Source of the DNA: Candidatus Hydrothermarchaeum profundi
GTDB lineage: Archaea; Hydrothermarchaeota; Hydrothermarchaeia; Hydrothermarchaeales; Hydrothermarchaeaceae
NCBI GenBank assembly: GCA_002011125.2
Contig: MTMF02000009.1
Coordinates: 192,001-256,000, forward strand
Direction of reading: 5' to 3'
DNA length: 64,000 bases
Under the pieces are notes generated by a model, which saw nothing but the letters and a program-made list of their open reading frames with translations, did not search any database and had not been told where the DNA came from. A program made the position numbers and the translations under genes. Below, piece after piece: positions 1 to 64,000 of this stretch. Position 1 is the stretch's first letter. Every line of letters starts with the position of its first letter.

Positions 1-801
1 CATGCTTGTTACTACTGAACCTAAAACAGAAAAAGCCACAAGAATGTATATTACCACCGCTACCCATAGGGAGACAAAAATAGCCCGAGGGATATTCCTA
101 TTAGGATTCTTAGCTTCTTCACCACTTTGTACAATAATCTCATACCCTTCAAAAGCTATATATGTTAGCCCCATTGCTGCTAAGACTCCTGTGATTCCCG
201 TGGGGAAAAAGGAGGGATCCTCAAATGCCCCTACCCAATTAGGTCTAGAAATAGTCCTATATACACCAAACGCTATGAATAGCAGTAGGATGGAAACTTT
301 AGAAAGAGTTATAAAAGACCCTACTCTCGCTGTCTCTTTTACTCCTTTATAATTAATGTAGATTAAGATAGAAATCGCAACAAACGTCGAAAATTTCACT
401 AAAATTATTCTCGGAATAGGTACAATCCCTACGAAAATCTCAGCGAAAAATGCTCCGAATGTTACAGCATATAGTGCACAGGCAACTGAGTGAGCAAACC
501 AATCAACCCACCCTGCAAGAAAGCTATAAGAATGGCCAAACGCCTCTCTTATCCACACATAGCCCCCACCTGCTCCGGGTATTGCCGAGGATAGCTCCGC
601 ATATGCTGACGCCGTTATGGTAGCGATTATTCCATTGAAGAAAAAAGCAAGAATCAAGGCAGGCCCAGCCAATCCGGCTGCTATGCCTGTTAAAGCAAAG
701 ACTCCAGCGCCAATCATCCCAGCGATTCCGATCATTGTTATATCCAAAAGGCCGAGTTCCCTGCTTAGCTTTACTTTGACTTCTTGGTCAGAATCCTGCA
801 T
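1..801 (-). CDS. APC-family amino acid permease, 5' part (runs off window edge)
   Basis: Not in ORF track. Manual translation from ATG at 801: MQDSDQEVKVKLSRELGLLDITMIGIAGMIGAGVFALTGIAAGLAGPALILAFFFNG..., the typical APC TM1 G-x-x-IGAG-F motif. Confidence 0.9.
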   Translation of the reverse strand, partial: MQDSDQEVKVKLSRELGLLDITMIGIAGMIGAGVFALTGIAAGLAGPALILAFFFNGIIATITASAYAELSSAIPGAGGGYVWIREAFGHSYSFLAGWVDWFAHSVACALYAVTFGAFFAEIFVGIVPIPRIILVKFSTFVAISILIYINYKGVKETARVGSFITLSKVSILLLFIAFGVYRTISRPNWVGAFEDPSFFPTGITGVLAAMGLTYIAFEGYEIIVQSGEEAKNPNRNIPRAIFVSLWVAVVIYILVAFSVLGSVVTSM

Positions 802-1100
802 AATTAAGCGTTCATCACCATATATTTAGAACTTTCCATAGTAACCATTGACTCGGTGCTTAAGCTATAACCTCTCTGATAATAAGTTAACAAAAATTTT
901 CAACAATAATTTAGCGAATAGCAAATGTATATATCGATCTTTTTGAATTTAATTTTAAAATATCTCAGGAAATATAAGACATTGTTGTATTTTTATACAA
1001 TAAATTCGGCATATTAGTGTTATTTAGTTTTAACTTTTGTTTATTATTTGAATTTTAATCCAAAAAATATATATATCAGTAATTTATTTAAATTTAAGTA

Positions 1101-1177
1101 GATGGCAAGGTAGGAGCGGTTTTCACCTCCTCCAAAACCCCCCTCATTTCTCCTACCCTTGCCAATACTCTTTTTTT
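1101..1177 (+). ncRNA. Candidate small RNA: long hairpin exposing an anti-Shine-Dalgarno loop, followed by a T-tract
   Basis: Stem 1103-1116 pairs with 1150-1164 (one bulged C); inner stem GGTTTT/AAAACC encloses CACCTCCTCC; A-run plus TATATA about 25-35 nt upstream; T7 at 1171-1177. Confidence 0.55.
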
Positions 1178-1341
1178 ATTAAATCTTGTATAAAAATAGA
1201 ACGTTTATTTTAATCCAGCAAAAAGCTACCAAAGGTAAGAAGGTTTATATACGAGAGAAGCAAAGCGTTGTGCGGTATATATTGATTAGGCTTCTTTTCT
1301 GAAGTTTAAGCATTATATAACTAGAATATATAGGTGAAATA

Positions 1342-1500
1342 ATGGTATATGGAAATAGTAGTTTCGGCAGTCCTAGAGAGATGCATAAAATTACTTGCTC
1401 TGACTGTGGCCAGGAAGCCGAAGTTCCTTTCAAGCCCGACGGTACAAGACCTGTCTATTGTAGGGACTGTTACACGAAGCGTAGGCCAAAGAGATATTAG
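1342..1500 (+). CDS. CxxC-x17-CxxC zinc-ribbon protein (52 aa)
   Basis: Not in ORF track. MVYGNSSFGSPREMHKITCSDCGQEAEVPFKPDGTRPVYCRDCYTKRRPKRY; the VPF-P..RPVYC..C signature; AGGTGA RBS upstream. Confidence 0.9.
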   Translation: MVYGNSSFGSPREMHKITCSDCGQEAEVPFKPDGTRPVYCRDCYTKRRPKRY

Positions 1501-1714
1501 AGGACGTATAGATAATCTCTGCTAATAAATTAGCGGAAGAATCTTATATCCTTTTTTTAATTTTTTTTCTCTATTTTTTACTAAATACCTCTAACGATCT
1601 TTAACAGATTAGCTTAGATACCCCGAGGAGAAGTTCGAGGAAAAGTCTGAGTAATTTCTCTTGCCGGAATCTTGCATTAGAAATTCTAGAAAATTAGAAT
1701 AGAGGCTTTAATTT

Positions 1715-4666
1715 TTAATCACAAAGTTTATCGATTGCTATGTAATCGGTGTAAACTTCAATTTCTCCCTCACAACATGCCTCGATGTGTACTTTCCCGG
1801 AGAAATATGGATTATCCCTGTCTTCATATCTTATAACTTCGTTTCCATTGATGAAGACTGCTATATTATTTTTGTTAGCTATTAGCTGAAGTGTATGCCA
1901 TCCTTCACCAATCCTTGTATCTCTGGATACTAGACTCGGATGTCTTAGCTCGTTTCCAACTTTTATTGTCTTAGAAAGAGAGATATGCTCTTTCTGTAGA
2001 TTAACAAAGTATCTACCATTCTCATTTTCCCTAAAGCCCAGATGTATGCTCCCTTTCGAGATATTAAACTTCAGCTTGATTGAAAAATCGCTGAAAATCT
2101 TGTGTAACTCGATGAATGCGTGTCCTCTACCAATAGCTATACCATCTTCTATTCCCCAGCCTCTTTCAACCCTCCAACTCCTAAATGTGGTGAAGTTATC
2201 CTCAAAGAGCATTCCACAGGTCTTCAGGTAGTATACGCATCCTATATCCTTATCCCACATATCAGTCGTCTTCGAGTCTCCATCATCGCAACATCCTTGG
2301 AAGAACTCTTCAACATATTTGCACTCTCCTCTTATACATGTAAAGAAGCCACATTCCTTTCTCCCAGAGCATCCCTCAACCTCTCCGTTAATAAACTCAT
2401 ACTCGCATCTTCTCGAGGTAAAATTATAAGAGTCCTTGGTGCACGGATTAAAATCATCGCAATTTATCTTATGAAATCTGCCATACTTATAGTATTTCTT
2501 TAAAAATTCGCTGAAATTCGCATCAAAGACTAGTGGTGGCTCAGTTGGCAGATGCTGTTCACCTCTCCATGGATAGAAGAAGTATCCTTTCACTTTCCCT
2601 AACGTTTCTTCAAAAAGAATACTCCATGCTTGCTCTATAACTTCTTCAACTGCTCTGCCCTTTTTAACTTCTTCAGCTAAAAATTGCTCAGGGATTCCCA
2701 CTTCCGAGCCGAGAATTATACCTTTGGTTTTATCTCTTTGATTCAGGATTTCAAGAAAGCTTAAAAAGTTTCTCACAAACCACCGGTAGTCCTCGTAACT
2801 TTTGGAAAATTCCGCATGCTTCGGATCAAAAAAGTAGGTGTTGTCGAAAATATCTGCCGAGACATAGTCATAGCCACTGAAATTCCAGAAGCTAAGATCA
2901 CCTTCTGGTCCAATACCATACTTAATCCATGCGATCTCGCCTTTAGGATGAAGCACTTCTCCACGATAAACTTCTCTTATCTTTGGCAAAATCTCTCTTG
3001 CCCATTTTTTACTATGGTTCCAGTCAACAAATAGATTCATTTCACACCATGGCGAAAACATATCTACTTTTTCTTCCTCAGCAAACTTCGCCGCTCTTAT
3101 CACAAATTTCGTTGCTTCTTCGAGAAATTCCTCCTGATTATCAAATGGACCATGCTCGCCTTCTACTCCATGTGTGTTAAACTCTGGTGACTTGCCTTCT
3201 ATCCAGTACTCTGGGTAGATCTGTAGTAAGACTTTAAGTCCTGCTGCTTTGGCTTCTCTTATCCTAGCCCTAACGTCTTCTAACCTCGATCCTCTCCATT
3301 CGACCTTTTCTTCTGGCAGGATTTCCCCAGTATCCCAATCAATTTCTATCCAGTACATTATGGCAACCCAGTTGGCTCCAATGTTCTTTGCAATTTTTAT
3401 TCCTTCTTTATCGTGAGGATGAATAACAACTCCCCTTACCTCTGGTAGAGTAACTGTGTAATAGCTTTTGATAACATTCATAGGGCCATCGCCCTGTCTC
3501 CCTGCTATGATTCTATCCATATATCTATGCCCATCCCTCTCCCTTTCAATCTCAAATTGGGTTATAATATCCCCTGGCACCCATGACCAAAACGAGTATC
3601 CATCAACCTTTCCATAACTTTCCTCAAAAATGATATTATATAGCTTCATTTTTGCTTTTTCCATTTCCTGCTCAGAGAGATTCCCATGACCCCAGAATTC
3701 TGTTCCTTTTTTTAACATTTCTTGGTTTGATTCAGGCGGCATAATTTCAGGCCCAAAGATTATTCCCTCTGCCTGATATCTCTCTTTAAAATAGGTTGAG
3801 ATGCTGAGAAGCCATCTAATTAGCTTTCTAAAATCTTGATAAGTCCTAACTCCCCCACTAAGAGGGCTACCTGTCGTAAAGACATCCGTAGACACATAGT
3901 CATAACCAGAGAAATTAAATCCACTAAAGTTATAGGCAGACTTTGCGTCGAGAAAGTTGAGCTGGGCTGTCTCGGGGTTTAAATCTATCTTTTGCACCAA
4001 CTTACCGGAGTATCTCTTCCTAACCTCTGAAATTAGAGAATTAGCCCAATCAAAGGCGCTTATATCTTTAAAAACCAAATAAAGCTGTCCCGCAGAAATA
4101 GGAGTGAAGATTTCAACATCTTCCTGCTCACATTTCTCCGCCCAGGCTAATATAACTGGCTTTAAATTCTTTTTGACATTCTCTTGCGCATCCCTAGAAA
4201 GCCCTCTGAATTCCTGAGGATTCAATTCAAATAAAAATGCGCCTTCCCTCTCTCCAGGGTACATTTTTTCTAAAGGTGTTCTAATTACAAACCAAACCTT
4301 TAATCCCCTCTCATGAGCCTTTCTTATCAGAGCCAATGCCTCAGATGAGTCTATCCCATATCTCGCAATATTCCCATCGGTATCGAGGAATATTTCTTGC
4401 GTAATAACTACGTAGTTTGCCCCAGCCTTGCGTGCCTTATCTATTGTTTCTACTTCCAGAGGGTTGAGTGCTAACGCTCTTATTTTGATTTCCTCATTCG
4501 GCTTTATTTCTTCGGTGCTCCCTATCTCTTCTCTAATACCCTCTACGCTCTCTATTTCTTGAATTTCTATGGGTCGTTCTTTTAAAGTAGGCTGCTCTTT
4601 CAGAAATATTCCAACCGAAAAGATTGTAATGAGAACTATGAAAATTAACAACTTCTTTTTCAACAT
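1715..4666 (-). CDS. Secreted/membrane-anchored protein with two tandem TIM-barrel glycoside hydrolase-like (GH113/clan A-like) domains, Cys-rich CDD-x-x-x-T-x-D repeats and a C-terminal DUF1080/lectin-like domain
   Basis: N-terminal hydrophobic helix; duplicated motifs GANYV/GANWV, GLKV, NFSGYDYVS.D.F; CDDFNPCTKDS and CDDGDSKTTDM repeats; C-terminal beta-sandwich with WHTLQL...VFINGNEV. Confidence 0.65.
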   Translation of the reverse strand: MLKKKLLIFIVLITIFSVGIFLKEQPTLKERPIEIQEIESVEGIREEIGSTEEIKPNEEIKIRALALNPLEVETIDKARKAGANYVVITQEIFLDTDGNIARYGIDSSEALALIRKAHERGLKVWFVIRTPLEKMYPGEREGAFLFELNPQEFRGLSRDAQENVKKNLKPVILAWAEKCEQEDVEIFTPISAGQLYLVFKDISAFDWANSLISEVRKRYSGKLVQKIDLNPETAQLNFLDAKSAYNFSGFNFSGYDYVSTDVFTTGSPLSGGVRTYQDFRKLIRWLLSISTYFKERYQAEGIIFGPEIMPPESNQEMLKKGTEFWGHGNLSEQEMEKAKMKLYNIIFEESYGKVDGYSFWSWVPGDIITQFEIERERDGHRYMDRIIAGRQGDGPMNVIKSYYTVTLPEVRGVVIHPHDKEGIKIAKNIGANWVAIMYWIEIDWDTGEILPEEKVEWRGSRLEDVRARIREAKAAGLKVLLQIYPEYWIEGKSPEFNTHGVEGEHGPFDNQEEFLEEATKFVIRAAKFAEEEKVDMFSPWCEMNLFVDWNHSKKWAREILPKIREVYRGEVLHPKGEIAWIKYGIGPEGDLSFWNFSGYDYVSADIFDNTYFFDPKHAEFSKSYEDYRWFVRNFLSFLEILNQRDKTKGIILGSEVGIPEQFLAEEVKKGRAVEEVIEQAWSILFEETLGKVKGYFFYPWRGEQHLPTEPPLVFDANFSEFLKKYYKYGRFHKINCDDFNPCTKDSYNFTSRRCEYEFINGEVEGCSGRKECGFFTCIRGECKYVEEFFQGCCDDGDSKTTDMWDKDIGCVYYLKTCGMLFEDNFTTFRSWRVERGWGIEDGIAIGRGHAFIELHKIFSDFSIKLKFNISKGSIHLGFRENENGRYFVNLQKEHISLSKTIKVGNELRHPSLVSRDTRIGEGWHTLQLIANKNNIAVFINGNEVIRYEDRDNPYFSGKVHIEACCEGEIEVYTDYIAIDKLCD

Positions 4667-4801
4667 AATATCTTATATAGCTAATAAAATTAAAATTCTT
4701 CTCTTATCCCTTTTGGATATTCTTTCTCCTTTCAAATGCGGTGAAGTTATCCTCAAACTTATTTTCTTATCACATGGGTTTAGTACTCCGCTTAATAATC
4801 T

Positions 4802-5000
4802 CTACTGGTTTTCACCACTTTTTCCACCTTTCCTAGGCTTCCACCCATACCGGAGATCCTCTATAAAATCTCTAATAAGACACTTATTCTCAGAGTCTAC
4901 GTTGCTTTTGTCTAAAAGAGTAAATTCGTATTGAAGCCTTTTATCGAAATTGTGTATGTCACGCCCCTCTTTTACCGTTCGTTTAGCTATGGAGACATCT
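4802..5000 (-). pseudogene. Probable N-terminal remnant of an archaeal tyrosine integrase
   Basis: Manual translation ...DIHNFDKRLQYEFTLLDKSNVDSENKCLIRDFIEDLRYGW...* resembles N-termini of tRNA-associated archaeal integrases. No ATG found, stops early, lies at the 3' side of tRNA-Thr. Confidence 0.45.
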
Positions 5001-5042
5001 ACTATAAATAAGTTTTTTGGGGATTTGACCCTTTGTATTATA

Positions 5043-5116
5043 AGCCCCCGGGGGGATTTGAACCCCCGACCGCCTGATTACAAGTCAGGCGCTCTGGCCA
5101 ACTGAGCTACGGAGGC
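5043..5116 (-). tRNA. tRNA-Thr(UGU), intronless
   Basis: Reverse complement GCCTCCG TA GCTCAGTTGGCCAGAGC G CCTGA CT TGT AA TCAGG CGGTC GGGGG TTCAAAT CCCCC CGGGGGC T folds into a full cloverleaf; CCA not encoded. Confidence 0.97.
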
Positions 5117-5154
5117 GTCAGAATTTAAATACATGGTTAACGAAAAAAGTATTT

Positions 5155-5778
5155 ATGATTTGCGGGATAGACGAAGCGGGTAGAGGTCCGGTGCTTGGAG
5201 ACTTAGTTATCGCTGGAGTCGCATGTAACGAAGAAAACGAGGAGTATATGCGTGGTATTGGAGTACAAGACTCTAAAAAAGTTAGCTCTAGAGTTAGGGA
5301 GAGACTCTACAAAGTCATAACGTCAAAATTCGAATATTGTCTCATAAAAATTACGCCCCAAGAACTTGACAGGTCAAATATAAACCTCCTTGAGGCAATG
5401 AAATTCGCTGAGGTAATAAATACTCTAATGCCTAATGTGGCTTATGTTGATTGCGCAGATGTAGCTCCTAGTAATTTTTTTAAAAACCTGTCAAAATATC
5501 TCTTCCACAGCTGTAGCCTTGTAATCGAGCATAAGGCGGATGAAAAGTACCCTGTAGTTTCTGCTGCCAGTATAGTGGCAAAAGTAGAGAGGGATAGAAT
5601 TATCGAAAAGTTAAAAGAAGAATATGGAGATATCGGCAGTGGTTATCCTTCCGATCCCAAGACTGTAGCATTTCTTGAGAGGTGGTTAAAAGAGTATGGT
5701 ACACCACCACCCTTTGCTAGGAAAAAGTGGCGGACGCTTAGTAAGCTATCAAACTCAAGTCTTTTAGATTTTCTATAA
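5155..5778 (+). CDS. rnhB: Ribonuclease HII
   Basis: GIDEAGRGPV, DSKK, SAASIVAKVERD, GSGYPSDP motifs; C-terminal PIP-box-like SSLLDFL. Confidence 0.97.
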   Translation: MICGIDEAGRGPVLGDLVIAGVACNEENEEYMRGIGVQDSKKVSSRVRERLYKVITSKFEYCLIKITPQELDRSNINLLEAMKFAEVINTLMPNVAYVDCADVAPSNFFKNLSKYLFHSCSLVIEHKADEKYPVVSAASIVAKVERDRIIEKLKEEYGDIGSGYPSDPKTVAFLERWLKEYGTPPPFARKKWRTLSKLSNSSLLDFL

Positions 5779-5810
5779 ACAATTTTATTAGGCAAATCAT
5801 ATTTCCATAT

Positions 5811-7634
5811 ATGGGCAATAATCTTCTCATGTCTGTAAGAAAGCATCTCTTAGCGTATGTTATTGGGAGCACAGGGTGGGTTATTAACGCCATATATCTA
5901 GGTTATGAGTACCTTCGATATGGAACTGAATTTTATAAACACCTCGATGAACCCTTGCTAGAGCATATAATGATTATCCTAGCAATCCCTGTGTTCATGC
6001 TCGTCGGGCTTTTATTTAAAAAGCAGAAAGTAGCAGAAGAAGAGCTTAGAGAATCGGAGGAGAAATATAGGAGTCTTGTTGAAAACTCAATCGAAGGAGT
6101 GTGTATATCTAAAGGAAATCGTATATTGTTCGCTAATAAAGCTCTCTTAGATATTTTCGGCTATGAGTCGGTTGAGGAGTTCAGGAAAATACCCTTATTA
6201 GATCACTTTACTCCTGAGTTTAGAAACATAATAAAGGAAAGATTTGAGGGTAAAAAACGAAAAGAACCTACATTTTACCGGTTTGATTGCAAGGTTTTAA
6301 GAAAAGATGGGGAAATCCGTGATGTCGAAATATCTGCTTCCGAAGTTCAGATGAGGGGCGAGAAATATATTCAAAGTACATTTAGGGATATCACAGAACG
6401 TAAGAAAGCGGAAGAGAAGATAAAAAGAGATTATGAGATACAGCACACTATAACTTCTATCCTTCAGGTTTCATTGGAACCCATATCTCTTAAAGAAATG
6501 TTAAACCGTATTCTCGAGCTTATTCTCGCTATACCTTGGCTTTCATTTCAATCAAAAGGATGCATCCATTTGGTGGAGGATAAAAAAATTCTAAGTTTGA
6601 CCGCATATCATAGTTTCTCAAAAGCCCAAATAAACACTTGCTCGAAGGTTGACTTCGGCAGATGTCTATGCGGTAGATGTGCTGATACTCGTAGAATAAT
6701 TTTTTCCGGATGTGTAGATGAAGCGCATGAAATCGTATACAAAGACATGCCCCCTCATGGCCACTACTGTGTTCCAATTACCTCTGGCGAAAAACTTCTA
6801 GGAGTATTAAATATTTATGTTAAAGAAGGACACCAGAGGTCTCTAGAGGAGGAAGAATTCCTTTCGGCAGTCGCTAATGTTCTTTCTGGTATCATTGAAC
6901 GTAAACGTTCTGAAGAGCAGCTGAAAGAAGCCTTCGAAAGGCTTAAAGAACTTGATAAGATGAAGGACGATTTTCTTAGCACGGTCTCCCATGAACTTAG
7001 GACTCCTCTAACCTCTATTATTGGTTCCATTGATATCTTATTGGATGAATGTGAAGGTATTAATCAGAGAAAGTTACTTGAATTAGCTTTAAAGGAAGCA
7101 GTACGCCTTAATGATTTAATTGGCGACATCTTAGATATCACCAAAACTGAAAGTAGACTTCTAAGAATGACTTTGAAGCTTACTTCGCTGGATAAGTTAG
7201 TTGAAGAAGCTGTTGAGAGGGTAAAGGTTCATGCTCAGAAAAAAAGTATCTCAATAATTAAGCACATTCCTAAAGAGCTTCCGCAGGTAGAAGTAGATAA
7301 AGACCAGTTTAAGAGGGCTATTACAAATCTATTGGAGAACGCGATTAAATTTAATAAAGAAAACGGTACAGTCGCTATTGAAGCACGCGCTAAAGGAAAT
7401 TTTGTTGAAATAAGCGTAATCGATACTGGCATTGGTATACCTGAAAAGCATTTACCGAAAATTTTTGATAAGTTTTACCGCGTTGAAACTGGGACCGCTA
7501 GAAAATATAAAGGAACAGGTCTAGGACTCTACATTGTTAAAAAAATCATAGATGCTCATGGGGGGGACATCAGAGTTGAAAGTAAGGTAAATGAAGGAAG
7601 TAAGTTCACTATAAGACTCCCAATCAAAACATGA
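5811..7634 (+). CDS. Membrane sensor histidine kinase (2 TM, PAS, GAF, HisKA, HATPase)
   Basis: SHELRTPL H-box, NLLENAIKF N-box, DTGIGI G1, GTGLGL G2; PAS end RDITERK; GAF region. Confidence 0.93.
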   Translation: MGNNLLMSVRKHLLAYVIGSTGWVINAIYLGYEYLRYGTEFYKHLDEPLLEHIMIILAIPVFMLVGLLFKKQKVAEEELRESEEKYRSLVENSIEGVCISKGNRILFANKALLDIFGYESVEEFRKIPLLDHFTPEFRNIIKERFEGKKRKEPTFYRFDCKVLRKDGEIRDVEISASEVQMRGEKYIQSTFRDITERKKAEEKIKRDYEIQHTITSILQVSLEPISLKEMLNRILELILAIPWLSFQSKGCIHLVEDKKILSLTAYHSFSKAQINTCSKVDFGRCLCGRCADTRRIIFSGCVDEAHEIVYKDMPPHGHYCVPITSGEKLLGVLNIYVKEGHQRSLEEEEFLSAVANVLSGIIERKRSEEQLKEAFERLKELDKMKDDFLSTVSHELRTPLTSIIGSIDILLDECEGINQRKLLELALKEAVRLNDLIGDILDITKTESRLLRMTLKLTSLDKLVEEAVERVKVHAQKKSISIIKHIPKELPQVEVDKDQFKRAITNLLENAIKFNKENGTVAIEARAKGNFVEISVIDTGIGIPEKHLPKIFDKFYRVETGTARKYKGTGLGLYIVKKIIDAHGGDIRVESKVNEGSKFTIRLPIKT

Positions 7635-7639
7635 TTAAT

Positions 7640-8194
7640 TTAGTCCTCTGTATTCTTTTTTTCTTCGTAATTTGGAGTGTCTTCTCTATCTAATAGCCTT
7701 GCCATTTCCTTCTTTATTTTTTCTATTTCTCTTGGGAATCCAAAATAATCTGAAAATTTTTTAGTTGTTGTCAACAACTTAGTCCTACCCTTCGGTTCCG
7801 CAAGTATAAAATCCTTCATCGCCAGCTCTTTGATATGGGAATACGCTGAGTATCCCCTAGACTTTACAATTTCCGCTTGAGTGATAGGTTGTTTTAAGGC
7901 TATAAGGGACAGCGTCTTTAAAACTTCCTGAGAAACATCAGGTTTAACGAGATCTATCAATGGAGCAGTAAATATATCCCTTGCTTGCATTATATATCGT
8001 TCTTCACCTATTTTTCGGATTTCAATAGAACTGCCTCTCTCCTCATATCTCTTTTTCAGCTCTTCTACTATCTCCTTAACTCTATTTTTTTCGAGGCCTG
8101 AGATCTCAGAAAGTTTTGTAATTGAGATAGGATCAGTAGAAACGAAAAGGGCTGCTTCTATTAGCTGTTCTTCTCTCATTTTATCACGTATCAA
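7640..8194 (-). CDS. scpB: Segregation and condensation protein B
   Basis: IEAALF, TLSLIALKQPITQAEIVKSRG, TTKKFSDYFG motifs; downstream of scpA. Confidence 0.93.
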   Translation of the reverse strand: MIRDKMREEQLIEAALFVSTDPISITKLSEISGLEKNRVKEIVEELKKRYEERGSSIEIRKIGEERYIMQARDIFTAPLIDLVKPDVSQEVLKTLSLIALKQPITQAEIVKSRGYSAYSHIKELAMKDFILAEPKGRTKLLTTTKKFSDYFGFPREIEKIKKEMARLLDREDTPNYEEKKNTED

Positions 8195-8861
8195 GAGTTA
8201 TGAAAATTTCTCCAAAAAGCTCTTTTTGCCAGATAGTGATTTTCCTTTGAGAATCGAGATAAAGTAGTGCCAGCAGGATCTCTACGATTTCCTTTTTACT
8301 ACCAACTATATCAGAAAACTTTATTACTTCGGTAATTTCGGCCAACTTTTTTATCCTTTCAAACACTCTATCTATTTTTTCCTTGATATCACCTTCGTCA
8401 ACTTGAATAACTAACTTAGGCTTCTGCCTTATGTTCCTAGGAAAGTTCTTTCTTATCATCTCCTCACTTAAAGCCCTCTGCAACGCCTCAATTAACTCAA
8501 ATAAAGTTGTTTTTCTATTTTCTCTCCTTCTTACAGGAGCCGATAAAGGTAATATCTCCCTTTCTTTTTCAGAGCATTCTAAGCTACTTGGAAATTCAAA
8601 ATAAACCTCTGCCTCTTTCTCACTTTCCTCTTCAGGAATTATTCTCTCAGACTTCATTCTCAAAAGGATTGCCGCTGCCAAAAGGGTTTTTCCAGATAGA
8701 GCAAGATTCACCCTTGCCATGCTTCTAACTTTTTCCAAGAATCTCATTGCGATATCAGCTATATCGATGTTCCATGGATCCAGCTCATCAGCTATCACCA
8801 TGTCAATAAGCAGGTCAACCGGATGAATCTCAATCTGCAACTTCTTCCAACTCCACTCCAA
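8184..8861 (-). CDS. scpA: Segregation and condensation protein A (kleisin)
   Basis: LDPWNIDI, LLAAAILLRMKS, C-terminal LLYL...WQKELFGEI; follows smc. Start uncertain. Confidence 0.93.
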   Translation of the reverse strand: MEWSWKKLQIEIHPVDLLIDMVIADELDPWNIDIADIAMRFLEKVRSMARVNLALSGKTLLAAAILLRMKSERIIPEEESEKEAEVYFEFPSSLECSEKEREILPLSAPVRRRENRKTTLFELIEALQRALSEEMIRKNFPRNIRQKPKLVIQVDEGDIKEKIDRVFERIKKLAEITEVIKFSDIVGSKKEIVEILLALLYLDSQRKITIWQKELFGEIFITLDT

Positions 8862-11800
8862 CTATTTTTGATACTCCCTCTTCAATACTAACACCAAAGA
8901 GCTGAGACGCGGAAGTCATTAAGTGCTCCCTAAGTGAAACGACTATGAACTGCGCTTCCTTTGATGAATTTTTAATAAGCTCAGAGACTTTTCGTATATT
9001 ATCATCGTCTAAGAACATATCTATCTCATCTAAAATATAAAATGGTGCGGGCTGATACCTCTGGATTGCAAATATAAATGATAGTGCAGTGATGGTCTTC
9101 TCTCCACCAGACATCAGCTCGATATACTGCGGATTTTTCCCCACCGGCTTAGCCTTTATCATCAGGCCTCCCTCTAGTGGATTATCCTCATCAAGCAAGA
9201 GATCGGCTGAGCCGCCATCAGATAACTGAGAGAATATTCTTCTAAAGTTCATAGCGATATTCTCAAAGGTCTCCATAAAAATATCCTTTTTCCTCTGATC
9301 TATTTCTTCCATCAACTTTTTTATGGCCTCTATTTCTTCCTCCAACTTTTCTACTCTCGAGTATATTTTATCATATTTTTCTTTAACGACCTCGTAGTCC
9401 TCTACTGCCCGCATGTTGATAGGTTCTAGGGAGGTTAACTCATATTCCATTTTCACAACTTCTTTCTCAAGCTCCACAGTATCTATCGGGGCAAGCAATT
9501 CTATATCCAAATCCTCATAGTCTTTAAGTCCTTCATTTATTCCGTCGAGTCTTGTGAGTACACGTGCCTCCTCAATTCTAGCGAGTTCAGACTTTCTTTC
9601 AATGCCTGATCGCTCTTCTTTTAAAGCTCTAACCTTTTCTTCTATTTTCTTTAATCCAGTAACCAGCTGGTTTCGTCTCTCTTTTAAACCTTTTATTCTG
9701 TTTATCACCTTGCTTTCTTCTTTCTTAAGTTCTCTAAGAGAATTATTCAGTTCTCCTAGCCTGCCCTGAACATCCCCAAGTAGAGATTCTTTTTCTAATC
9801 TCTCGGCCTCATTTATTTGCAACTCCTCTTCTAACCGCACTATCCTCTGTCCCAATATTTCATCGATCTTAGACTTATTTAACCTGATTTGGCCCCTCTT
9901 TTCCTCCCTTGTTCTCTCCAAGCTTTGAACCTTTGCCTCTAATTTTCTGATTTCTTTTATTACTATCTCGGCTGAAGAATCTTTTAGTTCTCTTTCAATA
10001 GATTTCTTCTGTTCTTCAAGATTAACAATAGATGCTCCTAGTCTCCTTATTTCATCTTCCTCTTCCTTTAATTTTAAAGAGAATTCTTTTAAAGTTCGCA
10101 TGAGTTCATTTGCTTCAGCTTCATGAGCAGTTAGAAAGTTTAAGATATCCTTCTTCTCCTCTTCAACACTCTTTACCTTCTCTGAAAGATTCTCTAGATC
10201 TCTTCTTCCATTATCCAATGATAAAGTTAGATCTTCAATTTCTTTTCTTATCTCTCCCTCTCTCAATGTGAGTTCTCTCTTCTTATCCCCCAGTTTCTTT
10301 ATTTCATCTTGAAGTTTTTCTACTTCTCTTTTAGTAGTATCAACTTCCTCAAAGCTTATGCCGGTTGGCTTATAGAATCCGCCACTCATAACGCCTGAAG
10401 GTTCAATCAAGTCGCCATCTAGGGTTACCATTCTAACTTCCCCTAGCCCCTCCTTCCTCGCGAATTTTACATCTTTAACCACTACGGTATTCCTGAATAT
10501 ATATGCGAAAGCCTCTCGATATTTCTCATCAAACTCTACTAAATCTACTGCAAAGCCATAAGACTTTTTAGCTACTTCTAATTCTTTCCTGTTTGGCTTT
10601 TTCACTCTTATCTTGTTAAGAGGTAGAAAAGTTGCTCTTCCAATCTGGTTTTGTTTTAAATAATTTATACATTTCTCTGCTGTTTCATCGTCGTCTACAA
10701 CTATAAACGTTAATCCTCCGCCAGCCGCAACTTCTAGTGCCTTTGAATAACTTTGATTCACCCTACCTAATTCTGAGATAGTCCCATAAACCCCCTTTAT
10801 TTTGCCTTCGTCCCTTAGTCTAAGGATAGCGTCAATTGCTTTATTAAATGAGAGCCTCTTTTGAGATATTTTCTCTAAGGCTTGATATCTTGCATTTAAT
10901 TTTGCAAACTCATCCAGCTTCAATTGCAATAGGGCATTTAGTTTCTCTATCTCACTTTTTAGTTCTACGTCCTTCTCAACGAGCATTAGCTTTTTAGAAT
11001 AATTCTGTTTAATTTCTAATTCTAATTGCTCGATTTTTTTCTTAGTATTCGACAAAAATTTATCTAATTCTAGGAGTTTTTTCTTTTTAAGATGTAATTG
11101 ATCCTGTAAATCTCTTAAAATTCTATCTTTTTCAGCTTTGCGCTCAGTTAAAATAGCATAATTTTTTTCTAACTCCAAAAGCTTAGCACGTTCCTCATCT
11201 AATTTTATTCTCACTTCTTCAAGTCTTTTCCTTCGCCTCTCAGATTCTTCATCTTCAGGCGATATTCGCTTATATTGGTCTTCAATCCGGCTTCTAAGTT
11301 TTTTTATCTCCCGGCTTATCTGATTATCTTCAACTATCAGCGCCTCATTTTCCTTTTCAAAGCTAGAAACCTGCTGCTTAGCAGCTTGAATATCGCTGAG
11401 TATCCTCTCCTTTTCAGTTATTAGTTTTTTAATATCACTTTCTAGAGAATAAGCTTTATCTTGTAAATATTTTATTTCATTTTTGAGCTTTTCTAGATTT
11501 TTAAATACTGAAAATTGCTCGGTTTCTTCTTTAATTATTATCTCTTTATTTATATTCTCTAATTCCCTCTTCTTTATATCTAATTTTATAGTGAGGGTTT
11601 CTATGAATTTTTTAAGTTTTTGTGCTCTCTTTCCTAATGCTTTTAGTTCTTTTTGTAATCTGTCTCTCTCCTCCTCGGCCTCTAATTTGCGAGAATAAAG
11701 TACTGTCCCTTTTGCTAGACGTATTTCCCTCTTTAAGTATTCATGACGTAAAGCGTCTTCTTTTTCCTTCTCCAACCTCTGGAGTTGTTCTTTAACTTCG

Positions 11801-12387
11801 TTTAACACAGCTCGAGTCTTCGAAAGGTTATTAGAGGTTTTCTCCAACTCTCGTAAGGCTTTTGACTTCTTTACATCATACTCGGCTATACCTGCTATCT
11901 CGTCAATAATCGCCCTCCTCTCAAGGGGACTCATCTCAATAATCCGCGTAATATCTCCTTGAAGAATTATGTTATGCCCATCCGGTTGTATCTTTGCTGC
12001 AGAGAGGATTTCAAGTATCTCCGACCTAGTGGTTCTTTTTCCATTTAGCTTATATATGCTATTTCCGGATGCATCCACAGATCTGTATATTTTTATTTCT
12101 TTCGGCTGAGAGGGTATTTCCATACCTGAATTATCCAGATATAGTGTAACTTCCGCCTTATCTGCAGGTTTACCTTTCTTCCCTCCATTAAAAATAAGGT
12201 CTGAAAATCTCTCGGCTCTAAGACTCTTAGCTGAACTTCTTCCTAATACGAAACATATCGCATCAATAATATTGGACTTCCCGGAACCATTCGGTCCAAC
12301 TATCGCAGTAAAACCGTCAGGAATAGGGATTGAGATTCTTTTAAAGGATTTAAAATTTCTCAAGCTTAATCTTGATATCTTAATCAT
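8830..12387 (-). CDS. smc: Chromosome segregation protein SMC
   Basis: GPNGSGKSN Walker A, long coiled coils, hinge (GRATFLPL, TLDGD...G.MSGG), MSGGEK signature, ILDEID Walker B. Confidence 0.98.
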   Translation of the reverse strand: MIKISRLSLRNFKSFKRISIPIPDGFTAIVGPNGSGKSNIIDAICFVLGRSSAKSLRAERFSDLIFNGGKKGKPADKAEVTLYLDNSGMEIPSQPKEIKIYRSVDASGNSIYKLNGKRTTRSEILEILSAAKIQPDGHNIILQGDITRIIEMSPLERRAIIDEIAGIAEYDVKKSKALRELEKTSNNLSKTRAVLNEVKEQLQRLEKEKEDALRHEYLKREIRLAKGTVLYSRKLEAEEERDRLQKELKALGKRAQKLKKFIETLTIKLDIKKRELENINKEIIIKEETEQFSVFKNLEKLKNEIKYLQDKAYSLESDIKKLITEKERILSDIQAAKQQVSSFEKENEALIVEDNQISREIKKLRSRIEDQYKRISPEDEESERRRKRLEEVRIKLDEERAKLLELEKNYAILTERKAEKDRILRDLQDQLHLKKKKLLELDKFLSNTKKKIEQLELEIKQNYSKKLMLVEKDVELKSEIEKLNALLQLKLDEFAKLNARYQALEKISQKRLSFNKAIDAILRLRDEGKIKGVYGTISELGRVNQSYSKALEVAAGGGLTFIVVDDDETAEKCINYLKQNQIGRATFLPLNKIRVKKPNRKELEVAKKSYGFAVDLVEFDEKYREAFAYIFRNTVVVKDVKFARKEGLGEVRMVTLDGDLIEPSGVMSGGFYKPTGISFEEVDTTKREVEKLQDEIKKLGDKKRELTLREGEIRKEIEDLTLSLDNGRRDLENLSEKVKSVEEEKKDILNFLTAHEAEANELMRTLKEFSLKLKEEEDEIRRLGASIVNLEEQKKSIERELKDSSAEIVIKEIRKLEAKVQSLERTREEKRGQIRLNKSKIDEILGQRIVRLEEELQINEAERLEKESLLGDVQGRLGELNNSLRELKKEESKVINRIKGLKERRNQLVTGLKKIEEKVRALKEERSGIERKSELARIEEARVLTRLDGINEGLKDYEDLDIELLAPIDTVELEKEVVKMEYELTSLEPINMRAVEDYEVVKEKYDKIYSRVEKLEEEIEAIKKLMEEIDQRKKDIFMETFENIAMNFRRIFSQLSDGGSADLLLDEDNPLEGGLMIKAKPVGKNPQYIELMSGGEKTITALSFIFAIQRYQPAPFYILDEIDMFLDDDNIRKVSELIKNSSKEAQFIVVSLREHLMTSASQLFGVSIEEGVSKIVGVELEEVAD

Positions 12388-12562
12388 TAGATTCCCCTTT
12401 TCTTATAATTATAATCTGCCTAGAAGGGTCAACCTCGATTTCTATTATATCATCCTTCTTGAAAGGATATTGGGAATCCCTTACAATAGCTGATGGAATT
12501 GTCACATACTGAGTATATGATTTTACACTTTGAATTATACGGCTTTTTTCTTTTAAAACCAT
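12380..12562 (-). CDS. AbrB/MazE-like small DNA-binding protein
   Basis: 60 aa with YVTIPSAIV...FKKDDIIEIEVD swapped-hairpin pattern; overlaps the smc start. Confidence 0.65.
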   Translation of the reverse strand: MVLKEKSRIIQSVKSYTQYVTIPSAIVRDSQYPFKKDDIIEIEVDPSRQIIIIRKGESND

Positions 12563-12621
12563 GTTTTTTCAATGTGAAAGTCACATATATATACCTTTCT
12601 AGCTCTGAGGATTATTTATAT

Positions 12622-13644
12622 TCAGCGTTTTATCAACAAAAGTAAGTAATACAGTTTTTCGCCGCTATGCCCTTTAAGTAGTTCGATATTAAAGCCCAGC
12701 TTCTCCGCATTCTTTTTAAATTCCCGCAGGTTTATCATTTTTATCTCCAATTCCTCAACCCAAGTATACGAAAATTTAACAGGAAATTTCTCTAACAGTT
12801 CATTATAGAGTGTGACTAATGCTTTTCCTCCCCTTGCTAGCACCCTCGAAATCTCTCTCAAAACTTCTCTAAAATTAGTGGAAATATGATTAAATCCAAA
12901 AAAGCATGTTACATATTCGACGGAGCCATCGTAGATTTCGAATTCTTTACGATGTGATAGATCATAGCATCTATTCATACTTCCGGCATTACCCTGTAGA
13001 AAGGTTATCTTACCTATGTCAGCACCCTGAGACTCCCAAAATAACTGAGCAAAATCTTTGTATATCTGAAATTCCGCCCTATTTTCCCTGAGGAATTCTT
13101 TGGCTTCTGGCCAATCTGGAAAAAGCTCAATATTAGTTCCCTCTATCCAGACCTTACCATCTCTATCGAAAAAAATTTTCTTAGTATACGAGTTATCTAA
13201 TGCAAGCACTCTACCTCTCTTTGAAAATAGTGGAGGGATCCAGCCGAAACCAGATGCAATATCTAAAATCTCTGCAGAATCTATATAATTAACAAATTCC
13301 TTTGCATATTTATAGTTTACATCGGGCTCAACTGCTATCTCCTCCCCAAAGAGAGACAATGAAACATCATTTCTAAAAGATTCTATCGAGGCATCGCCGG
13401 TTTTAATCCTTTTTAATTCTTCAAAAGATGACACAGGTATTGCATATCCTTCCTCCCAATATTCCATAATTCTCCTGAAATACCTCTTATCTTCTTCTAA
13501 TATTTCATCTAAAGGTGCAATAGAAACCGCTAATAACAGATCCTCTAAGATAGCGTCTTTGTCTTCCAGATAAGACTTTAGGACACGTAGAGATTTCTCA
13601 TTTAACAAAATAAACTCATCATGAAGTCCAAAAATCATAATCAC
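12622..13644 (-). CDS. Class I SAM-dependent methyltransferase with N-terminal extension
   Basis: ILDIASGFG motif I; LREISRVLARGG post-motif. Confidence 0.75.
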   Translation of the reverse strand: MIMIFGLHDEFILLNEKSLRVLKSYLEDKDAILEDLLLAVSIAPLDEILEEDKRYFRRIMEYWEEGYAIPVSSFEELKRIKTGDASIESFRNDVSLSLFGEEIAVEPDVNYKYAKEFVNYIDSAEILDIASGFGWIPPLFSKRGRVLALDNSYTKKIFFDRDGKVWIEGTNIELFPDWPEAKEFLRENRAEFQIYKDFAQLFWESQGADIGKITFLQGNAGSMNRCYDLSHRKEFEIYDGSVEYVTCFFGFNHISTNFREVLREISRVLARGGKALVTLYNELLEKFPVKFSYTWVEELEIKMINLREFKKNAEKLGFNIELLKGHSGEKLYYLLLLIKR

Positions 13645-14540
13645 GGCTCAGCCATTAAATGAGTGTACCCCTCAACTAATCCCTTAGCAAATCCATAACC
13701 TATATTCATAAATGCACTTCCGATAAACTCCTCCAATATGCCGCTCTTCCTATACGTGACTACTTTTGGTTCTCCTTTTATCCCCCCCATACGAGAAGCT
13801 ATCTCTATGGCTTTTTCTCTATCCCCAATTTCATCTACGAGACCTAACTCGGCTGCTTTAACTCCGGAATAAACTTTTCCCTCAGCTATAGATCTAGCAT
13901 ATTCTATAGAAAAATTTCTGTTACTAGCAATCTTCCATAGGAACTGATCATATATTTCAGAAACAACTTCCTCCATCATTTCTATTTCCTCATCTCTCAT
14001 AGGCCTATATCCAGTTGAAAAATCCTTAAATTCTCCTCCTTTTATAATCGTGAAATTAACCCCGATCTTGTCTAGTAGCTCAGAAAACTGGGGAAACACC
14101 GATATAACCCCAATACTACCAGTGATACTCGCTTTGTCAGCTACAATATAATCTGCAGAAGATGCTACATAATACGCTCCAGAAGTAGCCACCTCACTAA
14201 GCCACGCCACTGTAGGTTTTGATGTTCTTTCAAGCGCAGTAGCTATTTCTTCAGATGCAACTACAGAACCTCCTGGAGAGTTTATATCTATAACAATAGC
14301 TTTCACTGAGTCATCATTCTCTGCCTTTTTAAGTTGCTCCTTAAATTTAGCGGGGGTTACCCTAGACTCCGCAAAAAAACCCGTATCCTGAGAATAAGAG
14401 ATAGTTCCATAGAGAGGTATTACAGCCACCTTTTCTCCAAAGGCAACTCCCTCATGCTTTGAAAGTAGGTAGGCTCCTATAACCGATATACTAAATGTAA
14501 GAAATATAAGGACTAAGATGAATATTAAAACCCTTCTCAT
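13641..14540 (-). CDS. sppA: Signal peptide peptidase SppA (S49)
   Basis: INSPGGSV, ATSGAYYVA, TGSIGV motifs; N-terminal TM helix. Confidence 0.95.
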   Translation of the reverse strand: MRRVLIFILVLIFLTFSISVIGAYLLSKHEGVAFGEKVAVIPLYGTISYSQDTGFFAESRVTPAKFKEQLKKAENDDSVKAIVIDINSPGGSVVASEEIATALERTSKPTVAWLSEVATSGAYYVASSADYIVADKASITGSIGVISVFPQFSELLDKIGVNFTIIKGGEFKDFSTGYRPMRDEEIEMMEEVVSEIYDQFLWKIASNRNFSIEYARSIAEGKVYSGVKAAELGLVDEIGDREKAIEIASRMGGIKGEPKVVTYRKSGILEEFIGSAFMNIGYGFAKGLVEGYTHLMAEP

Positions 14541-14595
14541 ATCTCAAAAAATATAAATACAAATACATTTAAGTCTTTCTCACGGAGGTCGAAAC

Positions 14596-14817
14596 TTGGG
14601 AAGAGTAAGACAGACATTCATAAAAAGAACTGCGCTCGAGATAATCGAGAGACATCGCGATATTTTATCGCTAGACTTTAAAGAAAATCGAGAAGCAATT
14701 GAAAAAGTATTAAACATCGAAAGCAAAATAATAAAAAATAAGATAGCGGGCTATGTTACTCACCTATTAAAGGCTAAAAAAGCACTCGGACAAGAAAAAA
14801 GCCCAATTATTTCATGA
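14596..14817 (+). CDS. rps17e: 30S ribosomal protein S17e
   Basis: MGRVRQTFIKR...NKIAGYVTH. Confidence 0.95.
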   Translation: MGRVRQTFIKRTALEIIERHRDILSLDFKENREAIEKVLNIESKIIKNKIAGYVTHLLKAKKALGQEKSPIIS

Positions 14818-14842
14818 AAATCTTAAGAATGGGGAGATTAAA

Positions 14843-15730
14843 ATGGGCAAGTTTGAAGGTTGCTTTACTGCAATAGTAACCCCATTCAAGGGGACAGGGA
14901 TAAGAACACCGATAGATTGGGAGGGTTTCAAGAAACTATTGGAGTTTCAAAAGGAAAATGGAGTAGATGGCATAGTTGCGACTGGTACAACAGGAGAATC
15001 TCCAACATTATCCCATGAAGAACATAATGCGGTTATAGAAACGGCCGTAGAGAATTTTAAGGGAATCGTAATCGCAGGAACTGGATCAAATAGCACCTGG
15101 GAAGCTATAGAGATGACAAAGCATGCAGCAGATGTGGGAGCTACCGCATCCTTACAGGTAGTTCCATACTACAATAAACCTAGTCAAGAGGGACTTTTCA
15201 AACATTTTGGAGCTATAGCAGAGGAAGTAGATATCCCCCATATACTCTATAATGTCCCAGGAAGGACAAGTAAAGAAATAACTCCTGAAACTATGGCACG
15301 TCTTGCTGAAGAATATTCCAATATTATTGGGGTAAAAGAAGCATCTGGAAAAGAGGAAGTATGGAAAGGTATTCGTAAGCTGTGTGATGATGATTTCGTA
15401 ATATTATCAGGCAATGATGGAGACACCCTGAAGCTCATGCGAGATTACAGTGCTACAGGAGTCGTATCCGTTGCTTCAAATGTAATACCAAAAAGAATGT
15501 CAGATTTCGTTAAAATGGGGTTAGAAAAAGAATTCTCTTCTATGGAAAAAGAAAACGAGGTATTAAAAGAATTCTTCTCTGTGCTATTTATAGATTCTAA
15601 TCCTATTCCCGTAAAGGAGGCTATGAACATCCTCGGCCTACCGGCAGGGGGATATAGACTTCCATTATGCAAGACTACTACTGAGAATAAGAACAAGATA
15701 AACTCGGTTTTACAAAAGGTAATTCAATGA
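14843..15730 (+). CDS. dapA: 4-hydroxy-tetrahydrodipicolinate synthase
   Basis: GTTGESPTL, PYYNKP, LYNVPGRT, GVKEASG. Confidence 0.96.
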   Translation: MGKFEGCFTAIVTPFKGTGIRTPIDWEGFKKLLEFQKENGVDGIVATGTTGESPTLSHEEHNAVIETAVENFKGIVIAGTGSNSTWEAIEMTKHAADVGATASLQVVPYYNKPSQEGLFKHFGAIAEEVDIPHILYNVPGRTSKEITPETMARLAEEYSNIIGVKEASGKEEVWKGIRKLCDDDFVILSGNDGDTLKLMRDYSATGVVSVASNVIPKRMSDFVKMGLEKEFSSMEKENEVLKEFFSVLFIDSNPIPVKEAMNILGLPAGGYRLPLCKTTTENKNKINSVLQKVIQ

Positions 15731-16554
15731 TAAAAGTTGCTATCACGGGAGCCCTAGGGAGGATGGGCAGTAGTATAATAAAGACAGTATTAAGCCAAGA
15801 GGACATGGAGCTAGTAGCTGCCATTGAAGCCCCAGGAAATCCCAAAAAAGGAGAAGACATCGGAGAAATACTGGGTATAGGAAGAATGAATGTAAAGCTT
15901 TCAACAGCTGAACAACTTAAAGAAACCTTAAGATCTTCTATTCCTGACGTGCTTGTTGACTTTACAATCGCAGACGCAGCCGTAGAAACAGCTAAGATTT
16001 CTGCAAGGGAAGGTATAAACCTCGTAATAGGTACGACAGGATTTAGTAAGGAGCAGTTAAATGAGATAGAAGACGCAGTAAGAAAAAATAGCGTTTCTGC
16101 GGTAATATCCCCAAATATGGCCACAGGTGTTAACGTTTTTTTTAAAATTGCCCAACAAATGTCAAAAATCCTTGGGGACAGCTTTGACGTAGAGATAATT
16201 GAAGCTCATCATAAGCATAAGAAGGATGCCCCATCAGGCACCGCTATTAGAGTTGGAGAACTTATTGCTGAGGCTACTGGAAGAAATCTAGAAGAAGTAG
16301 GAGTATTCGGAAGAGGAAGGGGGATCATAGGAGAGAGAGGAAAAGAAATAGCATTTCACTCTTTAAGAGGAGGGGACATAGTAGGGGATCACACTGTTCT
16401 TTTTGCGGGAGCTGGTGAGAGACTAGAGTTAACTCACAGAGCACATAGCAGGCAGGCTTTTGTAAATGGAGCTATAAAAGCCATAAGATTTGTATATGAG
16501 AATAAGGGTCAGGGGAAAGTTTTTTCAACCTGGGATGTGTTAGGCATCAAATAG
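15727..16554 (+). CDS. dapB: 4-hydroxy-tetrahydrodipicolinate reductase
   Basis: GALGRMG, GTTGF, EAHHKHKKDAPSGTA. Confidence 0.96.
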   Translation: MIKVAITGALGRMGSSIIKTVLSQEDMELVAAIEAPGNPKKGEDIGEILGIGRMNVKLSTAEQLKETLRSSIPDVLVDFTIADAAVETAKISAREGINLVIGTTGFSKEQLNEIEDAVRKNSVSAVISPNMATGVNVFFKIAQQMSKILGDSFDVEIIEAHHKHKKDAPSGTAIRVGELIAEATGRNLEEVGVFGRGRGIIGERGKEIAFHSLRGGDIVGDHTVLFAGAGERLELTHRAHSRQAFVNGAIKAIRFVYENKGQGKVFSTWDVLGIK

Positions 16555-16564
16555 GGGGGAGGGT

Positions 16565-19228
16565 ATGCAGTGGTATAAAAGAGATATCCCAGATTGTCTT
16601 AGGGCACTTAATACCAGCGTAAGAGGTCTTTCAAACGAGGAGGCGTATAGAAGACTAGCTGAATTTGGACCAAATCAACTCGAAGAAGTTAAGAAAACCT
16701 CTCCGATAGGAATTTTTATAAGGCAATTTAAAAACCTTTTAATAGCCATATTGCTAATCGCTGTAACGGCTTCTTTTATTATCGGAGAAACCCTGGACGC
16801 TATCGTGATATCGATTATAGTTTTTTTTGTTGCTATATTAGGATTTATCCAAGAATTCAGAGCTGAGAAAGCCCTTGACGCGCTAAAAGCATTAACAGCG
16901 CCTAAAGCCAGAGTACTGCGGGATGGGAGAATAATAGAGATATTAGCTAAAGAAGTTGTTCCGGGAGACATATTAGTTCTTGAAACTGGAGACAAGATTC
17001 CCGCAGATGCACGTTTAATCGAGGCTGTAGAGCTAAAAGTGGATGAAGCTCCGCTCACAGGCGAATCTGTTCCTGTAGAAAAAAATGTAGCTCCAATTGA
17101 TAAGGACGTGGCAATTGGCGACCAACGTAACATGGTTTTCTCAGCTACAACAATCATCTACGGCAGGGGAAAAGCGGTCGTAACTTCCACCGGAATGAAC
17201 AGCGAGTTCGGAAAGATTGCCAAGATGCTTCAAGAGATAGAGGAGCCAAAAACACCCTTGCAGGAGCGATTAGACTATGTTGGTAAATGGCTGGGAATTG
17301 GAGTAATTATTGTCGTAGCGATAGTGGCTTCTCTTGAAATATTCATCCGAGGAGAACCTCCCTTTGAAATGTTTATATGGAGTATTGCCCTAGCCGTGGC
17401 CGCTGTTCCTGAAGCCTTGCCCGGAGTAGTAACCGGGGCTCTCGCTATAGGTGTTCAGCGAATGTCAAAGAAAAATGCTATAGTGAGGAGATTGCCTGCT
17501 GTTGAAACATTAGGTGCAACTACTGTGATATGCTCTGATAAAACCGGCACATTGACTAAAAATGAGATGGTAGTAAGGGAACTATATGTAGACAGAAAAA
17601 CAATAAGAGTAACTGGCGAGGGATTTGAGCCGGAAGGTAGTTTTCTTAGAGACTCAAAAGAGGTAGAGCCCGATGATACTCTAAAACTGCTTTTAAGAAT
17701 CGGAGCGTTATGCAATAACTCAAACCTGATTAAGAAAGACGGTTATAAAATTGAAGGAGATCCAACAGAAGGTGCACTTTTAGTTTCTTCTGCTAAGGCA
17801 GGAATATTTAGAGAAAGAGAAGAAGAAAAGTTTCCACGGATATGGGAGCTACCTTTTTCCTCTGAAAGAAAGCTAATGACAACGATCCATAGGACCTCAG
17901 AAGGCAAAATAATCGCATATGTGAAAGGGGCTCCAGAAGCCATACTGAATCTGTCGAGCCATATTTATGAATCGGGGGATGTTAAAGCCTTAACTGAGAG
18001 GGCCAGATCTAGAATCTTAGAAAAAAATGAAGAAATGGCCTCTAGAGCTTTGAGAGTACTTGCAATGGCTTATAGGGAACTGCCTGAGGCCATAGAATAT
18101 TCACCAGAATCTGTAGAAAAAAATCTTGTATTTGTTGGACTCCAAGGCATGATTGACGCTCCTAGAGAAGAAGCGATAAAAGCTATAGAAGTAACCAAAA
18201 GTGCCGGCATCAAAACAATAATGATAACAGGGGACAACAAAACCACGGCCATCGCAGTAGCCAAAGAAATGGGCATACTTGATAATGGCAAAGTAATTAC
18301 AGGCGCCGAGCTTGAATCTATGAGTGATGATGAGCTAGATAGAAATATTAAAGACATCACGGTCTGTGCTAGGGTTTCCCCAAGTCATAAAATTAGAATT
18401 GTCCAAGCCCTAAAGAATAACGGGCATATCGTCGCTATGACCGGAGATGGAGTAAACGATGCTCCAGCTCTCAAAAAAGCTGATATAGGCATTGCTATGG
18501 GCATCACTGGCACGGATGTTACTAAAGAAGCCAGTGACATAGTATTAGTCGACGATAATTTTGCTACTATAATAGCTGCCATAGAAGAAGGCAGGGTTAT
18601 CTATAACAATATAAAGAAGTATATCCTCTTTTTACTTTCCTGCAATATAGGAGAAATATTAGCCATGTTCTTTGCAGGGCTACTTGATTGGCCTTTGCCA
18701 TTATTAGCAATACATATACTATATGTCAACCTTGCTACAGATGGATTCCCGGCCATAGCGTTAGGCGTCGATCCACCAGAGCCTGATGTGATGAGAAGGC
18801 CCCCCAGAGACCCCAAAGAAAGCTTATTCAAGAAAATTAAAGCTTCCATTGGTATTATGAGCATATATATTTCAATAGCAATACTTTTAGTCTTCTATTG
18901 GGCCTTACAAAGAACAAATTTAGATATCACTCGCACCATAGTCTTTGCATCGTTGATTATGATTGAACTATTTAATGCTTATAATTGTAGATCAATAGAA
19001 CACTCCATCTTTAAAATCGGGCCTCTAAAAAATAAATGGTTGAATATAGCTGTAATATGGGAATTTATACTATTAAATATCATTATCTTTGTAGCTTTTT
19101 TCAATCCTCTACTGCATACCGCCCCCATTTCTCTTACTCAATACGCAGTGGTTTTCTCCATAGGTTTCTCTATAATCTTTTTTATAGAACTCTGGAAGAA
19201 GGTTGTCCAGCATCAAGTACGAGCTTAA
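16565..19228 (+). CDS. Cation-transporting P-type ATPase (type IIA, Ca2+-ATPase-like)
   Basis: TGES, PEAL, DKTGTLT, KGAPE, TGDGVNDAPALK, NLATDG. Confidence 0.93.
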   Translation: MQWYKRDIPDCLRALNTSVRGLSNEEAYRRLAEFGPNQLEEVKKTSPIGIFIRQFKNLLIAILLIAVTASFIIGETLDAIVISIIVFFVAILGFIQEFRAEKALDALKALTAPKARVLRDGRIIEILAKEVVPGDILVLETGDKIPADARLIEAVELKVDEAPLTGESVPVEKNVAPIDKDVAIGDQRNMVFSATTIIYGRGKAVVTSTGMNSEFGKIAKMLQEIEEPKTPLQERLDYVGKWLGIGVIIVVAIVASLEIFIRGEPPFEMFIWSIALAVAAVPEALPGVVTGALAIGVQRMSKKNAIVRRLPAVETLGATTVICSDKTGTLTKNEMVVRELYVDRKTIRVTGEGFEPEGSFLRDSKEVEPDDTLKLLLRIGALCNNSNLIKKDGYKIEGDPTEGALLVSSAKAGIFREREEEKFPRIWELPFSSERKLMTTIHRTSEGKIIAYVKGAPEAILNLSSHIYESGDVKALTERARSRILEKNEEMASRALRVLAMAYRELPEAIEYSPESVEKNLVFVGLQGMIDAPREEAIKAIEVTKSAGIKTIMITGDNKTTAIAVAKEMGILDNGKVITGAELESMSDDELDRNIKDITVCARVSPSHKIRIVQALKNNGHIVAMTGDGVNDAPALKKADIGIAMGITGTDVTKEASDIVLVDDNFATIIAAIEEGRVIYNNIKKYILFLLSCNIGEILAMFFAGLLDWPLPLLAIHILYVNLATDGFPAIALGVDPPEPDVMRRPPRDPKESLFKKIKASIGIMSIYISIAILLVFYWALQRTNLDITRTIVFASLIMIELFNAYNCRSIEHSIFKIGPLKNKWLNIAVIWEFILLNIIIFVAFFNPLLHTAPISLTQYAVVFSIGFSIIFFIELWKKVVQHQVRA

Positions 19229-19559
19229 TAGCTTTTACTTCTCCTTTAGGAGTAATTTTAAATTTTTCAACAAGATCACCTGTTTCTTCCTCAATTTCAT
19301 AAGCTACTAAAACTTCTCCCTTTTTACAAAGGAGGTCGAGGTCATCGAGTATAAGATGAAAAAGGGGGTGTTTTTTCTTTTCTGCATATTTAAACTTCAG
19401 GTGCTTAAGGCTTCTCGGGAGGTTAATACCAAAAATCTCGTCAACTCTTTTATCAATATTCTCTACCGCTCCCTTGATATCTTTGAAATGTAACTCTTTT
19501 TTAATTAGTAATACCAAAAGCCAAATATCTGGATTTGATAGCATAATGTTAATCCTCAA
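19182..19559 (-). CDS. Hypothetical winged-helix-like protein
   Basis: C-terminal FKITPKGE typical of wHTH wings; otherwise unrecognised. Confidence 0.5.
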   Translation of the reverse strand: MRINIMLSNPDIWLLVLLIKKELHFKDIKGAVENIDKRVDEIFGINLPRSLKHLKFKYAEKKKHPLFHLILDDLDLLCKKGEVLVAYEIEEETGDLVEKFKITPKGEVKAIKLVLDAGQPSSRVL

Positions 19560-19627
19560 AACTTAATTCTACTTAGGTAGAATTATTTGTATATTCCCTA
19601 ATGGGAAGCGGGTTATATACATTTATA

Positions 19628-20434
19628 TTACTTTTTTACAACTAAAACAGATACAGGAGAATTTTTCACAATATGCGAGGAAAGACTGCCAGTAAGTTCC
19701 GCCAAGATGCCACGAATACCTGAATCCCCAAGAACTATTAAGTCAAAGTCTTTTTCTTGAGCTTCTAATACGATTTCCTCCTCTGGCACTCCCTCTCTAA
19801 AAACTGAACACGCCTCCAAGCCTTCTTTAAATGCTCTTTCTACTAACTTATCTGCGATTGTCGCTTTATCCTTATATATTGACTTCAACTCATCACTTGC
19901 TCTTTCACTTCTAATAGGATACAAAAAAGGCTCTGGAACCACATATAAAAACTCTAAGGGACTTCTTGTAGCTTTAGCAAACTTAATAGCGTTTGAAACG
20001 ACATATTCTGAATATTTCGGCAGATTAATACATGCCAAGATTTTTGATATCTTATTTCCTCTAAACACCAGCGTAGAAGTATTTATATTTTCAATTATAT
20101 GCTCAGCATCCCCTCCTAATAACTTTTCCAACGCTCCAGTTAACCCATGGGACCCTATTATCAAATAATCGAAATTTTTAGATTCTTCGAGTATCTCTTT
20201 TGCCGGATTTCCTCTTCTAACCCTTTTATCACATTTAAGCCCATATTTACTAAGAATCTGATCTACTCTCTCCTGAACTTGGCGAATATCGATCTTCCTT
20301 TTAGGATCGTCTACCGTCAGTAAAGTTATGCTAGCATCCAAACCTTTAGCTAACCTCGCGGTGCCTTCAATGGCATTATATGACTCCTCAGATCCTCCGC
20401 TAGCATAAAGAATTTTAGGTTTATTTACTGCCAT
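19628..20434 (-). CDS. Tandem universal stress protein (two USP domains)
   Basis: GNPAKEIL...DYLIIGSHG and GVPEEEIV...DLIVLGDSG...PVSVLVVK. Confidence 0.9.
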   Translation of the reverse strand: MAVNKPKILYASGGSEESYNAIEGTARLAKGLDASITLLTVDDPKRKIDIRQVQERVDQILSKYGLKCDKRVRRGNPAKEILEESKNFDYLIIGSHGLTGALEKLLGGDAEHIIENINTSTLVFRGNKISKILACINLPKYSEYVVSNAIKFAKATRSPLEFLYVVPEPFLYPIRSERASDELKSIYKDKATIADKLVERAFKEGLEACSVFREGVPEEEIVLEAQEKDFDLIVLGDSGIRGILAELTGSLSSHIVKNSPVSVLVVKK

Positions 20435-21431
20435 ATTTCTTCTCCCACATGACTCCTCTGATTAAAATATAAATTATGTTAAGACTCATTAGGGCAGCTG
20501 CAGAGATAATAATATATCCCGCCGCCAATCCCACACTTACGTATCCAAATGTTATTGATACTTGTTTTAAAACAACTGATATCGCTCCTGCAAATATTGT
20601 TAAAGCGAAATACAATCTTATCTTCATTCCTCTAACATACCTAGTTGCCACTGTGCCTATTTGAGCCCCGATAGAAGCTCCCACCAGCATTACCATAGCT
20701 GCAACGACATCCACCCGTCCTTCAATTGCATATAGTAATGTACCAATACCAGACGAAAATATTATCTCAAATAAGTCAGTACCTATTGCCACCGTAGTAG
20801 GAACGCCTAAAGTATAGATTAACGCAGGCATCCTTACAAATCCGCCGCCTACACCTAAGAAACCTGCGAGAAAACCTGTTATAAATCCAATAATAAAGAT
20901 CGCCCAAATCGATATCGATTTTATCTTTGAAGTTGGAAGTGAAATTTTTGGTGGGAGATTTATTGATTGCACCGCACTAGAAAAACTTGTCCCTATTTTT
21001 TCCGCTACACCATCATCTAATTCCCGGTTAAATCTAAAGTAATCAAACACCATATAAAAACCAACACCGCCTAGTAGGAGAATATATATACCCCTAACTA
21101 CCCCTCCCACAGCCCCGATGTCTTCAAGGTAGAGAACTAACTCTTTACCGACCTCGACCCCTAGAGCTGTGCCAATAAACATTAAAACTCCAAGCCTCAA
21201 ATCAACGTTTCCCATTTTTCTATGCTTTAAGGTAGCTATAATAGACTTCCCCATCACATGAGCTAGGTCAGTACCTATAGCATACGCCATTGGAAATCCA
21301 AAGATATTAAGAGCCGGAGTAACTATAAAAGCGCCTCCTATACCAAAGAACCCTCCCAGGACCCCTACACAAAAACCTATTATTATAAGAACAAAAGAAC
21401 TTATTTCAACTCCTGCTATTGGAAGATACAT
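20421..21431 (-). CDS. Sulfite exporter TauE/SafE (TSUP) family transporter
   Basis: Duplicated GFFGIGGAF / GFLGVGGGF and AIGTDL motifs. Start moved to MYLPIAG (21431). Confidence 0.9.
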   Translation of the reverse strand: MYLPIAGVEISSFVLIIIGFCVGVLGGFFGIGGAFIVTPALNIFGFPMAYAIGTDLAHVMGKSIIATLKHRKMGNVDLRLGVLMFIGTALGVEVGKELVLYLEDIGAVGGVVRGIYILLLGGVGFYMVFDYFRFNRELDDGVAEKIGTSFSSAVQSINLPPKISLPTSKIKSISIWAIFIIGFITGFLAGFLGVGGGFVRMPALIYTLGVPTTVAIGTDLFEIIFSSGIGTLLYAIEGRVDVVAAMVMLVGASIGAQIGTVATRYVRGMKIRLYFALTIFAGAISVVLKQVSITFGYVSVGLAAGYIIISAAALMSLNIIYILIRGVMWEKKYGSK

Positions 21432-21432
21432 T

Positions 21433-21609
21433 TTAAGAAAACTCCTCTTTCGCTTCAATTCCAAACAAACTAAATATAAAATCAGCTAGTATGCCCAGGA
21501 TTATTCCCTCAAGAATAATAAGGATGATAGATAAAATAGCGAAAGTGTGAGGGTCTGTTTGACTAATCTTACTCAAATATGACAAAGCCTCGGATAGACC
21601 TACTACCAT
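21433..21609 (-). CDS. Small membrane protein upstream of the TSUP gene (DVU0150-like), 58 aa
   Basis: Not in ORF track. MVVGLSEALSYLSKISQTDPHTFAILSIILIILEGIILGILADFIFSLFGIEAKEEFS; stop 1 nt before the TSUP ATG. Confidence 0.65.
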   Translation of the reverse strand: MVVGLSEALSYLSKISQTDPHTFAILSIILIILEGIILGILADFIFSLFGIEAKEEFS

Positions 21610-21739
21610 ACAAAAAAGGTCTCCCTAACGTAGGATTGTATAATAAATAACCGGGAGGCTGTAGATTGCCCCCCACCTGCTCACAACTACCCTGACCAAC
21701 TCCTTATGGAGCTTTTAGTGACGGCCTTGACATCAATTT

Positions 21740-22009
21740 TTACTTTGCCAAAGTAATTTCCATTGCTGAAACATTCATCGTTGTGCCGTCTTCTCTTGTC
21801 AGCTCCTCAGTGCTTATATTTATGTTCTTTATTTTCACACCTGGCATGAACCTATTTCTAACGATCTCTGCTGCATCTACAGCGCGGCTTATTGCTTGTC
21901 CTCTAGATTTGAGGACAACTTCACCTGCTCTGCTTAGCTGCGTTGTTACAGCCAGGACATAGTTCATAACGGGTTTATTGCCTACGTATACCACATTGTC
22001 TTCTGCCAT
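21740..22009 (-). CDS. albA: DNA/RNA-binding protein Alba
   Basis: [30 protein letters not shown]. Confidence 0.96.
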
Positions 22010-22083
22010 GCTGACTACCTCCTTCGCTTAACTTGGAATACCTCTCGCATTACATTTCAAATGTTTATATTATAAAACATTTT

Positions 22084-22299
22084 CTATTGTGTGGATATGA
22101 GCATTATTTTACTTCCTTTTATTATCTTATTTCCAGCTCTAGATCCTTCCTCGCCAGTATAAGTCTCCAGGGTTAAATTTATATAATCATCATAATTCCT
22201 CAGAATCCCCTTTACCTCCTCACCATTTTTCAGTATCACTAACACAGGCTTATTTAAGGAAAATTTAAGTAGGTCATCAGGTTTAATTACCATCGTCAT
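22084..22299 (-). CDS. Sm-like (LSm) protein
   Basis: VLVILKNGEEVKGILRNYDDYINLTLE Sm1; IIKGSKIMLIS Sm2 (KG in place of usual RG). Confidence 0.85.
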   Translation of the reverse strand: MTMVIKPDDLLKFSLNKPVLVILKNGEEVKGILRNYDDYINLTLETYTGEEGSRAGNKIIKGSKIMLISTQ

Positions 22300-22341
22300 T
22301 ATTTATATACTTCATATATAAAAAGTATTGGAGGTTTTGGC

Positions 22342-22881
22342 ATGGCTAAAGTAGAAATTGAAAATGTAGTAGCTAGTACTTCGCTCGGACAAAAATTTGA
22401 TCTCGGATTAATCACAGTAGCCCTCGATAATGTTGAGTATGAGCCGGAGCAGTTTCCCGGGCTCGTATATCATTTAGATGAACCAAAGGCCGCCGCATTA
22501 ATTTTTGGGTCAGGCAAAATAGTATGCACTGGAGCAAAAAGTATTGAAGAAGCAAAATTGGCGATTGACAGAATCGTTGAAAGAATTAGAGAAGCGGGAA
22601 TAGAAATTAATAAAAAGCCAGAAGTAATCGTTCAAAATGTAGTGGCTACTGCAAATTTAAATACGGAACTAAACTTAGATGCCATAGCTATCGGCTTGGA
22701 TAATACAGAATATGAGCCGGAGCAGTTTCCCGGGCTCGTATATCGGATGCAAGACCCAAAAGTTGTTCTCCTATTATTCGGGTCAGGCAAAATAGTATGC
22801 ACTGGAGCAAAAAGCGTGGAGGATGCTGAAAGAGCGGCTGAAAATGTCGCTAAAAAACTTAAGGAGTTAGGATTGTTTTGA
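22342..22881 (+). CDS. tbp: TATA-box-binding protein
   Basis: Two repeats of NVVA...YEPEQFPGLVY...FGSGKIVCTGAKS. Confidence 0.98.
   Translation: MAKVEIENVVASTSLGQKFDLGLITVALDNVEYEPEQFPGLVYHLDEPKAAALIFGSGKIVCTGAKSIEEAKLAIDRIVERIREAGIEINKKPEVIVQNVVATANLNTELNLDAIAIGLDNTEYEPEQFPGLVYRMQDPKVVLLLFGSGKIVCTGAKSVEDAERAAENVAKKLKELGLF
22438..22814 (+). repeat. DNA-identical blocks between the two TBP half-repeats (period 273 nt)
   Basis: 34 nt at 22438-22471 = 22711-22744; 35 nt at 22507-22541 = 22780-22814. Confidence 0.9.
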
Positions 22882-23498
22882 ATTACGAGGAATTACTAGA
22901 AAAAGCTTACTCAGAATTACCAGATGTAGTGAAGGAGCACCATAGATTTGAGAAGCCCGAGATATATTCTATAATACAGGGGAAGGCCACGGTAGTCCAG
23001 AACCTAGGAGAAGTTTCAAAAGCAATTAATAGAGACCCAGATATGCTTGCCAAATTCCTCCTTAAGGAATTCGGTACCTCAGGTACCCATGACGGCCAGC
23101 ATTTGGTAATGAAAGGGCAATTCCGGAAGGAGCAGATACAGGAGCGCTTCGAGGCATTCTTAAATGAGTATGTCTTATGCGGAGAATGTGGAAGACCTGA
23201 CACCAAAATCGCTAGAGAAGGAAGAGTGAGTTTCCTTAAATGCGAAGCCTGCGGCGCGAGGCAGCCTTTAGGAGTATTAAAGACTACCCCCAAAAGGGAA
23301 GAGAATAAAAATCCTGAAGTCGGGGACGAAATAACGATAGAGATTACACGGACAGGGAAAAAAGGCGATGGAATGGCAAGAATGGGAGGGTATATCGTTT
23401 TTGTTTCAGGCGCAAAGATCGGTCAGAAAGTAAAGGCAAGGATCACAGGAGTTCAAGGTAGCACTCTATTTGCTAGCGTAATAGAAGTCCTTAATTAA
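22878..23498 (+). CDS. eif2b: Translation initiation factor 2 beta subunit with C-terminal TRAM domain
   Basis: YEELLEKAY, CGECGRPDT...CEACGA zinc ribbon, GKKGDGMAR..GYIVFV TRAM. Confidence 0.95.
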   Translation: MNYEELLEKAYSELPDVVKEHHRFEKPEIYSIIQGKATVVQNLGEVSKAINRDPDMLAKFLLKEFGTSGTHDGQHLVMKGQFRKEQIQERFEAFLNEYVLCGECGRPDTKIAREGRVSFLKCEACGARQPLGVLKTTPKREENKNPEVGDEITIEITRTGKKGDGMARMGGYIVFVSGAKIGQKVKARITGVQGSTLFASVIEVLN

Positions 23499-23628
23499 AA
23501 TATTCTAAGTGTTGTTAAGGAGAGGAGAGTGCTATGGGGGAAAATAGCACCCGGACCCCATAGCTATAGAAGGGCATAAAAACTATTAGTATGTGATTTT
23601 TTATTTTTTACTTAAAAAAAAATTTAAT

Positions 23629-25632
23629 TTATTCTACCTTGCTTCCACTCTCGATCTCGCTGTCCGTGGTTATCAAGGAAATCTTTTTAGGTGTAACTGC
23701 CGCAAGGAGCATCGCCTCGCTTTTTATACCCTTAATGATGCGGGGTTTCATATTGTTGACTATCACTATAGATTTTCCGTTAAGCTCTTCTGGAGTGTAG
23801 TGCTTACCGATGCCCGCTATAAGTTGTTTTTCTCTACCCCCTACGTCTACTTTAATCTTTACTAAATCAGAATTTTTAATCCTCTCAGCCTTAATTATTT
23901 TAGCGGTTCTTAAATCAAGCCTAGAAAAATACTGATAGTCAACTTCCTCAAAGAGTTTGTCAAGTTCTGACACCTGTGATGTTACTTTTTTAAGGTCCTC
24001 AATATCTCTATCCCCCAGTTTTGGGAATAAAGGTTTTGGCTCATTAATCTTATGCCCAGCATTTATCCTCCGCCCTATGGATCTCATATCTCCTAATTCA
24101 ACATTCAATTGTCGACATATCTCGTGTGAACTCTTCGGAAGATAAGGACTTAAGAGCACCGCTAAATCATAGCAGAGGTTTGCACAAACATGTAATGTAG
24201 TTGCTGCTTTTTTTCTATTTTCTTTTACGGCTTTCCAGGGTTCATTAGCCTGAAAATATTTATTTCCCCTATCCGATAATTCCAATACCTTCCTCAAACC
24301 GTCACGCAAATGTATATCCCATATTAGGTCGCTTATAACTTCAGCATATTCCTTGCCTAAATCTATCACTTTCTCATCTTTATCTTCTAATTCCCCTTCG
24401 GGAACTTTACTCTCAAAATTCCTCTGGATAAAACTAAATGTGCGATAAATGAAATTTCCTAGATTTCCTACTAGCTCTTTATTAACCCTCTCTTGGAATT
24501 CTTTCCATTTCCATTCTGTATCATTAGTTTCAGGTATAAGAAGAGTTAGATAGAAGCGCCAGATATCTGAACTAAGACCCGCCTTAGGCAGATTTTCGCA
24601 GAAAACTCCCCAGCCTTTAGACTTAGAAATCTTGTCTCCTTCATAATTCAAATATTGTAATCCCGCAACCCTATAAGGTAGAGTGTATTCCCCACATGCT
24701 AAAAGCATTCCAGGCCAGAATATCGTATGGAATGGGATATTATCTTTTCCAATAAAATGGAAAATAAAAGAATCATCCTCCTGCCAAAATCTCCTCCATT
24801 CCTCTGGCTTTCCAATTTTCTTAGCCCATTCTTTAGTTGATGAGATATATCCTATCGGGGCATCAAACCACACATAAAATACCTTATCTTCATATCCTTT
24901 TAGAGGTATTTTTACCCCCCATTTTATATCCCTAGTAATACATCTGGGTTTCAATCCTTCTCCCATCCACCCCATTGCCATATTAACTACTTGACTTGAC
25001 CATAATTTCTCTTTACTTTTTATCCACTCCCTGAGTTGCGGTTCGAGTTTATCAAGGTTGAGAAAGAGATGCTTAACTTTCCTAAAAACAGGCCGAGTGC
25101 CACATATCGCACATCTCGGTTCATTTAACTCATCTGGATTTAATAATGTAGAACATCTCTCACATTGGTCTCCTCTGGCATTTTCATATCCACATTTAGG
25201 GCAAACTCCCTCAACATACCTATCTGGTAAAATTCTTTTATCTTTTTCACAATAGGGAAGCTTTAATACTCCCTCACTAATGTACCCATTTTCATAAATC
25301 TTTTTGAAAAATTCTTGAGTCGTTTTATGATGCTCAGGAAGAGAGGTCCTCGAAAAGTTGTCATAGGAGATATCAAGCCAATCGTAAATCCCCTTATGGA
25401 TCTCATAATACTTGTCGCATAATTCTTTTGGCGTCACTCCTGCCTTTTCCGCGGACACCTCGATAGGAGTTCCATGCTCGTCGCTCCCACCTATAAATAC
25501 GGTCTCGTACCCAGCTAACCTACAAAACCTAGCAAAAATGTCGCTCGGCAGATGTGATCCTGCTATGTTCCCAATATGCGGAACATTATTTACATAGGGT
25601 AATGCACAGGTTACTAGTATTTTCTTTTTCAT
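23629..25632 (-). CDS. metG: Methionyl-tRNA synthetase with C-terminal tRNA-binding domain
   Basis: ALPYVNNVPHIGN, zinc knuckles, YVWFDAPIGY, KISKS, C-terminal OB fold. Confidence 0.97.
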   Translation of the reverse strand: MKKKILVTCALPYVNNVPHIGNIAGSHLPSDIFARFCRLAGYETVFIGGSDEHGTPIEVSAEKAGVTPKELCDKYYEIHKGIYDWLDISYDNFSRTSLPEHHKTTQEFFKKIYENGYISEGVLKLPYCEKDKRILPDRYVEGVCPKCGYENARGDQCERCSTLLNPDELNEPRCAICGTRPVFRKVKHLFLNLDKLEPQLREWIKSKEKLWSSQVVNMAMGWMGEGLKPRCITRDIKWGVKIPLKGYEDKVFYVWFDAPIGYISSTKEWAKKIGKPEEWRRFWQEDDSFIFHFIGKDNIPFHTIFWPGMLLACGEYTLPYRVAGLQYLNYEGDKISKSKGWGVFCENLPKAGLSSDIWRFYLTLLIPETNDTEWKWKEFQERVNKELVGNLGNFIYRTFSFIQRNFESKVPEGELEDKDEKVIDLGKEYAEVISDLIWDIHLRDGLRKVLELSDRGNKYFQANEPWKAVKENRKKAATTLHVCANLCYDLAVLLSPYLPKSSHEICRQLNVELGDMRSIGRRINAGHKINEPKPLFPKLGDRDIEDLKKVTSQVSELDKLFEEVDYQYFSRLDLRTAKIIKAERIKNSDLVKIKVDVGGREKQLIAGIGKHYTPEELNGKSIVIVNNMKPRIIKGIKSEAMLLAAVTPKKISLITTDSEIESGSKVE

Positions 25633-25693
25633 ACGCCCGCCATATTAGGTTAAGAAAATATATAAATTCGATGCTCCTTGTTTGCTTAATTAG

Positions 25694-28066
25694 CTACGTA
25701 GTTAGCTTCCTGTAGACTTCAGGAAGCTTCCGAGGCAAGTCTCTAACGTCATCTAATATTATATAACTCACATCTCCATACATATGAGAAATATAATCCC
25801 TTGCTTCTTTGTCTATTGTAATGCAGAAGGGCTTAATGTGCTTCTTTTTAGCCTCTATTAAGGCTTTTCGCGTGTCCTCAATGCCATGTTCACCCTTATA
25901 CTCGTCAAAGTCCTCTGGCTTACCATCACTTAATATAATCATAAGCTTTACCTTGGCAGGTATCTCCTCGAATATCGAGGTCAAATGCCTTATTGGTGGC
26001 CCCATTCTGGTGTAATCGAAGGCGTCCATTCCCGCTATTCTAGCTTTAACCTCGGCATTGTATTCTTGGTCGAATTCTTTTATCTTATAGAAATCGCATT
26101 GCTTTCTTGTTTTCCCAGAAAAACCATAGATAGCATACTTATCACCTAGTATTTCTAAGGCTTCACACATTAATACGATTGCTTCTTTCTCAGTCTCAAT
26201 AACCCAGCCCGTAGTAGAGCCACTTAGGTCCACCAAGAAGGCAACTGCGATGTCTCTTTCCCTTTTATCTGTTTTTATATAAACCTTCTCTGACGGAGTT
26301 ACCCCCGCAGCCATATCAGCTTTAGCTTCAATAAAAGCGTCAATATCTATCTCTTCCCCATAGATCTGCTTTCTCAGTTTTTTGTATTCCGGTCTCAGCA
26401 TCTCAAACTGCCTTCTTATTTGCGTAACTAATCCTAAATGCTTATCAATAGTCTTTTGAACGAATTTTTCATCTCCCTTCTTGATGTCTTTTTCTCTTAA
26501 GGCACACCACTTTGCTCTATAATGACCCATCTCGTGGTCCCATTCGTCATAAAGAAAAGCATTTTCTATATCCTCCTCTTCAAGCTCGACTTGGAATTTC
26601 GTTTCTTGAGCCTCTATCTCTGCCCTTACCATTCTCCCAGCACTATCCAGCACTTTAGTTAATAGACTTGCATCTATTTCCCCAAGCTCCCCTAAGCGCC
26701 TTTCTATCTCTTTTTTTATCTTCTCCCATACTTCGTCTGGTATCCTAATATTTAATTTTGCAAGAAATTCGAGGGGCGCCTCATGCATCAAAGGATCTAG
26801 AACCTCATTTTTGACTTCTACTATTTTTTTATCGAGATCCTCAGGCGGCTCTAAGTCTAATTGTTTAATCAAGTTCCTCATTTTATCCGCAAGTTCTTTC
26901 TCCGTGAGTTTAAGAGCAACCGTTATCCTTGCTGGTTTTATATCGCCTCTGAATAACACTAACGGTGCCTTGTTATAGCCGTAATCTAAAAACTCTTCAA
27001 AAAGTTCGTATATTTTTACAGTTAACGCCGCAGAGTCCTCAGCAGTAGCCCTGCCTTTCAACATATTATGAAGCAGCTTTACAGCCTTATCTACTGGGGC
27101 TTCAACTTCTTTGGGTATCTCTCCTTTCACCTCCCCCCAATAAGTTTTCTGCAAAAAAGCCTCCACAGCCGCTTCGCCAAGAGGAAGCTCGGAGGGTAAT
27201 GGCCTTTCATCCCACACTATCCTAGAGAGAAACTCAATGTCCCTTTTAATGCCTTTAAATTCTTGTGTAAGGTTTTTTTCTACTCTAGAGTTCTCTACGA
27301 TACTGAAGATATCAATAGCCAACTGCTTGTTAGGAAATAGCTCAAAGAAGGTTTCTAATGTCGACCTATCTCTTATGATATTTCTATAATATTTTTTCTC
27401 AAGATAACCTAAAACTTTAGACAACTTATGGGGATTTAGGTCAAAACTCCGATACCTTATCTGAGCATATTTATGGGCTACTATAACCTTATACACCCTA
27501 AAATTGTCTTCATCCGACTGAAAAAAGGAAACATTATTAGGGAGATAAATGTTCCTTGTATCCGTATAGATTTCTTCACTACCTTGTATTTTCAGCTTCC
27601 CGCCACTTAAAGCCTCAACATAGATCTCCAGTATCCGTGCTACTTCTTCTAAATCTAATCCTACTGCACGTATTTCCTCAATAGTTTCTCTAGTTATACC
27701 TTTGAAAAAATTCCTACCTGGTACCTCTCCATACCTCTCATAGAATTGAATGCCCTTTTCTACCCACTTCTTCATATCATCCATATTGAAATGCTTGAGG
27801 GCATCAGCACATGTTCTGAAAAAGTGATACGCCATCTCTGAGTCGCGCTTTGCAAGCTCTTTGCCCAGCTTATATATCTCCTCCCTGATTTCTGGATCCA
27901 AAGTTACTACACTGTCAACTGCTGCATCTATACTCATCAAGCCCCTCGCAAAATGCACTCCTGTAAATCTCTGTTCGATAAAGTCCTCTCCAAAGGTCGA
28001 TCTCCCTAAAATCTTAAAAAGTTCAGCCTTAACTTTTTCTACATATTCAGTGCTATTACCTGCCAT
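25694..28066 (-). CDS. CbbO/NorD-like VWA-domain adaptor protein
   Basis: YDEWD, DLSGST MIDAS, YTRMGPPIRH, LSDGKPED; downstream of cbbQ-like gene. Confidence 0.88.
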   Translation of the reverse strand: MAGNSTEYVEKVKAELFKILGRSTFGEDFIEQRFTGVHFARGLMSIDAAVDSVVTLDPEIREEIYKLGKELAKRDSEMAYHFFRTCADALKHFNMDDMKKWVEKGIQFYERYGEVPGRNFFKGITRETIEEIRAVGLDLEEVARILEIYVEALSGGKLKIQGSEEIYTDTRNIYLPNNVSFFQSDEDNFRVYKVIVAHKYAQIRYRSFDLNPHKLSKVLGYLEKKYYRNIIRDRSTLETFFELFPNKQLAIDIFSIVENSRVEKNLTQEFKGIKRDIEFLSRIVWDERPLPSELPLGEAAVEAFLQKTYWGEVKGEIPKEVEAPVDKAVKLLHNMLKGRATAEDSAALTVKIYELFEEFLDYGYNKAPLVLFRGDIKPARITVALKLTEKELADKMRNLIKQLDLEPPEDLDKKIVEVKNEVLDPLMHEAPLEFLAKLNIRIPDEVWEKIKKEIERRLGELGEIDASLLTKVLDSAGRMVRAEIEAQETKFQVELEEEDIENAFLYDEWDHEMGHYRAKWCALREKDIKKGDEKFVQKTIDKHLGLVTQIRRQFEMLRPEYKKLRKQIYGEEIDIDAFIEAKADMAAGVTPSEKVYIKTDKRERDIAVAFLVDLSGSTTGWVIETEKEAIVLMCEALEILGDKYAIYGFSGKTRKQCDFYKIKEFDQEYNAEVKARIAGMDAFDYTRMGPPIRHLTSIFEEIPAKVKLMIILSDGKPEDFDEYKGEHGIEDTRKALIEAKKKHIKPFCITIDKEARDYISHMYGDVSYIILDDVRDLPRKLPEVYRKLTT

Positions 28067-28075
28067 TGCCTATCC

Positions 28076-28894
28076 TTAAAAAACGGTTGAAATTAACTCC
28101 CTTATCGCCTTTTGCATTTCTGTGTCATCTGTTACAGGGTTAACCATAGCTACTTCACAGGCGGTATGTGGATCTATACCCTGACCAATAAGCTGACCGG
28201 CATAAATTAATAGCCTAGTACTTACTCCTTCTTCAAGTCCCTTATCTTTAAGATTTCTAATCTTCTCACCCAATATAACAAGGTCCTTAGCGATATCTGG
28301 CTTTATATTGCTTTCATGAGTAATAATCTCAACCTCCAAGTCTTTTGGGGGAAAATCAAAGTTTATGCCGATGAACCTCTGCCTTGTACTGTGTTTTAAA
28401 TCCTTTAATACACTTTGATATCCTGGATTATAGGAGATTATGAGCATGAATTCATCAGAGGCTTTAATTAGTTCTCCTCTTTTCTCAATTGGAAGTATCC
28501 TTCTATCATCCGTAAGAGGATGGATAACTACTGTAGTGTCTTTTCTCGCTTCAACAATTTCATCCAAATAGCAGATTGCACCGGATTTCACTGCCTTTGT
28601 AAGAGGTCCATCGACCCATACTGTTTCCCCGCCTTTAACTAGATATCGTCCAACCAGGTCACTTGACGTGAGGTCATCATGACATGCAACAGTTATTAAT
28701 GGTCTTTTGAGTTTCCACGCCATATATTGAACAAACCTAGTTTTACCGCAGCCGGTGGGGCCTTTTAGCATAACAGGCAGACAATTTTTGTAAGCTGCCT
28801 CAAAGATCTCTACTTCTCTTCCTATAGGAAGATAATAAGGCTTCTTGGTGATTGTGTACTCTTCAATCCTTAGTACTCTTTTTTCTTTTGGCAT
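28076..28894 (-). CDS. cbbQ: CbbQ/NirQ/NorQ-family MoxR AAA+ ATPase
   Basis: [52 protein letters not shown]. Confidence 0.92.
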
Positions 28895-29073
28895 TGTCTC
28901 ACCTTTTCGTACACTAATTTAAATAATTTAGCCATCATGGTCCCTTTGTGAATCTTATTACACAACCAGTTTTAGATTGTGCATTTATTTGAGCATATCT
29001 ATTAAAAGTAAAAATATTTAAGTTGGAGATAACACATTTGCTCTTGGGTTTTAGCTTCTGGAGGTGAAAACCC

Positions 29074-29766
29074 TTGCATGAAGAAACTCTTATTGATAAA
29101 GACCTTAAATCAATTGCTGACAATATTTCAGTCTTCATCGGTAAGGATGAAGAGACAATTAGAATATTAAAGCAAATGGGCCTTACACTTGAAGATATAT
29201 CTGATGAGTTGAGGGAGGAGGTAAAAAAAATATCAGAAATTTTAGAGGATACGGAGAGTGACCCTATCCAGAGAATCGATATGGTTTGGGGGACTATAGA
29301 AAGGCTAAGCAATAGCCCTGAGGTTCCAGCGAATATAAGAAAGCTAATTTTTGGCTCTGCCCTTAGTAGGCTAGACACAGCGAGATCTAACATTATGTGG
29401 CAGAAGGGAGAAGAAAGTACAATGATGGATATAGGGAAAATCTCCTATTCCCTAGACCTCTTTATTAAAGATGATAGAGAAACGAAGATGAAATTGAGAA
29501 AGATAGGAATAAAAGAAGTCCCAGAATCAGTGCGACAAGCTGCGTTGGAGGCAAGGGCTATAATGGAAGATAAAAGGCTAGATGCTAAAGAGCGGGCCAT
29601 ACGAGCTGCGGATATACTTACCTCACTAATGACTCCTGCGGCATTAAGTAAGAGACTTAGGGACATACGAGAAGTCCACAGGGAACAGTTACAATTAGAG
29701 ATTAAATGTGTGCTTTGGGAGATTGCTAACGATTTCACTTATAGGGCGGCTAAAGAAGATACTTAA
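29074..29766 (+). CDS. Hypothetical all-helical protein
   Basis: 230 aa ORF with perfect GGAGGTGA RBS before TTG; no recognised motif. Confidence 0.65.
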   Translation: MHEETLIDKDLKSIADNISVFIGKDEETIRILKQMGLTLEDISDELREEVKKISEILEDTESDPIQRIDMVWGTIERLSNSPEVPANIRKLIFGSALSRLDTARSNIMWQKGEESTMMDIGKISYSLDLFIKDDRETKMKLRKIGIKEVPESVRQAALEARAIMEDKRLDAKERAIRAADILTSLMTPAALSKRLRDIREVHREQLQLEIKCVLWEIANDFTYRAAKEDT

Positions 29767-30008
29767 GGGATTATTGCTTCTCCACGGTATCCGGATGCTC
29801 TTATTTTTTCTATGTATCTAATTTCCTGACTAAATTTAACGGTTACTTCTGCTTTTTTTATCTTTTCTTTTGCTTTTTTTAAAGCCGCGGAGACCCTTGG
29901 TTGTGATATTCCTAAGGCTCTTGAGATTTCCTCTTGATTCATTCCCAATGCTGCCATGCGTAAAACTTGTGCCTGCCTCTCTGTAAGAATTCCTATCGAG
30001 CTTTCCAT
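29763..30008 (-). CDS. Tfx/sigma70-region-4-like HTH regulator
   Basis: LTERQAQVLRMAALGMNQEEISRALGISQPRVS; start moved to MESSIG. Confidence 0.8.
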   Translation of the reverse strand: MESSIGILTERQAQVLRMAALGMNQEEISRALGISQPRVSAALKKAKEKIKKAEVTVKFSQEIRYIEKIRASGYRGEAIIP

Positions 30009-30089
30009 GGAGTATAATATAAAAGTATTATATTTATAGCTTACTATAAGCATGTTTTTAGCAAAAAATTTTAGTTACTTTTCAGTTAA

Positions 30090-30377
30090 ATGTATGGTAT
30101 GGTAGAAATTCTCAGCTATGGAGTTGAAGAAGAGTTTGAGATCGAAAAGCTGTTGGCTTCAATAATTAAAGCCGGAGCTAGTAAAGAATTAGCAGAAGAA
30201 GTGGCTAAAAACATTAGAATCAGAGACGGCATGACAACTGATGAGATAAGAAAACAAGTAATGAAAGAACTTGAGAAACGAGCCCCGGAAGTAGCAAAAC
30301 AATACGATTTATATAAGAAAAAGAAGCTGGCAAAATTAAAAAACAGAATGGATTCAGCATACATGGTATCTTCATAA
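30090..30377 (+). CDS. Stand-alone ATP-cone domain protein
   Basis: EEFEIEKLLASIIKAGA...MTTDEIRKQV...PEVAKQY. Confidence 0.8.
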   Translation: MYGMVEILSYGVEEEFEIEKLLASIIKAGASKELAEEVAKNIRIRDGMTTDEIRKQVMKELEKRAPEVAKQYDLYKKKKLAKLKNRMDSAYMVSS

Positions 30378-30479
30378 CTCGGTTGTGCAATTTACATCAG
30401 AACCTGTTTATTATAAAAAACTATAAATATATACGGTAACTGCTTCCATAATAAAATACTATTATTTGGAGGCGAAGAA

Positions 30480-30821
30480 ATGGGAAGATTGTATGTTGAT
30501 GAAAAGGTAACGCCATATGTTGAAGAGATCACTGACGCTGATATAAAAGAATGGGAGAAAAAAGAAAAAGATGGAAGAATAGTAGATGATGTTGCAGGCG
30601 GTACAGATGTAAGTATACCCATCAGAGTAGACTACGCAAAGGATTTCCATAAAGCATGGGACCTGCTCCAGAAAAATAAGATTCCCCTTAAATACAAAAC
30701 GGTTATGACAGTTCCTCCTTTCCATGCAACAATACACGTTTTCCCAACTCATGGCGTAAAAGCGATGAAACTCTTGAGAAAAGCCGGAATAAAGATGTAT
30801 AAAGCAAAGCCTGTATTTTAA
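30480..30821 (+). CDS. Hypothetical protein
   Basis: 113 aa, GGAGG RBS, T-rich terminator-like sequence downstream. Confidence 0.7.
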   Translation: MGRLYVDEKVTPYVEEITDADIKEWEKKEKDGRIVDDVAGGTDVSIPIRVDYAKDFHKAWDLLQKNKIPLKYKTVMTVPPFHATIHVFPTHGVKAMKLLRKAGIKMYKAKPVF

Positions 30822-30859
30822 AAATTCCTTTATTTTTTTATCTGAGAGGTGAATTTAGA

Positions 30860-31387
30860 GTGGGGTGTATCCATAGAGATATCGATGACTGTAAGCTAAC
30901 CAACAGCCCATGTTTTGGTCTAGTTTACAGCGAGCAAGATGAAGAATATGTCATAGACCCCTGGAAAGAGAGTATGTGCAATTCTTTTATCAGCGACGGC
31001 AAGAATGCAGAGATTTCAACTAAAGATGAGTGGAATATTAAGGAAGGAGAAAAATTCAGTGTATTAATTAGAATTTTTGGTAGCAAAGAAGACTCTCCCA
31101 GTTATTGCAATAATGAAATCTGTATTCCAGGAGAATATCGAACCCCAGAAGAAGATGCTGAAATATTGGAGTCCCTCCTGAATAGGAGATATTCTGGTGG
31201 GATAAAAGTAGAAGGATTCAGCTTAAACTCTCCGAGGATGAGCGAATTCCCTGAAATAAGAAAGCTGATTGAGGAGGGAATGGAGCCTCCAATCACTATG
31301 GTAAATGGTGAGATAAAGTTTATTGGAGACATACAGCTGAACCTACTTAAATTAGAAATAGAAAAGTTAGGTTTAAAACCCCGGTAA
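30860..31387 (+). CDS. Hypothetical protein, Cys-rich N-terminus plus thioredoxin-like C-terminal domain
   Basis: GAGGTGA RBS; four N-terminal Cys; C-terminal PITMVNGEIKFIG typical of thioredoxin-fold proteins. Confidence 0.6.
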   Translation: MGCIHRDIDDCKLTNSPCFGLVYSEQDEEYVIDPWKESMCNSFISDGKNAEISTKDEWNIKEGEKFSVLIRIFGSKEDSPSYCNNEICIPGEYRTPEEDAEILESLLNRRYSGGIKVEGFSLNSPRMSEFPEIRKLIEEGMEPPITMVNGEIKFIGDIQLNLLKLEIEKLGLKPR

Positions 31388-31542
31388 TTTTGTATAGAGG
31401 ATATCATTAATTTGGAGGGATGGTATCCGTAGCTTTTTTGCACTATCTTTTTTATCTACATATAATTGATAGAAAACTGAAAATCCCTCTCTAATAAATA
31501 GAAAATCTCCTTAAAAGTTTAAGTCTCCCGAATAGTTAAAAT

Positions 31543-33804
31543 TTAAAACCTCTCTATTACTTTTTCAAATTCATCTAACCAGTTTAATAATCCCTGTAAA
31601 GTTCTCCTCCCTCCTAAATAAGGATAAATTTTTTCTATATATGTGATCGTTTTCCTTCTAATCTCTTCTGTTTTTTGTAAAGCTAACTCGGAGTTCTTAG
31701 CCCTTTCAGCTTCTACTAGCTCCTGCTTCGTTAGTGATAAATATTCATTGATTTCTAAATTGAGCTTACCTGCCGCTTCCCTAAGATTTTTCATTATTCG
31801 ACTACATCTCTCATGTACAGATTCCTTTTCTAAGGCAGATTCCCTAAAAATCTCCCTTATCCTACTTCTCATTTCAAGAGAGCCGTCTTCCATGACTGTT
31901 TTTAGAAATGTCTCTGGAGAAACCTTGCCACTGAGAATTAGCATCTCAATATCAGAGAGATCACTGCACACTATATTGCCCTCTTTTGCTAGCTTGCTAA
32001 CCAAGTTGGGGCAATTCCTTTTCCCCTCTTTCTTCATCTCTCCTATAAACTCTAATGCAGTGCCTATTGGAGTCACCAAGTGCTCTACGGCGATTTCTAA
32101 TGCTTGACATAGGTCGTCTATATGTTCCCAAGTTTCATTAAGAAGCTCTGGGGGCATTCCCCTGCGTCGCCCTATTTTAGCTTGTATTCCTAAAAAGTTT
32201 GCGAGAGCCATACTTTTTAATCTGAAAATGTATGGGATTTCTAAATACTCTACTCTCGCTTTATTACCGTCCCTTATAACTCTCAAAGGTACTAGAGTTT
32301 TATTGTACTCGTCGCTATTTATTAATGCAGAATTAGGATATGCCATCAGGACATCGCTAAAACTAAAAATAGGCAATACAGGATAATTGATAGACCCCTT
32401 GATGATATCAGAAACTAATAATAGCTCCTCTGAAACTTCAGATAGCGCATTTTTAGCCTTTGGTCTAGTAGTAATAATAAAAACACCGGGAATTATCCCC
32501 TCCCGTAGACACATCGAAATAATCTCTTTAGATTTTTTAATATAGTTCAGCTCGCAGCCATCAGAGGTTTTCTTAAAATATTTAATTTTTGATAGAACAA
32601 AACTTTCAACGCCTATCTGCAGTTTCCTGAAGTTTGCTTCCTTAAATTTCTTTAACAATGCATAATCGATGCTTTCCACTCTAACCATGGCGCCAAAAAT
32701 AAGTTTATCGCTTAATCCATGCAATCTTATCTTATCCAACAAGTTCTCTACCCATCTTCGATTCTGGACAAAGTGATCATCCTCGAAGGTAATCCTTGTT
32801 AAACCATTTTCAGCTGCCTTCTCTATTACATTAAGGACCTTGCCTACAGGATATCTCCTACCGGGTAGATTGCTAACACTGCAGTAAGAGCATTTTCCCC
32901 AGTTGCATCCTCTTTGCACATAAAGGCTTAAACCATCCCATTTTCTTTTTTTTATTTCGTCCCATGGGAAATCCAATGGGAGGTCTTCCATCTCACTTCT
33001 TGAAGGATATGTATATAAATTCCGAGAAAATTCTTTATATCCTATTGGAAACTCCTCTTTATTTTCTTCCTCCCACGCTCTCTTGGATTCCTCATAAGCC
33101 TCCTCCGAATCTACTTTCAAAATATGCTTTCCATTCCTTGAATTAACGATTACACCACTAAGAGGAAACGAAATCTCTATGCCTTTAATTTTTCTTTTTA
33201 TATGGATATTTTTAAGACAATCTGCCTGCTTCTCAGTTATAGGACTCTTATACTGCGCAGAGCTTATAAGTTCTATTAACTCTTCGCCTAGAAAATCCAC
33301 GTCTTTTCTAGCAAATTTCAAGCTCTCTTCCAAAGGCACTTTAAGTTCTTCATTTTCCGGGGCTCTTTTTAGATATTCAAGGATAAGGGGAAAAACTAAG
33401 TCTCCTTCCCCTTCTACCACGACATCAATTCCTACCGCATTCGATAAGGGTATGGCATTATCTTCGACGCCATGTCCTCCAACGACAACAACTACTCGGG
33501 GATCAACCTCCTTAACCTTTATTACTGTTATAAGGTTCTCTTTAAGTTCTATAGAGCTTAATATCGAGACAGCAACTACATCGTAGTTTCTACTCGCTAC
33601 CTTTTCTAATAACTCCTCCTTATCTATAGAAAAATCAACCTCATGGCCTACATTTTTCAATAGTTGGACAAACTGCAGGATCGTTGGAGCTTCATCCCGG
33701 TTATACTTACTATAATCGAGATAGAAAGCTATCTTTTTTGGAGAGGTCGTTTTTAGCATTTTAACTAGTATCTCACCTACAACTAAAAAACTATTTGTAT
33801 TCAT
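31543..33804 (-). CDS. Cobalamin-binding (class B) radical SAM protein
   Basis: VVVGGHG, GEGD B12-domain motifs; QRGCNWGKCSYC; FEDDHF; IGVES. Confidence 0.88.
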   Translation of the reverse strand: MNTNSFLVVGEILVKMLKTTSPKKIAFYLDYSKYNRDEAPTILQFVQLLKNVGHEVDFSIDKEELLEKVASRNYDVVAVSILSSIELKENLITVIKVKEVDPRVVVVVGGHGVEDNAIPLSNAVGIDVVVEGEGDLVFPLILEYLKRAPENEELKVPLEESLKFARKDVDFLGEELIELISSAQYKSPITEKQADCLKNIHIKRKIKGIEISFPLSGVIVNSRNGKHILKVDSEEAYEESKRAWEEENKEEFPIGYKEFSRNLYTYPSRSEMEDLPLDFPWDEIKKRKWDGLSLYVQRGCNWGKCSYCSVSNLPGRRYPVGKVLNVIEKAAENGLTRITFEDDHFVQNRRWVENLLDKIRLHGLSDKLIFGAMVRVESIDYALLKKFKEANFRKLQIGVESFVLSKIKYFKKTSDGCELNYIKKSKEIISMCLREGIIPGVFIITTRPKAKNALSEVSEELLLVSDIIKGSINYPVLPIFSFSDVLMAYPNSALINSDEYNKTLVPLRVIRDGNKARVEYLEIPYIFRLKSMALANFLGIQAKIGRRRGMPPELLNETWEHIDDLCQALEIAVEHLVTPIGTALEFIGEMKKEGKRNCPNLVSKLAKEGNIVCSDLSDIEMLILSGKVSPETFLKTVMEDGSLEMRSRIREIFRESALEKESVHERCSRIMKNLREAAGKLNLEINEYLSLTKQELVEAERAKNSELALQKTEEIRRKTITYIEKIYPYLGGRRTLQGLLNWLDEFEKVIERF

Positions 33805-33817
33805 CTAATATTTTTTC

Positions 33818-34432
33818 ATGGACTTTGAAAAACTAAAGGAAGAGGTTGCTAAAAAAATGAATGCGCCTGGCCATGATTTCCTACATGTTGTAAGAGTTTA
33901 TAATCTTGCAAAAAAGATTGGAAGGAATGAGAACTGCGATATGGACATTCTACTAGCTGCTTCTCTACTGCATGACATAGGCAGAGGAGAAGGTGTAGAG
34001 CATTCTAAAAAATCTGTCGAAATCGCTGGAGAGATATTGAGAAAGATCGACTTTCCTGAAGAAAAAATAAGAGACGTACTGTACGCAATTAGCCTGCATA
34101 GATATCGGGATGGGATTACTCCTCATACGCTGGAGGGAAAGATTCTACAAGATGCAGATAGATTGGATGCTATAGGGGCTATTGGGATTATAAGATGTTT
34201 CACTTATGGTGGGGCCCATGGTAGGATGGACTACCATCCAGAGGATCCATTCTTTGAGACGCCTAGGAGACTTGAAGGCGACCGGTATTCGTTAGACCAT
34301 TTCTACGATAAATTATTCAAGCTTAAAAATACTCTACATACAGAAATGGCCCGCAAAATAGCAGAAGGTAGGTATGAGTTTATGCGGGAATTTCTCAGAA
34401 GATTGAAAGACGAGATAGACAGCCAAAGCTAA
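33818..34432 (+). CDS. HD-domain phosphohydrolase
   Basis: HDFLHVVRV, LLHDIG, QDADRLDAIGAIG. Confidence 0.92.
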   Translation: MDFEKLKEEVAKKMNAPGHDFLHVVRVYNLAKKIGRNENCDMDILLAASLLHDIGRGEGVEHSKKSVEIAGEILRKIDFPEEKIRDVLYAISLHRYRDGITPHTLEGKILQDADRLDAIGAIGIIRCFTYGGAHGRMDYHPEDPFFETPRRLEGDRYSLDHFYDKLFKLKNTLHTEMARKIAEGRYEFMREFLRRLKDEIDSQS

Positions 34433-35349
34433 ATTGTACTTCGTTGCCTTATTTGTTTACTAAGTTTTGCTGCCTCACTAAGGATCTCCATTATTTCTTC
34501 ATCAGAAATGCCTCTCCTTATTGGTCCTAAGAGATCGAACACGTATCTATCATCGTCGATCATAAAAAATCTCAATTTGCCATCAGCCGTTATACGTAGC
34601 AGTTTACATCTGAGACCACTGCATTCATCTGGATCTTGGACTGCCTTACAAGTAACGATTTGAGAATTACCTACATGGTATACCATTCTATCATATTTAG
34701 ATCGCCTGACCTCAAGACTGTCAGCTCTTTTTTCTAGATATTTTTCAAGCTCACTTATCGGATAATAGTTGTCTCCATAGAACTCTTTGTTTTCCCTTGT
34801 TTCTATAAGCTCGATGAACTGTATATTGCAACCAACATCATTGGCAAAGACTATAATATCATCGATCTCATCTAAATTCTTTTCTTTCAACACCAAAGTG
34901 TTTATCTCAACGGGTATTCCTATAGATACAGCCTTCTTAATTCCCTCTAATACCTCTTCCAAGGTATCCTGTCCACCTATAGAGGCGTAGACTTCCTTCC
35001 TAAGAGTATCAAGGCTTACATTTATCCTATCCAAATAAATATCAGGATTCTCCTCAAGGAATTTCTTTAAAAAAACACCATTCGTTGTAATTGACAGTAC
35101 CGAGATTTTTTTTAATTCTGAAAGTTTCCTCAATATCTCGGCTATATCCTTTCTTAAGAGAGGCTCTCCCCCTGTGATCTTTATTTTTCTTACGCCAATT
35201 CCAGTAGCTATATTGGCAATCCTTGCAATCTCATCGGGAGTAAACCTCTCACGACTAACCGTCTCCCGGTACCCCTCCTTATGGCAATAAATGCATTTTA
35301 GATTACAATCGGGGGTAACTGATATTCTTAAGCTTCCTATCAAGTTCAT
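34429..35349 (-). CDS. moaA: MoaA-like radical SAM protein (GTP 3',8-cyclase family) with atypical C-terminal Cys motif
   Basis: LRISVTPDCNLKCIYCHKEG, ITGGEPLLR, INVSLDTL, LRITADGKL. Confidence 0.75.
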   Translation of the reverse strand: MNLIGSLRISVTPDCNLKCIYCHKEGYRETVSRERFTPDEIARIANIATGIGVRKIKITGGEPLLRKDIAEILRKLSELKKISVLSITTNGVFLKKFLEENPDIYLDRINVSLDTLRKEVYASIGGQDTLEEVLEGIKKAVSIGIPVEINTLVLKEKNLDEIDDIIVFANDVGCNIQFIELIETRENKEFYGDNYYPISELEKYLEKRADSLEVRRSKYDRMVYHVGNSQIVTCKAVQDPDECSGLRCKLLRITADGKLRFFMIDDDRYVFDLLGPIRRGISDEEIMEILSEAAKLSKQIRQRSTI

Positions 35350-35357
35350 ATCTCGAA

Positions 35358-36452
35358 TTAAAACGTTTTTGGACTGGAAGGGAGATAAGGATAATCCTCC
35401 TTAATCATTTCCTCCTCCCTGACCAGATGGAAATTTTCCTTCAACATATTTTTTTCAGGAACACTCATGCAAAGCTTGGATATGCTACTGTAGTCTAATT
35501 GCTCTGCAGCTTTAATCATCGCTTCAACCTGAGTATAATCGTGCTCAATTATGGTTTTGGTAATCAAACCCAGGCCTCTATAAAAGTCCATGGCTACAAT
35601 TCCCTCTCTGTATTCCCTCTTTATGTCTTCATCGAAATTGTACTTATCTGCAATTTTTGATTTAAGCTCCTCGTTTACCAGGTCATCACAAAAATAGGGG
35701 ACCCACTGTGCCATATGCTTAGTGATATGTTCCCTCTGTAGCTTTAAATACTGAAGGGCCAGTTCTTTGTCTCCCCTCTTCCATGCCTTAAGCTCGTCGT
35801 CACACAGCCTAAACATAAATTCTATCTCGATTTTTATATCGTCAGGAGGATCATTTCCAAATCTCAGGGCAACATTATAAGATGCCATCCTGTAGAGGTC
35901 TTTAACTTCCTGGGTGGAATCCCCCATTGTCTGCTTTTCACTAAGATAAATGCTTTCATAACAGCAAACCCACGGCATTAGTCCATCGTAGAACACCATT
36001 AAATACTCTCCAGAGAGATCATCGGCTAGCTTTTTGACTTTTGCGCCTCTAAACCTCTCAACAAACTTAGAGATGAGATTTAGTCCTTCCTCTACCCGAC
36101 TATCATTATAAATGCTGCATGCATCTCTTATTTTCTCAGAAAAGGTTCCACTCAGTATATCCTTTACAAGCTCTAAAGAGGGATCAGTAAAGCTCCTGAA
36201 TAATTGAAAATATATTTCCCTCCTTTTTTTTAAAAGCTTTACATATTCTTCCGGAGAATTCGGAATTTGTGGAACATGAGAAAAGTTAGGTTCCCTTCCC
36301 CGAATCAAATCATGCCATTCATCTTCATCGCTTACCAACATTGACTTAACCCAAAAAAGATAGCCATGTTTTTTATTCAATTTTTCCCATTTTTTACGCA
36401 GATCTGGATCTAACCAAGCTTTCACTTTTACTGTGCTTCTATCCTTTTTCAT
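35358..36452 (-). CDS. TorD/DmsD-family maturation chaperone, extended
   Basis: YESIYL...PDDIKIEIEFM...HMAQWVPYFC...FYRGLG pattern; position in Mo/W enzyme operon. Confidence 0.8.
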   Translation of the reverse strand: MKKDRSTVKVKAWLDPDLRKKWEKLNKKHGYLFWVKSMLVSDEDEWHDLIRGREPNFSHVPQIPNSPEEYVKLLKKRREIYFQLFRSFTDPSLELVKDILSGTFSEKIRDACSIYNDSRVEEGLNLISKFVERFRGAKVKKLADDLSGEYLMVFYDGLMPWVCCYESIYLSEKQTMGDSTQEVKDLYRMASYNVALRFGNDPPDDIKIEIEFMFRLCDDELKAWKRGDKELALQYLKLQREHITKHMAQWVPYFCDDLVNEELKSKIADKYNFDEDIKREYREGIVAMDFYRGLGLITKTIIEHDYTQVEAMIKAAEQLDYSSISKLCMSVPEKNMLKENFHLVREEEMIKEDYPYLPSSPKTF

Positions 36453-36482
36453 CTCAAATCCTCCAAAAGAAAATCATTATAT

Positions 36483-36629
36483 TTAAAACCGTGGTTTCCG
36501 TGGACCATGAGTCACAGGTTTAACCAATTTGTTAATACTTCTCCTGCCGCACTCAGGGCACCCGTAGGTTTCCCACTCTTCTTTAACAAATCTGGTGCCA
36601 CATCCACTACAACTATACCAGACAGACAC
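36483..36629 (-). CDS. Zinc-ribbon microprotein (48 aa)
   Basis: Not in ORF track. GTG start after GGAGGTGA; MSVWYSCSGCGTRFVKEEWETYGCPECGRRSINKLVKPVTHGPRKPRF. Confidence 0.75.
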   Translation of the reverse strand: MSVWYSCSGCGTRFVKEEWETYGCPECGRRSINKLVKPVTHGPRKPRF

Positions 36630-36635
36630 CCACGC

Positions 36636-37475
36636 TCACCTCCTAACCTTTTTAACCCGGCTTAAGGCAGGCCTCCATCCCTTTTCCAATATAGGCACAG
36701 GGAAATCTTTAGGAATAGCGTAGAACACGTGGCCTATTCTCTCGATAATTCTCACCTTAGCCATCTCGCCAATATAGTTTTTCAAGTCTTCAAAGCGTCC
36801 AAATACCATACAACTCGTAGCACATTTCGTGGAACAAGCCGACCACATGCCATTATATTCAATTCTGGTGATAGGTTTCCTTTCTGCGAGTTTCTTTCCA
36901 GACAGTGGATTACCCTCCTCATCTACCAAGCGTCCTTTTTTGTCCCTTTTTATTCTGCCAATTTCATCATAAACTACGCTGTGAAGTTTGCCACCCCCCT
37001 CCAGAACATACCTGTAAATGTGTTTAATTTCCTCCTCGGTATAAGTCTTAGTGTAATCGACCCTTCTCATGCAAAAATCGCACTTAAAGACCCTCCCATA
37101 TCTACTATCCCATTGCATAGCCCCAAAGGGGCATGCCTGCATACAACGCTTACATCCTATACAAGCAGGGGTATCCACATATACGATCCCATCTTTGGTT
37201 CTTCTCTTAACTGCATTCGTAGGACATGCTTCGAGACAAGGAGCAGGGTCACAGTGATAACAAAGCATTGGAATATAAAGCGTCTTAATCCTACCGTTAG
37301 ATCTCACAGGTCCTACTTGCATCACCCGAATCCATCTTGGTCCCATGGGTATATCATTCTCAAGCTTACAGTGTACCTCGCAACTAAAACAGCCTATGCA
37401 TTTTTTTAAATCAATAAACATTACAATGTCATTTGATGAAAGTTCTTTTTGGGGGGCCTCTGCCATTAATTCCAT
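36636..37475 (-). CDS. 4Fe-4S ferredoxin subunit (DmsB/TtrB-like) no. 2, with large insertion
   Basis: CIGCFSCEVHC, CYHCDPAPCLEACP, CIGCKRCMQACP, CDFC...(long insert)...ACSTKCAT. Confidence 0.9.
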   Translation of the reverse strand: MELMAEAPQKELSSNDIVMFIDLKKCIGCFSCEVHCKLENDIPMGPRWIRVMQVGPVRSNGRIKTLYIPMLCYHCDPAPCLEACPTNAVKRRTKDGIVYVDTPACIGCKRCMQACPFGAMQWDSRYGRVFKCDFCMRRVDYTKTYTEEEIKHIYRYVLEGGGKLHSVVYDEIGRIKRDKKGRLVDEEGNPLSGKKLAERKPITRIEYNGMWSACSTKCATSCMVFGRFEDLKNYIGEMAKVRIIERIGHVFYAIPKDFPVPILEKGWRPALSRVKKVRR

Positions 37476-37477
37476 TT

Positions 37478-37753
37478 TTATTTCTCCTTTACCTTAGGTT
37501 TCAATTTTTCATATGGAATGATCTCACGTTTTTCCGGATATGCCCATGAAGGGCTGATAAGAGTATTTTCTTCATCTCTTGCAAAGAAAGCACTTCCAAG
37601 TCTCCAAGCATTTTCCTCTCTTATAACCGTAGTTGCATATTTCCATTGTTTTCCCGGCTTCAAAATTATTTTCTGTAATTCCCTCTGTACCATGCCCATT
37701 ACTTCAATTTTAGTACCGGGTATAAACCTAGAGGAAGATTTTTTTCTAGGCAT
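37478..37753 (-). CDS. Small basic protein homologous to the C-terminal tail of ferredoxin subunit no. 1
   Basis: IREENAWRLGSAFF...NTLISPSWAYPEKREIIP aligns with FREWTARKLASVFL...DTLVCPAWAFPEKNFFIP. Confidence 0.75.
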   Translation of the reverse strand: MPRKKSSSRFIPGTKIEVMGMVQRELQKIILKPGKQWKYATTVIREENAWRLGSAFFARDEENTLISPSWAYPEKREIIPYEKLKPKVKEK

Positions 37754-37825
37754 TTAGACTCACATCAAACTTAAAATAAAAAATAAATAGGAAGAAGAGT
37801 TTCTTCCCATTTTCAGTTAAGCAAC

Positions 37826-38623
37826 CTATTTTTTAGCCTCGACCTTAAGCTTCACTGCAGGTGTGATTTTTGTTACCTTCTCAACTAAAGCTCCAGGTTT
37901 CCTCCTTATCCTTGGGATAAAGAAATTCTTCTCAGGAAACGCCCACGCTGGACAAACAAGCGTATCATTTCCCATGCCGCCTAGAAACACTGAGGCCAGC
38001 TTTCTCGCCGTCCATTCCCTAAAGTACGTCATGATATCATCAGGGTTACCAACATAGATACAGTGCGTAGCACATTTCGTAGCGCATGCCGGCTGCAAAC
38101 CACGATCTATTCTGTCTATGCAATAGTCGCATTTTATAACCTTATTAGTCCTGCTATCCCACTGCATAGCCCCAAAGGGGCATGCCTGCATACAACGCTT
38201 ACATCCAATGCATTTCTCACTATCCACGTACACTATACCATCCTTAGCTCTTTTAATAAGAGCTCCAGTAGGGCAGGATTCCACACAAGCTGCATGACCG
38301 CACATGAAGCAATTCATTGGATAATAGATTGTCTTAAGATGTCTTCCTACTCTCTTAGGTCCTATCTGCATTACACGCATCCTTCTAGGACCCATTGGAT
38401 CATCGTGTTCAAGTTTACAGTGCGTTTCACAACTGAAGCACCCTATACATCTCCTTAGATCTACGAAAAATGTTATATGATCCGGGATTATACCCCATCT
38501 ATCCGCAGCTTGCACGTTCCAATAGTTCATCGCCTCCTTTCTCTCATTGGCATACCTGCCATTTTCAGGAGCCAGGTTCAACAGCTTATCTTTCAGTGTT
38601 AGTCTTTCAGACTGATTGCTCAT
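37826..38623 (-). CDS. 4Fe-4S ferredoxin subunit (DmsB/TtrB-like) no. 1
   Basis: Four Cys clusters; start moved to MSNQSE (GGAGG RBS 8 nt upstream). Confidence 0.9.
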   Translation of the reverse strand: MSNQSERLTLKDKLLNLAPENGRYANERKEAMNYWNVQAADRWGIIPDHITFFVDLRRCIGCFSCETHCKLEHDDPMGPRRMRVMQIGPKRVGRHLKTIYYPMNCFMCGHAACVESCPTGALIKRAKDGIVYVDSEKCIGCKRCMQACPFGAMQWDSRTNKVIKCDYCIDRIDRGLQPACATKCATHCIYVGNPDDIMTYFREWTARKLASVFLGGMGNDTLVCPAWAFPEKNFFIPRIRRKPGALVEKVTKITPAVKLKVEAKK

Positions 38624-38636
38624 TTTCATCGCCTCC

Positions 38637-41087
38637 TCACTTCGTCTCCCATTTCTCTCTTGGTACGCCCTTATAATATATCGCGGAGCCCTTCTCTGCA
38701 AACCTCATATAATGTCCTATAGTAACCGTGTCATCCTTGTCAGGGGATATATAATGTTCTGGACCTTTGCCTATGCTTTTCAAGAACTCCTTTACTTTCT
38801 CAACAGCATCATCCGGATCTTGGTCAGGGCGGTAAACTCTCACTAGATTGCATTTGTATTGCACTTGAGTATAAAATGGGTCTTTAATTGTGTCGTCTAT
38901 CAGTTCGTTAACGTTTTGATACGGATAAAACGGCTGATATTTGTCAAATCCCTCAGGCATCCAACAAGATGCCTCATCTACCATCTCATTGACCCATGCA
39001 ACAGCGTATACTTTGCCATGGTCATTTTCAGCGATAACTAAATCACCGTCCTTTATCCCCAGCGTCTTCGCTGTGGAAGTATTGATGTTTATTATCATAT
39101 GAGTCTCTAGTTCTGATGTCCACGGCCACCAATGCCCCATTTCATGGAAGTGGGCGACGAGTCTTCCAGTTGTCAAATTTAGTGGATATCTCTCCCATAC
39201 GTCTGGCCTTGACACTGGGGTGCAGCTCGCTTCAATGTGCATTGGAAGCGGATTGAAGCCAAGTTGCTCTAAAGCCTCTGAGTAAAATTCTACTTTACCT
39301 GTAGGAGTTGGGAATCTTTTATCTGTCCCTGGATAGTTTACTCCCTCCTTATACATTATCCACTGAGCGCCTCTGATAGTGGCTTCTGGATCAGAGTACA
39401 TCATGGCCTCGTCCTTTGTCTCTGCCGGCCACATGACTCCTCCCTTCGGGGACTTCTCAGGATCCATACTATCCATCGTAATACCTGCCACAAAGCTCTC
39501 CTGAGAATGGAACCAGTCCTGACAAACACGCTCGTCTATAATTGTCTGCTCTTTATCCTTCCACCAGCTTTTACCATCTGGTGCATAATAGGCCTCGGCG
39601 AACTCAAATCTCTTAGCTAAGCCAGCCCAAAAATCTATATCGGCTCTGCATTCCCAGTTTCTCGGTATAACTTGGTTATGCCACTGGCAATGCCTATTAT
39701 TTCCATGATGCACCACTCCCTCATGCTCTAAGAAGCTTGTTATCGGGAAAGTGGCATGCATCCAGCTTCCAGTCTCATTTGGTGTGAAGGAGATATGCAC
39801 CCCACAATAAAGGTTTTTCATAAACTCCCTTACCTTATTGTTGTTAGGCCATTGGAGTATGTGATTACCATTCCAAATAAGACCTTTTATTGGATATGGC
39901 TTTCCTGTGTATCCGGGATTAATCATGCATGCCGATGCTGTATCCCCCCATGGTATGATTTTATCAGCCAATATGGGCTCCTTTATCTTTTGGATATACG
40001 GCCCTAAGTCTTTACCAGCACTTAACACTGGTCTACAATTATGTAGCCAGTTCCAGCCCCCTCCTTTTACTCCAACATTACCTGTGATAGCCACTAGGAA
40101 CTGATATCCTCTATTAGCTTGGGCTGCAGGATATTGCTGTGCCGTTCCTAAACAGCCTGTGAAGTGAGTCCTGCGTGGATAGGCGATTTTCTCTGCTGCA
40201 AGCCTAATGTCCTCGGCAGGTACCCATGTGATATTTTCTGCTTTCTCAGGCGTATAACCTTTCACGGACTCGGCGAACTTATCGAAGCCCACCGTCCATC
40301 TATCAATAAAATCGTGATCTATCCCATCTATCTCATGTATTAAAACATTCGCCAAAGTTAAAGTGAGATAAGAGTCCGTTGATGGTCTAATTCTTAACGC
40401 TAGATCCGCTTTTGCCATCGAGGCATTAAACCGTGGGTCAACACAAATGTAAAATGCTCCATTCTTATCTTGCGCCTCAAGATACCATTTTTCTGTAATT
40501 ATCTCCAACGCAGCAGCATTAGACCCTGCCTGAAATATTGTATCACTGTTCATAGCATCTTGACAGGGGTTCATGAGCCTTAGAAACTCTTTAGCTCCAA
40601 AAACATACTGACCAATAGCCCCAGGACTCTCGCAACAAAGGGGGCCCTGACCATATACATTCGGTGTACCGTACATTGCAAGAAACCTTGCTCCTCCTAG
40701 CTTATTTCCATAACTGCTTCTACCTGTTCTATGGCATCCAACAGTGTGTGCTCCCCATTTTTCTCTAATATATTTCAGTCTGTCTGCTACAAAATCCAGC
40801 GCTTCATCCCATGTTGCCCTTTTGAATTTTCCATTTACATTGTCCTCCCTAATCGCAGGATATTTATATCGAAGAGGGTTATAGGCATGCTGTATTTGAG
40901 CAGATCCCTTACAACAAAGTGAACCGTAATTTTGTGGATGTTCTTCATCCCCCCAAATGTCAACTATACGATTATCTTTAATGAAAATTTTCATGCCACA
41001 GCCGCTTTCACACATGTTATCGCAAGTCGTGTAACGGATAGTATCATAGTCTCTTATAGATTCCTGCGCCTGTTTTAAAAAAACCAC
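38637..41087 (-). CDS. Mo/W-bisPGD (DMSO reductase superfamily) oxidoreductase catalytic subunit, cytoplasmic
   Basis: CDNMCESGC...LCCKG FS0 motif, TWDEALD, FPTPTGKVEF, LTTGR..HFH C-terminal domain; no Tat leader; GTG start after GGAGGTGA. Confidence 0.9.
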   Translation of the reverse strand: MVFLKQAQESIRDYDTIRYTTCDNMCESGCGMKIFIKDNRIVDIWGDEEHPQNYGSLCCKGSAQIQHAYNPLRYKYPAIREDNVNGKFKRATWDEALDFVADRLKYIREKWGAHTVGCHRTGRSSYGNKLGGARFLAMYGTPNVYGQGPLCCESPGAIGQYVFGAKEFLRLMNPCQDAMNSDTIFQAGSNAAALEIITEKWYLEAQDKNGAFYICVDPRFNASMAKADLALRIRPSTDSYLTLTLANVLIHEIDGIDHDFIDRWTVGFDKFAESVKGYTPEKAENITWVPAEDIRLAAEKIAYPRRTHFTGCLGTAQQYPAAQANRGYQFLVAITGNVGVKGGGWNWLHNCRPVLSAGKDLGPYIQKIKEPILADKIIPWGDTASACMINPGYTGKPYPIKGLIWNGNHILQWPNNNKVREFMKNLYCGVHISFTPNETGSWMHATFPITSFLEHEGVVHHGNNRHCQWHNQVIPRNWECRADIDFWAGLAKRFEFAEAYYAPDGKSWWKDKEQTIIDERVCQDWFHSQESFVAGITMDSMDPEKSPKGGVMWPAETKDEAMMYSDPEATIRGAQWIMYKEGVNYPGTDKRFPTPTGKVEFYSEALEQLGFNPLPMHIEASCTPVSRPDVWERYPLNLTTGRLVAHFHEMGHWWPWTSELETHMIININTSTAKTLGIKDGDLVIAENDHGKVYAVAWVNEMVDEASCWMPEGFDKYQPFYPYQNVNELIDDTIKDPFYTQVQYKCNLVRVYRPDQDPDDAVEKVKEFLKSIGKGPEHYISPDKDDTVTIGHYMRFAEKGSAIYYKGVPREKWETK

Positions 41088-41266
41088 GTTTTCACCTCCA
41101 AGTAGGTATAGATGCACCAGAACTTACAGTGCGATATAGGAAAGAGTAGAAATAATTGTATAAATAACTTTACTCAAATATGGATTTGCTCACATAAATG
41201 CACAACTGTCGATAGATTATTCGAAAAAATAGATAGAGTATAAGTAAGATTAAAATTAAAAAAGAG

Positions 41267-41887
41267 GTGGGAAGAACATTGCAAATTTCATGCATAATAG
41301 TTGCTGGCGGAAAAAGTAGTAGGATGGGTTACGACAAAAAGTTTATTGAGCTTAATGGGTCTATCTTTCTAGAGTATGCTATTAGGGCAGCCGAGAAGAT
41401 AGCAGATGAGATAATAATTGTGGTAGGTTCTAACACACAAAAAGATGAAACCCGTAGGTTTACTCATCTTAAGATTGCAGTTGATAAAGAGCTTAATAGA
41501 GGCCCAGTAATGGGTATCCTCACAGGACTGGAAAACTGTAGCCACAATTACGCTGCTGTAATGCCGGTAGATACTCCCCTTATCAACCCTGAGATCTATA
41601 AGTACATGATTTCGTTGTCCCATAGCTTTGATGCGGTTATCCCTAAAGATGGTGAACATATAGAACCGATGCATGCGATTTATCATGTAAAAACAATGAC
41701 TACTGCCTGTAAAAAAGCGTTGAAAAAGGGGGAAGAATCTGCCTATTTAACCGTGAAATATCTTAAGAAAGTTATGTTCGTTCCGGTAGAAGAACTAAGA
41801 AAATTTGACGAAAATTTAATGACTTTCCGCAGCGTTAATACACCGGAGGATGTAAAGAAGCTTAAAGAAATGTTAAAAGGACGTTAA
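41267..41887 (+). CDS. mobA: Molybdenum cofactor guanylyltransferase
   Basis: AGGKSSRMGYDK, GPVMGI, EPMHAIY, VNTPED. Confidence 0.93.
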   Translation: MGRTLQISCIIVAGGKSSRMGYDKKFIELNGSIFLEYAIRAAEKIADEIIIVVGSNTQKDETRRFTHLKIAVDKELNRGPVMGILTGLENCSHNYAAVMPVDTPLINPEIYKYMISLSHSFDAVIPKDGEHIEPMHAIYHVKTMTTACKKALKKGEESAYLTVKYLKKVMFVPVEELRKFDENLMTFRSVNTPEDVKKLKEMLKGR

Positions 41888-41888
41888 A

Positions 41889-43130
41889 ATGGATGTTAGA
41901 ACCAGAGGTTTTTATAGGAGAACTCCTGTAGATGAAGCCCTAAATATCCTGCTCAAAAGAGTTTCCCCTATAGGGCAAGAATTTATCGATATAAGCGTAG
42001 CGGTAGGCAGAGTATTGGGGGAAGACTTAACCGCTAAGGAAGATATACCTCCATTCGATAGAGCTGCAATGGATGGATATGCAGTTAAGGGCGAGAATAC
42101 TTTTGGTGCTTCACAGACGAATCCCATTTATTTTAAGGTAATAGGAGAAGCCAGTATTGGAAAGCTCTCTAAACTAGAAGTTAGAGAATTTGAAGCGGTG
42201 CGGATAATGACGGGCTCTCCTATGCCTAAAGGAGCTAATGCTGTTGTTATGTTCGAGCATACAAACGAGTTAGACGGGGAAATTGAAGTACTAAAGCCAG
42301 TGCCTCCGGGTAAAAATGTATCTCGCAAAGGAGAGGATGTAAAAAAAGGTGGAACTCTACTTAAGAAAGGCAGAGTACTTAAACCTCAAGATGTGGGAAT
42401 GTTAGCTGCTCTAGGGATGAACCAGGTAAAAGTTCAAAAGAAACCGAGCGTATCCATCATATCTAGTGGAGACGAGCTTACTCCGCCTGGGGAGACGCTT
42501 CAAGAGGGAAAGATATACGATATTAACAGTTACTCCCTAGCATCATATGTGAAGAAGTTAGGCGGAATACCATATATTTTCGGAATTGTGAGAGATAAAG
42601 AAAAAGATATCTCTAATGCTATATTGAAGTCACTGCAACACGATATGATTATAATCAGCGGATCTACTTCGGTGGGTAAGAGAGATATAGTGCCAAAAAT
42701 TGTTTCAGAGATGGGTAAGATACTAGTTCACGGTGTAGCTATTCGCCCAGGTGAACCTACAGGGTTTGGTATTATATCGGATAAAATAGTTTTTATGCTC
42801 CCCGGCTATCCCGTCGCAGCTATAGTTGGATTTGAAACATTTGTTAGACCTGCTCTGCAAAAGATGCAAGGAACTGAGCTTAAAAGCCCTTACCCTAAGA
42901 TAAAAGCATATCTAAGCCGGAAGATATCATCAGAACTGGGGAGAAGAGACTTTGCAAGAGTCCGCATATGGAAAGAAGGAGATAAACTTATAGCAGAACC
43001 TGTTAGGACAAAAGGGTCAGGCATAATCTCAAGTTTGGTAAAAGCGGATGGGTTCATTATCGTGCCTGAGAATACAGAAGGATTGGAGAAAGGAACAGAA
43101 ATAGAGGTGAACTTGTTCGATAGGTATTGA
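41889..43130 (+). CDS. moeA: Molybdopterin molybdo/tungstotransferase
   Basis: PPFDRAAMDGYA, IMTGSPMP, SGDEL, LPGYP. Confidence 0.95.
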   Translation: MDVRTRGFYRRTPVDEALNILLKRVSPIGQEFIDISVAVGRVLGEDLTAKEDIPPFDRAAMDGYAVKGENTFGASQTNPIYFKVIGEASIGKLSKLEVREFEAVRIMTGSPMPKGANAVVMFEHTNELDGEIEVLKPVPPGKNVSRKGEDVKKGGTLLKKGRVLKPQDVGMLAALGMNQVKVQKKPSVSIISSGDELTPPGETLQEGKIYDINSYSLASYVKKLGGIPYIFGIVRDKEKDISNAILKSLQHDMIIISGSTSVGKRDIVPKIVSEMGKILVHGVAIRPGEPTGFGIISDKIVFMLPGYPVAAIVGFETFVRPALQKMQGTELKSPYPKIKAYLSRKISSELGRRDFARVRIWKEGDKLIAEPVRTKGSGIISSLVKADGFIIVPENTEGLEKGTEIEVNLFDRY

Positions 43131-43208
43131 ATTTCTTACCACAATTTTTTCTAAAGTTAAGCGTCGTTAAGTTTTGCGCAAAATATAAAATCAGAAAGGA
43201 GTGTTAAA

Positions 43209-43427
43209 ATGAAAGAACAAGTAGCTGAGGTTATTAGGCGCATAAGGCCAAACTTGCAGGCAGATGGTGGCGACATCGAATTAATAGATGTAAAGGATGG
43301 CGTCGTGAAAGTTAAGCTGACTGGAGCTTGTGGTAGCTGCCCAATGTCTCAGTTGACATTGAAACTGGGAGTAGAGGCAGCTATTAAAGAAAACGTGCCT
43401 GGAGTTGAAAGAGTAGAAACCGTTTAA
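43209..43427 (+). CDS. nfu: NifU/Nfu-domain Fe-S carrier
   Basis: [23 protein letters not shown]. Confidence 0.93.
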
Positions 43428-44707
43428 GTATACTTCTTTAGAGATTTATCCAGAGAGCTTATAGCACATTCAACCTGCTCTTTAGTAATTACAAGGGGAG
43501 GTTGGAATCTGAGAGTGCAGTTGTAGTAGCCTCCTTTACCTATCAAAATTCCGTCTTCCCTCATTTTATTCTTAACCTTATCAGCAAGATCAACTAAAGG
43601 CTTTTTTGTATGTTGCTCCGCTAGCTCAACGCCTATCATCAGCCCTTTACCTCTCACATCACCAACAACAGGATATTTTTCCTTCAGTTCTAGTAGTTCA
43701 TTTTTAAAAAACTCACCGATTTTTTTGGAATTTTCTATTAACCCGTCTTCCTTAAGTGCTTTTATGTTACCGAGAGCAGCAGCGCAAGAAACCGGATTTC
43801 CACCAAATGTCGACAGATGGTCTCCTGACTCAAAGGCATCTGCAATTTCCTCCTTCGCTATAAAGGCGCCTAAGGGTAAACCTCCAGCGATACCTTTTGC
43901 GAGGGGCATTATATCAGGCTTTAGATCCCATATTTCAGATGCAAACATCCTGCCACATCTACCAAAGCCTGTTTGAACTTCATCCACTATAAAAAGAGAA
44001 TCATTCTCTTTGAGAATCTCGTGAATAATCCTAAAGTACTCTCCATCCGGGGGGTGGATTATCCCTCCTTCTCCTAAAACTGGTTCAATAAACATTCCAG
44101 CAACATCTCCGCTTGAAGTTGTGCCGATTATTCTCTCCAAGGACCTAGCACACTCTAGATCGCATTCAGGATATTCTAACCGATATTTACACCTAAAACA
44201 ATAAGGAGCATCGGCATAGGTTACCCCAGTTAAAAAGGGACCCATTTTATTCTTATATTTTTTCTGTCCTGTTAGAGTTAACGCACCAAAGGTCCTCCCA
44301 TGAAAGGAATACGTCAAAGAAATGAACTCCTTTTTCCCAGTATATTTCCTAGCAAGTTTCATTGCTCCTTCAACTGCCTCTGCTCCGCTGTTGGAGAAAA
44401 ATGATTTTTTTAGTCCCTCTGGAGTGATCTCTGCAAGTTTCTCTGCCAGTTCTCCAACAGTCTGCAGGTAATACACATAGGAGCAACAGTGGAGATGTTT
44501 CTCTAGCTGTTTCTTAATTGCCTCAATTACATGAGGATTCCGATGGCCAACATTAATCACGGATAATCCAGAAAAACAGTCAATATAAGTCCTCCCCTCA
44601 GTATCTTTTATAGTAGCCCCTTCGGCAGACTCTACTACAAAGGGATCCATTCCCTTAGATATAGGCATTATAAACTCTTCATACTGCTTTATGGTCTCCA
44701 TATCCAT
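43424..44707 (-). CDS. Class III PLP aminotransferase (GABA/omega-amine transaminase type)
   Basis: [37 protein letters not shown]; start moved to MDMET. Confidence 0.92.
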
Positions 44708-44712
44708 CACCC

Positions 44713-45123
44713 TTAAGAAGTCTGTAATATAAGCGCGCCAGGATAACACCAAGATACACACTTAGGCTCTCCATTACAGACATCACATTTCATTGCCTTG
44801 TTAGCATCTTCATCCATATATATACCATTAAAGGGACATGCTGTAACACATGCGCGGCATCCAGTACACTTCTCTACATCTAACAGGGTTCTTCCTGTTT
44901 CTTCGTCTTTATAGAGAGCATCATATTTACATGCTATAATGCATGGAGGATTCTTGCACTGCCTACAGACTGCTGGAACACTTTCTGCATATTTGCTATC
45001 AACATTCACCTTAATCAATGCTTTTTCTGGCCAAAAAACTTCTCTCTTCTCCATCGAACAAGCAAGTTGACACAGCTTACAGCCAGTACACTTCTCTTTT
45101 ATGATTTTAACAAACATCCTCAA
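44713..45123 (-). CDS. 4Fe-4S ferredoxin subunit associated with AOR
   Basis: CTGCKLCQLAC, CRQC...C...C, CTGCRACVTACP, CDVC...CVSWC. Confidence 0.9.
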   Translation of the reverse strand: MRMFVKIIKEKCTGCKLCQLACSMEKREVFWPEKALIKVNVDSKYAESVPAVCRQCKNPPCIIACKYDALYKDEETGRTLLDVEKCTGCRACVTACPFNGIYMDEDANKAMKCDVCNGEPKCVSWCYPGALILQTS

Positions 45124-47063
45124 AGTCGCTCCACCTCCTCGGCGAGGTCTTCCATACCTAGCTCTATGAGCTTTTCTTTTTTCGGTATTCCATTTTCATC
45201 CCACTGCCTGAGTTCGTAATATTCCTCCAGCATCTTCTTGAAGTCCTTATACTTTATTTGAACTCCTTTAGTAGGTCCATCCTGAATCGGCTCATTGAAG
45301 ATCCGCCATGGAAGGGCTTCGTCATCTTTTCTCCTTAGTCCCTCACGAACATTGAATAATCGAGTCATGTTTATTATTCTCTCGCTTGTCCTCTCAAGCT
45401 CTCTCCTATCTCTAATATCGTCCCAACCTGTAGCTCTTGCTACTAAATCAGCAATCGGATCAGAAATTGGAGGTAACGCAAAATCACACATTATAGAAGA
45501 AAACTTTAGACCATAATGATGCTGTTGCCTATAAACGATGTATGCCTTACCCTCAGGATTCCATCTTTCAGTCTCAATTGGAATATTCTTCTCACCTTTT
45601 TCTGGGTCAGCATCCAACCAAAATGTACCCCATACTTCCACCCCTATAGGCCATGATCTGAGGTGGCATCCCCCCCTATCGGCTGTTGCATAGGCCAAAG
45701 GCATACTTATAGCAGCCCTAGGTTCATATGCTGGGAGCTCTAGTCCTTTCACTTGCATGGCAAATCTTTCAGAGCCTTTTCCAATCTTCTCAGACGCTCG
45801 TTTTACCCCCTCTGCCAACAGATCTCCTATACCTTCCCTTCTAGCAATCTTATTTACCATTGTGATCATTGCCTCTGAGTCCCCCCATCTCAACTCCACT
45901 CCGTCAAGGTCCTCCTTCGAAAGTATTCCTTTTTCGTAACACTCCATAGCCCAAGCTAATGTATTCCCAGTTGAAATTACGTCCATTCCCATCCTATCGC
46001 ACAGGAGATTTAACGCAACTACTGCCGGTAAGTCTGAAAGATTGCAGTTTGATCCTAACAATGCTAGGGTCTCATACTCCGGGCCTTCGACCATTGAGCC
46101 AGCATACGGGCCTTCCTCTACCTTGAGAAAATTGCTACACGCCATTGGACATTGAATGCAAGCCCTATTTCTGACTCTAAGTTTTTTAACAGCCTCTGGC
46201 CCCAGTTTCTCACCCATCTCTTTAAAAAATCCTGACTGGAAATTTTTGGTTGGAAGTGCCCCCACCTCATTCGTCCAACCAGATAACTCCGGAGTTCCTG
46301 CCTGATCTTTCCAGCTTATAGCAAAAAGTGAGTCTGGTTGCTCTATTAGATGCCGAGTTGTAGTCTCTTTTGCTGCTTCAACAAATCCTTCAGGATCTGC
46401 AACTTCAACCCTGCCTGTTCCCTTTACCGCTACTGCTTTTAAATTCTTTGAGCCAAAAACAGCTCCAGCTCCACCACGGCCGTGCTGCCGATAATACTCA
46501 TGATTAACCAGGGCATATCTGACAAGGTTTTCACCAGCTGGACCTATAGTTAGAACTGAGATATCTTTCCCGTATTTCTCCTTTAAGGCATCCTCTGTTT
46601 CGTGAGTATCTTTCCCCCATAAAGACTCTGCGTCTTCTATTTTTACTTTTTCATCTTTTATCCAAACATAACTGGGGTTCTCCGCTTTTCCTTCAACTAT
46701 TAACGCATCATATCCTGCGTATTTGAGTTCTGCTCCAAAATATCCTCCAGCAAAACTATCCAAGAAAATACCGGTAAGAGGAGACTTAGTTACTAGCGCA
46801 TACTTACCGCATGCTGGTGCAATTGTTCCTGTGAGAGGCCCGGTTACTATTATAGCTTTATTTTCCGGTGAAAGAGGATCGGTCCCTTTAGGTATCTCAT
46901 GGTAAAGCATTCTAGCGCCAAGCCCCATCCCTCCCACGTATTTACGTGCCCATTCAAGGTTTAAGGGTTCATCTACAGCTTCTTTGGTAGTCAAGTTTAC
47001 CCTTAATACCTTGCCCTTATATCCTCTAACAGATGTCATGATATAGTTTTTAACTAAAACCAA
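45120..47063 (-). CDS. aor: Tungsten aldehyde:ferredoxin oxidoreductase family protein
   Basis: KSPLTG, IGPAGE, GRGGAGAVFGSKNLKA, CIQCPMAC, EYET, D..GMD, RGGCH. Start may be Met at 47039. Confidence 0.93.
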   Translation of the reverse strand: MVLVKNYIMTSVRGYKGKVLRVNLTTKEAVDEPLNLEWARKYVGGMGLGARMLYHEIPKGTDPLSPENKAIIVTGPLTGTIAPACGKYALVTKSPLTGIFLDSFAGGYFGAELKYAGYDALIVEGKAENPSYVWIKDEKVKIEDAESLWGKDTHETEDALKEKYGKDISVLTIGPAGENLVRYALVNHEYYRQHGRGGAGAVFGSKNLKAVAVKGTGRVEVADPEGFVEAAKETTTRHLIEQPDSLFAISWKDQAGTPELSGWTNEVGALPTKNFQSGFFKEMGEKLGPEAVKKLRVRNRACIQCPMACSNFLKVEEGPYAGSMVEGPEYETLALLGSNCNLSDLPAVVALNLLCDRMGMDVISTGNTLAWAMECYEKGILSKEDLDGVELRWGDSEAMITMVNKIARREGIGDLLAEGVKRASEKIGKGSERFAMQVKGLELPAYEPRAAISMPLAYATADRGGCHLRSWPIGVEVWGTFWLDADPEKGEKNIPIETERWNPEGKAYIVYRQQHHYGLKFSSIMCDFALPPISDPIADLVARATGWDDIRDRRELERTSERIINMTRLFNVREGLRRKDDEALPWRIFNEPIQDGPTKGVQIKYKDFKKMLEEYYELRQWDENGIPKKEKLIELGMEDLAEEVERL

Positions 47064-47069
47064 ATATTA

Positions 47070-47708
47070 TTATTTCGGTAATACCTTTTTCGCTACAGCC
47101 ACAGCACTTTTAGAGTCTTCTCCATACCCGTCCGCTCCTATTTCCTCTGCATAGTCTTCTGTTATAGGAGCACCTCCTATTAGTACCTTAAACTCAGATC
47201 TAATCCCTTTATCCCTTAGGATTTCTATGAAATCCTTCATAGCGCCCATAGTCGTAGTCATCATCGCACTTAAACCAATTCCCTGAGCACTTTCTTTAAT
47301 AGCAGTTTCAATTATTTTCTCCAGAGGAACGTCGGCTCCTAGATCGATTATTTCGTAGCCGTTTACCTTTAGCATTATGGTGACTATGTTTTTACCTATG
47401 TCATGAATATCTCCTTCAACAGTCGCCATCACGATTTTAGGGCCTTTGCCATCTTTCTTTGAACTTAGTATATGAGGTTCAAGCACTTCTACAGCGGAAG
47501 TCATCGCATCGGCAGACATCAATACATGAGGCAAAAATATCTTACCCTTTTCAAATAACTCACCAACGACTCTCATCCCTGCCCCATATCCTTTTTCTAT
47601 AGCGTCTATTGGGTTTACTCCCTTTTCTAGCGACAATTTGGCTAACTCAACTGCCTTATCTACATCTCTCTCTATGATAGCCTCTTTCATTGACTCAAAT
47701 ATCTCCAT
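47070..47708 (-). CDS. mtbC: Methyltransferase cognate corrinoid protein (MtbC-like)
   Basis: Cap domain FLPHVLMSADAM, GDIHDIGKNIV B12-binding motif, SAMMTTT, GGAP. Confidence 0.9.
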   Translation of the reverse strand: MEIFESMKEAIIERDVDKAVELAKLSLEKGVNPIDAIEKGYGAGMRVVGELFEKGKIFLPHVLMSADAMTSAVEVLEPHILSSKKDGKGPKIVMATVEGDIHDIGKNIVTIMLKVNGYEIIDLGADVPLEKIIETAIKESAQGIGLSAMMTTTMGAMKDFIEILRDKGIRSEFKVLIGGAPITEDYAEEIGADGYGEDSKSAVAVAKKVLPK

Positions 47709-47777
47709 AGCGAGGGTATTTTTTACAAAGTTTGATTTATATGTTTCTGCCTATAATAATTGAAAAAGGGTGGTTAA

Positions 47778-49166
47778 ATGGAGTATAGAACGAGAAGTGG
47801 AAATGGGAAGATCATCAGCATGAAAAAAAGAGAAATAGTACGAGAAATAGAGGACGGAATAAACGATGCAACTGAACGCGCTGATATCGAGCCCCTGTCA
47901 GATTCTGAAGTTGAACATCTATTAGATATCCTACTCCAGAAAGACAAAGTAATAACCGTTAAAGCCGGAGACGAAGTCATTCTCACAAGAGATGGAGGGA
48001 CATTGAAGTATACCGGCTGCACCCGATATAGCGGCGTCCCATTATCAAGAGAACAGGCAGTGTGGGTTGGAGAGAGGATTCTCAGTCTTGATACTATGGA
48101 ATTGGGGCATATAGATTATAGTATCAAACCGGTTAAACCTATTGCTCATGATGAATCGAGTGTCCTCGAGAATATTTTGCTAAGCTCCATTATTCCTATC
48201 TTCTATGGAGCCATGCCAAACCTAGGGCTTTACTTCACTTCGCAAGGAGGGCAGTTTCCAGATTACTCAGCCTTAATGAACAAAGGAAAATTCAAAGAAT
48301 CTCAAGAAGCACTTTATGAAGCAGCCCAGAAGTTAATAGAGGATATAAAGTATGTTTCTAAAGTATTCTCTAAATCAGGAACTGATGGAATAAATCTAGA
48401 TACCGCAGCTGCTGCTGGCGACGCTGAATTTTTTGCTACGTTAAATGCAGTAGAGTTCATTAGCAGAGAAATTAAGATACCAGTACAAATTGGAATGGCA
48501 TCGGAACAAGTACTAGGTCTCCACTGCGAGCTAAAATACAAGGGGGAACTATTGGCAGGGGCATATCCACATATACAAGGAAAGCTAGCTGAAAGAGCTG
48601 GAGCCACTATATTTGGGCCTGCAATAAATACTAAGGTCTCTAAGTCTTTTCCATGGAACCTTGCTAGAGCGCTTACCTTCGTGAAGAGATGCATAAAGGA
48701 CTTAAAGATACCCATCCATGTTAACATGGGGATGGGAGTAGGAGGGATTCCTATGAGTGACGTGGCTCCAATGGACTCGGTTTCTCGGGGGGCTAAGGCT
48801 ATGATAGAGATAGCTAGAGTTGACGGCATATAGCTAGGAGCAGGAGATGTTGGAGGAGTAGACATGACTTATAGGGTATGCTCTGGCATGGGGGGAATAA
48901 GAACTTCTGGAGACCTAGTTGCTCGAGTGCAGCTGAGTAAAAAAGTGAAACTAAAAAAAGCTAAGGAATATGTAGCAAAAAAACTGGGTGTCGCCGTTGA
49001 AGTCTTATCTGACGAGTTCGGTATGAAAAAAATTAGAGAGGAATTAGATATCGGTTCTCCATTGGCTACCACATATAAATCGAAGGGTATAATCGCCAAG
49101 AAAAATATCGCAGAGATACTCGATCTGCCTATACCCTCTGTAGAAAGATCCTTTATTTCTTCATAA
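47778..49166 (+). CDS. mtbB: Dimethylamine methyltransferase MtbB-family protein with in-frame UAG (pyrrolysine) at codon 352; 462 aa
   Basis: ORFs 47778-48833 and 48864-49166 share a frame, joined by TAG-CTA-GGA-GCA-GGA-GAT... giving VDGI(O)LGAGD versus VDGI(O)IGVGD in Methanosarcina MtbB; ELGHIDYS.KPVKP, YGAMPN.GLY and GDLVAR conserved. Confidence 0.92.
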
Positions 49167-49179
49167 AAATAAGTAAAAA

Positions 49180-50913
49180 ATGAAAGCTGAAACACATTTA
49201 GATGTAATGCTTAATAACTTGGGCGATGGCTCGCTAGAAGAACGCTTTATCAGGGCTAAGAAGACTTTCTTATTAGAAAAACTTGGCAATCTGCAAGAGG
49301 AGCTTGAGAGAAAGGGAGTGGCACAGGACCTGAGATTTTTGATAATGATGCTCTACATATTTGACTTTATAGAAAGAGAAGTCGGAGTGAAATACGCAGC
49401 CGAAATTTTAGACTCTCTCAAGCATAGTGACTGGCCATTTGAATATTTTAAACCCCTATTGCGAAAGGATAATCTCGGAAAAAAAATCGAGGTAGGAGTC
49501 GACCTTAACTATAGGAAGCTAGATCCCACTACCAAAGAAAAAACCGTTGAACTCGTCCATAAATTATGGAGAGACCTACGTCTCTCTGGAAACTTCTCAG
49601 AGGATATCAGTAGAATTATAGAGGATAAAAAAAAGAAATACCGGGCACTATCCTCAGAAATAGAAAAACTGCGGCGTGAGATAGTTACATATTTGACAAG
49701 TGTTAACGCCAAAAAAACAGAGATTAAACTCTTTAATATTGGCATCGTTCCCACCGAACTATGCCCAAATAGCTGTAGATTTTGTCTCGCAGCATGGAAG
49801 ACCAGAACAAGCGAAAGGATCTCAAGACTCTTAAGTGATGAAGATTTTAAACAACTTGCTGACCAGATAATAGACTACGCAAATGAGAAGAAAGTGGTCA
49901 TAACCATTACTGGAGGCGAGCCTCTTCTTGAATTGGATAGAGTCCTCTATATTATAAGCAAAGCGGATACCAGGGTCGACCTCTCCACCAGTGGTTTTTG
50001 GGGCGGTGACAAGGAAGAGGCAACAATGATACTCTCAAAGATCGAAAGGGCTATAAAAAATAATAGAAATACCGACTTTAGATTCTACCTCCAGATAAGC
50101 CTAGATTACTTCCACCAAGAGGTGCGGCTGGAAAATGGAGAACTACGCGAAAATATCCCTCTCTCTAATATCATCAATATAATAGAACTCTGCCAAACAA
50201 AATTCACAGATATACGGATATGCCCTATCACTAAATACACTATCTATGAAGACCCATTAGCGTACCTAATTAAGGAGCTTAAAAGTAGAGGATGGAAAGT
50301 AGAACTCTATGAGAAAAAATATGACCTCCGCTTCCAAGTGCCTGTAATCGTAGACGATAAGTTAGTTAGAAAACCCGCATTGCTGATGGCGAAGCTCAGA
50401 GTTGGCAAAGGAAAGCCTCTTCTCATATCCTACTCGGCTGTTGAGAGAATAGGAAAAGCTGAAGCCTTAGAAAAGTTTGAGTACCCAACATTTGAAAGTG
50501 ACGCAGAAAAATTTTTAGAAGGTGAAGCCAGCGGGAAATTTCCAATAACGGGTATTGAAGTCAGCGATGATGGCAATGTATACCCTGGAGCCCATTCTTT
50601 ATACTCTTGGTCGCTTGGTAACCTTTTGGAAACCGATTTAAAAAACATACTTGAGATAGCAGAGCACGACCCCCTAATTATATACCTTCAAAGCAATCCG
50701 AGAAGAATAGTTGAATTCGCTCTAGAATATGACCCTAAAATTGTAGACAAAGCTAAATCCTCATCTTCTCCTATGGCAGCAGTATTTAAAATCCTTGAAA
50801 CACCCGAAGCTAGACTTAGCATTACAAGAATGATTATTGAAAAAGATCAAGAGTATGGTAGAAAAATTAAAAAAGAGATTAAAAATATGAAAACAAAAAC
50901 TTCCTTTAATTAA
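49180..50913 (+). CDS. Radical SAM protein with long N-terminal helical extension
   Basis: CPNSCRFC, ITGGEPLL, STSGFW, ISLDYFHQE. Confidence 0.85.
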   Translation: MKAETHLDVMLNNLGDGSLEERFIRAKKTFLLEKLGNLQEELERKGVAQDLRFLIMMLYIFDFIEREVGVKYAAEILDSLKHSDWPFEYFKPLLRKDNLGKKIEVGVDLNYRKLDPTTKEKTVELVHKLWRDLRLSGNFSEDISRIIEDKKKKYRALSSEIEKLRREIVTYLTSVNAKKTEIKLFNIGIVPTELCPNSCRFCLAAWKTRTSERISRLLSDEDFKQLADQIIDYANEKKVVITITGGEPLLELDRVLYIISKADTRVDLSTSGFWGGDKEEATMILSKIERAIKNNRNTDFRFYLQISLDYFHQEVRLENGELRENIPLSNIINIIELCQTKFTDIRICPITKYTIYEDPLAYLIKELKSRGWKVELYEKKYDLRFQVPVIVDDKLVRKPALLMAKLRVGKGKPLLISYSAVERIGKAEALEKFEYPTFESDAEKFLEGEASGKFPITGIEVSDDGNVYPGAHSLYSWSLGNLLETDLKNILEIAEHDPLIIYLQSNPRRIVEFALEYDPKIVDKAKSSSSPMAAVFKILETPEARLSITRMIIEKDQEYGRKIKKEIKNMKTKTSFN

Positions 50914-51079
50914 TTTAATACCTTGTAATGGTTTATGCTCTACTCATTGGTTGACTTTTATAATTCCAGTCACACCTATCAAGATAAGTATACCTGAGTA
51001 TGGGACTTCCAAGAGTATTCGTCTAACCGATATAACAGCAACATTATACAGTAAGATAGTAAACCTATAAAAGCAACTC

Positions 51080-51736
51080 TTGTCTAAGAAATCTATTATG
51101 ATTGACCTGAATTTCCTGTTATACTCCTTTATAGCATTATTCATTATAGTAGATCCCATAGCAAACGTTCCAATATTCATGGGCATCCTCTCAGACTTCA
51201 ATAGGGAAACTCGCCGGGAAATTGTTAAAAAGTCGGTTATTATTGCAACGATAACTCTTGTGATCTTTACCATATCAGGAGAGTTTGTATTCCGTTATCT
51301 GCATATTGAAATATACTCTTTCAGAATAGCCGGTGGATTTCTATTATTTATAATTGCAATTGAAATGCTCTTTGGAAAGCGGACAGGTACTGTGAGTAGT
51401 ACAGAAGAAGAAGAGGAAGCAAGGGTTAAAGAAGACGTAGCAATAACTCCCTTAGCAGTTCCTTTACTCTCAGGACCTGGTGCTATTACTACAAGTATCG
51501 TACTATTTAACTCAGCTCAAGGAATTAGTGAACGTTTCATTGTCTTATTTGATATTGGAGCTGTATTCTTTATCTCCTATTTTATTCTATCTAGATCTGA
51601 GAAGGTTTTCGATGCTTTAGGTTACACGGGAACTAGAGTGATAGTGAGGATTATGGGTCTTCTACTAGCGTCCATAGCAATTCAGTTCATTATCACAGGG
51701 ATAAAGGAAGCATTCTTAGGAATAGGCCACGTATAG
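51080..51736 (+). CDS. marC: MarC-family membrane protein
   Basis: IVDPIAN, FRIAGG, PLAVPLLSGPGAIT, RIMGLLLA. Confidence 0.92.
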   Translation: MSKKSIMIDLNFLLYSFIALFIIVDPIANVPIFMGILSDFNRETRREIVKKSVIIATITLVIFTISGEFVFRYLHIEIYSFRIAGGFLLFIIAIEMLFGKRTGTVSSTEEEEEARVKEDVAITPLAVPLLSGPGAITTSIVLFNSAQGISERFIVLFDIGAVFFISYFILSRSEKVFDALGYTGTRVIVRIMGLLLASIAIQFIITGIKEAFLGIGHV

Positions 51737-51799
51737 AAGCTACTAGCCCGGGTCAACTATTACCGATAACGTTTTATTGAAGGCTTAAAAACTAGTTCT

Positions 51800-53779
51800 A
51801 TGGAACAAAAAGAGTTCCACGAAGTAGTATCAATAAACGAAGCTAAGCGTCTACTTTACTCTAACTATACGCCTACTCCGACATTTGAGGAAGTAGATCT
51901 GGGGGAGGCTCTTGGCAGAGTTTTATTTGAAACTGTAGTTGCCCCGATAGATGTTCCGCCTTTCGACCGGGCGGCGATGGATGGATACGCAGTAAGAGCT
52001 AAGGATACATTTTATGCGGATGAAGAAAACCCTGCCGAACTGCGAATTCTCGGCTACATTCAAGCTGGTGATAGCCCAAAAGTAGTGGTGGAAGAAAACA
52101 CGTGTGTAGGTATAGCGACCGGCGCCCCCATGCCGAAGGGAGCTAATGCGGTTGTTATGGTAGAGTACACTGATAGAGAAAAAGATATTGTAAAAGTTTA
52201 TCGCCCAGTCGCACCTGGAGAAAATATAATGTCAGCTGGGTCTGATATAATGCGAGGTGAAACTGTTCTAAGAAGGGATACGGTATTATCTCCAAGGGAA
52301 ACTGGAGTGCTCGCAGCATTAGGGTTAAAGAAAATTAAAGTTTATAGAAGACCGCAGGTCGGGGTACTATCTACCGGGAATGAAATAGTGGAGCCCGGCT
52401 CTAAGCTGGAGTATGGAAAAATCTATGATGTAAACTCCCGGGCAATAATTGATGCTGTAATTGAAAATGGAGGGGACGCAAAATTTTTCGGCATAGTTAG
52501 GGACGACCCTGCGCTATTACGCAGAAAATTAAAAGAAATGTTGGAATGCGACATAATAATTACGTCTGGAGGAACCTCTGCGGGAGTAGGAGATTTGTTA
52601 TATAAAGTAATTGATGACTTAGGATCACCGGGTATTATTGCTCATGGGATCGCCGTTAAACCGGGAAAACCTACGATTATAGGAGTTCTAAATAATAAAC
52701 CTCTCTTTGGTCTTCCAGGATATCCAACATCCGCTATGGTGATTTTCGATGTATTCGTTGCTCCTTTGATAAGGAGATTGGCGGGTTTGGTTGAGAGGGA
52801 AAGAAAAAAAATAGAAGCAAAGACTGCTATGCGCCTATTCTCGGCTAAAGGAAGATATGAATACATGCTTGTAAACTTGGTCAAAAGTTCTGCAGGGGAA
52901 TATAGCGCTTATCCTATATTGACTGGATCAGGTGCTATAACAACCTTGGCGGAGGCTGATGGTTACCTTGAAGTTCCAGAAAATACTGAGATAATCCCGG
53001 AAGACAGCTTGGTTAAGGTCTCCCTTCTTAGCGATATAATAAAACCTGCGGATCTAACTATAATTGGGAGCCATTGCATAGGAGTAGACCTCATACTAAA
53101 CCTTTTAAATAAGAAGACTCAAATTCAAGCAAAGGTTATTAATGTGGGCTCTTCTGGCGGATTAGCTGCAGTAAAGCGGGGTGAATCAGATATATCGGGA
53201 AGCCATCTTATAGACGAGAAAACTGGTGAGTATAACATTCCGTTTTTAAAGAAATTTGGCATAGAGAGTACAGCTTATGTTGTTAGAGGCTACGATAGAG
53301 AACAAGGTTTCGTTATTACAAAAGGGAATCCCAAGAAAATTACTGGAATTGAGGATCTCGCTCGGGATGATATTTTCTTTATAAATAGAAACCCTGGTTC
53401 AGGCACTAGAGTGTTGTTGGATATGGAATTGAAAAAATTTGCTTCTGAGAAAGGATTAGAGTTCAATGCCCTTATTAAGAAAATAAGAGGATATGAGATA
53501 GAAGCTAAGTCTCACAGTGCAGTAGCCGCTGCAGTAGCGTACGGCAAGGCTGATGTAGGATTAGCAATAAAAACAGTGGCAGAACAATACGGCCTAGACT
53601 TCTTACCGCTAAGAGAGGAAAAATATGACTTTGTTATACCTAAAGCTAAGATTAATAAGGTATCTGTGCAAAAGTTTATTGAAATTCTAAATTCTGATGA
53701 ATTTAAAGATGTGCTTAGGAGAATCCCTGGCTTGAAACCTAATAATAAAACAGGAATGATTATACATGAACCCCAATGA
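51800..53779 (+). CDS. moeA: MoeA fused to periplasmic-binding-protein-like domain (archaeal MoeA-PBP)
   Basis: MoeA motifs plus GSHC, GSSGGL, FINRNPGSGTR C-terminal domain. Confidence 0.93.
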   Translation: MEQKEFHEVVSINEAKRLLYSNYTPTPTFEEVDLGEALGRVLFETVVAPIDVPPFDRAAMDGYAVRAKDTFYADEENPAELRILGYIQAGDSPKVVVEENTCVGIATGAPMPKGANAVVMVEYTDREKDIVKVYRPVAPGENIMSAGSDIMRGETVLRRDTVLSPRETGVLAALGLKKIKVYRRPQVGVLSTGNEIVEPGSKLEYGKIYDVNSRAIIDAVIENGGDAKFFGIVRDDPALLRRKLKEMLECDIIITSGGTSAGVGDLLYKVIDDLGSPGIIAHGIAVKPGKPTIIGVLNNKPLFGLPGYPTSAMVIFDVFVAPLIRRLAGLVERERKKIEAKTAMRLFSAKGRYEYMLVNLVKSSAGEYSAYPILTGSGAITTLAEADGYLEVPENTEIIPEDSLVKVSLLSDIIKPADLTIIGSHCIGVDLILNLLNKKTQIQAKVINVGSSGGLAAVKRGESDISGSHLIDEKTGEYNIPFLKKFGIESTAYVVRGYDREQGFVITKGNPKKITGIEDLARDDIFFINRNPGSGTRVLLDMELKKFASEKGLEFNALIKKIRGYEIEAKSHSAVAAAVAYGKADVGLAIKTVAEQYGLDFLPLREEKYDFVIPKAKINKVSVQKFIEILNSDEFKDVLRRIPGLKPNNKTGMIIHEPQ

Positions 53780-54779
53780 GCCTCCAGAACAGTTATGGGA
53801 GATGATTAGCGAAATAAATAACGATTTTAAATCTGACATGAGTTACATCGAGGAAGAACTTACTTGCTGTATCCTAAATTCATATCCAAGTGTTCTATAT
53901 AACGCGTCTAAGCATTTAATAGTGACTGGCGGTAAGAGGATTCGGCCAGCTCTAACCACACTTTCTTATCGAGCGGTGGCTATGGAGGGGAATGTAGGAT
54001 ATATTGCTCCACTCGCCATCGCATTAGAGCTAATTCACACAGCTACTATTATACACGATGATATTATTGATAAGAGTTCAATGCGTAGAGGCGTGCCAAC
54101 TGTAAACGAAAAATGGGGAAATGAAACAGCACTTTTAGCCGGCGACCTTATCTTCTCGAAGGCTTTTGGACTTGTTGGAAAATACGAGAAAAAAGAAATT
54201 ATAGACATAATATCCAACGCATGTATAAGATTAGCAGAGGGGGAGATGCTAGAGACAGAGCATACCGGTAATATGAATATGACAGAGGAAGTCTACTTGG
54301 AGGTTATCGAAAGAAAAACGGCGGCCTTATTTGAAGCTTGCACAAAATGCGCTGCAATACTAGGTGATGGAACACCTGAAGAAATAGATGCCCTCTCAAG
54401 ATTTGGGTATTTGAGCGGTATCGGTTTCCAAATGACCGATGATATATTGGATATCGTATCGGGAGAGACTATTTTAGGGAAGCCTATAGGTGCTGATGTA
54501 ACTCAAGGCAGACCCACTTTCGTGATATTACATGCTTTAAAGGTCGCCGGAGAGGAAGAAAAAGAAATTTTAAAAGATGTTATTACAGGTAAAAAACTCT
54601 CAAAAGATGAAGTAAAAACAGCTTTACAGATCATAAATGAAAATTCGATAGAATACGCTAAAAAGAGAGCAAAGTCAATAATAGAAAAAGCTAAAAAAGA
54701 GTTAAGAGTGCTTAAAGATTCTAGTGCTAAAAAATCCCTAGAAATAATTGCTGACTATGCCATAAGCCGGAGCTTTTGA
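53766..54779 (+). CDS. Polyprenyl diphosphate synthase (GGPP synthase-like)
   Basis: GGKRIRP, HDDIID..RRG, KTAALF, FQMTDDILD. Confidence 0.92.
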   Translation: MNPNEPPEQLWEMISEINNDFKSDMSYIEEELTCCILNSYPSVLYNASKHLIVTGGKRIRPALTTLSYRAVAMEGNVGYIAPLAIALELIHTATIIHDDIIDKSSMRRGVPTVNEKWGNETALLAGDLIFSKAFGLVGKYEKKEIIDIISNACIRLAEGEMLETEHTGNMNMTEEVYLEVIERKTAALFEACTKCAAILGDGTPEEIDALSRFGYLSGIGFQMTDDILDIVSGETILGKPIGADVTQGRPTFVILHALKVAGEEEKEILKDVITGKKLSKDEVKTALQIINENSIEYAKKRAKSIIEKAKKELRVLKDSSAKKSLEIIADYAISRSF

Positions 54780-57034
54780 GTTGCGATGGCTGCCTGTCCT
54801 AGTGAAATCCCGCCATCACCACATGGAACTTCCTCATGTATATAAAAATATAACCCGCTTTCTTCAACCTTCTTTTTTATATACCTCACAATGGCTTCAT
54901 TATAGGAAACCCCACCAGAAATCCCTACCGATTGAATCTTCTCTTTTTTGGCGGTTCTTAAAGCCATATCAACCAGGCCATATGCAATTGCTCTCTGTGC
55001 TGACGCAGCAACATCTTTTAATGAGTATTCTTCTTTAAGACACAAAAGTGAGTCTATAACCGCTGTTGTATCAAAGATATACTTTCCGTCTTGCAATGTA
55101 ATTCTTACAGGTATTTCAAGGTTATCACTACCACCGTATGCTAAGGACTCAAGCTTCATAGCAGGCTCTCCCTCGTATGTTCTTTCATAACATACCCCTA
55201 GCAAAGTAGAAATTGCGTCCAGCACTCTACCAGCACTAGTAGTTAAAGGCGTGTTAAACCTTTTCTCGATTTGTTTTAGAACTAGGTCCACTTCGTCTCT
55301 ACTTCTAAAACCCTTAGCAACATTCTTTAGTAAAATCTCCTTAAGTTCATCAGGAGGATATTTATTATAAAGTATTCCTGCTACCATTCTAGCAGGAAAT
55401 CTAGTAGCTAAGTCTCCTCCTGGCATTATCTGTGGTAAAAGATGCCCTGTTCTCTTAAACCCTTCTGGATCCACAAGCAATATTTCCCCACCCCATACTG
55501 TCCCATCAACTCCAAATCCAGCTCCATCTACTGCTATCCCCACCATTCTATCTATACCTTTCTCAGCCATCAAAGACGCTATATGAGCGTGATGATGTTG
55601 GCATTCCACCACTACTGCGTCGAATCTTTCAGCTATCTCTCTGCCTAGCCTAGAGGTGTTAAAACTGGGATGCATATCCACCGCTACTGCATCGATTTCC
55701 TCAATTTTTACAAGTTTAAGGAGGTTATACACCGCACTTTCTAGGTATTCCAGCGTATTCGGCTTAGTTGTATTTCCTATATACTGAGTAAGGAAACACC
55801 TATCATTTTTCAAAATACATGCGACAACGTCAAGTTCAGGACCTAAAGCTATAACATTCGCTCCCCCCTGAGATATTCTTATATGCCTTGGAACAAATCC
55901 CCTAGACCTTCTTAAAAAAATAGGCCTCCCACATATTAGTTTTATAACAGAGTCATCGCATCTATTCTGAATTCTTCTATCATGTATTAGCGAATAATCA
56001 GCTTCTAAGGATAAGACCTCCTCGTCCTTTATCGCCATCGGTTCCCCGGGCAAGTTAGCAGATGTCATTAAAAAAGCAGGCTCATTAGAGTAATAGAACA
56101 AAAGATAATGGATACCCGAGTAAGGTAGCATGACACCGATATTATGCAATCCGGGAGAGATATAATTAGACACAGTGCCCTTCTTGCGCAGTAGAAGTAT
56201 TGGCCTCTGATATGAACTTAAAAGCTCCTCTTCTTTTTTATTAAGATATGCTATACTCTTTACAGCGGAAATATTTCTAGCCATCACTGCGAAAGGCTTT
56301 TCTTTTCTACCCAATATCTCCCTAATTCTCAAAATAGGTTCATCATCAGTTATCTTAGCTGCTAGATGTGTTCCCCCAACGCCTTTTATCGCTAGGATTC
56401 TGCCTTCATCAAGGATTTTACCTGACTTTCGAATGGCATTATCAGAAACTGCGATTTTTCTCTTTTTCTCATATAGAGCATATTTAGGACCGCATTGAGG
56501 GCAGCATATCGGTTCAGCACGAAACCTCCTGTCAGTAGGTTCTAAGTACTCCTCCTTGCACTTAGAGCACATAACGAATTCTCTCATAGTGGTCTTCTCT
56601 CGATCATAAGGAAGGCCTTCAATTATTGTAAATCTAGGACCACAATCAGTACAAACGGTGAAGGGATATAAGTATCTTCTATTTTTTTCTTCAAAGATTT
56701 CCATAACACATTTATCACAGACACATACATCAGGAGGAATATCAGACCCGCCTTCGCCCTTTCCCTCGCTACTAAGGATGTAAAAATCATCAAACTTTTT
56801 ATCTTCCGAGTATTTAGCATTAATAGAGAAGATCTCGGCTAAAGGCGGATGCTCGTTTTTTATTATCTTAATTAAACCATCCATCTCCTTTCTTTCACCA
56901 TCTACTAAAATCTCAACACTATTACCTACATTTCTTACAAAACCTCTTAGGTTCTTTTCTTTAGCTATCCTATAAACAAAGGGGCGGAACCCTACCCCCT
57001 GTACTACTCCCTTTACGATAATCCGGTAGGCCAT
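54755..57034 (-). CDS. hypF: [NiFe]-hydrogenase/CODH maturation carbamoyltransferase HypF
   Basis: GVVQGVGFRPF, CTDCGPRF zinc fingers, QHHHAH, DGGISLGQ. Confidence 0.96.
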   Translation of the reverse strand: MAYRIIVKGVVQGVGFRPFVYRIAKEKNLRGFVRNVGNSVEILVDGERKEMDGLIKIIKNEHPPLAEIFSINAKYSEDKKFDDFYILSSEGKGEGGSDIPPDVCVCDKCVMEIFEEKNRRYLYPFTVCTDCGPRFTIIEGLPYDREKTTMREFVMCSKCKEEYLEPTDRRFRAEPICCPQCGPKYALYEKKRKIAVSDNAIRKSGKILDEGRILAIKGVGGTHLAAKITDDEPILRIREILGRKEKPFAVMARNISAVKSIAYLNKKEEELLSSYQRPILLLRKKGTVSNYISPGLHNIGVMLPYSGIHYLLFYYSNEPAFLMTSANLPGEPMAIKDEEVLSLEADYSLIHDRRIQNRCDDSVIKLICGRPIFLRRSRGFVPRHIRISQGGANVIALGPELDVVACILKNDRCFLTQYIGNTTKPNTLEYLESAVYNLLKLVKIEEIDAVAVDMHPSFNTSRLGREIAERFDAVVVECQHHHAHIASLMAEKGIDRMVGIAVDGAGFGVDGTVWGGEILLVDPEGFKRTGHLLPQIMPGGDLATRFPARMVAGILYNKYPPDELKEILLKNVAKGFRSRDEVDLVLKQIEKRFNTPLTTSAGRVLDAISTLLGVCYERTYEGEPAMKLESLAYGGSDNLEIPVRITLQDGKYIFDTTAVIDSLLCLKEEYSLKDVAASAQRAIAYGLVDMALRTAKKEKIQSVGISGGVSYNEAIVRYIKKKVEESGLYFYIHEEVPCGDGGISLGQAAIATQKLRLMA

Positions 57035-57149
57035 TATTATTAGATTAGGAAGGGAGTATATGAAATTTTAGAACGAATTATCAATAGTAGATATATTCCA
57101 ATAAACACGTCTCCGAAAAGATTAAAAGATAAAAATTCAACTCAAAAGC

Positions 57150-58157
57150 ATGAAGATAACTATTAACCACGGTGCGGGAGGGGAACTAATGGACCAACTC
57201 ATAACTCGCAGCATCTTATCCCTAATCACTAAAAAAAGTATAGGTGAAGTAGGCCTTGAAGACCTTGATGATGGAGCATCTATTTCTCTTGGTGAGAAAG
57301 AACTAGTACTTACCACAGATGCCCATACAGTAAAGCCTATATTTTTCCCTGGAGGTGATATAGGGAGGTTATCTATATGCGGAACCGTCAACGACCTATC
57401 AGTTATGGGCGCTAAGCCTATAGCTATAGCCTGTGCGCTTATTATAGAGGAGGGGTTCTCCCTAGAGAAGCTAGAGAAAATAATTAGATCCATGGATAAA
57501 GCCGCTAGAGAAAGTGGAGTTTCCATAATAACAGGGGACACTAAAGTTATGGAGAGAGGATCTATAGATGAAATCGTAATTACAACTACAGGTGTTGGAA
57601 TTGCAAATAAACTCATACGAGACACGGGACTTAAGGTTGGAGATAAAATAATACTCACTGGTACAATAGGAGACCATGGCATATCCTTGATGTCATTCCG
57701 AGAAGGGTTTGGGTTTGAAACTTCTTTAAAGTCAGATATTGCTCCCCTGTGGAGCATGATAGAAAAAGCTCTAAAAGTTGGGGGAGTAACGGCCATGAAG
57801 GATCCTACGAGAGGAGGTTTATCAGCGGCCTTGAATTCTTGGGCTAGAAAGAACTCTGTGGGACTAATGATACATGAGCAGGAAATCCCTCTCAAAAAAG
57901 AAGTTGTAGCAGCCTCGGAGATGTTAGGAATAGATCCTTTTTCTGTGGCAAATGAAGGTAAGGCAATTATTGCTGTAGATCCATCCAAAGCTGAGGAAGT
58001 TCTTCATGTATTGAGATCAGATAAATTAGGAAAAGACGCACAGATAATTGGCGAGGTAATATCCAAGCATAAAGGTAGAGTAATACTAGAAACTGTAGTG
58101 GGCGGAAAAAGGATACTAGAACCTCCGATAGGTGACCCAGTACCTAGAGTCTGCTAA
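57150..58157 (+). CDS. hypE: Hydrogenase maturation protein HypE
   Basis: HGAGG, GTVNDL, DPTRGG, C-terminal PRVC. Confidence 0.96.
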   Translation: MKITINHGAGGELMDQLITRSILSLITKKSIGEVGLEDLDDGASISLGEKELVLTTDAHTVKPIFFPGGDIGRLSICGTVNDLSVMGAKPIAIACALIIEEGFSLEKLEKIIRSMDKAARESGVSIITGDTKVMERGSIDEIVITTTGVGIANKLIRDTGLKVGDKIILTGTIGDHGISLMSFREGFGFETSLKSDIAPLWSMIEKALKVGGVTAMKDPTRGGLSAALNSWARKNSVGLMIHEQEIPLKKEVVAASEMLGIDPFSVANEGKAIIAVDPSKAEEVLHVLRSDKLGKDAQIIGEVISKHKGRVILETVVGGKRILEPPIGDPVPRVC

Positions 58158-58165
58158 ATATTTTC

Positions 58166-59164
58166 TTAAATATCTACAGACATGTTTAAAGATATCTCAG
58201 CGATGTCGCTACAGTAGCTGAGAATTCTTCCTAGACTGTCTATTATGGATTTTCTATGAATCATAGAAGAAGGATTAGTTTTGATTTGAACCAACTTATT
58301 TGATAGCTTACCATGATTTGCTCTTGCTTTTTTCAGACTGAGAAATACATCTTCTGCCGAAGATTTTTCTCTATTGAAGATAGATAAAGACGAAGAATCA
58401 TAAATTACTGCTACTTCTCTAGCTAACTCTACAAAATCCTCTATGTCAGGGTTCTCCTCTACTTCAACGAGTGAGACATAGCTCTTAGCTATATTTTCTA
58501 TGTGATCCGCAATCCTCTCTAAACTTTTGACCATTATTCTATATCCAAGACTATCCCTTTGATTACCTATTGAGAGTTTCTCCGCAACTTGAGGATACTG
58601 GACAGCACTTTTCAACTGTCTAACAACTAAAAAATAAAGCCTATCAACTTCTTTCTCACGAGCTATGATATCTCTAGCAAGCTCGGGATCTCCTGTTTCC
58701 ATAACCTTTATTATATCATTAAGCATGGACTTATTTATAAGATGAATTCTTTCTAACACTTTTAGAGTTGGCATCCTCTTATCATCAAGCAATATCTCCA
58801 TAGTAATCGAGTTACCAAGGTCTTCAACTATCTCAACTCCAACCAAGTAGTCCAAGACTTTCCTAGCGCTCTGTTTAAATCTCCCAGGATCTTTGTCTAG
58901 CTTTATCTTGAGAGTATCGCACCCAATTAGATAATATGCGATTATAAGTCTTTCAAATGCTTCTCTTGAGGGCAACTGAGAAGTTTTTATTTCTACTATA
59001 TTCTCTCCCCGCTCATGAACACTCGATTCAATAAGTAAGGACCCGGATTGTTGTGTTATAACAAGAGAATCCCCCGCCTTTATATTGTTTTTTTCTACCC
59101 ATTTTTTTGGTAAGGATATAACGTAGGTCGAACCTCCCGTTTTATATACCTTCCTTACTTCCAT
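58166..59164 (-). CDS. phoU: Archaeal phosphate uptake regulator (AbrB + PhoU domains)
   Basis: RKVYKTGGSTYVISLPKKW AbrB domain; EVDRLYFL, LERIADH PhoU repeats. Confidence 0.92.
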   Translation of the reverse strand: MEVRKVYKTGGSTYVISLPKKWVEKNNIKAGDSLVITQQSGSLLIESSVHERGENIVEIKTSQLPSREAFERLIIAYYLIGCDTLKIKLDKDPGRFKQSARKVLDYLVGVEIVEDLGNSITMEILLDDKRMPTLKVLERIHLINKSMLNDIIKVMETGDPELARDIIAREKEVDRLYFLVVRQLKSAVQYPQVAEKLSIGNQRDSLGYRIMVKSLERIADHIENIAKSYVSLVEVEENPDIEDFVELAREVAVIYDSSSLSIFNREKSSAEDVFLSLKKARANHGKLSNKLVQIKTNPSSMIHRKSIIDSLGRILSYCSDIAEISLNMSVDI

Positions 59165-59168
59165 TTTT

Positions 59169-59210
59169 CTATATCTCCATATTCTATATAGTTTCTATAT
59201 AGTCTATATA
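59169..59210. promoter_or_regulatory. Tandem CTATATAG palindromes, candidate operator of phoU/pst divergon
   Basis: CTATATAG at 59184-59191 and 59195-59202, partial copies at 59169 and 59204; TATA-like TATATAAA at about 59225. Confidence 0.45.
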
Positions 59211-59257
59211 TTATTTGGAAAAAGTATATAAATATTATTATAGAATTTATCCAATTG

Positions 59258-59422
59258 ATGAGAAGAAGAAAAAATTTGATATGCGATAAATGTGGAAACC
59301 CCATAGAAGGAGTGGTGGTAGTAGTGGATTTCAGATGCTATCATCCCGATTGCACAGACAAACGGCCTTCTAGGGGAAGGGCCGTAGAGTCCTTTAAAAT
59401 TATAAGGAGGATAAAAGCATGA
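59258..59422 (+). CDS. LIM-like zinc-finger microprotein (54 aa) overlapping the pstS start
   Basis: Not in ORF track. MRRRKNLICDKCGNPIEGVVVVVDFRCYHPDCTDKRPSRGRAVESFKIIRRIKA; C-x2-C-x16-H-x2-C; ATGA overlap with pstS. Confidence 0.65.
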   Translation: MRRRKNLICDKCGNPIEGVVVVVDFRCYHPDCTDKRPSRGRAVESFKIIRRIKA

Positions 59423-60360
59423 AAAAACTCAGCCTATTTATTTTATTTTTGGCATTTTTTTTAGCCGGATGCTTGGGAGGAACAACAAATCAAGAAGGAA
59501 CTCTTTCAGGCACTGTTAAAATAGCTGGTAGTAGCACCGTTTATCCTATTTCGGTTGCTATAGCAGAAGAGTTTAACAAGAAATATCCAGAAGTCGTGAT
59601 ACCAGTCCAGTCCACAGGCACTGGCGGAGGATTTAAAAACTTCTTCATTCCTGGAAAAACGGATATTAACGGTGCAAGCCGCCCGATAAAAGAAAGCGAA
59701 ATAGAGGCTGCTAAGAAAAATGGAATAGAGCCGATTGAATTTCAGGTCGCCATTGATGCTATAACTGTGGTTGTAAATCCCGCTGCTGATTGGGTAGAGA
59801 GTATGAGTCCAGAGGAACTTAGGAAAATATGGAGACCCGATAATCCCGCAAAGAAATGGAGTGATATTAACCCAGAATGGCCTGATGAACTTATTGAGCT
59901 ATATGGGCCAACAAGTGCTTCCGGTACTTTCGATTATTTTACCGAGGTAATTATGGGGGAAAGCGGGGTATCAAGGAGTGATTATCAAGGCACTGAGCAA
60001 GATAATACTATAGTACAGGCAGTATCCCGGTCTAAATATGCACTAGGGTATTTCGGGTTAGCCTTCTACCTTCAGAACAAAGATAGATTAAAAGCTTTGA
60101 AGATTTATAATGGAGAAAGATACGTCGAGCCTAGCATAGAAACTGCGAGATCTGGGGAATATCGTCCACTTTCACGTCCATTATTCATATATGTTAACAA
60201 AAACTCTCTTAAACGGCCTGAAGTCCGGGAATTTGTAAGGTTTTATCTCGAGAGAACTAGTACTGAACTGATAACTCAAGTAGGGTATGTACCGGTGCCA
60301 GAGGAAATTAGAGAAGAAAATCTAGCTAAATTGGAACGTATATTAAGCGAACTACAGTAA
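59419..60360 (+). CDS. pstS: Phosphate ABC transporter substrate-binding lipoprotein
   Basis: LAGC lipobox, GSSTVYP, GTGGG, SGTFDYF, LSRPLFIY. Confidence 0.95.
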   Translation: MKKLSLFILFLAFFLAGCLGGTTNQEGTLSGTVKIAGSSTVYPISVAIAEEFNKKYPEVVIPVQSTGTGGGFKNFFIPGKTDINGASRPIKESEIEAAKKNGIEPIEFQVAIDAITVVVNPAADWVESMSPEELRKIWRPDNPAKKWSDINPEWPDELIELYGPTSASGTFDYFTEVIMGESGVSRSDYQGTEQDNTIVQAVSRSKYALGYFGLAFYLQNKDRLKALKIYNGERYVEPSIETARSGEYRPLSRPLFIYVNKNSLKRPEVREFVRFYLERTSTELITQVGYVPVPEEIREENLAKLERILSELQ

Positions 60361-60434
60361 ATGACAGAGATTGAAATATCGTCGGTATACCAAAAAACAT
60401 CGGATTTATATAGGAAGATATTTGATAAGATAAT

Positions 60435-61373
60435 ATGGTGGTGGAACCATCGAAGTTGACTTCCCTCACCGGTAAAAGTAGAAGCCTATCAGAAAGAGTA
60501 ATCAAATGGTTTTTCTTTTCATGTGCTCTCCTTTCAGTTATAACTACTATCGGCATAGTGTTTGTACTTATCGTGGATGCTGCAGAGTTCTTCAGCAAAG
60601 TATCCATAATCGAGTTTTTCACTAGCACACGATGGAGCCCAACTATAAAACCCGCAGAATATGGGGTGCTTCCGCTTATCAGCGGCACGCTACTGGTGAC
60701 TTTTTGGTCCGCCGTAATTGCGCTGCCTTTAGGTGTGGCGTCTGCCATATATCTTAGCGAATATGCCTCAGAAAGAGTTAGAGCTATAGTTAAACCTGCT
60801 CTTGAAATATTAGCCGGCATACCCACGGTGGTCTATGGTTACTTTGCCCTAGTATACATCACCCCTCTTTTAAGCAAAATATTTCCTAGCATTAGCGCCT
60901 TTAATGCCTTGAGTGCCTCAATTGTTATAGGAATAATGATATTACCTATGGTTTCAAGCATGAGTGAAGACGCTATGAGAGCCGTTCCAAATACGCTGAG
61001 AGAAGCGGGATATGGTCTTGGGGCTACAAAATTTCATGTCTCTACAACAATAGTTTTCCCCGCAGCACTATCAGGAATAATGGCATCTTTTATACTTGCC
61101 ATATCTCGGGCTATAGGTGAAACCATGGCAGTAACTATTGCCGCAGGAAAATACGCTCGAGTAGTAAATCCATTCAACGTTGGAGATGCATTACTCAAAC
61201 CCATCGAAACAATGACTGCTGCTATGGTAGAAATTGGAATGAGTGACGTTACAGGAGATTCTGTAGCTTACAAAAGCTTGTTCGCAGTCGGCTTGACCCT
61301 CTTTGTAATGACTTTCTTGATGAACGTTCTAAGTCAATATATCAAATCTAAGTACCGAGAGGTATATCAATGA
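60435..61373 (+). CDS. pstC: Phosphate ABC transporter permease
   Basis: [20 protein letters not shown]. Confidence 0.95.
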
Positions 61374-62239
61374 GTAGGGTGGTAGTAGGCGGTATAAGAG
61401 ACTGGAAAGATTTTGGTTTTCTATTTTTATGTATCGGTGCAACATGGGTCGGGATACTTTCTCTCGCAGCGTTATTGGTATATGTTTTCTGGGACGCGAT
61501 TGGATGGATTGACTGGCAGTTTATAACTAGCCCACCTTCAAGGTTCGCTGAAGAAGCAGGCTTATATCCTTCTCTTGTGGGGTCTATATTCGTAATAACT
61601 CTTGTTGGAATTCTTTCTTTACCGTTGGGTGTAGGGGCTGCCATCTATTTGCAGGAATATTCTACGAGTTCATTTCTCACCAAACTAATAGAAACAAATA
61701 TATCAAATCTCGCTGGAGTACCCTCTATTGTTTATGGACTTTTAGGCTTAGGTATCTTTGTCTCTACCTTAGGATTGCCTCATGGGACAGTGATTGTAGG
61801 TGCATTTACTTTAACCCTACTAATCCTCCCGATAGTGATAGTCTCTTCCCAAGAAGCTATAAAGGCTGTACCAGATACTCTTAGACATGCCGCCTATGGA
61901 ATTGGCGCTACACGGTGGCAAACGATTAGAAGCGTTGTGCTACCTCAGGCCATCCCGGGGATCATGACTGGAACTATTTTGGCTCTTGCTAGAGCCATGG
62001 GGGAAACGGCCCCCCTAATAATGATTGGAGCTGCAACATCAATATTTACCTCCCCTCGTGGGATATTTAGCCCCTTTAGTGCTATGCCTCTCCAGATATT
62101 TGCATGGTCTGATCTCCCTCAGCGAGAGTTCCAGCATGGTGTTACTCCGGCTGCAATAGTGGTGCTTCTAATTATTTTGCTCTCTATGAATGCTGTTGCT
62201 ATATTCATACGGCATAAATATCAGAAGCGGAGAAGATGA
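61370..62239 (+). CDS. pstA: Phosphate ABC transporter permease
   Basis: [20 protein letters not shown]. Confidence 0.95.
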
Positions 62240-63054
62240 AATTCAAAATGAAGTTACCAAGTAAAATAGAGCAGGAAATCATTGACAGTAGCACAAAATC
62301 TTCCACTGTACTAGAATGTAGAAATTTAAGTGTATTTTATGGTGATAAGCCCGCAATCAAAAATGTTAACATGAAGATTTTCAGGAACAAAGTCACTGCG
62401 ATTATAGGGCCAAGTGGATGCGGCAAATCTACTATTCTCAGATGTTTTAATAGAATGAACGATCTCATCAAAGGAGCTAAAGTTGAAGGAGAGGTATTAT
62501 TTGATGGGAAAAATATTTACAGTCAAGATATAGACCCAGTAGAGCTACGAAGAAGAATTGGTATGGTCTTCCAAGTGCCTAATCCATTTCCTAAAACGAT
62601 ATTTGACAACGTAGCATATGGCCCAAGAATCCATGGTGAAAAAAATAAAGAAAAGCTTAGAAGAATTGTCGAAGACAGCCTTAGAAAAGCTGCTTTATGG
62701 GATGAAGTAAAAGATCGTTTGAATACTAACGCCCTAGACCTTTCTGGGGGCCAGCAACAGAGACTCTGCATTGCCAGAGCCTTAGCGGTCCAGCCAGAGG
62801 TGATTCTTATGGACGAACCAGCATCCGCGCTGGACCCTATTGCAACTGCTAAAATCGAGGAGCTTATATTAAATCTAAAAAAAGAATATACTGTAGTAAT
62901 CGTTACTCACAACATGCAACAAGCTGCCAGAGTAGGCGACTATACAGCGTTCTTTCTGATGGGAGAGTTAATAGAATATGACGTAACTTCGAAGATATTC
63001 GAAAAACCCTCTGACAAACGCACAGAAGACTACATAACGGGGAGGTTTGGATAA
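62236..63054 (+). CDS. pstB: Phosphate ABC transporter ATPase
   Basis: [34 protein letters not shown]. Confidence 0.97.
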
Positions 63055-63767
63055 TGTTAATAGTGCATATGTCAGACTTACATTTCGGTCCAAAATTCAA
63101 TTCTACTGCGTTTGAACAAGCGGTAGATGAAATAAACTCTCTTGATCCAGACATGATAGTCATAACTGGTGACCTCTCTAATGAAGGATTGCTCCCAGAA
63201 TTTGAAATGGCTAAAGAAAAGCTTAGTGCCTTAGAATGTAAAAATATGATTATTTGTAGCGGTAATCATGATTACAGGAACACAGGATACTTACTTTTGA
63301 ATAAATTTTTCCCGCTCAGGCAAACATATGAAATAGGAGGAGTATCGATAATAGTACTGAAAACTGCGAGACCTGATAAGGATGAAGGAGAGGTCGGGTT
63401 TAGGCAGACCCAATGGATGCTCAAACAGATAAAAAAAGATAAACTTACTATTATCGCAATGCATCACCACCTAGTTCCGGTACCTGATACAGGACTAGAA
63501 AGACATACCGTTATAGACGCAGGCGACGTGCTTAAAGCTTTAAGAAAAGCTGAAATTTCTGCAGTCCTCTGCGGACATAAACACAGACCCTGGAAATGGG
63601 ATTTTGAAAACTTTTCAATAATCCATGCAGGTAGCTTAAGCGATTTTAAACTTAGAGGTTTCTTCCATAACTCTTACAATATAATTGAAATACAAGATAA
63701 CGAAATTGACGCAAAAGTAAAAATTATAGGTGGAAAGGATTTAAGCTTCGAGGAGCTGAGGAATTGA
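63054..63767 (+). CDS. Calcineurin-like metallophosphoesterase
   Basis: SDLH, TGD, GNHD, HHH, GHKH motifs. Confidence 0.9.
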   Translation: MLIVHMSDLHFGPKFNSTAFEQAVDEINSLDPDMIVITGDLSNEGLLPEFEMAKEKLSALECKNMIICSGNHDYRNTGYLLLNKFFPLRQTYEIGGVSIIVLKTARPDKDEGEVGFRQTQWMLKQIKKDKLTIIAMHHHLVPVPDTGLERHTVIDAGDVLKALRKAEISAVLCGHKHRPWKWDFENFSIIHAGSLSDFKLRGFFHNSYNIIEIQDNEIDAKVKIIGGKDLSFEELRN

Positions 63768-64000
63768 AGGTTCTCTTTGTGTGTATAGGCAACTCGGCAA
63801 GAAGTCAAATAGCAAAAGCTTTCTTTAACTTCTTTACAAAGAGCGAGATGGCTGATAGTGCTGGCACAGAGCCGGCTCAAAAGGTGAGTAAAAAAGCTGT
63901 AAAAGTAATGCAGGAAATTGGAATAGATATAAGTAAAGAAAAGCCTAAACCGCTAACACGAGAGATGGTATCTCGAGCTGTGAGGATTATAACTATGGGA
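63764..64000 (+). CDS. arsC: Thioredoxin-type arsenate reductase / LMW-PTP family, 5' part
   Basis: Not in ORF track. MKVLFVCIGNSARSQIA...SAGT...VMQEIGIDIS...IITMG; C-x5-R P-loop; runs off window. Confidence 0.88.
   Translation, partial: MKVLFVCIGNSARSQIAKAFFNFFTKSEMADSAGTEPAQKVSKKAVKVMQEIGIDISKEKPKPLTREMVSRAVRIITMG

Follow-up and report, generated by a model that had tools for sequence, protein, structure and literature searches.

The 64,000-nucleotide window, which is the whole stretch of DNA analysed and the frame for all positions given here, carries seven minus-strand open reading frames for a predicted Mo/W-bisPGD oxidoreductase and its maturation proteins, with a divergent mobA-moeA pair beside them. 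A sequence-only reading had drawn the operon at 34429..41887; all seven frames and the divergent pair are found at the positions it claimed, and the operon is real. These genes, and two others that enter the analysis, are:

38637..41087, minus strand: alpha, catalytic subunit, 816 aa, without Tat signal
37826..38629, minus strand: beta1, 267 aa, four [4Fe-4S] motifs
37478..37753, minus strand: p91, a 91-aa protein
36636..37475, minus strand: beta2, 279 aa, four [4Fe-4S] motifs
36483..36629, minus strand: CxxC/CxxC zinc ribbon, 48 aa, probable gene
35358..36452, minus strand: TorD/DmsD-family chaperone (PF02613)
34429..35349, minus strand: variant MoaA-like radical SAM protein (Radical_SAM and Mob_synth_C)
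41267..41887, plus strand: MobA, guanylyltransferase, divergent from the operon
41889..43130, plus strand: MoeA, one of three moeA in the genome
30480..30821, plus strand: small ACT-like protein, outside the range drawn earlier
31543..33804, minus strand: B12-binding radical SAM protein, a co-occurring accessory

The alpha frame starts at GTG 41087, preceded by a GGAGG site, and beta1 at ATG 38629; the longest-ORF start was rejected in both cases. Alpha contains the Pfam Molybdopterin, Fe4S4 and Molydop_binding domains, both beta subunits contain Fer4_11, and the TorD protein matches Nitrate_red_del. Because the peak 19-residue hydropathy is only 1.57 across the nine operon and mobA-moeA proteins, no membrane anchor subunit is encoded, as had been claimed. 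Contig pieces from another study's run (X2) cover most of 29000-43500 at near-100% identity; the segment 36361-36672, which holds the zinc ribbon, is uncovered by the X2 pieces among the matches listed, and 39 further pieces exist. A promoter and terminator scan gave fewer matches than shuffled sequence (17 vs 25.4; 3 vs 6.7), and the runs listed as matching the locus include no RNA dataset.

Judged from its sequence, alpha is a predicted cytoplasmic Mo/W-bisPGD enzyme of a small, unnamed family. PF00384, PF04879 and PF01568 all score above cut-off, indicating the MopB/DMSO-reductase superfamily fold with an N-terminal [4Fe-4S] cluster. Relatives share 45-100% identity within the family, after which identity drops to 33% or less, and they are spread over archaea and no fewer than six groups of bacteria. 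Alpha passes no NCBIfam cut-off, the top score being that of the formate dehydrogenase alpha model TIGR01591 (254 vs 666 bits), with the PsrA/PhsA model NF012032 also under its cut-off (189 vs 694 bits). Its AF2 model (pLDDT 81) matches the FDH/Nap/acetylene hydratase fold with a best Z of 40.3 (rmsd 2.4, 658 residues aligned, 20-26% identity), and FdhF is the top PDB sequence match. In a MopB tree that holds no MolyA, TtrA, ArrA or true acetylene hydratase sequences, the family forms a separate branch, sister to formate dehydrogenases and Nap (100/97), outside Psr/Phs/Soe and outside every characterised family tested; the mis-called row L161 was left out, and Ttr_L160, despite its row label, is a type II enzyme. 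None of the 73 family alpha frames with an intact FS0 motif carries a Tat motif. The earlier view of an uncharacterised cytoplasmic enzyme without an anchor is thus borne out by the NCBIfam scores, the tree, and the lack of Tat signal and anchor. Against a plasmid collection the top identity was 27-28%, with no family member in the best 40 of 246 records. Passages from studies of Hydrothermarchaeota (PMC6946796), Acidulodesulfobacterales (PMC6776010) and Sulfobacillus (PMC4378227) give no description of the operon. Passages of PMC10100899 mention unnamed Cys-ligated lineages, and the trees of that paper, like the supplements of the other three, may include family members.

The FS0 motif of alpha reads C22-x3-C26-x3-C30-x27-C58. 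The C-x3-C-x3-C spacing is as noted in the sequence-only reading; the extra Cys of its LCCK is not conserved (CCK in 13, CSK in 31 and CPK in 28 of 72). Of the double Cys of GPLCCES at the metal-ligand position, the first, Cys151, is invariant in all 76 frames; the second, C152, is kept in 72 and replaced by Thr in the other four. Cys151, in register with the Sec of FdhF, the Cys of NapA and Cys141 of acetylene hydratase, is the likely metal ligand; because pairwise HMMER alignments put C152 at this position instead, we infer the choice between them. Other conserved residues are Glu27 (invariant, 72/72, and occupying the position of acetylene hydratase Asp13), R120/R123, E153, H349-N-C351-R352 (C351 in 75/75), H460-H461, R465 and H652. 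MOT1 molybdate transporter genes at 12 of 77 family loci hint that the metal could be Mo.

FdhF/FdhG and NapA/Nas (PDB 7qv7, 1aa6, 2nap), the nearest characterised branch, share the fold and a Cys at the Sec/Cys ligand position. The family differs from them in its FS0 spacing and in the residue after the ligand, which changes from His or Met to Cys or Thr, so that the Sec/Cys-His pair of formate dehydrogenase is absent, and His349 stands at the active-site Arg position. SoeABC is, like the family, cytoplasmic, Cys-ligated and without Tat signal, with a similar ligand spacing and the same proposed reaction; the T-G-R motif of alpha is common to SoeA-like proteins and also to unrelated outgroup proteins. 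SoeA-like proteins, whose tree labels we assign presumptively from motifs and xsc-like context, nevertheless cluster with Psr/Phs/Arx (100/99), and family alpha lies outside that bSreA/SoeA lineage; the two can occur in one genome. Soe also uses a membrane anchor and quinone, whereas the family has soluble Fe-S or NAD partners and no anchor among its recurring neighbours. Acetylene hydratase (PDB 2e7z) is likewise soluble and Cys-ligated, with an acidic residue right after the second FS0 Cys, but its motif is C-x2-C-D-x2-C rather than C-x3-C-E-x2-C, it is a non-redox monomer whereas the family enzyme has an electron wire, and the acetylene hydratase-like marker P0227 (E 3e-125 to acetylene hydratase) branches apart from the family. 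Finally, on plasmid pSCD of Sulfuricella denitrificans one alpha gene, which we take to be Arx-type (its annotation is molybdopterin oxidoreductase only), is flanked by two 4Fe-4S genes, torD and moaA, so this gene count is not unique to the operon; the pSCD cluster differs in having a Tat signal and an NrfD anchor and in falling within the Psr/Soe clade.

Beta1 has the C-terminal helix of its family and an archaeal tail. Beta2, present at 13/13 archaeal loci, is a beta1 paralogue with an insert of about 68 residues and without the C-terminal helix, and the two genes share a 95-nt repeat at 82%. In the beta tree, the beta2 sequences are monophyletic (100/99) inside the beta family and separate from the CooF-like ferredoxin of bacteria. 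This rules out beta2 being the bacterial second ferredoxin; by phylogeny, it is read as a lineage-specific duplicate. The C-terminal half of p91 is homologous to beta1 residues 198-245, the helix and tail (hhalign 96%, E 3.9e-9), and a p91 HMM matches 15 archaeal beta1 tails (E 1e-6 to 1e-9). All 13 archaeal loci that extend far enough include the p91 gene. Complex prediction was weak (0.55 vs 0.27 for the best control), and the ESM Atlas gave a best value of 0.80 and no usable match. We propose that p91 probably completes beta2 in trans. It is not the 81-aa protein of the bacterial operons, since the two are separate families and both are present in this genome. Of the two microproteins recognised earlier, p91 is a conserved part, but the 48-aa zinc ribbon is not conserved: no homologue occurs in any fetched locus, tblastn returns only the query itself, and the beta2-torD gap is 6-78 nt in 10/10 other loci. 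The ribbon has a strong Shine-Dalgarno site, weak Pfam matches that are all below cut-off, and an ambiguous codon score (0.053 vs 0.028 for the shifted frame; 0.13-0.17 for other operon genes). It is a probable gene, apparently unique to this genome.

The maturation genes had been called private to the enzyme. This fits the TorD and MoaA-like proteins, which are family-specific variants, but not mobA, which is single-copy in a genome that has three moeA and at least three other MopB enzymes. Among the 14 archaeal loci for which upstream sequence is available, 11 have the divergent mobA-moeA pair; torD follows beta2 at 10 of 11 archaeal loci that reach that far. TorD has a family-specific N-terminal extension, with a YLFWV-type motif common to bacterial copies. 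The MoaA-like protein scores over NF001199 (263.7 vs 231) and under TIGR02668 and TIGR02666; it lacks the third Cys of the auxiliary-cluster motif C-x2-C-x13-C and has a C-x7-C-x4/5-C set instead. This variant occurs in 6/38 genomes of the phylum, each with the alpha family or its sister paralogue, and its gene adjoins torD in a second genome, G083. The housekeeping moaA lies elsewhere (C9:799912), with moaC/moaB-like genes.

A small ACT-like gene directly follows beta in bacterial operons and is found in 51/60 non-Hydrothermarchaeota loci and, within the phylum, in 17/19 carrier vs 2/19 non-carrier genomes. It is a probable third core component, missed by the earlier reading. A fold match (Atlas 0.83; Z 7.1, rmsd 2.5, 67 aligned) offers an ACT-like fold for the 30480-30821 protein as a lead only; Foldseek returned nothing at E 0.001 or better. 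A FAD/NAD oxidoreductase gene is present in 41/60 non-Hydrothermarchaeota loci, and with the queries used neither it nor a PTPS-like gene was found in this genome.

Dsr, sHdr or Apr is encoded in 44/50 carrier genomes. The dsrA gene is present in 38 of the 50; among the 12 others, five have sHdr and one carries aprA, with dsrOP/sat next to the family gene. The background rate of dsrA is 5-7% in two lineages: 15/201 genomes in the Rhodobacteraceae family vs 6/6 carriers, and 16/301 in an Anaerolineae-centred class vs 5/7 carriers. Family genes directly adjoin aprA-qmo (L020-L022), dsrOP/sat/aprA (L034), dsrAB-dsrMK (L025, L036) and a full type II sHdr cluster (L026), these adjacencies coming from separate lineages. 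In G022, a single 10.4-Mb contig, sHdr adjoins the gene; dsrA, aprA and a SoeA orthologue are all absent. Passages of PMC11094781 state that sHdr yields cytoplasmic sulfite. Within the phylum, Dsr occurs in 15/19 carriers vs 10/19 non-carriers, a modest link among kin that are not independent, and dissimilatory-type AprA in 0/19 carriers vs 5/10 Dsr-positive non-carriers; sat is missing as well from G056 and G084, two near-complete carriers. AprA is present in 16 of the 38 Dsr-positive carriers and has no match in the other 22. At 28/29 Acidulodesulfobacterium-type and 3/3 Bacillota loci, an HdrB-like CCG gene is found immediately upstream. Searches found no dsrA, aprA, sat or sHdrB1 in carrier G069 (96% complete) and no dsrA, aprA or sHdrB1 in carrier G060 (93%); together with the sHdr carriers, these rule out a strict dependence of the family on Dsr. 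The link to sulfur suggested earlier is backed by this context, but the accompanying match to sulfur disproportionators is not.

We tentatively propose a cytoplasmic sulfite-node Mo/W-bisPGD oxidoreductase that would most likely oxidise sulfite, giving sulfate and passing the electrons to a low-potential acceptor, a possible assignment that falls well short of a secure one. It builds on the subunit set, the lack of export signal or anchor, the family status and the co-occurrence with sulfur genes. Because sulfur-respiration genes accompany its relatives in unrelated microbes, the enzyme would most likely make or consume sulfite. Cys151 would hold the metal, the conserved Arg/His set would bind the oxyanion, and Glu27 would activate a metal-bound water; in passages of PMC12096430, Asp13 of acetylene hydratase hydrogen-bonds the W-bound water and Glu is tolerated there. 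Electrons would pass from FS0 through the four clusters of beta1 to the second iron-sulfur subunit. In bacteria this would be the CooF-like ferredoxin, with the FAD/NAD oxidoreductase and NAD+ as end acceptor, a transfer that is downhill from sulfite (-516 to -320 mV). In these archaea, where the NAD module was not found, the wire would be lengthened by beta2, completed by p91, and would probably end on ferredoxin or Hdr/Dsr. Cofactor maturation would fall to TorD, MoeA, MobA and the variant MoaA, with a possible regulatory or chaperone role for the ACT-like protein. The bolder suggestion of a new MopB-family, ATP-independent sulfite/sulfate oxidoreductase that replaces Sat-Apr in Hydrothermarchaeota, and that may use a modified pterin (variant MoaA; in bacteria a PTPS/QueD-like enzyme), we consider unlikely.

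Sulfite oxidation has a close rival, somewhat unlikely in its own right, in cytoplasmic sulfur-atom transfer, in which thiosulfate (or trithionate, an S-sulfonate or a persulfide) would be interconverted with sulfite and sulfide through a Mo/W=S cycle, giving Dsr its sulfite without Sat/Apr. The 22 Dsr-positive carriers without an AprA match would need a sulfite source, and the upstream HdrB-like genes and the sulfido ligand of the sister FDH/Nap enzymes point the same way. Transfer would also explain why the enzyme is kept in SoeA- and Apr-bearing genomes. Sulfite oxidation would be redundant there, because proteins that we take, from their motifs, to be SoeA-like are already encoded by the carriers inspected from Rhodobacteraceae and Sulfobacillus (G043, G035), and 16/38 Dsr-positive carriers have AprA. 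Against transfer, NADH to thiosulfate is uphill unless bifurcated (-320 to -402 mV), known thiosulfate reductases sit in the separate Psr/Phs clade, and no rhodanese or TusA gene is among the recurring neighbours. The extra Cys near the site, C152 and C351, are no less compatible with sulfur transfer than with oxidation. The tree sister of the family is FDH/Nap and not known sulfur enzymes, an observation that speaks against sulfite oxidation, as do carriers G069 and G060 and the modest Dsr link within the phylum.

A non-sulfur oxidoreductase or hydroxylase acting on a C1 compound, an aldehyde or another organic substrate, and merely feeding electrons to Hdr/Qmo/Dsr, is a doubtful alternative. 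The top NCBIfam and PDB matches and the sister branch are all of formate dehydrogenase type, the bacterial layout resembles CO and aldehyde oxidoreductase modules with their CooF-like and FAD/NAD partners, and none of the sulfur systems was found in G069; yet the FDH residues His and Arg are replaced, and a mere electron donor is not expected to co-occur with reductive Dsr as well as with oxidative rDsr and sHdr. Running the sulfite chemistry in reverse with ferredoxin, as an ATP-independent sulfate reductase in place of Sat-Apr, is very improbable. A distribution complementary to AprA in the phylum and an archaeal form with eight extra clusters and no NAD module would suit it, but it requires a donor near -516 mV, and the bacterial members are NAD-linked and adjoin intact aprA-qmo. 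In its favour, too, MopB-family sulfate reductases are reported in Salmonella in a 2026 paper (PMC13524816).

The cluster of sulfur disproportionators with which the operon had been compared, as alpha, two ferredoxins and TorD, is MOLY, and both indeed combine alpha, an Fe-S subunit and a TorD-type chaperone without an anchor and are linked to sulfur metabolism. In passages of PMC12998232 and PMC9676032, however, MOLY has one beta, is predicted to be exported and is complete only in Desulfobacterota, whereas the operon has two betas and p91, bacterial members have further partners, and the host range is different. A MolyA row in a published supplement has a Psr-type FS0 (C-x2-C-x3-C). The family occurs in just 9/401 Nitrospirota genomes, whereas the same passages report molyA in all Thermodesulfovibrionaceae studied. 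Four family motifs gave no match in seven MOLY supplement files, although a motif there could be masked by column trimming, a line break or file truncation. Because alpha branches beside FDH/Nap, apart from Psr/Phs/Soe, in a tree without MolyA sequences, and because none of 73 family frames has a Tat motif, it is not the Tat-exported MOLY enzyme; orthology is largely refuted and its probability is negligible.

The Sat-Apr route is missing from many Dsr-bearing archaea and Chloroflexota, and the family may bear on their sulfite supply or disposal. Sulfur disproportionation has been proposed to involve a soluble sulfite oxidoreductase, and passages of PMC9751629 report that its gene was not identified in a recently sequenced disproportionator. 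With its compact, well-delimited gene set and clear-cut motifs, the family is a concrete candidate; separate structural and cofactor questions are posed by its split beta subunit, its variant MoaA and its ligand-less derivatives. The B12-binding radical SAM protein is found in 18/19 carriers vs 1/19 non-carriers in the phylum, and its link to the enzyme is putative. It was rejected as a universal partner, with close homologues in only 7/36 other carriers, and it adjoins sat-like genes at four Nitrospirota loci.

Seven closely packed genes on the minus strand encode an alpha subunit, beta1, a 91-aa protein (p91), beta2, a 48-aa zinc ribbon, TorD and a MoaA-like protein, and ORFs and Pfam matches (that of the zinc ribbon being weak and below cut-off) bear out the gene set and order that the sequence-only reading had claimed, including a divergent mobA-moeA pair. 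The absence of a membrane anchor and Tat signal, also claimed there, holds, as a sequence scan found no Tat motif or membrane helix in any protein of the operon region. Most of the region is recovered piecewise at near-100% identity in contigs from another study's run.

41087-38637, minus strand: alpha subunit (Pfam)
38629-37826, minus strand: beta1 (Pfam)
divergent from the alpha operon, plus strand: mobA-moeA pair (Pfam)
30480-30821, plus strand: small ACT-like protein (homology to a bacterial operon protein)

The window enzyme is a new family-level variant inside the known MopB superfamily, with a testable sulfur role. In a 74-row tree, alpha falls in its own clade (100/100), formed by the family, an archaeal paralogue and ligand-less derivatives; the sister group is four uncharacterised proteins (96/90), followed by FDH/Nap/Nas (100/97), and PhsA, Psr-like, Arx-like and SoeA-like proteins lie in a separate clade (100/99). 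An AF2 model of alpha (pLDDT 81) matched FDH, Nap and acetylene hydratase to a similar degree. None of the NCBIfam scores of alpha reaches its cut-off (Fdh-alpha, 254 of 666 bits; PhsA, 189 of 694; DmsA, 184 of 778), nor does any among the families shown when 63 family members and nearest neighbours are scanned. A protein search with alpha returned 29 clusters at 45-100% identity before dropping to ≤33%, and when 1.84 billion representatives were searched by profile, the family came back as one 50% cluster.

Pattern scanning of species genomes yielded 77 family loci, 17 of them in Hydrothermarchaeota-type archaea, two in one Altiarchaeales-labelled assembly, and the remainder in Nitrospirota, Thermoleophilia, Chloroflexota, Bacillota (including Sulfobacillus), Acidulodesulfobacterium-type genomes and Rhodobacteraceae, 25 bacterial records without a phylum label having been assigned by gene order and identity. 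When 401 Nitrospirota genomes were searched by profile, the same 9 carriers emerged, which indicates near-complete coverage of that group by the pattern scan. At three loci (L015 / G051:C80, L034, L075) the alpha gene is in two or three pieces, through assembly error or decay. For the two copies in the Altiarchaeales-labelled assembly (L018, L029), the gene set is of bacterial type and HdrA-NuoEF is a neighbour; dsrA, aprA and sHdrB1 were not found in this assembly, whose binning may be mixed.

The suggested match to a cluster of sulfur disproportionators (MOLY) is not supported. As far as the accessible text and a supplement search of PMC9676032 and PMC12998232 go, that cluster has one beta, is predicted to be exported and is Psr-like, whereas the window operon has two betas, no Tat motif and an alpha outside the Psr/Phs clade. 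The layout by itself is not unique, since an Arx-type gene is also flanked by two Fe-S genes, TorD and moaA, albeit with a Tat signal and an anchor. Besides the established MopB families, the accessible part of PMC10100899 refers to Cys-ligated lineages without names, which could not be matched to this family, and the portions searched of the literature, including PMC10504309, PMC6946796, PMC9751629, PMC4378227, PMC6776010 and PMC13524816, contain no description of the operon.

The first Cys of the alpha motif GPLCCES is invariant and aligns with the FdhF Sec, the NapA Cys and Cys141 of acetylene hydratase (AH); at the second position, 4 of 76 ORFs have Thr, and the archaeal paralogue has Gly. 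We infer that the first is the metal ligand, and no more firmly than that because pairwise HMMER alignments place the second there instead. The N-terminal [4Fe-4S] motif (FS0) has C-x3-C-x3-C spacing family-wide, with Glu directly after its second Cys in 72/72 ORFs. AH has Asp13 at this position, which, according to the accessible text of PMC12096430, forms a hydrogen bond with the W-bound water and may be substituted by Glu. The active-site His and Arg of formate dehydrogenase are both replaced in the family, and eight residues invariant in 26 aligned sequences (R120, R123, H349, R352, H460, H461, R465, H652) could form an oxyanion pocket. Proteins P0121, P0123-P0127, P0136, P0137, P0155, P0170, P0196, P0202, P0232, P0247 and P0030 branch with the family; they have lost the ligand Cys and the Arg/His set, keep FS0 when full-length, and are probably pseudo-enzyme subunits. 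The archaeal sister paralogue (L108:11125-13554 in G055; L097 in G054) has 41% identity, no Tat and a GPLCGE motif. Close to it are a beta of its own, two MoeA, an FwdB/FwdD-like pair and the MoaA variant described below.

One family unites beta1, beta2 and the lone beta of bacteria; the CooF-like ferredoxin in bacterial operons lies outside it. The beta2 sequences are monophyletic, with a ~68-aa insert, and lack the C-terminal helix of the other betas shown; p91, located between the two beta genes in 13/13 informative archaeal loci, carries this helix and an archaeal tail. Complex prediction hints weakly that p91 binds its beta partner (0.55 against 0.27 for the best control, with a partner pLDDT of 49 or more and at least 46% of contacts common to the runs). 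At ≤0.60, the mark was reached by only 18 of 157 solved complexes and by both passing mismatches, and halves of split genes may pass through resemblance to solved structures. The zinc ribbon gene is absent from 10/10 comparable loci. Bacterial operons run alpha, beta, small protein, TorD and/or vWA or cofactor genes, ferredoxin, and FAD/NAD oxidoreductase; the last was not found in this genome. The gene for this small, ACT-like protein is unlinked in archaea, and within the phylum occurs in 17/19 carriers versus 2/19 non-carriers. At several archaeal loci, the small ACT-like gene and a B12 radical SAM are accompanied by a 175-aa Cys-rich protein without a Pfam match (30860-31387 in the window).

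The proposal of private maturation genes stands in part. The TorD N-terminal motif is common to archaeal and bacterial copies and, like the MoaA variant, is family-specific; mobA is common to several molybdoenzymes, because it is single-copy in a genome that also encodes Tat-bearing FDH-like, NapA-like and type II enzymes. In the MoaA-like protein, the canonical third auxiliary Cys is lost and a different Cys set has arisen. This variant occurs in 6/38 phylum genomes and aligned Acidulodesulfobacterium-type loci; in the two aligned Bacillota copies the canonical Cys is absent and, of the new set, just the first Cys is present. This genome also encodes a canonical moaA at another locus. At L040, L041-L066 and similar loci, a conserved cassette of moeA, variant moaA, a PTPS/QueD-like gene and mobA lies inside the bacterial operon; the PTPS-like gene, present in 25/29 Acidulodesulfobacterium-type and 3/3 Bacillota loci, may point to a modified pterin. 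A CbbQ/NorQ-like AAA gene and its vWA partner (25694-28894) are a possible maturation factor; homologues of the vWA gene sit within the operon at four Nitrospirota loci, and at L001 and L006 they are close to it. Convergent with moeA-nifU, an operon of aldehyde:ferredoxin oxidoreductase, ferredoxin and class III aminotransferase (43424-47063) is another user of the local cofactor genes.

Sulfur genes were tested in 50 of 78 carriers (this genome and 49 loci; 23 Acidulodesulfobacterium-type loci, four archaeal loci and a duplicate assembly were left out). Thirty-eight have dsrA, against backgrounds of 15/201 genomes in a Rhodobacteraceae sample (two of the 15 being carriers) and 16/301 in an Anaerolineae-centred sample (four of 16). 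Among those without it, five have sHdr and one has aprA, with dsrOP and sat adjoining the family gene; no Dsr, sHdr or Apr was found in six, most incomplete and one (G004) searched for dsrA and aprA only. The family gene lies within ~12 kb of aprA-qmo in three Nitrospirota or of dsrAB in two Chloroflexota. In G022, where dsrA, aprA and a SoeA orthologue were not found and sat has five copies, it directly follows a cluster matching the type II layout shdrC1B1AHB3-etfAB-emo (PMC11094781, accessible text). Within the phylum, Dsr occurs in 15/19 carriers versus 10/19 non-carriers and dissimilatory-type AprA in 0/19 carriers versus 5/10 Dsr-positive non-carriers (two partial or split matches), counts that come from kin and overstate independence. 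This genome carries dsrAB twice, along with DsrC, DsrMK and several Hdr genes; its AprA-like gene, below cut-off and like those of Dsr-less relatives, clusters with sat and small sulfite-reductase-like genes.

Sulfite is the one cytoplasmic metabolite that sHdr has in common with both oxidative and reductive Dsr, and on this basis the enzyme probably acts at the cytoplasmic sulfite node. Our tentative preference is that the soluble enzyme would oxidise sulfite in the cytoplasm, which agrees with the NAD module, the Glu predicted to activate water, the sHdr case of G022 and the swap with Apr. A close but less likely rival, transfer of a sulfur atom between sulfite and thiosulfate or persulfides, would suit the extra cysteines of alpha, an HdrB-like neighbour gene and the requirement for a sulfite source. 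Two observations count against a sulfur link: many bacterial carriers also have SoeA-like or Apr systems, and in the carrier genomes G069 (96% complete) and G060 (93%) no sulfur system was found. A non-sulfur donor enzyme is a possible but less likely reading.

All five Dsr-positive Chloroflexota carriers (G021, G031-G034) have a divergent, low-scoring DsrA (about 335-347 bits), which sets them apart from the 12 remaining Dsr genomes in the class sample. In this genome the divergent DsrA belongs to the second dsrAB (C9:127302), beside NorC/NorB-like genes, and G072-G074 are grouped here. A universal-stress-like protein and TauE-type exporter lie at 19628-21464; TauE genes adjoin the family operon in L011, L033 and L039. 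Finally, a dimethylamine methyltransferase (47778-49166), divergent from a corrinoid protein gene, is interrupted at 48831-48833 by an in-frame TAG, a pattern compatible with pyrrolysine read-through.
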